Origin: Cenarchaeum sp. | GTDB lineage: Archaea; Thermoproteota; Nitrososphaeria; Nitrososphaerales; Nitrosopumilaceae | Length of the DNA stretch: 32,000 nt | Direction of reading: 5' to 3' | Assembly (NCBI GenBank): GCA_963692915.1 | Contig: OY843584.1 | Location: 531,134-563,133, forward strand | Shown here: piece by piece, positions 1 to 32,000 of the stretch | Position numbering within the stretch: the stretch's first letter is position 1 | How the letters are laid out: the number at the start of each line of letters is the position of its first letter | Notes under the pieces: generated by a model | The model's database searches: none | Seen by the model: the letters and a program-made list of their open reading frames with translations, nothing else | Told to the model about the DNA's origin: nothing | Made by a program: the position numbers and the translations under genes

Positions 1-683
1 CATGTGGGCATGACGCCAGTAACAAACAGCGTGCCGGCCTCACGGCGCCACCTCTTTGGGCTTGATGCGTCCTTTACCGTTCGCGTTCTAGTGCTCAGGC
101 CGGCACGACGGAATGCCGCTGCCCACTCTGAGCGTGACAGCAGGTGCATCGTTATTCCCATCTCGCGTGCCCACCAGCGTGTTGCGTGGTTCTCGGCATA
201 AAAGTCAGTTCCGCATATGAGCGTCGCGCCGGGCGCCATGAGGCGCACAGTTGCGTCGATCGCCTCATCAACAGAGTCCGCATAGTATAGCGACTCCATG
301 GAGAACACAATGTCAAACCTCCCGCGATACTTCCAGGACTCGATGTCCGTGGAGACATAGCGTTCGGTGCGACGCTCGGCTAGGCGCCTGGCCTCGCGAA
401 TCATGCCCGGACTCTTGTCAATTCCCACGGCTGCCCTGCAGAGGGGGTTTTGGGCCATGCGCCTCACGAGCCAGCCGTTGCCGCACCCCACGTCAAGAAA
501 CCGAAACGGCCCTGTGGGGCGCACCGTGGCAAGGCGCACCTTGACGGCCTTGCCGTGCTCGCGCTCCATCTTTTCAGCCCTGCCGTTGGTGGCCCACATG
601 TCAAACGTCTTCTTTACGCTGCCGGCAGCCACTGCGTGGCGTCCTCCCAGCCCACTGCACTCACCAGAGATCCCCCTCTCCAT
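1..683 (-). CDS. Class I SAM-dependent methyltransferase (C-terminus runs off the left edge; absent from ORF track because no stop lies in the window)
   Basis: Own minus-strand translation from ATG 683: MERGISGECSGLGGRHAVAAGSVKKTFDMWATNGRAEKMEREHGKAVKVRLATVRPTGPFRFLDVGCGNGWLVRRMAQNPLCRAAVGIDKSPGMIREARRLAERR...IVFSMESLYYADSVDEAIDATVRLMAPGATLI... It carries motif I LDVGCGNG. An in-frame TAA lies just upstream of the ATG. The frame stays open to position 1. Confidence 0.8.
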   Translation of the reverse strand, partial: MERGISGECSGLGGRHAVAAGSVKKTFDMWATNGRAEKMEREHGKAVKVRLATVRPTGPFRFLDVGCGNGWLVRRMAQNPLCRAAVGIDKSPGMIREARRLAERRTERYVSTDIESWKYRGRFDIVFSMESLYYADSVDEAIDATVRLMAPGATLICGTDFYAENHATRWWAREMGITMHLLSRSEWAAAFRRAGLSTRTRTVKDASSPKRWRREAGTLFVTGVMPT

Positions 684-708
684 CTCCACGCGCAGGTGTG
701 GACTAGGG

Positions 709-715
709 TTTTATA
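709..715. promoter_or_regulatory. Shared bidirectional TATA element (TTTTATA / TATAAAA) between the divergent methyltransferase and ahcY-1
   Basis: It is the only A/T box in the 56-nt gap. Its centre (about 712) lies 29 nt from ATG 683 on the minus strand and 28 nt from TTG 740 on the plus strand. The same spacing is seen at about 15 other genes in this window. Confidence 0.5.
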
Positions 716-739
716 CCCACTTTCTGGCACTTGTGCGCG

Positions 740-1990
740 TTGGCTGCACGCGGGTACAAGGTTCGCAATATTGGGCTCGCCTCGCGCGGACGCCTCTCCT
801 ACGAGTGGGCGCGCGACCACATGGTCATACTCAACAACACTATGGCACGCCTGCGACGCACAAGGCCACTGCGCGGCGTGACTGTGGGATTCTGCCTTCA
901 CATCACAAAGGAGACTGCGGTTCTCCTTCTTGCGGCCCGCGAGCTTGGCGCCACCGTTGCCGCATGCGCGGGCAACCCAATGTCCACACAGGACGACATT
1001 GCGGCGTTCCTGGCCAAGAGCGGCATCCACATGTACGCGTGGACAAACCAGACGCAAAAAGAGTATGACTCGTGCATAGCGAGCGTGCTGTCGCACAAGC
1101 CGTCCATTCTAGTAGATGACGGGGCTGACATGAACGTCATGGCCCACTTTGATCGCCGTTTTGCAGACCTTGGAATACTTGGGGCCACCGAGGAGACGAC
1201 TGCCGGAGTCTCGCGCATTCGCGCAGTTGAAAAGGCAGGCCGCCTGCGCTATCCGGTGATAATAGTAAATGATGCGCACACAAAGCACCTATTTGACAAT
1301 AGGCACGGAACTGGCCAGTCAACAGTAGACGCGCTCCTCCGCTCGGCCAACCTCCTTGTGGCATCAAAGCTCGTCGTCGTGGCCGGATACGGGTGGGTCG
1401 GCCGCGGCGTTGCGGCGCGCTGCCGCGGCCTGGGCGCGCGCGTCATTGTCACGGAGACGGATCCCGTAAGGGCACTCGAGGCTCACATGGACGGCTACGA
1501 GGTGACGAGGATGGCAGATGCCGCTCGCAGGGGCGAGATCTTTGTCACGTGCACCGGACAGACTGGAATTATAACAAAAAAGCACATAGTGACGATGCGC
1601 GATGGTGCCATACTCGCAAACGTTGGCCACTTTGACGTCGAGATTGACACAAAGTTCCTCCTTCGCCCACAACACAAGGTTAGGGAGGTCAGGCCTGGCC
1701 TTGACGAGTGCACGATAGGCGCCAAACGGCGCATCTACCTTGTGGGCAAGGGCCGGCTCGCAAACCTCGTTGCCGCCGAGGGCCACCCGCCTGAGGTCAT
1801 GGCCCAGTCGTTCTCAAACCAGCTCCTCTCGATACTCCACATACTGAAAAACCACGAGTCAATGGAGCGCACGCTCCATCGCGTTCCCGAGGAGATTGAC
1901 GTGCAAGTCGCGCGTGATGCGCTTGCGGCCATGGGCGTAAAGATAGACAACCTGACGCGCGAGCAGTCAAACTACGCAAACTCGTGGTGA
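740..1990 (+). CDS. ahcY: S-adenosyl-L-homocysteine hydrolase, copy 1 (canonical-looking)
   Basis: ORF 731..1990. SAHH blocks present: FCLHITKET, NPMSTQDD, DDGADM, TEETTAGV, VNDAHTKHLFDNRHGTGQS, AGYGWVGRGVA (NAD site), VTETDPVRALEAHMDGYEV, NVGHFDVEID, NLVAAEGHPPEVM. The start is probably TTG 740 (TATA spacing); TTG 731 is the alternative. Confidence 0.9.
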   Translation: MAARGYKVRNIGLASRGRLSYEWARDHMVILNNTMARLRRTRPLRGVTVGFCLHITKETAVLLLAARELGATVAACAGNPMSTQDDIAAFLAKSGIHMYAWTNQTQKEYDSCIASVLSHKPSILVDDGADMNVMAHFDRRFADLGILGATEETTAGVSRIRAVEKAGRLRYPVIIVNDAHTKHLFDNRHGTGQSTVDALLRSANLLVASKLVVVAGYGWVGRGVAARCRGLGARVIVTETDPVRALEAHMDGYEVTRMADAARRGEIFVTCTGQTGIITKKHIVTMRDGAILANVGHFDVEIDTKFLLRPQHKVREVRPGLDECTIGAKRRIYLVGKGRLANLVAAEGHPPEVMAQSFSNQLLSILHILKNHESMERTLHRVPEEIDVQVARDALAAMGVKIDNLTREQSNYANSW

Positions 1991-3246
1991 CCGTGGCGCG
2001 TGCGGCCGCCTCGCACATTCGCGACGCGCGCATGGGGAGGCGTGGACGAGTTTTGCACGAGTGGGCAGCATCACGGATGGGTGCGCTGCGCTGCGCGTCA
2101 GGCTCGTTTGCGCGATCCATGCCGCTTGACGGCCTGACAGTCGCATTCTGCCTGCAGCTGACCGCCGAGACGTCTGTTCTCGTGAGCGAGGCGATGCGCC
2201 TGGGCGCGCACGTCGTGGCATGTGCGGGCAATCCGCACACCACAGATGACGCAATTGCCGCACACCTTGTCTCAGAGGGCGCAACTGTCCATGCATGGGC
2301 GGGCCAGAGCGCACGCGAATTTCGCGTGTGCATTGCGCGCACTATGGCCTCGTCTCCGGACATTGTCGTCGATGACGGTGGTGAGCTCTCTGCTCTTGCG
2401 CACATGCCGGGGCGCGCTCCGCCGAAAATGCTCGGCGGGACAGAAGAGACGACCACGGGCGTGCGCAGGATGCGCGCGCTCTTGCGCGCACGCCGGCTCC
2501 ATTACCCGATAATCGCAGTCAATGACTCTCGCACAAAGTCCACCTTTGACAACGCACATGGGACGGGACAGTCAGCAGTTGATGCGCTCATGCGCTCATG
2601 CGGCCTCCTCTTTGCGCAAAAAACCATAGTGGTTGCCGGATATGGCCCTGTTGGCCGCGGCGTTGCGGCGCGCTGCTCCGGCCTGGGCGCACGCGTTATA
2701 GTCACAGAGACTGACGTGCTTCGCGCACTCGAGGCACACCTTGATGGCCACGAGGTCACAAGGATGGTCGATGCGGCGCGCAAGGGGGACATGTTTGTCA
2801 CGTGCACCGGACAGCGTGGGGTCATCACCGCACGCCACGTCTCGCTCATGCGCGACGGCGCAGTCCTCGCAAACGTTGGGCACTTTGACGTGGAGATTGA
2901 TGTTGCGGCATTGCGTGCTGCTGCGCTGAGAACTAGGCGACCTAGGCCACACGTCGAGGAGCTCACAATGCGCAACGGCCGCCGCGTCAACATTGTGGCC
3001 GGCGGATATGTCGCAAACCTCGTTGCCGCCGAGGGCCACCCGCCTGAGATAATGGACATCTCCTTTGCAAACCAGCTCCGCTGCATCGCGCACCTTGCTC
3101 TGCACTCGGGCTCGATGGCGCCCGGCCTGCACGCAGTTCCTGCCGAGATTGACTCTCGCGTGGCCATGGACGCACTCGATGCCGCAGGCGTGCGCATGGA
3201 CACTCGTGCGCACGGTGGGGCTGAAGCTTTTAAGCGCGCTACGTGA
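1984..3246 (+). CDS. S-adenosylhomocysteine-hydrolase paralog, copy 2 (divergent active-site positions)
   Basis: 420-aa ORF overlapping the copy-1 stop by 7 nt (GTG 1984). It shares long blocks with copy 1: VVAGYGPVGRGVAARCSGLGARVIVTETD, ANVGHFDVEID, ANLVAAEGHPPEIM. It differs at CLQLTAET (copy 1 CLHITKET) and NPHTTDD (copy 1 NPMSTQDD). Confidence 0.85.
   Translation: MVTVARAAASHIRDARMGRRGRVLHEWAASRMGALRCASGSFARSMPLDGLTVAFCLQLTAETSVLVSEAMRLGAHVVACAGNPHTTDDAIAAHLVSEGATVHAWAGQSAREFRVCIARTMASSPDIVVDDGGELSALAHMPGRAPPKMLGGTEETTTGVRRMRALLRARRLHYPIIAVNDSRTKSTFDNAHGTGQSAVDALMRSCGLLFAQKTIVVAGYGPVGRGVAARCSGLGARVIVTETDVLRALEAHLDGHEVTRMVDAARKGDMFVTCTGQRGVITARHVSLMRDGAVLANVGHFDVEIDVAALRAAALRTRRPRPHVEELTMRNGRRVNIVAGGYVANLVAAEGHPPEIMDISFANQLRCIAHLALHSGSMAPGLHAVPAEIDSRVAMDALDAAGVRMDTRAHGGAEAFKRAT
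3226..3235 (+). promoter_or_regulatory. TATA-like box (GCTTTTAAGC) for leaderless metG, embedded in the 3' end of the ahcY paralog
   Basis: Centre lies about 27 nt upstream of ATG 3257. Confidence 0.4.
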
Positions 3247-3256
3247 CGGGCAGACC

Positions 3257-4915
3257 ATGGCAGATAGGGCCATACTCACAAGCGCTCTGCCGTATGCCAA
3301 CGGCGAGATACACCTTGGCCATATAGCCTCGACGTACCTGCCGGCTGACGTTACAACACGACATCTGCGGCAGCGCGGAGTCGAGGCATACTATGTGTGC
3401 GCGACTGATGACTATGGCACGCCAATACTGATCCAGTCCGAGCGCGAGGGCAAGACGCCGGCTGACTATGTTGCAGAATGGAACGCGCGCGATGCGGCCG
3501 ACTTTGCGTCCCTTGACATACGCTTTGATGCGTTCTCCTCAACGAGCAGCCCGTCATGCGCGGCGTTTGTGCGCGACGTCTATTCGCGGCTTCGCGAGGC
3601 CGGCCACATCTATGAAAAGGAGATCGTGCAGCTCTACTGTGACAAGGACTCGATGTTCCTGCCGGATCGCTATGTCCATGGAACGTGCCCGCACTGCATG
3701 GCGCCAGACCAGTACTCTGACCTGTGCGAGTCGTGCGGCAAGGTTCCTGACAATATCCTTGACCCAAAGTGCTCTATCTGCGGCATGACGCCCCAAAAGC
3801 GCTCAACGACCCACCATTTCTTTGCGCTGAGCCACTTTGCTGACTCGCTGCGCGAATGGCTAGAGGGTGCTGACGGCCTGCAGCGCGACGTTCGAAAGTA
3901 TGTCCTCGACTGGATATCGCAGGGTCTGTCTGACTGGGACATCACGCGCGACATATCATGGGGAGTGAGCATTCCGGGCGACGAAAAGCGCGTCTTTTAC
4001 GGATGGTTTGACAACCACCTTGCGTACATATCGGCCACGCTCTCGGCCCTGGAGGAGCGTGGCATCGACGGCAAGGAGTTCTGGAACTCGGCTGATCTCT
4101 ACCACTTTATAGGAAAAGATATCGTGTACCACCACTTTCTCTTTCTGCCCGCAGTCCGGATGGGCATTGGAGGCGAGTTCAAGCTTCCGGTTCACATGCC
4201 CGTTCGTGGACACCTCACGCTAGGCGGCAAAAAGATATCAAAGAGCCGCGGATGGTACATATCAATTCGGGACTTTTTGTCGAACTATCCGGCAGACTAT
4301 CTGCGGTTCTACCTCCTCCTTGCGACTCCCTACTCGCAGGATGACCTCAACTTTGACTGGGACGACTTTGCGCTCCGCATAAACAAGGAGCTGGTCGGCA
4401 ACATCGGCAACTTTGTCCACCGTACGCTCTCGTTTACGGGCAAGTCATTTGACGGGCGCGTGCCGCAGCCTGACTCCGAGTCTGAAGCAGACGTGTCTGC
4501 GCGCCGTCAGATCGAGGGGCTAGCTGCCAGGGTCGGCGAGCTTGTCAGTGCCGGCCACCTTGATCGCGCGCTCAAGGAGATACTGGCATTCTCTGCGCAC
4601 TTTAACCAGTACTTTCAGCACTGTGAGCCCTGGAAGGGCGGTCCGGGCGCGCCGACCTGCCTGCATCTGTCGGCAAATGCGGTACGAAGCCTCGCCATTG
4701 CATTGTGCGCGTTCATGCCGTCCTCTGCGCAGCGCATGTGGGAGCAGCTCGGGGAGAAGGGCAGCGTTTCAGAACAGAAATGGGAATCAGCCTCCGAGAT
4801 CTCCCTTGGTGCAGGACACGCGATAGGCACCCCCAGCGCGCTCTTTGCAAAGGTTGATGCCACCGAGATTGATGGCCTAAAGGCATCTCTTGTAGGCAAC
4901 GCACACCCTGCGTGA
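3257..4915 (+). CDS. metG: Methionyl-tRNA synthetase
   Basis: The ORF track starts at 3065, but the conserved N-terminus begins at in-frame ATG 3257 (MADRAILTSALPYANGEIHLGHI, HIGH motif HLGH). Zinc knuckle CPHCMAPDQYSDLCESCG...CSICG. KMSKS-type motif KISKSRG. Confidence 0.93.
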   Translation: MADRAILTSALPYANGEIHLGHIASTYLPADVTTRHLRQRGVEAYYVCATDDYGTPILIQSEREGKTPADYVAEWNARDAADFASLDIRFDAFSSTSSPSCAAFVRDVYSRLREAGHIYEKEIVQLYCDKDSMFLPDRYVHGTCPHCMAPDQYSDLCESCGKVPDNILDPKCSICGMTPQKRSTTHHFFALSHFADSLREWLEGADGLQRDVRKYVLDWISQGLSDWDITRDISWGVSIPGDEKRVFYGWFDNHLAYISATLSALEERGIDGKEFWNSADLYHFIGKDIVYHHFLFLPAVRMGIGGEFKLPVHMPVRGHLTLGGKKISKSRGWYISIRDFLSNYPADYLRFYLLLATPYSQDDLNFDWDDFALRINKELVGNIGNFVHRTLSFTGKSFDGRVPQPDSESEADVSARRQIEGLAARVGELVSAGHLDRALKEILAFSAHFNQYFQHCEPWKGGPGAPTCLHLSANAVRSLAIALCAFMPSSAQRMWEQLGEKGSVSEQKWESASEISLGAGHAIGTPSALFAKVDATEIDGLKASLVGNAHPA

Positions 4916-5194
4916 GGAGCCGCATATGTGGTGTGACTGTGCCATGTTGTGGCATGGCAGCCGTGGTTTTCAAGAACCCGTTTGTAAAGAATAACACAGT
5001 TGTCTTGTACACACATCGTGTGCCCATCTGCAGCCCATACGAGGTTTGAGCACTCAATGGGTTCAATGCATGTGTCAGGTCGTCTGTGTGACGCACTTGA
5101 CATATTGCCCAACTCACCTGTGTGTGGGCTGTATCTGGCGCATCATGCCTCATCACAAAGGTACATAAGCTGACTCTGGGGAACCGCGCGTGAC

Positions 5195-5665
5195 GTGATA
5201 TCTCCAGGAGACGCGCTGCCTGACTTTGAGCTCGCCGATGCCGACGGCAACACATTCTCGTCAGCCGACCTTGCGGGCAAGAAATGCGCGATCTATTTCT
5301 ATCCAAAAGACTTTACGCCAGGCTGCACGACACAGGCCGACGAGTTTACGCGTGAGCACGCAAAATTCAAAAAGGCCGGCATAGTCATAGTGGGAATAAG
5401 CCCTGATGACGAAACGTCGCACAAGAAATTCTGCGCAAAGATGGGCATACCATACACGCTCCTTGCTGACACTGGCCACAAGGTCGCCGGCATGTTTGGC
5501 GTGTGGGGCAAGAAAAAGTTCATGGGGCGCGAGTACATGGGAGTCAACAGGACAACGTTCCTTGTTGGTGCCGATGGGGTGGTTCTTGACGTCCTCCAAA
5601 AGGTAAAGCCGGCTGGTCATGCAGAGCACGTCCTGGGTCTGTTTGCCGCCAAGCGCACACGTTAG
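5195..5665 (+). CDS. bcp: Peroxiredoxin, BCP/PrxQ type
   Basis: 156 aa with a GTG start. Motif FYPKDFTPGCTTQ holds the peroxidatic Cys and shows typical thioredoxin-fold AhpC/TSA spacing. Confidence 0.9.
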   Translation: MISPGDALPDFELADADGNTFSSADLAGKKCAIYFYPKDFTPGCTTQADEFTREHAKFKKAGIVIVGISPDDETSHKKFCAKMGIPYTLLADTGHKVAGMFGVWGKKKFMGREYMGVNRTTFLVGADGVVLDVLQKVKPAGHAEHVLGLFAAKRTR

Positions 5666-5733
5666 CGATCCACGATCGATCATGCCTGAGCGCAACAGCT
5701 CAAGTTTTATGTGCGCAAGCCGGCCTCTTGCGC

Positions 5734-6111
5734 GTGGACGACTTTGAGCGCGAGTATCCGGGGTTTGACTGGAGGAACACGCCGGCGTATCGGCATCCTG
5801 GCGGCAAGGACTGTCCTTGCCCAAAGCACGAGTACATACGGGAGCAGATGCGGCACGCCGAGATGCTCAACGCGTCTGGCGAGCGCGGCGAGCGCGTCAC
5901 GCTAAAGTTTTGCCCTGATCACCATGACGTCTACTTTAATGAGGTTATCCCGTCCATGCCATTCAAGTTTCGCATGCTCACAAAGATTGCGCTAAAGGTT
6001 GGGGCGATCAACGTCGTAAAGCTAGGGCACATGCAGTCAGACCTGTGCTTTTACTGCCGGTTTGGCTCTGGCGGCCACGGCAAAAAGAGCGAGCTCCCGC
6101 CAGTGTCCTGA
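5734..6111 (+). CDS. Hypothetical Cys/His-rich small protein
   Basis: ORF 5728..6111. A TATA-like GTTTTATG (5704-5711) is 27 nt before GTG 5734. Cys/His clusters CPCPKH, CPDHH and CFYC suggest metal binding. No family recognised. Confidence 0.5.
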   Translation: MDDFEREYPGFDWRNTPAYRHPGGKDCPCPKHEYIREQMRHAEMLNASGERGERVTLKFCPDHHDVYFNEVIPSMPFKFRMLTKIALKVGAINVVKLGHMQSDLCFYCRFGSGGHGKKSELPPVS

Positions 6112-6214
6112 ACAGCCCGTCATCTGCGCTCCCTGCGCACATGCGAAACCCGTCAAGATTGAGGCGTGCGCGCGTTAGGCTTATACCGACGCGTGCGGTG
6201 GCCACGGCGTGGCA

Positions 6215-7663
6215 ATGGACAGTCTGGGCGACTTTGTCGACGCACTCGAGCGCGACGGCGAGCTGCGGCGCGTTAGCACCGAGGTGAGCACCGACCTTGA
6301 GATTGCCGAGATACTGCGACGCGTGACCTATGCGCACGGCCCGGCAGTGCTCTTTGAGAACGTTGCCGGAGGCGACATTCCGGTTCTTGGCAACGCGTTT
6401 GGCTCCATGCGCCGCTTGGAGATTGGACTCGGCACGGCTGACTTTGAGGGAATTGGCTCGCGCATTGCGGATCTTGCGCGCATGGAGGTGCCATCTGGCA
6501 TGCTCGGCAAGATCAAAAAGCTTCCAGAGCTCTCGCGCATGGGAGACGCGTTTCCAAAGGAGGTAAAGTCAGGCCCTGTCACCGAGATCGCCGGCGAGGG
6601 CTCATTGGCAGGCCTGCCGATCCTAAAGACGTGGCCCCACGATGCGGGACACTTTGTCACGTTTGGCCTCGTCGCGACAAAGCACCCTGACACGGGCACG
6701 TACAATCTTGGAGTCTATAGGATGCAGGTAGTCGATGACACGCACGCAATAATGCACTGGCAGCGCCACAAGCGCGGCGCACAGCACCACGAGGAGGCCG
6801 TCTCGCGCGGCCAGAGAACAGAGGCCGCAGTGATCATCGGCGCGGATCCCGCGACGGTGTTCTCTGCAGTGGCCCCTGTTCCTGAAGGCCTTGACAAGTA
6901 CCTCTTTGCCGGAATTGTCCGCAAGTCCGGAATTCGAACCGTTCGCTGCAGGACAGTCGACATTAACGTGCCGGCTACTGCCGAGATCGTCCTGGAGGGA
7001 TATGTCGACTCTGCTGACATGCGCGATGAGGGTCCCTTTGGCGACCACACGGGCTATTATACGCCAGTTGGCCGCTATCCGACATTCACAATCACCGGAA
7101 TGATGCGCCGCAAGCGGCCACTCTACCTTACGACCGTTGTGGGCAAGCCTGTCCTCGAGGACGCGTACATTGGCAAGGCCATAGAGCGCTCATTCCTGCC
7201 GCTCCTGCGCATGATGCAGCCCGAGATAGTCGACTTTGCGATGCCACCGGCCGGATGGTTTCACGGACTCGCCGTCGCCTCGATCAAAAAGCGCTACCCC
7301 GGCCAGGCCAAAAAGGTGATGATGGGACTCTGGGGCATGGGCCAGCTCTCTCTCACAAAGACCATAGTCGTCGTAGATGATGACATTGACGTCCATGACG
7401 TCAATGACGTCATGTGGGCAGTCACAACGCGCGCAGACCCAGCGCGTGACACGCTCATAGTGGACAATGCGCCAACTGACACGTTGGATCCCGCCTCTCC
7501 GCGCCCAAACCACGGCTCAAAGATGGGCATTGACGCGACGACAAAGACTCGCGAGGAGGGGCACATGCGTGAGGAGCAGGTTCAAGTTGCCGTCGACGAG
7601 CAGACGCGCTCGCTTGTCGAGTCTAGATGGGCAGCCTATGGGCTCGGCACGACTGGCGCGTAA
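6215..7663 (+). CDS. UbiD-family (prenyl-FMN dependent) decarboxylase
   Basis: N-terminus MDSLGDFVDALERDGELRRVSTEVSTDLEIAEILRRV plus full-length UbiD-like sequence (HWQRHKRG, GPFGDHTGYY). Start is ATG 6215, or GTG 6209 as in the ORF track. TATA-like CTTATAC at 6180-6186. Confidence 0.88.
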   Translation: MDSLGDFVDALERDGELRRVSTEVSTDLEIAEILRRVTYAHGPAVLFENVAGGDIPVLGNAFGSMRRLEIGLGTADFEGIGSRIADLARMEVPSGMLGKIKKLPELSRMGDAFPKEVKSGPVTEIAGEGSLAGLPILKTWPHDAGHFVTFGLVATKHPDTGTYNLGVYRMQVVDDTHAIMHWQRHKRGAQHHEEAVSRGQRTEAAVIIGADPATVFSAVAPVPEGLDKYLFAGIVRKSGIRTVRCRTVDINVPATAEIVLEGYVDSADMRDEGPFGDHTGYYTPVGRYPTFTITGMMRRKRPLYLTTVVGKPVLEDAYIGKAIERSFLPLLRMMQPEIVDFAMPPAGWFHGLAVASIKKRYPGQAKKVMMGLWGMGQLSLTKTIVVVDDDIDVHDVNDVMWAVTTRADPARDTLIVDNAPTDTLDPASPRPNHGSKMGIDATTKTREEGHMREEQVQVAVDEQTRSLVESRWAAYGLGTTGA

Positions 7664-8754
7664 AAGTTGTCGCGCTCGACGGGCTCATAGCCTATCTGGC
7701 GCACGGATGCCTCTATTGCCTCGCCGCTGAGCTCCGTCGAGCGAGAGCCCGTGCACGAGACGACCTCCTCGCCAATGAGCGTGCCGCCAAAGTCGTCTGC
7801 GCCGTACTCTAGGGCAAGCTGCGCCATGCCGACGCCGTTTGTGAGCCATGACGACTGGAGATGCGGTATGATCGAGTCAAAGATAATCCGCGATATGGCG
7901 ATCATCTTTAGCAGGCGCGCGCCACCGGCGCCGTGTGTGACGGTTCCCTCTTCGGCAAGCTGCGTGTTGTTTGGCTCAAAGTTCCACGGTATGAACGCCA
8001 TGAACCCGCGCGTCTTCTCCTGCAGTCTCGCTATGCGCTCAATATGCTCGGCAATCTCGCCGGGCTCCTCGACGTGGCCGTACATCATGCTAGCCGAGGC
8101 CGGCATTCCGAGGTCGTGGCACTCCTCCATTATGCGAATCCACTCCGAGCTCGTTATCTTTTTTGGGCTGATTATGTCCCTCACGCGGTCAGTGAGTATC
8201 TCGGCTCCGGCTCCGGGCATGGACTGCATGCCTGAGTCCTTTAGCCTCGAGAGAACCTCTCGCGTGGATGACTTTGACACGCGCGCTATCATGTCTATCT
8301 CTGAGGCAGACAGCGCATGAACGCCAACCTTTGGGAACTCTGCGCGCATCATCGAGAAGGCCTCCTCATAGTACTCGATCGGCAGATTGGGGTTGTGACC
8401 ACCCTGTATGAGAACCTGCCTTATGCCAAATGCCTCCCACGCCGTCTTTACGCGTGCCCTGATCTGGTCTAGCGTGAGCGTGTATGCCTCATCATCGCCG
8501 GGAGGCCTGTAGAACGCGCAGAACTTGCAGTCCGTGACGCAGACGTTGGTATAGTTGAGTATGATATTGTTGACGTATGTCACCTTCTTTCCAAAGCGCC
8601 TGCGCACAAGGTGGTTTGCCACCATGCCCATCAGCTCCGACTCGTCTGACTCTAGGAGCCTAAGGCAGTCCTCGCGCGATGGCCGCGCGCCGGCGATCGC
8701 CGACTCGAGAATGTCGCCAATGTCAGAGCTGACCTGCTCCACAAGCTGCCTCAA
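7636..8754 (-). CDS. Radical SAM enzyme of the CofH / MqnC / MqnE family
   Basis: CxxxCxxC cluster NYTNVCVTDCKFCAFY, then QGGHNP and GADDFGGTLIGEEV. The ORF track extends to 8958, but a TATA box (rc of 8778-8786, TTAAATATA) sits 28 nt upstream of in-frame TTG 8754. That start gives the family-typical N-terminus ...DILESAIAGARPSREDCLRLLES. The 3' end overlaps the convergent UbiD gene by 28 nt. Confidence 0.8.
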   Translation of the reverse strand: MRQLVEQVSSDIGDILESAIAGARPSREDCLRLLESDESELMGMVANHLVRRRFGKKVTYVNNIILNYTNVCVTDCKFCAFYRPPGDDEAYTLTLDQIRARVKTAWEAFGIRQVLIQGGHNPNLPIEYYEEAFSMMRAEFPKVGVHALSASEIDMIARVSKSSTREVLSRLKDSGMQSMPGAGAEILTDRVRDIISPKKITSSEWIRIMEECHDLGMPASASMMYGHVEEPGEIAEHIERIARLQEKTRGFMAFIPWNFEPNNTQLAEEGTVTHGAGGARLLKMIAISRIIFDSIIPHLQSSWLTNGVGMAQLALEYGADDFGGTLIGEEVVSCTGSRSTELSGEAIEASVRQIGYEPVERDNFYAPVVPSP

Positions 8755-9002
8755 TGACGCGATTGGGGCATCGCCTCTATATTTAATCTTGGGAGGCTGC
8801 ACGTGGACTGCTGGCGCACGGTCTGGCGATCGGCGGCCTGCGAGCCTGCAGGCGGTTCCAGATGGTACGTTCAGGGCATGCGGCAACGGCCGGCATTGCG
8901 CAGCAGACGGGCAATGGGGTAAGATTTGGCAGGCGCGATGGTCTCGTTTGCGGCCCACGGCCCCACACCTGCTTTATTACCCGATGGCGCCATCGCCGTG
9001 CG

Positions 9003-10160
9003 GTGATCGCAGACTCGCGTCTCGTGAGGGAGGCGCTTGCCAGGGAGTGGAACGAGCGCGTTGCTGCGTCATCACCACAGTGGCGCGACGGGGTGGACGG
9101 CTCGAGCCCGCCGTCAGTCTTTGTGGGTTCGCACATGTACCCGAGCCTTGGTGTCGGGCCACTTGTTCCCGCCGCACACGGTGACACGAGCATCTATGAC
9201 TCACCGGAGCGCTGGGGCGACATGTCACTTGAGGACATTGTGTCACTCCGGCTTCGACTTGTGCGCGGTGTGCGCAGGGTTCGCGCAGAGGAGACTGACA
9301 GCAGGTATGTGCGATCACTCCAAGAGGTGGCCATGGCATCGCGGCCGACTGATGCCGAGCTGAGCTTTGAGCGCCCTGCGGCCACGCAGGGCGTGCCTGA
9401 CGGGCATGCAGCGCCGTTTGGGCCAGTTGGGGAGATAAGGTCAGCGTCGTTTGCCGGCGCGCCTGTGTTTCGGACACTAGAGCGCGCGCACGAGGACACG
9501 GACATGGGGGCCGCCACGGCGATCCTTGAGCTCTACCGCGCAGGAGTGGACATTACCAGAATACAGAGGTGCCTCAGCATTGGGATGTTTGGGAAACGCC
9601 GACGGCTTGTCCCGACGCGATGGGGCATAACCGCAGTTGACTCTGTGATATCGTCCTCGCTGTCGCGCGAGGCCATGGAGATGCCCGAGCTCGACTCGTG
9701 GCGCGTGTTTGCCTCAGAAAGGCTTGGAAACATGTATGCGGTGATCCTCTATCCGCACGCATGGAGGTACGAGATGGTCGAGGCGTGGCCGAGGGAGGAT
9801 GGCACGATGGCCTTTGGGTCAGACTCTGAGGGCCATGCGGGAATTGACCACGCTCCGGCCATCGCCGGCGCGTACCACGCCGCGCGGCTCGCCGTCTGCG
9901 AGCACCTCGTGCGCATCGGCGCACACGCCGGCGCGCTCGTCCTGCGCGAGATACGGCCAGAGTACTCTGTGCCAGTTGGCGTGTGGCAGGTTCGCGAGGG
10001 CGTGCGCGAGGCGATGCGCTCCACGCACACAGTCGTGGACGGGATAGACGAGGCGATTAAGCTGGCCTCGTCCAGGACCAGCGTGAGTGCCGCCGAGTGG
10101 CTCTCGCACGGGACTACGGCACGCGAGCTGCATCAGAGGACGATTGCCGAGTTCATGTGA
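9003..10160 (+). CDS. nreA: NreA-like archaeal DNA-repair protein (DUF650/DUF651 type) with C-terminal PIP box
   Basis: Blocks PPSVFVGSHMYPSLGVGPLVP, LVPTRWGITAVDSVIS and YSVPVGVWQVREGVREA resemble the Nre family (from memory, not searched). The C-terminus is QRTIAEFM. ORF track start is 8862. TATA-like CTTTATTA (8972-8979) is 27 nt before in-frame GTG 9003. Confidence 0.6.
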   Translation: MIADSRLVREALAREWNERVAASSPQWRDGVDGSSPPSVFVGSHMYPSLGVGPLVPAAHGDTSIYDSPERWGDMSLEDIVSLRLRLVRGVRRVRAEETDSRYVRSLQEVAMASRPTDAELSFERPAATQGVPDGHAAPFGPVGEIRSASFAGAPVFRTLERAHEDTDMGAATAILELYRAGVDITRIQRCLSIGMFGKRRRLVPTRWGITAVDSVISSSLSREAMEMPELDSWRVFASERLGNMYAVILYPHAWRYEMVEAWPREDGTMAFGSDSEGHAGIDHAPAIAGAYHAARLAVCEHLVRIGAHAGALVLREIRPEYSVPVGVWQVREGVREAMRSTHTVVDGIDEAIKLASSRTSVSAAEWLSHGTTARELHQRTIAEFM

Positions 10161-10217
10161 GGCGCATCTCTGCGCCCACAGAACTGTTTATTTGTGCGCA
10201 TATGGGGTTGTGTGGGC

Positions 10218-11144
10218 ATGGTGAATGCGATGATGCTCGTGGGCATGGCGCTAGTCGCCGCACCCGTGGCATTTGCGTTTGTGGCGTATCCGGACACGTT
10301 TGAGCTTGGCTGGAACCAGGGACGCGGCGGTGCGCTCTTTGCAGTGGCCTTTGCCGTGGCCGAGCTTGCAATGCTGCGAGTCGCGATCAGCACGCACCGC
10401 ATTGCCGCATGCGTGCCCATTGCCGCCGGCGCCATCGCGTATATAGCGGCAGCCGAGTCTGGCCTGCGCGACACGCTGGCCTCGACATCGATGGCCGCCG
10501 GAGTCGAGCTGTCTGCGTCATGGGCATGGATGTGGGACATTGCGATAATCACGGCGTTTATCGTGGCCACGCTCCATGTCCTTCTCGGGCTCAGGTGGCT
10601 GCGCCTCACGCCGGCCGGCCCCATCTTTCTTGGCGGTAGCGCGCTCATCCTGGGCCTTGATGCGTACTTTCCATACAACAAGCTCGGCGCGCTCCAGTAC
10701 GTGGTTCCGTACATGGTCGAGCTAAACGTGTGGCTCGTCGGGGTCTTTGATCTTGGCGTGGCCAACGCGCGCGACAACATGATGTTCCTGAGCGGCGACC
10801 ACGGGCACTTTGCGCTCCAGGTCTTTTGGCCGTCAGCCGGCGTTCACAGCATAATCATCTATTCGCTTGTGATGATGGCGTTTCTCCTAAAGATGCGCGT
10901 GCCGGCGCACCGCAAGGCCATATGGTTTGCCATCGGCATCGTCGGGACGATCACGGTAAACGTCATTAGGATATTCCTCCTGTCGTGGTATGCGCTAAAG
11001 GTCACGACTGACGCCGAGCGCTGGGAGGAGTTCCATTCAGTCGCCGGCGAGATCATGTTCTTGCCCTGGCTCTTTGCGTTCATCGTGCTCGTCATGGCAG
11101 TCGAGACGCGCCGCGCGCGCAGGATGGAGCAGGCTCAGGAATAG
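10218..11144 (+). CDS. Exosortase/archaeosortase-family polytopic membrane protein (thaumarchaeosortase-like)
   Basis: Multiple hydrophobic spans. Family-like motifs FWPSAGVHSIIIYS (at the position of the CSG motif), TVNVIRIFLL (N..R) and EEFHSVAGE (H...G). ATG 10218 is 28 nt downstream of GTTTATTT (10186-10193). Confidence 0.6.
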   Translation: MVNAMMLVGMALVAAPVAFAFVAYPDTFELGWNQGRGGALFAVAFAVAELAMLRVAISTHRIAACVPIAAGAIAYIAAAESGLRDTLASTSMAAGVELSASWAWMWDIAIITAFIVATLHVLLGLRWLRLTPAGPIFLGGSALILGLDAYFPYNKLGALQYVVPYMVELNVWLVGVFDLGVANARDNMMFLSGDHGHFALQVFWPSAGVHSIIIYSLVMMAFLLKMRVPAHRKAIWFAIGIVGTITVNVIRIFLLSWYALKVTTDAERWEEFHSVAGEIMFLPWLFAFIVLVMAVETRRARRMEQAQE

Positions 11145-12226
11145 TCGTCCATGCTGGCCTGACCGCCGGCCTCTCCGAGCTCAGACACCCTGACCCCTAG
11201 GCGCCTCACGGGGATCTCTTGGGACTTTAGCGCTTCCTGCAGGAGCGACAGCGCGGCGCGCTCCATCTCGCGCAGCGACGACGTTGGGCTTCGAAGCGTA
11301 GTCGATCGTGATCTCGTTGCCATGTTTGCCTGGATGATCTGTATCCCCACACAACGAAACGTCCTCGAGTCGGCAGTAATGGCCCTGTGGACGCCTTCGC
11401 ACAGGGGCCCGACGCTTGCGGACAGAAACCCCGAGTCAGTCGAGTCACGCGAGAGCGTCACGATCTTGCTGTACTGGACGTTGGGCCCGCGCTCGGCCAC
11501 CGGCTCGTCGTCCTTTCCATTTGACACGTTATGCAGGTGTGTTCCCATGCGCCGCCCATATGCCTCGACTAGCGAAAAGACGCCACGTTCACGAATGTCT
11601 GCGACTGTCTTTAGCCCGTTTGAGACCAGTGACTCCTCTGCCCTCTTGCCGAGGCCGGGTATCTTGCGCACGCCCATTGGCCCCATGAACTCCTTTACTG
11701 TCTCTGGCGTCACAACCGTGAGGCCATCGGGCTTTTGATGGTCAGACGCAATCTTTGCGACCAGCCTGTTTGGCGCCACCCCTATCGAGCACGTGAGTGA
11801 CACGCCTGCACGCACGTCGTTCTTTACCTGCTGCGCTATGTGTCGCGCAGTGTCATAGCTCCCCGATGTCCTCTGCGTCACGTCCAGGTATGCCTCATCA
11901 CGCCCGACATACTCGAATATGTCCGCATGTCCCCTGATTATCTCCATCGCGCGCTCCGAGATATCGCCATAAAACCCAAAGTCAACTGGCAAAAACTCTG
12001 CCTCCGGCACGTCCTCTAGGCGCCTGCGGGCCAGGCTTATCGACATGCCGGACTTTACGCCATGCTCGCGTGCCACATAGTTTGCCGTCGCGACTGCGCC
12101 ACTGTCCCCACCCCTCCCGGAAAAGACGCAGACCACGAGCGGGACTGCGCAAAGGGCAGGCCTGCGCGTCTCCTCGCACTGTGCGTAGAAATGGTCAAAG
12201 TCCACGTGCATGACTATTCTCTCCAT
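11135..12226 (-). CDS. dinB: Y-family DNA polymerase IV (DinB/Dpo4-like)
   Basis: MERIVMHVDFDHFYAQCEE... (the DxD..F.A..E motif), ANYVAREHGVKSGM, and C-terminal little-finger region. ATG 12226 is preferred over ORF-track 12274 because TATA GATATATG (rc of 12253-12260) lies 30 nt upstream. Confidence 0.9.
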   Translation of the reverse strand: MERIVMHVDFDHFYAQCEETRRPALCAVPLVVCVFSGRGGDSGAVATANYVAREHGVKSGMSISLARRRLEDVPEAEFLPVDFGFYGDISERAMEIIRGHADIFEYVGRDEAYLDVTQRTSGSYDTARHIAQQVKNDVRAGVSLTCSIGVAPNRLVAKIASDHQKPDGLTVVTPETVKEFMGPMGVRKIPGLGKRAEESLVSNGLKTVADIRERGVFSLVEAYGRRMGTHLHNVSNGKDDEPVAERGPNVQYSKIVTLSRDSTDSGFLSASVGPLCEGVHRAITADSRTFRCVGIQIIQANMATRSRSTTLRSPTSSLREMERAALSLLQEALKSQEIPVRRLGVRVSELGEAGGQASMDDYS

Positions 12227-12343
12227 CTGCGCGCAGCGGCCCGCACACGGGCCATATATCTCGCTGGCGCGCAAGGGTCGGCAGGACCGCCCCTGTGACC
12301 ACCGGGTGTTGGGCTAAATAGCCCCCCCGCGCCGCTGCCCCCC

Positions 12344-13192
12344 ATGGAGAGGGCGGTGTCTGCCGGCGAGGGCGGAATGAAGGTCAGGCCCGAGCTCATG
12401 GAGACTGACACGCTATACCATTGCATTGCGGGAGGCAGGCTCATGCTGGTGTATCGCGACGCGCAGGAGATAATGCACTGCTATGAGGTTGATGACGAGA
12501 GCCTGCTCAAAGCCGTTCGCTCGTGTCCTACCTATGAGGAGGCCTCGCGCCTGCTAGAGCGCATGGGCGAGGGGGACATGAATAGGGTTATTAACCAACA
12601 GGATCCGAGTGATGCCACAATGAGCGCAGACAGCGACGCCGCAAAGGTTTACAGCGAATACACGTCATCGAGTTCGGATTCAGGTGAGGCCTCGCAGAAC
12701 ACGTCATCAGAGCGACCGCTAGAGATGCATCCCGAAGGTGCGGCTAGCGCCGGTTCGGGTGACTCGTGCGGATGCCATGGGGAGGGCGGCTCATGCGAAG
12801 GTGATGGTGCGTCGAGCCAGTCCGGAGACAGGCCCGAGGGCGGCCATGACAGCCATGGTGACGGCCATGGCGCAGACGGCGCGAGAGAGGGTGAAGGCTC
12901 AAAGCAGGACAACGAGCCACGCGACAGGAGTGTTGTGCTCATCGGCATAAAGCCGATCATGACATATGTCACGGCAACGCTCACGCAGCTTGCCACGCTT
13001 CCAAAGATAACGATAAAAGCGCGCGGAAAGCGCATAACGCAGGCCGTGGACGTCTCGCAGATGATTGTAAAGAGAATGAACACCGTTGGATACCAGATAT
13101 CTGACGTTCGAATCGCCTCGGACAGCTTTACTGGCGAGGACGGGCGAAACCGCAAAATCTCCACAATGGAGATTGACATCATAAAGTCCTAG
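12344..13192 (+). CDS. albA: Alba (Sac10b) DNA/RNA-binding domain protein with an approximately 190-aa N-terminal extension
   Basis: The C-terminal ~90 aa (VVLIGIKPIMTYVTATLTQLATLPKITIKARGKRITQAVDVSQMIVKRM...ISTMEIDIIKS) are a typical Alba fold sequence. The frame is uninterrupted from ATG 12344, which sits 27 nt downstream of CTAAATAG (12314-12321). Confidence 0.8.
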   Translation: MERAVSAGEGGMKVRPELMETDTLYHCIAGGRLMLVYRDAQEIMHCYEVDDESLLKAVRSCPTYEEASRLLERMGEGDMNRVINQQDPSDATMSADSDAAKVYSEYTSSSSDSGEASQNTSSERPLEMHPEGAASAGSGDSCGCHGEGGSCEGDGASSQSGDRPEGGHDSHGDGHGADGAREGEGSKQDNEPRDRSVVLIGIKPIMTYVTATLTQLATLPKITIKARGKRITQAVDVSQMIVKRMNTVGYQISDVRIASDSFTGEDGRNRKISTMEIDIIKS

Positions 13193-13824
13193 GCGCGTAT
13201 AGCCTCTAGCGCAAACAGCACTCCAATTCCTGCCATTGTCACAACGAGCGCAATGTCTGTTACGCGGCGCACGCGCCCCTGCATCACAGTTGAGCCCCTC
13301 CGTGCCAGCGCGGCAACTGCTGCGAGCCACACAATGTCCATGGGTATGTGCAGCGCAAAGAGGATCGGCGGACCCCATGAGGAGAGTATGTCTGTAGAGT
13401 CGGTGACGAGCTTTAGGCCAACAGTTGCCCACCATGCCCAAAAGAACGGGTTGATCGCGCTTAGTGCAGCACCCATTGCAAGCGCACTGTGCATGCCGGC
13501 GCGAGACTGGGCCTTTGAGCCCCTGTGCGATCCAAGGGTACTGCGCGCATGGATGGCTGCAAACGCAAAGAGCCCTGCTGCGCCAAGCGCCGAGACTGCA
13601 GCATGCGCTCCGGGGACTGACCCGAGCGGCACGATTCCTGCCCCGAGCGCAATGACGAGGGGCAGCTCGATGGCAGCGTGACCAATCGCAAGAAGGACTC
13701 CGGCACGCATGCCGCCGCCGCGCATTCCGAGGGCGATGCCGGCGGCAAGAAGCGGTCCGGGCGCGAGTGCGCCAGAGATGGACACGGCTGCAACGGTGGC
13801 CGCAAACGGCCCTAGGGCTTCCAA
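13189..13824 (-). CDS. LysE/RhtB-family amino-acid exporter
   Basis: 211-aa hydrophobic protein whose N-terminus carries the PGP motif (GALAPGPLLAAGIALG). The TTG start is 3 nt after the upstream gene's stop, so the genes look like an operon. Confidence 0.7.
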   Translation of the reverse strand: MEALGPFAATVAAVSISGALAPGPLLAAGIALGMRGGGMRAGVLLAIGHAAIELPLVIALGAGIVPLGSVPGAHAAVSALGAAGLFAFAAIHARSTLGSHRGSKAQSRAGMHSALAMGAALSAINPFFWAWWATVGLKLVTDSTDILSSWGPPILFALHIPMDIVWLAAVAALARRGSTVMQGRVRRVTDIALVVTMAGIGVLFALEAIRA

Positions 13825-13827
13825 CTT

Positions 13828-14559
13828 CTAGCCGTACATTCCGCGCTTTAGCACGCCCTCGCCGGATTCAGTCTTGGCCTCGCGAATTGCAAGCTCGGCC
13901 TTTTCGGCCTCTGCCTGTAGCGTCGCCATGTCGCACGCCGTGCCGGGCACTAGCCGTGACATTGCCGTGCACAGGAGCGCACCTGCACGATAGTCTGCGC
14001 CTTCGTGCGTGGGGTTGAATAGCACCACAATGACGTTCTGGCTGTTGAGTGCGCCATAGTTGAGCAGCGATCCGGGTATTCCTGTCACCATTCCGGTTTC
14101 CATGACCTCCATTGACGCATCTGATATCTTTTTTCGCGCGTCATCCGTGCTGCCTGCTGCCATGATCTTTCCCTCTGGCATCTGCGTCCCGACTGCAACA
14201 CTGCTGACTATCCACGAGACCTTGTGATCGCGCGCCCACCTGAGCATCATGCGCGCTATGGGCTTGTGCTCTGAGGCCGGAAGCGAGAGATATGAGGAAA
14301 AGACTGCGACCTTTATCTTGCTGTTGGCAAACACGCGAGTTGGATGAAATGGCCGCGAGTTCTGAACCATGCTCACCGGCGGAAACTTGTCCGAGTCAAT
14401 CGTCGCGACGGGGGTGAACTTCATCGTGTTTATGAGCGATGCCGAGGCGATTGCGCTCGTGTGCCCAGTTGAGGGAAACCCGTCTATGAGGTAGCCGCCC
14501 TCAACGTCTGTGGATTCTAGCTCGTTTATGTGGTACCTTTGGTTCGTGAGCCGCCGCAA
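13828..14559 (-). CDS. PAC2-family protein (proteasome-assembly-chaperone-like, PbaA/B type)
   Basis: YLIDGFPSTGHTSAIAS near the N-terminus and overall PAC2/COG2047-like organisation with a C-terminal helical tail. TTG start. Confidence 0.55.
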   Translation of the reverse strand: MRRLTNQRYHINELESTDVEGGYLIDGFPSTGHTSAIASASLINTMKFTPVATIDSDKFPPVSMVQNSRPFHPTRVFANSKIKVAVFSSYLSLPASEHKPIARMMLRWARDHKVSWIVSSVAVGTQMPEGKIMAAGSTDDARKKISDASMEVMETGMVTGIPGSLLNYGALNSQNVIVVLFNPTHEGADYRAGALLCTAMSRLVPGTACDMATLQAEAEKAELAIREAKTESGEGVLKRGMYG

Positions 14560-14580
14560 GCGACCAACAATAATAGTATT

Positions 14581-15534
14581 TCACCCATCACGGCGACCTT
14601 CCATGCGCTCCAGGAGGGCCGCATAGAGAAACGGCAGTGCCACCGTGGCCTCGGCGTGGAGCGTCGCCTGCCGCGCCCCCTTTGCAACCTTTCCCCACGA
14701 CACGGCTTCTCTGACCGGTGCGCCGCTCAGACTGCCGTCGTGCTCATCAGCAGTAGTCACGTACAGCGCATAGTCGAGGCCACCACGGTACTGGTTCCAC
14801 CATAGCGTGTGGTGCTTTGATATCCCGCCGCCCACCATGAGTGCACCTGACCTCTTTGCGCCAAACACTAGCCCTGAGAGCATCTCAGAGTCCCTCACTA
14901 TGTCGAGCGCAAACTCCGCATGTCCCTGGCAGAACGTCCAGACCTGGCTGCCAACGGCACCGTCCATTATTCCTGGCACGATCACGGGTATGCCATTCTT
15001 GGCTGCCCAGTGCAGGAACGAGTCCTCGCCCGTGTGCTCACCGATAATCCTGGTCACGTCGGCAGTGGAGACAGAGCGCGTGCCCGAGTCGTACTCTGCG
15101 GCCAGGAACCCTTGCATCTTTTCCTCGATCAGCGTTCCATAGCTTGACGCGGGCACAAGAACGCTGCCTAGGCGGTGGATGTCCTGGTCTGCGAGCTCCG
15201 AGTCATCCATCGTGAACGAGCCGGCGTTATAGTCAGCAAACGAGCGTGCAAGGTCATGGTCCAGCGCGCCACACGTCGTGATAATGACATCAAACATGCG
15301 CCTCTTTGCCATGTCGCGCATGATGCCGCGTAGGCCAGTTGACATTGTCGCGCCCACAAACGAGAGGAACTTTAGGCATTTGTCGTCTGATTCCATATCA
15401 TGGAGTATGTCGAGTCCTGCGGCCATGTTTATGGACTCAAATCCGCCCGAGCCGGCCATCTCGGATATTATCCCCGCCGGTGACGAGTTGGCGCGTATGC
15501 TAATGTCCTTGACGGCATCGCCGAGCTCAACCAT
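14581..15534 (-). CDS. dys: Deoxyhypusine synthase
   Basis: Blocks GATMSTGLRGIM, IITTCGALDHDL and EAVSWGKV (the active-site Lys context) resemble DHS. ATG 15534 is 27 nt downstream of TTTTATTA (rc of 15557-15564). The ORF track uses GTG 15540. Confidence 0.85.
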   Translation of the reverse strand: MVELGDAVKDISIRANSSPAGIISEMAGSGGFESINMAAGLDILHDMESDDKCLKFLSFVGATMSTGLRGIMRDMAKRRMFDVIITTCGALDHDLARSFADYNAGSFTMDDSELADQDIHRLGSVLVPASSYGTLIEEKMQGFLAAEYDSGTRSVSTADVTRIIGEHTGEDSFLHWAAKNGIPVIVPGIMDGAVGSQVWTFCQGHAEFALDIVRDSEMLSGLVFGAKRSGALMVGGGISKHHTLWWNQYRGGLDYALYVTTADEHDGSLSGAPVREAVSWGKVAKGARQATLHAEATVALPFLYAALLERMEGRRDG

Positions 15535-15807
15535 GCGCACGCCGCAAAGACGCCGGTAATAAAACCCTGACTAGGCGTGACGCCTTTGGGGGCACGCGCA
15601 GCGGCGCAAAGTCTGAACTTTGGCATGGCAGCTCTGATCGCCACATGGTCATGCGATGTGGCCGATACGGCAGACACTCGTTGAGTTGCATGCCCGCGAC
15701 CCCCTGTTCGCGCACATGCCCTGCTTGGGGCCGATTTGGATCCGGTGCGCACGGTCGTCTTGGAACGGCACGCGCCTATAACTTAAATTGAGCCTAATGT
15801 CCCACCG

Positions 15808-16908
15808 TTGACATTGGCAGACAAGATCAAGGTTGCCCTCGTGGGCATTGGAAACTGCTTTGCGGGTCTCATACAGGGAATAGAGTACTATCGGCGCAAC
15901 CCCACGCAAGAGGTTATTGGCATAATCCACGACAAGATCGCCGGCCGCGGAATTCATGACATTGAGTTTGTGTGCGGCTTTGATGTGGGGGACAACAAGG
16001 TCGGCTCGACGATAAACGAAGCCATATACTCCAAGCCAAACATGGTCACCTGGATACCCAGGGATGAGATGCCCAAGACGAGCGCAACGGTCTACGAGGC
16101 ACCCGCGCTTGACGGTGTTGGCATATGGGTTCACAACCGCATAAACCCGATCAAGAGCGACACGAGTGTGGAGGAGCTTGGCGAGACGGCAAGAAAGGTG
16201 CTGCGCGAGACGGGAGCTGAGGTTCTCGTGTCATACCTTCCCGTGGGTTCCGAGGAGGCCACAAAGTTCTGGGCACAGGTGTGCCTTGACACAAAGACGG
16301 CGTTTGTCAACTGCATCCCGTCGTTTATCGCGTCAGATGAGACATGGGCGAAAAAGTTTGCTGAGCGCGGCGTGCCCGTTATCGGTGATGACATCAAGGG
16401 GCAGGTTGGCGCAACGATCGTCCATCGCACGCTTGCAAAGCTGTGCAATGACCGCGGAACAAAAATAGAAAAGACATACCAGATCAACGTGGGGGGAAAT
16501 ACTGACTTTTTGAACATGAAGGAGCAGGATCGGCTTGTGAGCAAAAGGATCTCAAAGACCGAGAGCGTACAGAGCCAGCTTGATGAGCGGCTGGATGATG
16601 ACAACATATACGTCGGCCCATCGGACTTTATACCGTTTCTTGGCAACACAAAGCTCATGTTTATGCGAATAGAGGGCAGACAGTGGGCAAACATCCCGTA
16701 TAACATGGAGGTTCGGCTCGATGTTGATGACAAGGCCAACTCGGCGGGAATCGTCATCGATGCGATCCGGCTCGCAAAGCTTGCGCTCGAGCAGGGGATT
16801 GGAGGGCCAGTCCATGAGGCGTGCGCATATCTCATGAAGCACCCGCCGCGCCAGATGGGCGACCAGGATGCGCGCAGGGCGTGCGACGAGCTAATCTCGG
16901 GCGCCTAG
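15808..16908 (+). CDS. ino1: myo-Inositol-1-phosphate synthase (actinobacterial/archaeal type)
   Basis: KVALVGIGNCFAGLIQGIEYY N-terminus typical of Ino1. TTG start preceded by TATAACTTAAAT (15777-15789). Confidence 0.85.
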   Translation: MTLADKIKVALVGIGNCFAGLIQGIEYYRRNPTQEVIGIIHDKIAGRGIHDIEFVCGFDVGDNKVGSTINEAIYSKPNMVTWIPRDEMPKTSATVYEAPALDGVGIWVHNRINPIKSDTSVEELGETARKVLRETGAEVLVSYLPVGSEEATKFWAQVCLDTKTAFVNCIPSFIASDETWAKKFAERGVPVIGDDIKGQVGATIVHRTLAKLCNDRGTKIEKTYQINVGGNTDFLNMKEQDRLVSKRISKTESVQSQLDERLDDDNIYVGPSDFIPFLGNTKLMFMRIEGRQWANIPYNMEVRLDVDDKANSAGIVIDAIRLAKLALEQGIGGPVHEACAYLMKHPPRQMGDQDARRACDELISGA

Positions 16909-17520
16909 CGCGGCGCGGAGGCTCTCGGAGAGTGACGGCTTGTCTGGCTGCGCAATGACATAGTCGAGGTCATCGCGCGTGTCGACATCTAGCATTACCC
17001 TGCGGACCAGGGCAAGCGTCGTGCGCAGGCCTGCCGCATGGGCAGTCGCGACGTGTATCCTGTGGCTGTCCTCGTCATAGTGCGTCTCGTGCGCGCATGG
17101 CGGCGAGCGCACGAGGGCGTTGGTCCCGTCGAGGCGCCTCGAGGGCACCACGAGGGAGCCGTGCTGCGGGGCCAGGCGCAGTATGGCGTCAATGTCGCCG
17201 GCCTCCACGAGGGGTATGTCCTGGGGGATGACTAGCGATGCCCCATAGTCGCCGGCCACGCCGTCAGCGAGCGAGACAGCCCCATTGACACCGGCCTCGC
17301 GTGGCTCGTCGACGACCTCGGCGCCTGCCCTTGATGCGACAGACGCCGCACGCGCGTCTCCGGTGACGACGACTGTTGCTGACACCTGCGAGGAGACGAC
17401 GGCGTCTAGGACAGATCCGAGCATTGTCTCGCACACTGCCTCGCGTGCCGCACGGCTGGCGTCTAGCCGGGACTTTGCGCGCGCGAATGACTTTACGGGT
17501 ATGATTGCCACGGCGTCCAT
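16891..17520 (-). CDS. cofC: 2-phospho-L-lactate guanylyltransferase (F420 biosynthesis)
   Basis: MDAVAIIPVKSFARAKSRL... is a typical CofC N-terminus. It lies 6 nt downstream of cofD on the same strand. Confidence 0.85.
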   Translation of the reverse strand: MDAVAIIPVKSFARAKSRLDASRAAREAVCETMLGSVLDAVVSSQVSATVVVTGDARAASVASRAGAEVVDEPREAGVNGAVSLADGVAGDYGASLVIPQDIPLVEAGDIDAILRLAPQHGSLVVPSRRLDGTNALVRSPPCAHETHYDEDSHRIHVATAHAAGLRTTLALVRRVMLDVDTRDDLDYVIAQPDKPSLSESLRAALGARD

Positions 17521-17526
17521 TATGTC

Positions 17527-18441
17527 CTAGCGTGCCTGCTTTAGGACAAACGCCGCCAGTGCCTTCTCGGCCTGCCTGTTCTTCATCACTATCTTTGCGG
17601 TATGCACGTTCATGTCGATGTTGGACATCTTGTTGACAAGTGCCTTGTCCTTTGTGTCGACCACTATTGACGAGCACGCGTGCGCGTACATTTTTGCGAC
17701 GCCGAGTGCGCTAACCTCTATTCCGGCTGCCTCCATGTACTGTGCGGCCGGCCCGCTCACGGCCTCGTTGCCGACGATGGGGCTCACGGCAATTGTCTTT
17801 TTTCGCGCCCGTGCTAGATCCTTCCGTATTGCCTGCAGCTTTAGTATTGGCCCAATGCTAGTCAGCGGGTTTCCTGGCGCAATGACCACAAGCTTTGAGT
17901 CCTGTATTGCGCGGCTGACCTCGGGATTTGGACGTGCCCTGTCGGCTCCATCATAGCGTATTCCTGTGACAGGCTCGCGCCCCTTGTGCTTTACCCAGTA
18001 CTCCTGTATGTGCATGTCGCCTTTTTTGGTCGATATTATCGTCTCAACCTTGCTGTCAGTGGATGGCATGACATTGACGTTTATCGCAAATCTGCCGCAC
18101 ATCCACCTCGTTATCTCGCTGAGATTCTTGCCGTTCTTTAGCATGTTCGTCCTCATCAAGTGCGTTGCCGCATCGCGGTCGCCTATGCGAAACCACGTCT
18201 CTTCCCCAAATGCCTCCATCTGGCGCAAAAAGTTGAACGAGTCCTTTCGGATTCCCCACCCCTTGTCACGGTCGAGGAGGTCGGCTAGGCCGTACACGGT
18301 GGTGTCAATGTCAGGGCAGATGTACATGTCGTACATCCACAGGTTGTCGCCCACGTTGCACACGACATTGACGTCGCTCTCGCACGCGGCAAGACCCCGT
18401 ACGAGCTTTATTGATCCCGTGCCACCTGCAAGTACCGTTAT
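17527..18441 (-). CDS. cofD: LPPG:FO 2-phospho-L-lactate transferase (F420 biosynthesis); start codon unresolved
   Basis: The ORF track starts at GTG 18363 (MCNVGDNLW...). The same frame is open up to 18459 and encodes the conserved N-terminal motif ITVLAGGTGSIKLVRGL upstream of 18363. No ATG/GTG/TTG lies in frame there; see finding. The 5' boundary given is the ATA codon at 18441. Confidence 0.8.
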   Translation of the reverse strand: MTVLAGGTGSIKLVRGLAACESDVNVVCNVGDNLWMYDMYICPDIDTTVYGLADLLDRDKGWGIRKDSFNFLRQMEAFGEETWFRIGDRDAATHLMRTNMLKNGKNLSEITRWMCGRFAINVNVMPSTDSKVETIISTKKGDMHIQEYWVKHKGREPVTGIRYDGADRARPNPEVSRAIQDSKLVVIAPGNPLTSIGPILKLQAIRKDLARARKKTIAVSPIVGNEAVSGPAAQYMEAAGIEVSALGVAKMYAHACSSIVVDTKDKALVNKMSNIDMNVHTAKIVMKNRQAEKALAAFVLKQAR

Positions 18442-18557
18442 CGTGTGCTCTTCACGCTCCTAGAACGGGCAAACGTGCCGCACGGGCAAATATTACCCTT
18501 TTCAGGGCCGGCAGCGCCCAACAAGGTTTATTAGCGCACGCACGCGCACGAGGCGCG

Positions 18558-19784
18558 ATGAGCAGCATGGCGGTGCCCGTTGCACTCGTGGCATCCCTCA
18601 TGGTCATGGTTCCGTCTGCCTGGGGCGCGACGCTCACGGCCTTTATCGATCCGCAGGACAACGAGGCGACCTTCAAGCTCAGCTACCTCCAGACGTTCAC
18701 GATACGCCATGACTCGCAGGGCGAGCTCGCCGGCCTCCTTGAGGGCCAAGAGTGGGTGATCGACGAAAAGTTCAGCTCTGGCAATCCTGGCGTCACCGAG
18801 CTCGCCGAGCGCATCAACAGCGGCATACTTGACAACCGCAGCACAGTCAGGGTCTCTGACCTCGAAATTGCCTACAAGGCATCGCTAGTCGAGCGCGAAA
18901 AGTCCTCTGACATCAACTACAACCTCCTGATCTCCGGTGCCCTCGTGGACTTTGTCATAAAGGAGGAGGATCCGAGGAATCCGGGCATCATCGACATGGG
19001 ATGGAGGCACTTTGACATTGCCGGCCCGATCGTCGTCGACGGCATTGACGTCAACACGCCAATTGCGGCGATTGAGGACAACTCTCCTGGCGTTTATGCC
19101 GCAATAGAGGGCAGTGTGGCCGGCGACTTGCTCTCTGAGAGCCTCATGCAGGCAGAGGGCTTTTCTGATCCGCTCGACGTGTGGCACTTTCTCGTTGACC
19201 CCACGGGAATCAGCATAGACGCCAACCAGTTTGGGCTCAGCGAGGATATCGCCGGCAAGGTCATCTCAAAGTACACGCTTGGCGAGAGCAGCATACGCGA
19301 GGGCCGCAAGACTGACGAGCTCATCAACATGCCCTTTACGCTGGATCGCGAGTACTATATACGCACGATAAACACCATCGACATAGCCGAGACTGCCGTC
19401 GTCGGCTATACGTCAATATCCTCACTCGATGACCTCGAGACGCTTGGGTTCTCGTTTAGCGACCCGATTGGAACGACCACCGCAACGGGGGCATTCCCAG
19501 TGTTTATCGTGTATGGCATGGCCGCAATGGCCGCAGTCGGCGCCGGAATGTTCTTCTTTATCAGCAGCAGGCAGCTAAAGAAGGAAAAGGGCGCAACGCA
19601 GACTGGCATTGACCCGTCAAACCTCCAGGCCTCGGCGACTAGCACTGCTGCCGGCGGATACCAGACGAACAGGGGAGAGTCACAGCTCCGCTCTGACTAT
19701 GACTCTGGCTCGTCGTCCTCGCCGGAGCTCACCGAGCCGGACACGACGCGCGGCTCTATGCCAAAGGGCTGGGAAAAGAAATAG
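18558..19784 (+). CDS. Secreted/surface protein with signal peptide and a single C-proximal TM anchor
   Basis: In-frame ATG 18558 is 28 nt downstream of GGTTTATTAG (18525-18534). Signal-like MSSMAVPVALVASLMVMVPSAWGA. TM segment AFPVFIVYGMAAMAAVGAGMFFFISS is followed by RQLKKEK and a 71-aa Ser/Thr-rich tail. Confidence 0.7.
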   Translation: MSSMAVPVALVASLMVMVPSAWGATLTAFIDPQDNEATFKLSYLQTFTIRHDSQGELAGLLEGQEWVIDEKFSSGNPGVTELAERINSGILDNRSTVRVSDLEIAYKASLVEREKSSDINYNLLISGALVDFVIKEEDPRNPGIIDMGWRHFDIAGPIVVDGIDVNTPIAAIEDNSPGVYAAIEGSVAGDLLSESLMQAEGFSDPLDVWHFLVDPTGISIDANQFGLSEDIAGKVISKYTLGESSIREGRKTDELINMPFTLDREYYIRTINTIDIAETAVVGYTSISSLDDLETLGFSFSDPIGTTTATGAFPVFIVYGMAAMAAVGAGMFFFISSRQLKKEKGATQTGIDPSNLQASATSTAAGGYQTNRGESQLRSDYDSGSSSSPELTEPDTTRGSMPKGWEKK

Positions 19785-20069
19785 GTGCGTGCCAGGAGTA
19801 ACCCTCCTTCTGTTCTGGCGACATTTGGCTATGCGGCCTACCCGAGCCTGCTGCAGGGTGCTGGGGCTCTGTCTGGCCTTGCTCCGCGCGGGACAGCCGT
19901 TCCATTCCGGCTCCGGAAACCTCAGGCACAGCCGTCACGGTGCGCCGGGCCGGATTCGTTTCTGTTCTGTTGCCGGCCATCTCTGGCCACCCATCTCCGG
20001 GTCGCGCTCCCTGCGTGGAGGGAGGAGTTTCCTCTGCGTTAGCAGCGTGTCGCTCTCTGGCTCGCACGC
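19785..20069 (-). ncRNA. rnpB: RNase P RNA (type A-like)
   Basis: The minus-strand read contains CAGAGGAAACUCCUCCCUCCACGCAGGG (CR-I, compare GAGGAAAGUCC). It also has GGCGCACC, CGCGGAGCAAGGCCAGACAGAGCCCC (compare GGAGCAAGGCCAAAUAGGGG) and GCUCGGGUAGGCCGC (compare CCGGGUAGGCUGC). Near the 3' end is ACAGAAGGAGGGUUAC (CR-V, compare ACAGAACCCGGCUUA). The 5' GCGUGC pairs with the 3' GCACGC (P1). TATA GATATAC (rc of 20091-20098) is 27 nt upstream. Ends are good to +/- 5 nt. Confidence 0.85.
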
Positions 20070-20090
20070 CCAAGGCCTGCACGAGGGGGC

Positions 20091-20098
20091 GTATATCG
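20091..20098 (-). promoter_or_regulatory. TATA box of the RNase P RNA gene
   Basis: CGATATAC on the minus strand, about 27 nt upstream of the inferred 5' end at about 20068. Confidence 0.5.
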
Positions 20099-20133
20099 CT
20101 ATCTCTGCACGCTAGAGCGTATTCTGTACTTTC

Positions 20134-20309
20134 AAATACTTAACAGTTGAGGGACGATGTACGATCAAATACTTAACAGTTGAGGGACGATGTACGATCA
20201 AATACTTAACAGTTGAGGGACGATGTACGATCAAATACTTAACAGTTGAGGGACGATGTACGATCAAATACTTAACAGTTGAGGGACGATGTACGATCAA
20301 ATACTTAAC
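20134..20309. repeat. Tandem direct repeat: 5 perfect copies of a 33-bp unit plus an 11-bp partial copy
   Basis: Unit AAATACTTAACAGTTGAGGGACGATGTACGATC at 20134, 20167, 20200, 20233 and 20266. Partial AAATACTTAAC at 20299-20309. A degenerate partial (GTATTCTGTACTTTC) lies at 20119-20133. No spacers. Confidence 0.98.
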
Positions 20310-20385
20310 TATATTTTATACATTTTTTATGCTTAAAAACTTTTAGACATGAAATTTGGAATAATATATAAACCAATTTGCATGC

Positions 20386-21912
20386 ATGACTGACATGAGC
20401 GCCGGACCCTGGACACCACAGTTGCTGCGAGACGTGAATCCGTGGTGGGAGCTGCCAGACGTGATACGGCAGGATCGTGAGGTTAGGGCATGGCGTGATT
20501 CAGGTGAGCGCTATCGGCCTGCGCTCATGGGCGAGATGACGCTTGACTTTGAGTCTGATATGCAGGTGATCTACACGGTTCGAGGATCGCGCCAGGTGGG
20601 CAAGACGACAATGGTAAAGCTGCAGATCATGGATCTCCTGGATCAGGGGGTGGAACCGCAACGTTTGCTCTACTATTCGTTTGGCCCGCGTGCAACGCTT
20701 GACGAACTGTACGATGTCCTGCTGGGATACCTGCGCCTGAGCGAACGTGTCCGCGGTGATCGTAGATGCTACATATTTCTCGATGAAATATCATATGTGC
20801 CAAAATGGCAAGAGGGACTAAAGGAGATCTCCAACATGGGACGCCTGGCAAATTGCACCATCGTGGCAACCGGCTCAAATGCCACTGACTTGACACGCGC
20901 AACTGAGACGCTTACGGGTCGTCTGGGGCTTGTTGAGGATGGAAACCACAAATCACTCCTTCCAATGCGCTTTAGGGAGTTTGTGTCAATTATGAACACC
21001 GATTTGTCTAAACTTATCACCTCTCACGGCCTCTCTGAGCATGATCGGGCGCATTCTGTGTTTATGGACATCGCCACTGGATCCAATAATGAAGTTCTGA
21101 ATCGGCTAGAGCTCCATATGACCGACCTGGATGTGCTTTTCATGCAATACATGGTGTGGGGTGGAATACCACATGTGGCAAACATGTGTCCCAATGGCAT
21201 ACCAAATCCGCTGTACAGGACATACTTGGATGGCATATTGCATGAATGGAAATTTCTTGGATACTCGATTGATTCACTACGCGGCCTTGCGCCACATCTC
21301 GTGGATAGTGCGGGAAGCACTTTTTCGTGGAACAGCATGGCAGATGCGCTCTTGTGCTCCCGTCAGGAGTCCAAAGACCGCCTATGCGCGCTGCGTGACA
21401 TGTATGTGATCTCGGTTATGGATAACTATAACGTGCATGGCAAGATTGCGCACCACCGCAAGTCCAAAAAGCTGCACTTTCGAGATCCGCTCTTTTACCA
21501 CATCTTTGCCACGTTGTCTGGCAAACGCTCCTCTCCGTTTGAGCAGAGCAAGGCATGCGTGGACGATCCCACTATTCGTGGCAAGGTGGCCGAGTGTGTG
21601 ATGGCCGATCACCTCTCTCGCTTTGCCTACTCTGCATCGGTTCGAAAAGCGCTCTTTGATCCGTCCGATTATGTTTACTATTGGAAGTCGGGGAGACACG
21701 AGGTGGACTTTGTGTATATTGGAAGCGATAACATCCCAATTCCAATTGAGGTAAAGTATCGCTCCAAGATCAACCACAAAAACTTTGACGGCATGGCAGA
21801 GTTTCTAAACGTTAGCGGCGCGGGGCGTGGAATTGTTGCCACACGACGAGAGTATGACATTCGGCGCGACTATGCGCTTGTTCCGCTGCCGATGCTGCTA
21901 ATGCTGATGTGA
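20386..21912 (+). CDS. AAA+ ATPase (COG1373/AAA_14-like) fused to a DUF4143-type PD-(D/E)xK nuclease-like C-terminus
   Basis: Walker A GSRQVGKTT. Walker B CYIFLDEISY. C-terminal GRHEVDFVYIGSDNIPIPIEVKYRSK (E-x-D...E-x-K). An AT-rich promoter region contains AATATATAAA (20363-20372). The second ATG at 20395 fits the 28-nt TATA spacing better. Confidence 0.8.
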   Translation: MTDMSAGPWTPQLLRDVNPWWELPDVIRQDREVRAWRDSGERYRPALMGEMTLDFESDMQVIYTVRGSRQVGKTTMVKLQIMDLLDQGVEPQRLLYYSFGPRATLDELYDVLLGYLRLSERVRGDRRCYIFLDEISYVPKWQEGLKEISNMGRLANCTIVATGSNATDLTRATETLTGRLGLVEDGNHKSLLPMRFREFVSIMNTDLSKLITSHGLSEHDRAHSVFMDIATGSNNEVLNRLELHMTDLDVLFMQYMVWGGIPHVANMCPNGIPNPLYRTYLDGILHEWKFLGYSIDSLRGLAPHLVDSAGSTFSWNSMADALLCSRQESKDRLCALRDMYVISVMDNYNVHGKIAHHRKSKKLHFRDPLFYHIFATLSGKRSSPFEQSKACVDDPTIRGKVAECVMADHLSRFAYSASVRKALFDPSDYVYYWKSGRHEVDFVYIGSDNIPIPIEVKYRSKINHKNFDGMAEFLNVSGAGRGIVATRREYDIRRDYALVPLPMLLMLM

Positions 21913-21946
21913 TTGCCGGCGCACATGATTGGCTGATGCTAGCCGG

Positions 21947-22453
21947 TCAGTTGAGTATCTTTAGGCTTCGGCACACCGCGTACAGGTTGCGCCTGAGGTT
22001 CTTGTCAAGCAGCGTCTCCATCTTTTGGCGGAGGCGAACCTTTGCGCGCTCGCGCTCGGCGCCGTCAGGCAGCGAGAGGACCTCGTTTATCAGCTCGGGG
22101 AGCGACTCACGAACCCACGCGTCGAGTATGGCATAGTCGCGCGGCGATATTGGCACAACGTCAGGCCCCTCGTCGAGGACTCCGGTGAACGGCTCGTGCT
22201 CTATGCGGTATATCAGGGCAAACACACAGTTTTCTGGCGTGGGCTCGCGGAGTATCTCCTCTGACCTCGAGCCGGCCTTTCCCTGCGCGACCTTGTTGCG
22301 CAGGCCCACGGGATCGATGAGCGCGCCGTTCACGCCTATCCTCCTGCCGTCGACTCCGGTCGCCACTCCCACAAAACACCTGACCGTCTCGCCGTCACGC
22401 ACGCGCGCAAAGACGTGCGTTCCCTCGGAGATCCCGCGCTTTTTGCCAAACAT
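21947..22453 (-). CDS. Hypothetical protein (168 aa)
   Basis: ORF 21947..22756. ATG 22453 (MFGKKRGISEGTHVFARV...) is 27 nt downstream of ATTAAATAC (rc of 22475-22483). High-GC codon usage like the host. No family recognised. Confidence 0.5.
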   Translation of the reverse strand: MFGKKRGISEGTHVFARVRDGETVRCFVGVATGVDGRRIGVNGALIDPVGLRNKVAQGKAGSRSEEILREPTPENCVFALIYRIEHEPFTGVLDEGPDVVPISPRDYAILDAWVRESLPELINEVLSLPDGAERERAKVRLRQKMETLLDKNLRRNLYAVCRSLKILN

Positions 22454-22661
22454 TGCGCTAGTGCCGGCGCGTTTGTATTTAATCGCTCGCCGCACGGGGC
22501 GTTGTTTCATAACCACGCCTAGGTGCCATCCACGCAGGCCCCGCCCCGAGCGAGGCGCGTGGCTGCCGCGACCGAAACACAAATGGATCGGCTCGCGGGC
22601 AGGCAACGCGTTGGCCGGCGAAGCGGATGCAAAGTACGTTGACAGGGGAAGGATACTCGTC

Positions 22662-23250
22662 ATGCCCGCCAGCACGGAGGTCGCGCGGCGCGAGCTCGCC
22701 GAGGCGAGCAGGAAAAAGCCCGGCAGACCGTTCCTCTGCCCGAAGTCGCTCGTCATCCAGCTCGCCCTGGTGCGCGCCCTGTTCGGCGTCTGCCACAGGG
22801 AGCTGGAGGAGCTCCTCGCCGAGTCCCTGCACGGCGAGTTTGGTATCGGGTTCGTCCAGATATGGCGCAGGGTGTCGGGGTCGACGTCGGGTTCTCATCG
22901 CGCGACGGCTTGTTCACGTTCAACAACTCGCTCACCAGCGACGCCGGGGAAACCGAGGTCGCGTTTGACGGCACGGCCTCAGGTAGGGAGGAGCGGCGCG
23001 TGGAAGCTGGAGAAGTGGAAGGTTCGTTTCGGCTTCGTCAGGCTCACGCTGGCAGTCCACGCCGAGGACAAGATGATCATCGCCATGACGGTGACGGGCG
23101 ACGCGACGTCGAAACTCTCGCAGTTCCCAAAGCTGCTGCGCGCGGTGGTGGACGCGCGCGCAGTTCGTCAGGACGCGTGGCAGCCATCGTCGAGGAGCTG
23201 GGCAAACAACGCGAGGTACAGCAGGCAGCATCAGAAAAATATCGACGATC
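22662..23250 (+). pseudogene. IS5/IS4-like DDE transposase remnant (frameshifted, C-terminally truncated)
   Basis: Frame A reads MPASTEVARRELAEASRKKPGRPFLCPKSLVIQLALVRALFGVCHRELEELLAESL...FVQIWRRV. Frame B (from 22862) reads ...ETEVAFDGTASG. The reading returns to frame A with GAWKLEKWKVRFGFVRLTLAVHAEDKMIIAMTVTGDATSKLSQFPKLL. This is the IS5-type order (GRP..., xDxTG, W.KlH.avD...i....T....D...LL) split over two frames. No distal D/E region is present. Confidence 0.45.
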
Positions 23251-23889
23251 ATGTCGACGCCCGAGTTTGTCGAACGCTCTAAACATCTTGAGGCGCTTGA
23301 AAAGTTAGGTGCCGAACGAACCGCACTTGATCTGGAGATAGGCGGATCATTTACAAGGATAAGCCATCCACTCTCAAAGTACGTCTATGTCACTTCACTT
23401 GACAAAGAAAAAAAAACCGTAATGGCCAGGATGCTTGCCGAGCCGGCGGTTGCCCTGCGCGAGTCCGGCCCTGACATTGTGCTTGACATACTTGTTCACG
23501 TCAGAAAGGCAGTCTCATCAGCATCCGTCTCCGTAAAGGACATATCGAAATCCGAGGAACAGATAGACGCAGTGTCTGCCGGTCTTGGGGAGTTTGTCTC
23601 GCGCATGGCGTCACTGGAGGAGCGCAAGGGCGAGATTGCCGAGCGCGTTCGCTCCTTTGACTCCTCGCAGCTTGACTCTGCGCGCGCAACGCTCGAGCGA
23701 GCCACGTCTGACATTGTGGCACTAGAGTCGCGCGAGCGCGAGATTCGGGCCGATGCCGTGGCCGCCGAGGCCGAGATTCCCTCGGCCCTCAAGGCGCTAG
23801 AGTCGCGCATGCGAGCCGTGACGTCAGTCGCGTACACCTTCGGATGCCTGACGCCTAGCAATCGGGTTTTGCAGGATGGCCAGATCTAG
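23251..23889 (+). CDS. Hypothetical coiled-coil protein
   Basis: 212-aa ORF with long heptad-like, Glu/Arg/Ala-rich stretches (EERKGEIAERVRSF..., ESREREIRADAVAAEAE...). No family recognised. Confidence 0.5.
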   Translation: MSTPEFVERSKHLEALEKLGAERTALDLEIGGSFTRISHPLSKYVYVTSLDKEKKTVMARMLAEPAVALRESGPDIVLDILVHVRKAVSSASVSVKDISKSEEQIDAVSAGLGEFVSRMASLEERKGEIAERVRSFDSSQLDSARATLERATSDIVALESREREIRADAVAAEAEIPSALKALESRMRAVTSVAYTFGCLTPSNRVLQDGQI

Positions 23890-24116
23890 TAGTGTCACAC
23901 TTTGCCGTACGGGCGCTGCTGTGACGGCATTAGCAGGCGTCATGGCGGTAGCCGTCAACATCCGCTCTAAATATCTCATGCCGTGATCATGTTTTGTCAT
24001 TATACCCCCTAACTTTTTGTGATTTTGGGCGTTTTTCACACTTTTTCAAGGGGTATTTGATCACTGTTCAAAAACCAAATGATTTTACCTTTCTTTATAT
24101 ACTCATTTGGCATTTC

Positions 24117-24124
24117 TTTATAAA
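24117..24124 (+). promoter_or_regulatory. TATA box (TTTATAAA) of the GHKL-ATPase/NTase operon
   Basis: Centre is 28 nt upstream of TTG 24149. It lies in a ~250-bp AT-rich gap. A second box CTTTATATAC is at 24093-24102. Confidence 0.5.
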
Positions 24125-24148
24125 GAGATAGTGGCCTGACTGGCACGG

Positions 24149-26002
24149 TTGACCCAGCACAAGATTGACGTAACACCGGACAAGAGCCTCATCAAGAAGC
24201 TGGGGAGTGTAGGGTACCGAACCGAGCAGGCCATAGCAGAACTGATTGACAACTCTATCGACGCCCGCCTAGACGGTACGCTAGAGACGATCAGGATAGT
24301 CTTGGACTTTGCGAATCGAACGATTTCTGTCCGTGACGACGGCGCCGGAATGGATCTGGGTGCACTCAGGAACTCGTGGGTGCTTGGAGCACACTCAAAG
24401 TCATCAAACTCGAGCCTTGGCATGTTTGGAATTGGCATGAAGAGCGCATGCTCAGCCCTGGGCAAGTCGTTTTCGGTCAGGACAACAACTGCGGGTTCCA
24501 CGGCTGAACTTTACGCAAAATATGATGAAGATGAGTGGCTTGGAAGTTCAGGAGGGTGGGATGACTTTGAGGTTACTGAAACCCCCGCTGATGCAGATAC
24601 GCACGGAACAGAAGTCGTCGTGTCAAAGATCAATGTCGCGCTTTATCGTGCACAGGCTGCACAATTTCGAAAGCGCTTTGGAACACGCTATGCCCAGCAT
24701 ATGTTGGATCAACAAATAAAGATCACTGTCAACAACAAGCCATGCAGACCAATTGAGCCAGATATTGACTATAAAACCAAAAAAAACCTTGACATTTCCC
24801 TGTCTGATGGTAATCGCATCCATGGGTGGATTGCGCTTTTACGTCAATATTCAGTCAAGGGCGATTATGGGTTTAACCTGTATCAAAACAGTAGACTAAT
24901 CAGCTCTCACGCCAAATTTGGAATTCGTTACCATCCGGCAGTATCTCGTGTGGTTGGAAATCTGCATTTGGATCATGTCCCAGTAAATGTTCTTAAAACC
25001 GGGTTTTTGCCTGACACATACGAATATGCACAATCTTTTAAAGCAATTGAGAACGATCCGACTGTCAAAAAACTCATCAATGAGTCTGAACCTCATGAAA
25101 AATTTAGTAGTGACTATGCCTCTGTTTTCAGAAATGATGTGCCACCGACAAAAATTCCACGTATTGGAGATGTGAACGCCTCTCGTTTGCTTCGCAATAT
25201 GATCTCTGTGGATGTACTTGACACTGCGTCTCCTCGTATGGCGCTGGAGGATTGTGACACTGGGGTGTACCGCATTGAAGGTAGTGGCGACGAAACAAAA
25301 GTCATTGTTAATCGACAAAGTGCCGTGTTTCGGGCATTTAAAAATCCGCTGTTTTTGTTGGGAATGTTGCGTCTTGAAGCTCAAACTCTATCCGGTCATT
25401 CTGAAGCACAGCGTCTAATCACAAAAAGAAACAAAACATGGGAACAGTTTGTGGATTCACACTCTATTAATCGTGATATCAAACGTATAGGATCCAATGA
25501 CACATTGCCCAATAATCTTGTGAAGCTGCGTAGTTCAATTATGGGAGAGTTTTCAGAGCGGTTCCAGTTTACGGCTCTATCGATCTTGTGGCCACATCTC
25601 ATTAACGCATATCGTATATTGCCCTACACAGTATATGTTGCGCGAGGTTACGGCCAACTGTTAAAACATGTTGTATCGCAACAGAGTGGTTATCACGCAA
25701 TTTTAAATCCTGACCCTGGACAGGTGCATCAAATACTGGAAGCACGAGATGGCGGGGCACTCGTGATAATACGTGAGCGATCTGATGTGCCCAAGTTAAC
25801 TGCTGCATCGTATGCCAAAGCTTGGGTTGATCTATTTGTCGAGATACGACACGAACGTGTTGGAGTTTATGAAGAAGAGCTTGAGATGCTGTGGGATCTT
25901 GAGGACCACAGCTTGCTTACTATGAACCAAGTACTTTCATATGCGAAACGCCGCAGTGTTGCACAAGAGGTGGCTAAATACACTGGGGATGACACCACGT
26001 GA
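24149..26002 (+). CDS. GHKL-superfamily ATPase, HATPase_c_3 / MORC-paraMORC-like, with an uncharacterised ~300-aa C-terminal region
   Basis: Bergerat-fold motifs AIAELIDNSIDA (N box), SVRDDGAGMD (G1) and LGMFGIGMKSA (G2). MORC-like middle segment GNRIHGWIALLRQYSVKGDYGFNLYQNSRLIS...RVVGNLHLDHVPVNVLKTGF. TTG start, with an in-frame TGA 12 nt upstream. Lower GC than the flanks. Confidence 0.8.
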   Translation: MTQHKIDVTPDKSLIKKLGSVGYRTEQAIAELIDNSIDARLDGTLETIRIVLDFANRTISVRDDGAGMDLGALRNSWVLGAHSKSSNSSLGMFGIGMKSACSALGKSFSVRTTTAGSTAELYAKYDEDEWLGSSGGWDDFEVTETPADADTHGTEVVVSKINVALYRAQAAQFRKRFGTRYAQHMLDQQIKITVNNKPCRPIEPDIDYKTKKNLDISLSDGNRIHGWIALLRQYSVKGDYGFNLYQNSRLISSHAKFGIRYHPAVSRVVGNLHLDHVPVNVLKTGFLPDTYEYAQSFKAIENDPTVKKLINESEPHEKFSSDYASVFRNDVPPTKIPRIGDVNASRLLRNMISVDVLDTASPRMALEDCDTGVYRIEGSGDETKVIVNRQSAVFRAFKNPLFLLGMLRLEAQTLSGHSEAQRLITKRNKTWEQFVDSHSINRDIKRIGSNDTLPNNLVKLRSSIMGEFSERFQFTALSILWPHLINAYRILPYTVYVARGYGQLLKHVVSQQSGYHAILNPDPGQVHQILEARDGGALVIIRERSDVPKLTAASYAKAWVDLFVEIRHERVGVYEEELEMLWDLEDHSLLTMNQVLSYAKRRSVAQEVAKYTGDDTT

Positions 26003-27087
26003 TTGTTGATGGTCTAACTAGACGTGATCTCAAGTCAAGAACTACTAAATTTGGTTTTGCTGACTCGGGCTATCTTGAAAAGTTTATGATGGATTTTGAT
26101 GCCTACATTGCACTATCTAATGTGAGAAAATGTTATGTTCGTGGAGGCATGTGTGTGCCTTTTTATGTTGATTCTAAACATCGCCGTTTCAGTAAAGATC
26201 TAGATGTATATGTGACTTGTTCAGTTGACGAGATCATCGAAAAAGTTTCTGCTGCATTGTTGGATGTGGGATTTACGCGTGTTACGCCCTATAATCATCG
26301 TGGCAATCAGTCTATGATGAATAACTGGGTTCGTTTTAAGGCTTCCTATGTTCCCGTGGGCTCTTCGGATCATCCATCTGCTTCTAGTCAACAAGATTCA
26401 ATATCTGTTGATATCACATGTGGGATTGATGCTGCTCAGCTTGACACTACTCTCCTAGAACAAGAGCAAAATTTATTTGACTTTAAAATACCGCCTCCAA
26501 TTCACACACTTTCTAGAGGGGCGCTTATCGCAGACAAAATTACTTCACTGGGGTGTGGGCCTGTGGGATATCCTACGCCTGCAGGACGTTCTAAGCCTTT
26601 GGGATATTCTGAGCCTGAACCTACGCCAAAGCAGATCTATGATATTGGCATGCTGCTGCGCAAAACAACAACCGATGATCTTATTATTATGGTACAGATG
26701 TACAATTATTTAACAAATTTTAAATTAACAAACGGAAATCGCAATTTTGGACTAGCGAAAGTAATTCAAAGCGTTAAATCATATATTTCTACCATTTTAA
26801 CAAATGACACCTTACCTCGGCTGACCAGCGCACACAGCGATCATTTTTTCATTTTTTCTCACAGTATGCTTTCAAAACCCCATATTGACGAAGTTGAACA
26901 TTCAAAAAATATCATGTTGACTTTACTCTGTGCAGACTTTCTTGAACGTTCTCTTGATGCCTCTGCCTCAAATGAACAATTGGCTGAACGTATGCAAGAT
27001 ACACTCGATGCTGCATTTGAACTTGAAATACTTGAAGACCAGATATCGTATTTAAAGCGACATGTTGAGGGTATGGGCTCACCTTGA
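25999..27087 (+). CDS. AbiEii/AbiGii (DUF1814)-like nucleotidyltransferase
   Basis: GTG 25999 overlaps the upstream stop (GTGA). Motifs: GYLEKFMMDFDAYIAL, YVRGGMCVPFYVDSKHRRFSKDLDVYV (GG...RFS-x-DxD), DSISVDITCG, LIADKITSLG...PKQIYDIGMLL (compare aeKi.A...R..kgRDlyDl..l). AT-rich codon usage. Confidence 0.7.
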   Translation: MIVDGLTRRDLKSRTTKFGFADSGYLEKFMMDFDAYIALSNVRKCYVRGGMCVPFYVDSKHRRFSKDLDVYVTCSVDEIIEKVSAALLDVGFTRVTPYNHRGNQSMMNNWVRFKASYVPVGSSDHPSASSQQDSISVDITCGIDAAQLDTTLLEQEQNLFDFKIPPPIHTLSRGALIADKITSLGCGPVGYPTPAGRSKPLGYSEPEPTPKQIYDIGMLLRKTTTDDLIIMVQMYNYLTNFKLTNGNRNFGLAKVIQSVKSYISTILTNDTLPRLTSAHSDHFFIFSHSMLSKPHIDEVEHSKNIMLTLLCADFLERSLDASASNEQLAERMQDTLDAAFELEILEDQISYLKRHVEGMGSP

Positions 27088-27310
27088 CAATTTTGCCACA
27101 TCGGACATCTTACCGCTGTGGTGGGCGTGTCCTGTCTCGAACATTTTCACGCATGCCGTTTCTTGCAAACGTGCGGAGTCTGGCGGCCATGTTTTCTGGA
27201 TCCTGCTAGATTGACATGGTGCCCTGCCGCCTGTCGACTCCAATACTGACGCGTGGTCATGGCACATCGCCATGAGTGCAGTTAAATCCAGCCACGTGTG
27301 CCTGCTGCGC

Positions 27311-28138
27311 ATGAACCTCGTGGCCTCTGGCAAGGTAAAGGACGTCTATGACGCCGGTGACGGCCTCTTGAGATTTCACTTTAGTGACCGTGTCTCGGCA
27401 TATGACGTAAAGTTTGTCGAGCCGATCCCAAAAAAGGGTGAAATTCTCTGCAAGTTTGCCGAGTTTTGGTTTGGCGAGCTTGGGGTGCCTAGCCACTTTG
27501 TTCGGCGTGTCTCGGACACTGACATGCTCGTTAGGCGAATGAAGATGCTGCCGATCGAGTGTGTCGCACGGGGGTATCTGTATGGCAGCCTCTATGACCG
27601 TCATCTGCGTGGCGAGTCAGGACTCCGGCTTGATGACGAACGCCACGCGGCCAGGCTGCCTGAGGCAATATTTGACCCAACCACAAAGGCCGAGCACGAC
27701 GAGCCTGTGACGCGCGACTCGGCAATCCGTATGGGCCTTGTGAGCGCCGCTCAATATGACTCCCTAGAGTCAATGACGCTAAAGATATACGGCCAGATGG
27801 CATCAGTGGCAGAGCGTGCGGGATTTGTCATGGCTGACCTAAAGCTGGAGTTTGGCATGCTTGGTGGGAAGATTGTCCTGGGCGACTCTATTGGGCCAGA
27901 CGAGTTTCGGATGTGGCCATCAGAGTCATACGAGCCCGGACGCGTGCAGGACGCATATGACAAGCAGATACTGCGCGACTGGCTGGCCGCCGGCGGTCAC
28001 AAGGACAGATTTGAGCGCGAACGCGCCGCCGGAGAGGCGCCACGGCCGCCGATGATACCGTCAGAGATTATCGGCACAATGACGGGGCGCTATGTTGACG
28101 CCTATGAGCGCATAACGGGCAGGCCGCTAGACGCATAG
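27311..28138 (+). CDS. purC: SAICAR synthetase (phosphoribosylaminoimidazole-succinocarboxamide synthase)
   Basis: [14 protein letters not shown]..., [24 protein letters not shown] and ADLKLEFG resemble PurC. ATG 27311 is 27 nt downstream of GTTAAATC (27281-27288). The ORF track starts at 27272. Confidence 0.9.
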
Positions 28139-28393
28139 CCTAGCGCCATGGGCCATTGTTGGGTTCTCAGAATGCCAATCTGCCGTGATGCTTCCATGCG
28201 GGGGCTAGATTGCGTGCCTTTCTTGCCTGTATTCATGCGTGCATAGGGAGATCCTGGCAGTTCGTGACCTCATATTGGCTGTGTGAGCATGCCGACTATG
28301 CGTAAAGACTCTAATCGTACTCCCAGGCGCGCCGGCGCTGATGCCCATTGTGCCTCAACGTGCCGCCGGAGCGCCGCCACAGTGGCGATCCGG

Positions 28394-28596
28394 TTATTTC
28401 CAATATCCATTGTATCATTTCATAACAAATCATATTATTATGATATATATCATTAGTCTTAATTCTAATGTTAGCATTATAAGATATTTCCTATTACAAC
28501 TATATGTATCGTATAATAGGGATATTATTCAGTTTCCTATTATCAATATCATTCAAATGAATAATAGTGCTCTAATTCTAATAAGTGTAAACTAGA
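28394..28596. other. Extremely AT-rich ~200-bp non-coding block with reiterated short motifs
   Basis: The composition switches abruptly from GC-rich flanks. TTTCCTATTA occurs at 28487 and 28533, with an inverted TCCCTATTA (rc of 28514-28522) between them. A related TATTTCCAATATCC is at 28395. AATTCTAAT occurs at 28461 and 28574. ATATCATT-like words occur three times. Confidence 0.9.
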
Positions 28597-28658
28597 CTCT
28601 ATGCGAGCGGTCAAAAAATGCTGATCTTTCCCACTTTTGGCCTGGTGGGACGCACGGG

Positions 28659-29186
28659 ATGCCGATGGAGACACTGGTAGACCGCCCTGTCAGCGTGACG
28701 AGGACTATAGCGTCGAGTCCTGATGAGGCAAGCGCGATAGCGGATCCCGTGAGGGCAGCCATAGTCGCGCTCCTCTATCGCCGGACGCTGACGGCCGAGC
28801 AGATATTCGAGCGTCTAGGCAGGCGTGGCAAGAAAAAGGCGCTCACGACGGTGCGCCACCACATCGACGTCCTCCGCTCCGCCGGCCTAGTGGACATTGT
28901 GAAGGTCGTAGAGTCTCGAGGAGGAGTGACAAAGCACTATGGAACCTCCACGAGGCTCCTCATGCAGAACCCCCAGGATGATTTTGACGAGCAGCACTCG
29001 GATGCCATTGCAGCTGCAACCGTTGGCCTTGCGGCCGTCATAGAGTCAGCAGGCGCGAACATTGCGCCAAAGGATGGCAAAAAACGCGTTGATCCGGCGC
29101 ACAGACACTATGTCGTCGCCGAGATACTAAACCGCGCAATGACTGCGGCCATGGAGCGTGGCTCGCGCGCACCGTCAGGGTCATAG
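28659..29186 (+). CDS. ArsR-family winged-helix transcriptional regulator
   Basis: IADPVRAAIVALLYRRTLTAEQIFERLG....TTVRHHIDVLRSAGLVDIV matches the ArsR/SmtB HTH pattern, followed by a ~90-aa C-terminal extension. Confidence 0.75.
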   Translation: MPMETLVDRPVSVTRTIASSPDEASAIADPVRAAIVALLYRRTLTAEQIFERLGRRGKKKALTTVRHHIDVLRSAGLVDIVKVVESRGGVTKHYGTSTRLLMQNPQDDFDEQHSDAIAAATVGLAAVIESAGANIAPKDGKKRVDPAHRHYVVAEILNRAMTAAMERGSRAPSGS

Positions 29187-29290
29187 CCTGCTGACATGGC
29201 CGGAGGCGTGCCCAGTCGGCGATTATGGGCACGGGAACCCCTCTTGCGCCTGTCTGGTGGGCGCATGTGCTGTATGGGGCGCATTTGGCA

Positions 29291-29316
29291 TATTTCTAAA
29301 CTCGAGTTTAGAAATA
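29291..29316. repeat. 26-bp perfect palindrome TATTTCTAAACTCGAGTTTAGAAATA (copy 1)
   Basis: Self-complementary over all 26 nt. 24 nt are identical to copy 2 at 29769-29792. It lies 105 nt downstream of the ArsR stop. Confidence 0.97.
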
Positions 29317-29768
29317 CATAATTTGTGACCATGCGCGCCTCGCAGACTCGTGTATGTGCCCCATGGCCATGTTACGCACAAGAGCTAAACCCCCCTGTGG
29401 GGGGAGCCGGTTCACGAGGGAGTCCATTTTTCTGAAAATGGCCGATCTGGAGGGGGGTTGAGCACCCACGCCTAGATCGGACAGACAACGCTCAAACCAT
29501 GGGGCTAGCTGTCCTGCGGGTGCCCCGTTGTGCAATGTCATGCCTAAAAGCTAAACCCCGTGATCTTTGCCGTTCAGGTGGTGGCTCGGTCCACAGATCT
29601 TCGCGCATGGCCGGCTGACGTGTGTCAGACGCGCCAGGATGGGCATAAATGACGCATGAGCCCACCCCCCGCACCCATGCTGCGCGCCGCCGCACAATCA
29701 TGCTGGCGCTGTTGTGGCACATGTGGCCAGGCGCAGTCTCGCGCTGGGCTGCCATGTGCGATATTGTG

Positions 29769-29792
29769 TATTTCTAAACTCGAGTTTAGAAA
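29769..29792. repeat. Second copy of the palindrome (TATTTCTAAACTCGAGTTTAGAAA; 22-bp perfect palindrome core 29771-29792)
   Basis: Identical 24-mer to 29291-29314. It begins 4 nt after the stop of the minus-strand zinc-ribbon gene. Confidence 0.97.
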
Positions 29793-29795
29793 ACC

Positions 29796-30041
29796 CTATG
29801 TGGCCGCACTGCGGACTCTTTCTTGCGTTATGGCAATCTCGACGGCCTCTAGGGGGCTTGCCTCCTCGTTGCGCCGTATGGAGAACATCTTTGGCCGCTC
29901 AAAGTCGCGCGTGCAGTCAGGGCACGCATAGACTAGAACGCGGTGCTCATTTGGCGCCTTTGGGTTTGAGAGGCGAGGATAGTACACGAGACGCGCACCA
30001 CAATCCACACAGTACCTGTTAACCCTGCGCGTCCTGGCCAT
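29796..30041 (-). CDS. Small zinc-ribbon protein (81 aa)
   Basis: In-frame ATG 30041 within ORF 29796..30218 (the longer ORF would run through the tRNA gene). Sequence MARTRRVNRYCVDCGARLVYYPRLSNPKAPNEHRVLVYACPDCTRDF... carries CxxC...CxxC. Confidence 0.55.
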   Translation of the reverse strand: MARTRRVNRYCVDCGARLVYYPRLSNPKAPNEHRVLVYACPDCTRDFERPKMFSIRRNEEASPLEAVEIAITQERVRSAAT

Positions 30042-30157
30042 GCAAACCTCCTGCGTGGAGTATTGGCGATGGTGCATATTAGATCGGCATAGTCTAACAG
30101 AGTCGACCAAATGGTTCCCTCTGGGGCATGTGGGGGCGCGCACGGAACCCTGTGTGG

Positions 30158-30234
30158 TGGCGCCGCCCGACAGACTTGAACTGTCGACCAACGGATTAAC
30201 AGTCCGTTGCTCTACCACGCTGAGCTAGGGCGGC
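30158..30234 (-). tRNA. tRNA-Asn (anticodon GUU), CCA encoded
   Basis: Manual fold: GCCGCCC-UA-GCUC-AGCGUGGUA-GAGC-A-ACGGA-CUGUUAA-UCCGU-UGGUC-GACAG-UUCAAGU-CUGUC-GGGCGGC-G-CCA (77 nt). All stems are Watson-Crick. TATA TTAAAT (rc of 30260-30265) is 28 nt upstream of the 5' end. Confidence 0.95.
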
Positions 30235-30259
30235 AGCGCGCCGCCTTTGGAATGTTGCG

Positions 30260-30265
30260 ATTTAA
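30260..30265 (-). promoter_or_regulatory. TATA box of tRNA-Asn
   Basis: GGGTTAAATCGC on the minus strand. Its centre is about 28 nt from tRNA position 1. Confidence 0.5.
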
Positions 30266-30310
30266 CCCTTGCGTGCCCTGTGGGCGTGGGGCGCAGGCGG
30301 GCACCTGTCT

Positions 30311-30454
30311 GGTGCCCCATGGCCATCATGTCTGGTGCCCCATGGCCATCATGTCTGGTGCCCCATGGCCATCATGTCTGGTGCCCCATGGCCATCATGT
30401 CTGGTGCCCCATGGCCATCATGTCTGGTGCCCCATGGCCATCATGTCTGGTGCC
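30311..30454. repeat. Tandem direct repeat: 6 perfect copies of a 23-bp unit plus a 6-bp partial
   Basis: Unit GGTGCCCCATGGCCATCATGTCT at 30311, 30334, 30357, 30380, 30403 and 30426. Partial GGTGCC at 30449. Each unit contains the 8-bp palindrome ATGGCCAT. No spacers. Confidence 0.98.
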
Positions 30455-30524
30455 TGCAGGTGCGCATATCGGCGGGCCACAGAGTCGGGCCGTGCGCCCT
30501 GATGGGCAGGACATTGGCCTGCCG

Positions 30525-31079
30525 CTAGGACTCTATGCCGCGTTTCTTGTCGTACGTGTAGATGCCGTCAAGAAAGACCCTGTGGTCCTTTTTCTTTATG
30601 CGGGTGTTTTGCTGTATGTTGGCTGCCGTCTGCGTCACGTCGGTGAGCACGGGGCCTGTGAGGACCACGTCATCGCCCTTTACGGTGACCTTTGTGTCCC
30701 CGACGATGCGCGCGCGGCGCGGCGCGTGCTCGCCCTGAAAGTTCTCCACCAGGACCATCCCAGAGTCAACCTTTACGGAGACCGGAAAGTGCGCATAGAC
30801 GACCTTCATCTTTAGGGTATAGCCCTCCCTGATTCCATCGACCAGGTTTCGCACCAGGGAGCGTGAGGTGTTTAGTATGGCATAGTCGCGCTTTTTGGAG
30901 TCTCGTGCGCTCAGGTTTATGGTCCCCTCGCCGATCTCGACGTCGACGGGTATCTTTCTAAAGTTCTTGTACGTGTGGCCAAGCGGTCCCTCGACACGCA
31001 TGACTCCGCGCCTCATGCTGATTGTGACGCCCTCTGGCACGTCGACTGTTGTCTTTAGGCGGTCAGGACTAGTACGCAT
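30525..31079 (-). CDS. rpl6: 50S ribosomal protein L6 (uL6)
   Basis: MRTSPDRLKTTVDVPEGVTISMRRGVMRVEGPLG... has two L6 repeats. ATG 31079 is preferred over the ORF-track start at 31100. It overlaps the rps8 stop. Confidence 0.9.
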   Translation of the reverse strand: MRTSPDRLKTTVDVPEGVTISMRRGVMRVEGPLGHTYKNFRKIPVDVEIGEGTINLSARDSKKRDYAILNTSRSLVRNLVDGIREGYTLKMKVVYAHFPVSVKVDSGMVLVENFQGEHAPRRARIVGDTKVTVKGDDVVLTGPVLTDVTQTAANIQQNTRIKKKDHRVFLDGIYTYDKKRGIES

Positions 31080-31464
31080 AGCCCACCAAAAACCCCCCAA
31101 TTCCCATCTTTGTCGCGTCGTGGTGCGACATGACGCCGTGGTTTGTCGTCACGACTAGTATACCGCGGTCATACGATGGCAGGTAGCGCTGCTCCCAGAA
31201 CGCATACTCGTCCTTTTTGACCTTGAAGCGAGGTGATATTGCGCCACACTTTGTTATCTTTGCGACAAGGCCAACGCGGAACTTGCCCCCGCGGCCATCC
31301 TCAATCCTCTCATACTCGCCGACATAGCCGTCCTTTTGGAGCGTCTTGAGAACCTCCGCACACAGTCCGGACGTGGGAAACACGGTGCACTCGGCCTTGC
31401 GTCGTGCCTCTGTGTTGTATAGTGTTACGAACATGTTTGCTAGTACGTTAGTGGCCGGCATCAT
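31069..31464 (-). CDS. rps8: 30S ribosomal protein S8 (uS8)
   Basis: MMPATNVLANMFVTLYNTEARRK...ILVVTTNHGVMSHHDATKMGIGGFLVGYAY resembles S8. Confidence 0.92.
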   Translation of the reverse strand: MMPATNVLANMFVTLYNTEARRKAECTVFPTSGLCAEVLKTLQKDGYVGEYERIEDGRGGKFRVGLVAKITKCGAISPRFKVKKDEYAFWEQRYLPSYDRGILVVTTNHGVMSHHDATKMGIGGFLVGYAY

Positions 31465-31467
31465 CAA

Positions 31468-31644
31468 TCACATGTATTTCCTGAATCCCAGAGAGCCGGC
31501 GACCTCCCTAAAGCACCTGCGGCATATCATAAGATCGTACTTTTGAATGACTGCGGTATAGTCGCCGCACCTCTTGCACCAGCGCGAACCGCGCCCAAAA
31601 GAGTGCTCCTTGCGGCCGGTAAACTCGTACGAGCGATCCTTCAT
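31468..31644 (-). CDS. rps14: 30S ribosomal protein S14 (uS14, zinc-binding short form); below ORF-track size cutoff
   Basis: Own translation: MKDRSYEFTGRKEHSFGRGSRWCKRCGDYTAVIQKYDLMICRRCFREVAGSLGFRKYM (58 aa, CxxC...CxxC). ATGA overlap with the rpl5 stop. Position matches the conserved L5-S14-S8 order. Confidence 0.9.
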   Translation of the reverse strand: MKDRSYEFTGRKEHSFGRGSRWCKRCGDYTAVIQKYDLMICRRCFREVAGSLGFRKYM

Positions 31645-32000
31645 GCTACTGCCACCCCAAACCTGTCAGTCACAAACGAGCGCGCCTCGTCAGCCGTTAT
31701 AATGTGTGCGCCTCCAACGCTGGCCTTGTGCTTGCTCCTGCGGCTGATCGAGTTGCCTGGACGCGCAAGCGAGACGCAGACGTCAAGGCCGAGTATGCCC
31801 ACCTTTGGGTCGTATTTCACGCCGGGCACGTCAATGTGCTCCTTTATCCCAAACGAAAAGTTGCCGTGGCCATCAAACGCCCTGCTGCGCACGCTGTTGT
31901 CGCGCGCCTCAAGAAGGCGCTTTAGGAGGGTTGTGGCATCCTCGCCGCGCACGGTCACTGCCACCCCGATGGGCTCACCCTTGCGCACGCCAAAGTCACG
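31641..32000 (-). CDS. rpl5: 50S ribosomal protein L5 (uL5), N-terminus beyond the right edge
   Basis: ...GEPIGVAVTVRGEDATTLLKRLLEA...FSFGIKEHIDVPGVKYDPKVGILGLDVCVSL resembles L5. The frame is open to position 32000. Confidence 0.9.
   Translation of the reverse strand, partial: RDFGVRKGEPIGVAVTVRGEDATTLLKRLLEARDNSVRSRAFDGHGNFSFGIKEHIDVPGVKYDPKVGILGLDVCVSLARPGNSISRRSKHKASVGGAHIITADEARSFVTDRFGVAVA

Follow-up and report, generated by a model that had tools for sequence, protein, structure and literature searches.

The window analysed here, a stretch of 32,000 nt, comes from a Cenarchaeum-like member of the Nitrosopumilaceae, in agreement with the archaeal host proposed in the preliminary description. 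Two adjoining genes form a 44% GC patch within this 58% GC archaeal genome (Table 1). As first described, both are AT-rich relative to their flanks, gene 1 at 46.0% and gene 2 at 39.8% GC against 58.4% for the remaining window, and the gap 5' of gene 1, put at ~250 bp, measures 259 nt at 42.9% GC. An open reading frame check of the window returned both genes as claimed, together with the 4-nt GTGA by which they overlap. The overlap is identical in a sister genome and is consistent with translational coupling.

Table 1. Features of the two-gene cassette (positions in the window)
Feature	Position	Strand	Description
Promoter region	24094..24126	+	Two TATA-like boxes, from sequence
Gene 1	24149..26002	+	TTG start; 617 aa: MORC-type GHKL ATPase, S5 domain, linker, DUF6577 domain
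GHKL (Bergerat) ATP-binding domain	24206..24643	+	aa ~20-165; HATPase_c_3
S5-fold transducer domain, MORC type	24716..25048	+	aa ~190-300; Morc6_S5
Linker/unknown region	25049..25468	+	aa 301-440
DUF6577-like alpha/beta domain	25469..25984	+	aa ~441-612; Pfam DUF6577 and hhalign
GTGA overlap	25999..26002	+	Gene 2 start codon on gene 1 stop codon
Gene 2	25999..27087	+	GTG start; 362 aa: MenT/AbiEii (DUF1814) nucleotidyltransferase, C-terminal helical extension; Pfam and Foldseek
Active-site motif	26185..26205	+	R63-F-S65-K66-D67-L-D69, catalytic aspartates; invariant columns, alignment
Motif-IV-like NTP-binding elements	26533..26646	+	D179-K180 (IADKITSL), K211...D215 (PKQIYD); invariant columns

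Upstream of gene 1, the TATA-like box TTTATAAA (24117-24124) is separated from the TTG by 24 nt, with its centre ~28 nt upstream, where the preliminary description had placed it; this 24-nt spacing suggests a leaderless mRNA. The box is enclosed by a perfect 12-nt palindrome, TCTTTATAAAGA (24115-24126), and a second TATA-like box, TTTATATA, is found at 24094-24101. In most of 24 homologous loci, a TATA-like box lies ~25-34 nt 5' of the start. Inverted repeats with complementary, locus-specific arms bracket the box in 16 of these loci versus a null rate of 0.35-0.375, a modest statistic that is uncorrected for the relatedness of the loci.

What does gene 1 encode? Its N-terminal domain gave the HATPase_c_3 hit anticipated for hmmscan (3.3e-17, 63 bits against a cutoff of 25) and carries the full Bergerat set that had been claimed: motif I, E31/N35; motif II, D63-x-G65-x-G67; motif III, G91-x-F93-G94-x-G96-x-K98; followed by G153-T154. 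More than 449 full-length homologs were identified at 37-56% identity, and E31, N35, D63, G67, G91, F93, G94, G96, and K98 are invariant among 24 of them. The MORC-like middle segment was likewise recovered: Morc6_S5 matches 23 of 24 family members (best 2.3e-7), though only weakly the window's own protein (E 0.035, 14.6 bits against a Pfam cutoff of 26.2), and we hold this assignment at the family or profile level. Invariant residues of the S5 domain include G226, W227, G238, G241, R249, F257, G258, H262, P263, N280, K283, and T284. The best PDB sequence matches, MORC4, MORC3, and MORC2, each align with the family profile in two stretches, one of which pairs with the MORC4/MORC3 sequence AIAELLDNAVD and the other, in MORC4 and MORC3, with the S5 region. 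Foldseek comparison of the structure model (mean pLDDT 77) retrieved MORC4 with the best rmsd (5.4-5.7 A over ~370 columns), as well as MORC2 and SMCHD1. Judged by these alignments, the gene 1 ATPase is of the MORC-type GHKL+S5 class and is predicted to be catalytically intact across the family.

The GHKL+S5 module and its MORC-like motifs are shared with eukaryotic and prokaryotic MORC and paraMORC proteins. Unlike MORC, gene 1 possesses no CW, coiled-coil, or other chromatin-reader domain, and domain searches of the gene 1 family identified no DNA-binding motif. Prokaryotic MORCs were linked to restriction-modification genes in a 2008 paper, which mentions no nucleotidyltransferase (NTase) as a partner and counted just three MORCs in archaea (PMC2292703). 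MzaB of the MZA anti-phage system also matches the GHKL domain in the N-terminal ~150 aa (PADLOC 7.8e-9; NCBIfam 2.2e-12). We rejected identification of gene 1 as MzaB, the match scoring 46 bits against an equivalog cutoff of 850 and covering only profile positions 2-150 of 480; no other Mza genes occur near gene 1.

The preliminary description recognised nothing in the ~300 aa that follow. Residues 301-440 form a linker region, and the last ~170 aa were found to correspond to a DUF6577 domain. Within the linker, residues 316-360 are predicted with low confidence, a conserved motif (F394, F397, N399, P400, L401 ... E410) is present, and the segment shares with the NTase the fastest divergence of the cassette (mean pairwise distance 0.70). 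DUF6577 matches 13 of 24 family C-terminal regions (best 3.7e-7); on the window protein alone, it spans profile positions 18-198 of 204 at E 0.11 (12.6 bits against a cutoff of 27.8), and this assignment too is held at the family or profile level. No DUF6577 homolog was detected among PDB sequences, and no paper mentioning the domain was found in a literature search.

Gene 2 yielded the expected AbiEii hit (1.6e-8, 35.2 bits against a cutoff of 22.5), and the AbiEii signature read from the sequence was borne out residue by residue: R63, S65, D67, D69, D179, K180, K211, and D215 are invariant in 28 homologs, and none of the catalytic acidic residues is missing. Although sequence comparison with the PDB gave no match even with a family profile, the structure model (pLDDT 86, pTM 0.88) retrieved MenT3/TglT, MenT1, JHP933, and MenT4 as top Foldseek matches (E 4e-6 to 1e-4, probability 1.0). 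The active-site motif aligns with RFSTDLDF of MenT4 and RFSEDLDF of JHP933, and its R/S/K/D spacing is identical to R76/S78/K79/D82 of MenT3; S65 falls where MenT3 has its regulatory phospho-serine, S78 (residue roles from PMC11375011 and PDB mutant names). Residues 1-29 are conserved in the family, with E27 present in at least 90% of members, which supports the GTG start; the public 333-aa gene call in the sister genome is thus too short.

An exhaustive search recovered DUF6577 only from the gene 1 fusion family and from proteins 229-272 aa long, the majority of them consisting of an AbiEi_4-type wHTH joined to DUF6577. Alignment by hhalign of the gene 1 family C-terminus (aa ~449-614) with these standalone proteins covers 166 columns at 100% probability (E 2.2e-39). 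In two confirmed cases (L045 and L050/L051), the standalone gene lies directly upstream of a 368-379-aa Pfam AbiEii gene, and at a further locus (L047) directly upstream of an unannotated 370-aa gene. The partner NTases belong to the same long subfamily as that of the window; the L045 enzyme aligns with the window NTase family over 360 columns with 99.95% probability. Inverted repeats are also present in two standalone wHTH-DUF6577 promoters. Since standalone DUF6577 proteins are encoded in the antitoxin slot of this NTase subfamily, gene 1 would itself be an antitoxin-slot protein. It appears to contain the antitoxin-slot domain and not merely to replace the antitoxin, with the DNA-binding head, a wHTH of ~55 aa, apparently swapped for ~440 aa of MORC ATPase, S5 domain, and linker. 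We propose the "antitoxin" role of DUF6577 from architecture and operon position.

Is the pairing conserved? An intact NTase gene lies directly downstream in 25 of 40 loci with full-length gene 1 homologs; 4 of the 40 retain NTase fragments only, and 11 carry orphan ATPase genes. Across the 25 pairs, the junction has a median gap of 0 nt, measuring 10 nt or less in 22, and is a 4-nt overlap in 6. Conversely, all three distant NTase relatives tested (L052, L054, and L056) have a GHKL gene upstream with the 4-nt overlap, which recurs at L045 and L047, and no NTase without a partner was seen among the loci examined. The homologs are therefore neighbours in both directions, and this conserved adjacency supports the earlier placement of a GHKL ATPase in the antitoxin or regulator slot of an AbiEii-type NTase. 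No third gene was conserved across the loci, whose flanks vary. As 11 of 40 GHKL genes lack an NTase, the ATPase can evidently be kept without one and may serve a function of its own.

The cassette is conserved among ammonia-oxidising archaea. Its family occurs widely within a single archaeal lineage, with a patchy distribution, one to three or more divergent paralogous cassettes per genome, tandem arrays, and decayed NTase genes. The preliminary description called the cassette a low-GC insert. The low GC holds, cassette GC falling below that of the flanks in 34 of 40 loci, but given this and the presence of the cassette at the same site adjoining purC in the sister genome, "insert" overstates its recency. 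A more distant Cenarchaeum contig has the upstream gene as well, and in another contig purC lies downstream of a truncated GHKL gene. Divergence is graded: identity to the sister genome is 96-98% for the flanks, 94% for the GHKL gene, and 84.5% for the NTase, and to a more distant relative 70%, 53%, and 37%, respectively. The NTase co-varies more closely with the C-terminal half of gene 1 (r 0.88-0.91) than with the ATPase (0.79-0.82; partial r 0.60 versus 0.24); common ancestry and the wider dynamic range of rapidly evolving segments both confound these figures. Recognisable mobility genes do not flank the window's copy, and no cassette copies were found on IMG/VR viral contigs. We count paralogs, tandem arrays, orphan ATPases, NTase decay, low GC, and graded divergence as probable signatures of a conflict system.

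As had been supposed, the pair corresponds to no named defence or toxin-antitoxin system: it matches none in PADLOC-DB v2 or NCBIfam, and no paper describing an ATPase/NTase pairing was found in the searchable literature. Nothing that the preliminary description had named as evidence against itself was found. The closest comparison is AbiE (AbiEi/AbiEii), an abortive-infection and type IV (recently reclassified type VII) toxin-antitoxin system. Like AbiE, the cassette is bicistronic, with overlapping genes, a regulator upstream of a DUF1814/AbiEii NTase, the same four NTase motifs including RFS-x-DLD, a conserved Ser/Thr phospho-acceptor position, and an inverted repeat in the promoter. Unlike AbiE, its upstream protein is 617 aa long, with a MORC-type GHKL+S5 ATPase instead of a wHTH and a C-domain for which hhalign detected no homology to that of COG5340 AbiEi (probability 2%). 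The MenAT systems of Mycobacterium tuberculosis (MenA3/MenT3, also TakA/TglT; MenT1; MenT4) supply the best structural matches of gene 2, but at only 12-15% sequence identity and TM-scores of ~0.45-0.6. The window NTase is ~70-80 aa longer than MenT3, MenT4, or AbiGII-type chains and has a helical C-terminal extension, and the MenA antitoxins differ from gene 1 in being small and lacking an ATPase. VcSduA, a Shedu nuclease of Vibrio cholerae, likewise carries a GHKL module on a conflict-system component and offers a precedent for a defence effector that is fused to, and requires, a GHKL ATPase; variants were made to disrupt ATP hydrolysis (E27A) or the nuclease, and its authors hypothesise ATPase control of the effector (PMC12137116). 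There the effector is a PD-(D/E)xK nuclease in the same polypeptide, whereas here the ATPase sits on the inhibitor-slot domain and the NTase effector is separate.

How might such a cassette work? We consider it reasonably probable that the locus belongs to the AbiE/MenAT lineage as a self-contained, ATP-gated conflict cassette of toxin-antitoxin type, its antitoxin having been rebuilt. Its toxicity, neutralisation, phosphorylation, tRNA target, and antiviral activity are all inferred. Both genes would be co-transcribed from the TATA-box promoter and translationally coupled. Free NTase would add nucleotides to tRNA 3' ends and arrest translation, by analogy with MenT1/MenT3 and AbiEii; MenT toxins act on tRNA 3' ends (PMC11375011; bioRxiv 10.64898/2026.01.19.700257). 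Gene 1 would be the cognate controller, an ATP-dependent antitoxin or regulator whose DUF6577 domain binds the NTase and holds it off, most likely through induced auto-phosphorylation of S65. MenA1, MenA3, and AbiEi neutralise by inducing auto-phosphorylation of an active-site Ser/Thr, a residue kept in all Conserved Domain Database hits that the authors checked for the two related families DUF2253 and DUF4849 (PMC11375011; bioRxiv 10.64898/2026.01.19.700257), and the MenAT precedent shows that unrelated antitoxins can neutralise in this way (PMC11375011). With the ancestral N-terminal wHTH replaced by an intact MORC-type GHKL+S5 ATPase, neutralisation may have come to depend on ATP-driven dimerisation or a clamp cycle, in keeping with the "ATP-driven sensor or clamp" first suggested. 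A trigger such as foreign nucleic acid or protein, or ATP depletion, would then free the toxin and lead to dormancy or abortive infection.

Might the cassette instead be an addiction or selfish toxin-antitoxin module without a part in immunity, in which the MORC module takes the place of the lost wHTH as a DNA-binding promoter repressor that senses no invader? AbiEi antitoxins autoregulate through promoter inverted repeats (PMC7319586), and such repeats surround the TATA box in the 16 loci and two standalone promoters noted above. MORC-family ATPases bind DNA, as in the MORC2-DNA structure 9cdh, and synteny by purC is stable in related genomes. Moreover, AbiE of Streptococcus agalactiae failed to protect E. 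coli against phage (bioRxiv 10.64898/2026.01.19.700257), so that defence cannot be taken for granted as a role of this family. We nonetheless regard this reading as rather unlikely: ~440 aa of apparently intact ATPase is costly for mere operator binding, gene 1 has no identified DNA-binding motif, the inverted-repeat statistics are modest and uncorrected, and diversified tandem arrays and several paralogs per genome better fit diversifying immune loci.

It also seems quite improbable that gene 1 is a GHKL-type protein serine kinase, like SpoIIAB/RsbW or PDK/BCK, phosphorylating S65 directly, with neither induced auto-phosphorylation nor a clamp. The GHKL superfamily does include protein kinases, and S65 is invariant at a known phospho-site position. 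MenA3/TakA, too, was at first read as the kinase of MenT3 S78 (PMC7205606; PMC11375011), but current evidence favours auto-phosphorylation by the toxin (PMC11375011; bioRxiv 10.64898/2026.01.19.700257). The ATPase specifically resembles MORC and not the kinase-type GHKLs, its S5 transducer being characteristic of GHL ATPases that dimerise, and the DUF6577 proteins that stand alone beside this NTase subfamily lack any ATP-binding domain, so neutralisation cannot generally need an external kinase. The least probable of these readings dispenses with a toxin altogether, making the pair a cooperative nucleic-acid machine, for RNA/tRNA 3'-end tailing or repair or for generating a nucleotide signal, with the ATPase recruiting or remodelling substrate for the NTase. 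DUF1814 NTases are biochemically tRNA/RNA 3'-end tailing enzymes (PMC11375011), orphan ATPases exist, and the family is widespread in its lineage with some copies in conserved positions beside housekeeping genes; yet patchiness, divergent paralogs, tandem arrays, frequent NTase decay, low GC, and fast NTase divergence are unlike a housekeeping enzyme, and the nearest relatives of both parts are toxin-antitoxin components.

The cassette is best read as an undescribed ATP-driven variant of a known toxin-antitoxin and abortive-infection family. As gene 1 carries an antitoxin-slot domain, the pair would be a variant of the AbiE/MenAT family and not an unrelated system.

The two open reading frames described earlier are present and share GTGA at 25999-26002 (table). 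Both are AT-rich relative to their flanks, as had been noted by eye: the GC content of gene 1 is 46.0% and that of gene 2 is 39.8%, versus 58.4% in the remainder of the window, and the 259-nt gap 5' of gene 1 has 42.9% GC. Gene 1, a GHKL ATPase gene, and gene 2, a nucleotidyltransferase (NTase) gene, are each of a known kind, and the logic of the cassette they form is that of the AbiE/MenAT toxin-antitoxin family.

Features of the cassette and of the gap preceding it, in window coordinates
Feature	Position	Strand	Description
Gene 1	24149..26002	+	TTG start, 617 aa
Gene 2	25999..27087	+	GTG start, 362 aa
Box TTTATATA	24094-24101		In the gap upstream of gene 1
Box TTTATAAA	24117-24124		24 nt ahead of the gene 1 TTG
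Perfect palindrome TCTTTATAAAGA	24115-24126		Encloses box TTTATAAA

What kind of NTase does gene 2 encode? The expected Pfam AbiEii match (PF08843) was found above the gathering score (35.2 bits against a cutoff of 22.5, E 1.6e-8, aa 44-228). The Pol-beta-type NTase motifs are complete (GG, R-x-S/T-x-D-x-D, a third acidic residue and motif IV). Across 28 aligned sequences R63, S65, D67, D69, D179, K180, K211 and D215 are invariant, so that the catalytic acidic residues are intact, and 90% or more of the sequences have G49, G50 and D138. RFSKDLDV of gene 2 aligns with RFSTDLDF of MenT4 and RFSEDLDF of JHP933, and the active-site spacing equals that of MenT3 R76/S78/K79/D82. S65, invariant in 28/28 and 20/20 sequences, occupies the position of MenT3 S78, AbiEii T65 and SanaT S65 (PMC11375011; bioRxiv 10.64898/2026.01.19.700257). 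The AlphaFold model (pLDDT 86, pTM 0.88) has DUF1814 toxins as all 14 of its best Foldseek matches in the PDB, namely MenT3/TglT, MenT1, JHP933 or MenT4 (probability 1.0, target-normalised TM 0.52-0.63). PDB sequence searches with the single sequence or a 28-sequence profile returned chance matches only, and the link to MenT was made through fold comparison and a canonical AbiEii intermediate. The motifs, the fold matches and the invariant serine identify gene 2 as a MenT/AbiEii-type NTase with its catalytic residues intact; it belongs to a long subfamily and carries a C-terminal helical extension of ~70-80 aa. MenT1 and MenT3 add pyrimidines to the 3' CCA ends of tRNA, blocking translation; MenA1, MenA3 and AbiEi neutralise their toxins through induced auto-phosphorylation of the active-site Ser/Thr, and the authors report Ser/Thr at the phospho-site in all Conserved Domain Database matches for DUF2253 and DUF4849, two related families (PMC11375011; bioRxiv 10.64898/2026.01.19.700257).

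Gene 1 gave the predicted HATPase_c_3 match in Pfam (3.3e-17, 63 bits against a cutoff of 25). Bergerat-fold motifs I-IV are present, including the catalytic Glu and the Mg-binding Asn, and the full motif set claimed in the preliminary description is invariant in 24 homologs (E31, N35, D63, G67, G91, F93, G94, G96, K98), as are G153 and T154. The middle segment had been called MORC-like, a call that profiles and models uphold. Morc6_S5 matches 23 of 24 family members (best 2.3e-7) and, weakly, gene 1 of the window (14.6 bits against a cutoff of 26.2). The best PDB matches of the family profile are human MORC4, MORC3 and MORC2, over two stretches that correspond to the GHKL and S5 transducer domains, the S5 stretch matching MORC4 residues 301-357 and MORC3 residues 310-348. 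The predicted structure of gene 1 (pLDDT 77) superposes best on MORC4, with an rmsd of 5.4-5.7 A over ~370 columns, and also on MORC2 and SMCHD1. Top-ranked full-length alignments of this model to Hsp90/TRAP1 had an rmsd of 16-19 A and were given no weight.

The C-terminal region, which the first reading could not place, is conserved across the gene 1 family and in the model forms a well-folded alpha/beta domain (aa ~455-612). DUF6577 (Pfam PF20217) matches 13 of 24 family C-termini scanned alone (best 3.7e-7); for the window's gene 1 the match scores 12.6 bits, below the cutoff of 27.8, with profile positions 18-198 of 204 covered. When 1.84 billion representatives were searched exhaustively by HMMER with aa 361-617, no more than 50 proteins came up: the fusion family of ~620-680 aa; shorter proteins, probably its fragments, which align over most of the query; and a set of 229-272 aa that aligns solely over the last ~160 aa of the query. 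Ten of these small proteins were scanned; DUF6577 was detected in nine (eight above the Pfam cutoff) and an N-terminal AbiEi_4 domain ('AbiEi antitoxin' wHTH) in four, and others have TrmB- or MarR-type wHTH matches. Profile-profile comparison of the fusion C-termini with the standalone proteins gave a probability of 100% (E 2.2e-39, 166 columns). The standalone wHTH-DUF6577 genes lie directly upstream of 368-379-aa NTase genes, which match Pfam AbiEii at loci L045 and L050/L051 and are represented by an unannotated 370-aa gene at L047. The two genes overlap by 4 nt at L045 and L047, and the L045 NTase aligns with the gene 2 family over 360 columns (probability 99.95%). The DUF6577 homology and the NTase neighbours thus make gene 1 a protein of the antitoxin slot, with a MORC-type ATPase, an S5 domain and a linker in place of the wHTH. 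By its architecture and position DUF6577 would be the domain with the antitoxin role, which the known diversity of MenA antitoxins renders plausible. Homology of DUF6577 to a conventional AbiEi C-domain found no support (hhalign probability 2%). PDB sequence searches yielded no matches for the fusion C-terminal profile and wHTH matches only for the standalone profile. The metagenomic contig of L047 (804-5916) also bears a pair of the conventional AbiEi_4/AbiEii kind, of 273 aa and 279 aa, 1.5 kb upstream of the wHTH-DUF6577 gene and the long unannotated NTase-sized gene that follows it, so two antitoxin types appear to coexist side by side.

How does the cassette compare with established systems? 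In AbiE/MenAT the toxin has Ser/Thr at the active-site phosphorylation position, where gene 2 has S65. The AbiE/MenAT antitoxin is a COG5340/AbiEi protein with an N-terminal wHTH and an AbiEi C-domain, whereas no wHTH or AbiEi family match was found in 24 gene 1 homologs at E up to 1-10, and AbiEi_4 is confined to relatives of the gene 1 C-domain. The pair had not been recognised as any named system, and PADLOC, NCBIfam and Pfam bear this out: PADLOC and NCBIfam recovered from the cassette only an N-terminal MzaB-like match and AbiEii. Assignment to the MZA system was rejected, since the MzaB match scores 46 bits against an equivalog cutoff of 850 and covers the N-terminal 150 aa only, and no other Mza genes lie nearby; the neighbours are purC, an HTH_20 gene and unknown genes. 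No model in PADLOC-DB v2 or NCBIfam describes AbiE components joined to a GHKL/MORC ATPase, whether as neighbours or as a fusion, and the searchable literature (GHKL with AbiEii; MORC with NTase and anti-phage; AbiEii in Thaumarchaeota; prokaryotic MORC) gave no description of this pairing. No literature on DUF6577 was found.

The gene 1 family comprises more than 449 full-length clusters at 37-56% identity, mostly Nitrososphaerota 'ATP-binding proteins'; the window's own protein has no record by exact look-up. Sampling species-representative GTDB genomes by GHKL sequence patterns yielded 42 loci with 40 full-length GHKL genes, nearly all in Nitrosopumilaceae, Nitrosopumilus or Cenarchaeum MAGs and often two or three per genome. 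HMMs made for both families were run against every ORF of these loci. Like AbiE/MenAT systems, which are bicistronic and carry the antitoxin gene just ahead of the NTase gene, 25 of the 40 loci have an intact NTase immediately 3' of the GHKL gene, with a median gap of 0 nt, a 4-nt overlap in six and a junction of at most 10 nt in 22 of the 25 pairs. Fragments alone were found in 4/40 (L006, L009, L020, L032) and no NTase was detected in 11/40 (among them L002, L005, L012, L016, L021, L023, L028, L030 and L043), one of which, L038, has a short remnant resembling the NTase N-terminus. In roughly one locus in three, then, an ATPase gene that appears intact is followed by a fragmented NTase gene or by none. 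A second paralog in the window's genome, P0068 (38% identity), is an orphan ATPase, its context taken from L002, a contig of another sample with an identical protein. The upstream neighbours of NTase homologs had been proposed as a check: all three distant NTase relatives (23-30% identity) have GHKL directly upstream with a 4-nt overlap, so the pairing is conserved in both directions. Their loci are tandem arrays of two or three divergent copies, with a pair, an orphan ATPase and a further pair at L052/L053 (2571-10551), two complete pairs at L056/L057 (2425-8981), and an ATPase with a 30-aa remnant followed by a pair at L054 (279-6140); elsewhere several genomes carry two or three dispersed copies. 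No conserved third gene was found across the loci, whose flanks vary. Word-index homolog searches returned only 13-22 NTase proteins and under-represent the family, given that the HMM detects it in 25 of 40 loci.

Three observations concern individual loci. L018 (CBDCTF010000004.1) is a complete cassette on a contig binned as a Dehalococcoidia bacterium, all others being Nitrososphaerota; it is either a cross-domain transfer among sponge/marine symbionts or a binning error. Near the orphan ATPase gene of L030 lies a 781-aa protein (8500-10845) that reads as ATPase-like by eye, and near that of L043 a protein with an INDGQHR motif (9871-10914) that reads as DGQHR/DndB-like. For these two orphans, inspection of the sequence suggests a defence-island context.

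Is the cassette a recent arrival? The preliminary description called it a low-GC insert. The low GC stands, and it belongs to the cassette itself, which is below its flanks in 34 of 40 loci; the recent insertion does not. A sister genome (Cenarchaeum sp. MAG, OY843768) has the same pair at the same site with an identical GTGA overlap, 5' of purC (SAICAR synthase), an HTH_20 gene and an archaeal ribosomal-protein operon. L004, a more distant Cenarchaeum contig, has the upstream gene in common with the window, and on the L029 contig purC lies downstream of a truncated GHKL. By this synteny the cassette is a long-standing resident. A mobile element was rejected too: besides the synteny, neither direct repeats nor att-like sites flank the cassette in the stretch around 24000-27100, and no family members were found on IMG/VR viral contigs. 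No tRNA is adjacent, the window's sole one being tRNA-Asn at 30158-30234. The public gene call for the sister NTase (L001, 7914-9002) starts from an ATG inside the gene and yields 333 aa; conservation of the first 29 residues and of the GTGA overlap shows that the 362-aa, GTG-initiated NTase is the real form.

The surroundings show further features. Synteny with the sister genome (~94% nucleotide identity over 23141-29650) breaks off sharply at 23141. At 23251-23889 an ORF of 212 aa corresponds to just the last 196 aa of a 428-aa gene of the sister genome and is thus a 3' remnant; the stretch ~20000-23140 is a strain-specific replacement or insertion. At 20092-20342 is a 33-bp head-to-tail repeat array with ~6-7 copies of GTACGATCAAATACTTAACAGTTGAGGGACGAT, the inner ones 98% identical, directly 5' of another low-GC gene (46-52% GC; 20386-21912) for a 508-aa AAA_14 + DUF4143 ATPase. 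Since it has no spacers the array is not CRISPR, and it resembles an array of iterons or operators. Upstream of an HTH_20/ArsR-type regulator gene (28659-29186) lies a very AT-rich intergenic patch (28341-28595), whose sole ORF is of low complexity and probably spurious.

Along the cassette divergence follows a gradient. Comparison of the window with the sister genome gives identities of 96-98% for flanking proteins, 94.3% for the ATPase protein and 84.5% for the NTase; with L004 they are 70% for the flanks, 53% and 37%. Mean pairwise distances among the 25 pairs are 0.45 for the ATPase, 0.47 for S5, 0.62 for DUF6577, 0.70 for the linker and 0.70 for the NTase. NTase distances correlate with those of the gene 1 C-terminal half at r 0.88-0.91 and with those of the ATPase/S5 domains at 0.79-0.82; the partial correlation is 0.60 for DUF6577 given GHKL and 0.24 for GHKL given DUF6577. 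The correlations are in keeping with the NTase and the C-terminal half being physical partners, with shared descent and rate differences as confounders. Orphan ATPase genes and decayed NTase genes occur, and no unpartnered NTase was seen in the loci, the pattern expected where the toxin is a dispensable or dangerous partner.

The box that had been described upstream of the TTG start is present, and a TATA-like box lies ~25-34 nt 5' of the start in most homologous loci, which implies leaderless mRNAs. Inverted repeats bracket the TATA box in 16 of 24 loci (including L008, L011, L013, L015, L017, L019, L024, L031, L033, L037 and L040) against a null of 0.35-0.375, with p ~0.001-0.004 uncorrected for relatedness. 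The arms vary by locus and retain complementarity, resembling compensatory change (TTGCGAA/TTCGCAA, TCCGGAA/TTCCGGA, GAGAA/TTCTC, TGTAAA/TTTACA, GGAATA/TATTCC; TCTTTA|TAAAGA in the window). Two standalone wHTH-DUF6577 promoters (L045, L047) have the same look. As in AbiE, the repeats suggest an operator for autoregulation.

Observed are the architecture, the active sites intact in both enzymes, the tight operon coupling, the co-inheritance and the homology of the C-domain to the domain in the antitoxin slot of this NTase subfamily; what might such a cassette do? In the reading we favour, with moderate confidence, the NTase would be a tRNA-tailing growth inhibitor, DUF6577 would bind it and hold it inactive, probably via S65 auto-phosphorylation, and the MORC ATPase would tie this control to an ATP-driven dimerisation or clamp cycle, and would thereby sense or switch. 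An ATPase in that role has a precedent in VcSduA, where a GHKL ATPase is fused to a Shedu nuclease (PMC12137116). A bolder possibility, well short of probable, is a type VII-like toxin-antitoxin immune module in which the MORC ATPase senses infection or stress: an ATP-driven clamp cycle of the ATPase on foreign nucleic acid, or the collapse of that cycle as ATP falls, would move DUF6577 and so toggle S65 phosphorylation of the tRNA-tailing toxin. Rather unlikely is a selfish toxin-antitoxin module in which the MORC part merely substitutes for the wHTH in autoregulation; the operator-like repeats would have a place there, and the fusion family has no recognisable wHTH or DNA-binding domain despite them. 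That the GHKL domain itself acts as the Ser kinase on the conserved serine seems improbable, and slightly more so a non-toxic RNA-processing machinery, a reading that has to be set beside the decay of the NTase behind intact ATPase genes.

If the ATPase-gated immune module is real, it would be the first ATPase-gated antitoxin within the AbiE/MenAT family and would offer a direct biochemical readout of prokaryotic MORC module function. Prokaryotic MORC modules are kin of the eukaryotic chromatin MORCs, and their prokaryotic partners described to date are restriction-modification genes; here the module may have a simple, assayable output in NTase activity and serine phosphorylation. The cassette would illustrate toxin-antitoxin rewiring, with the toxin and the toxin-facing domain retained and the DNA-binding head swapped for an energy-consuming MORC ATPase, and provide a natural test case for the coupling of NTP-driven switches to immune effectors. 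DUF6577 gains a likely role as partner domain of the long AbiEii/MenT subfamily. Nitrosopumilaceae and Cenarchaeum matter worldwide as nitrifiers; their conflict systems have been charted poorly, and their viruses are difficult to study. In them the family is abundant, multi-copy and arrayed, and its tandem diversifying arrays would then point to a major immune family, so far unrecognised, in ammonia-oxidising archaea, both marine and sponge-associated.
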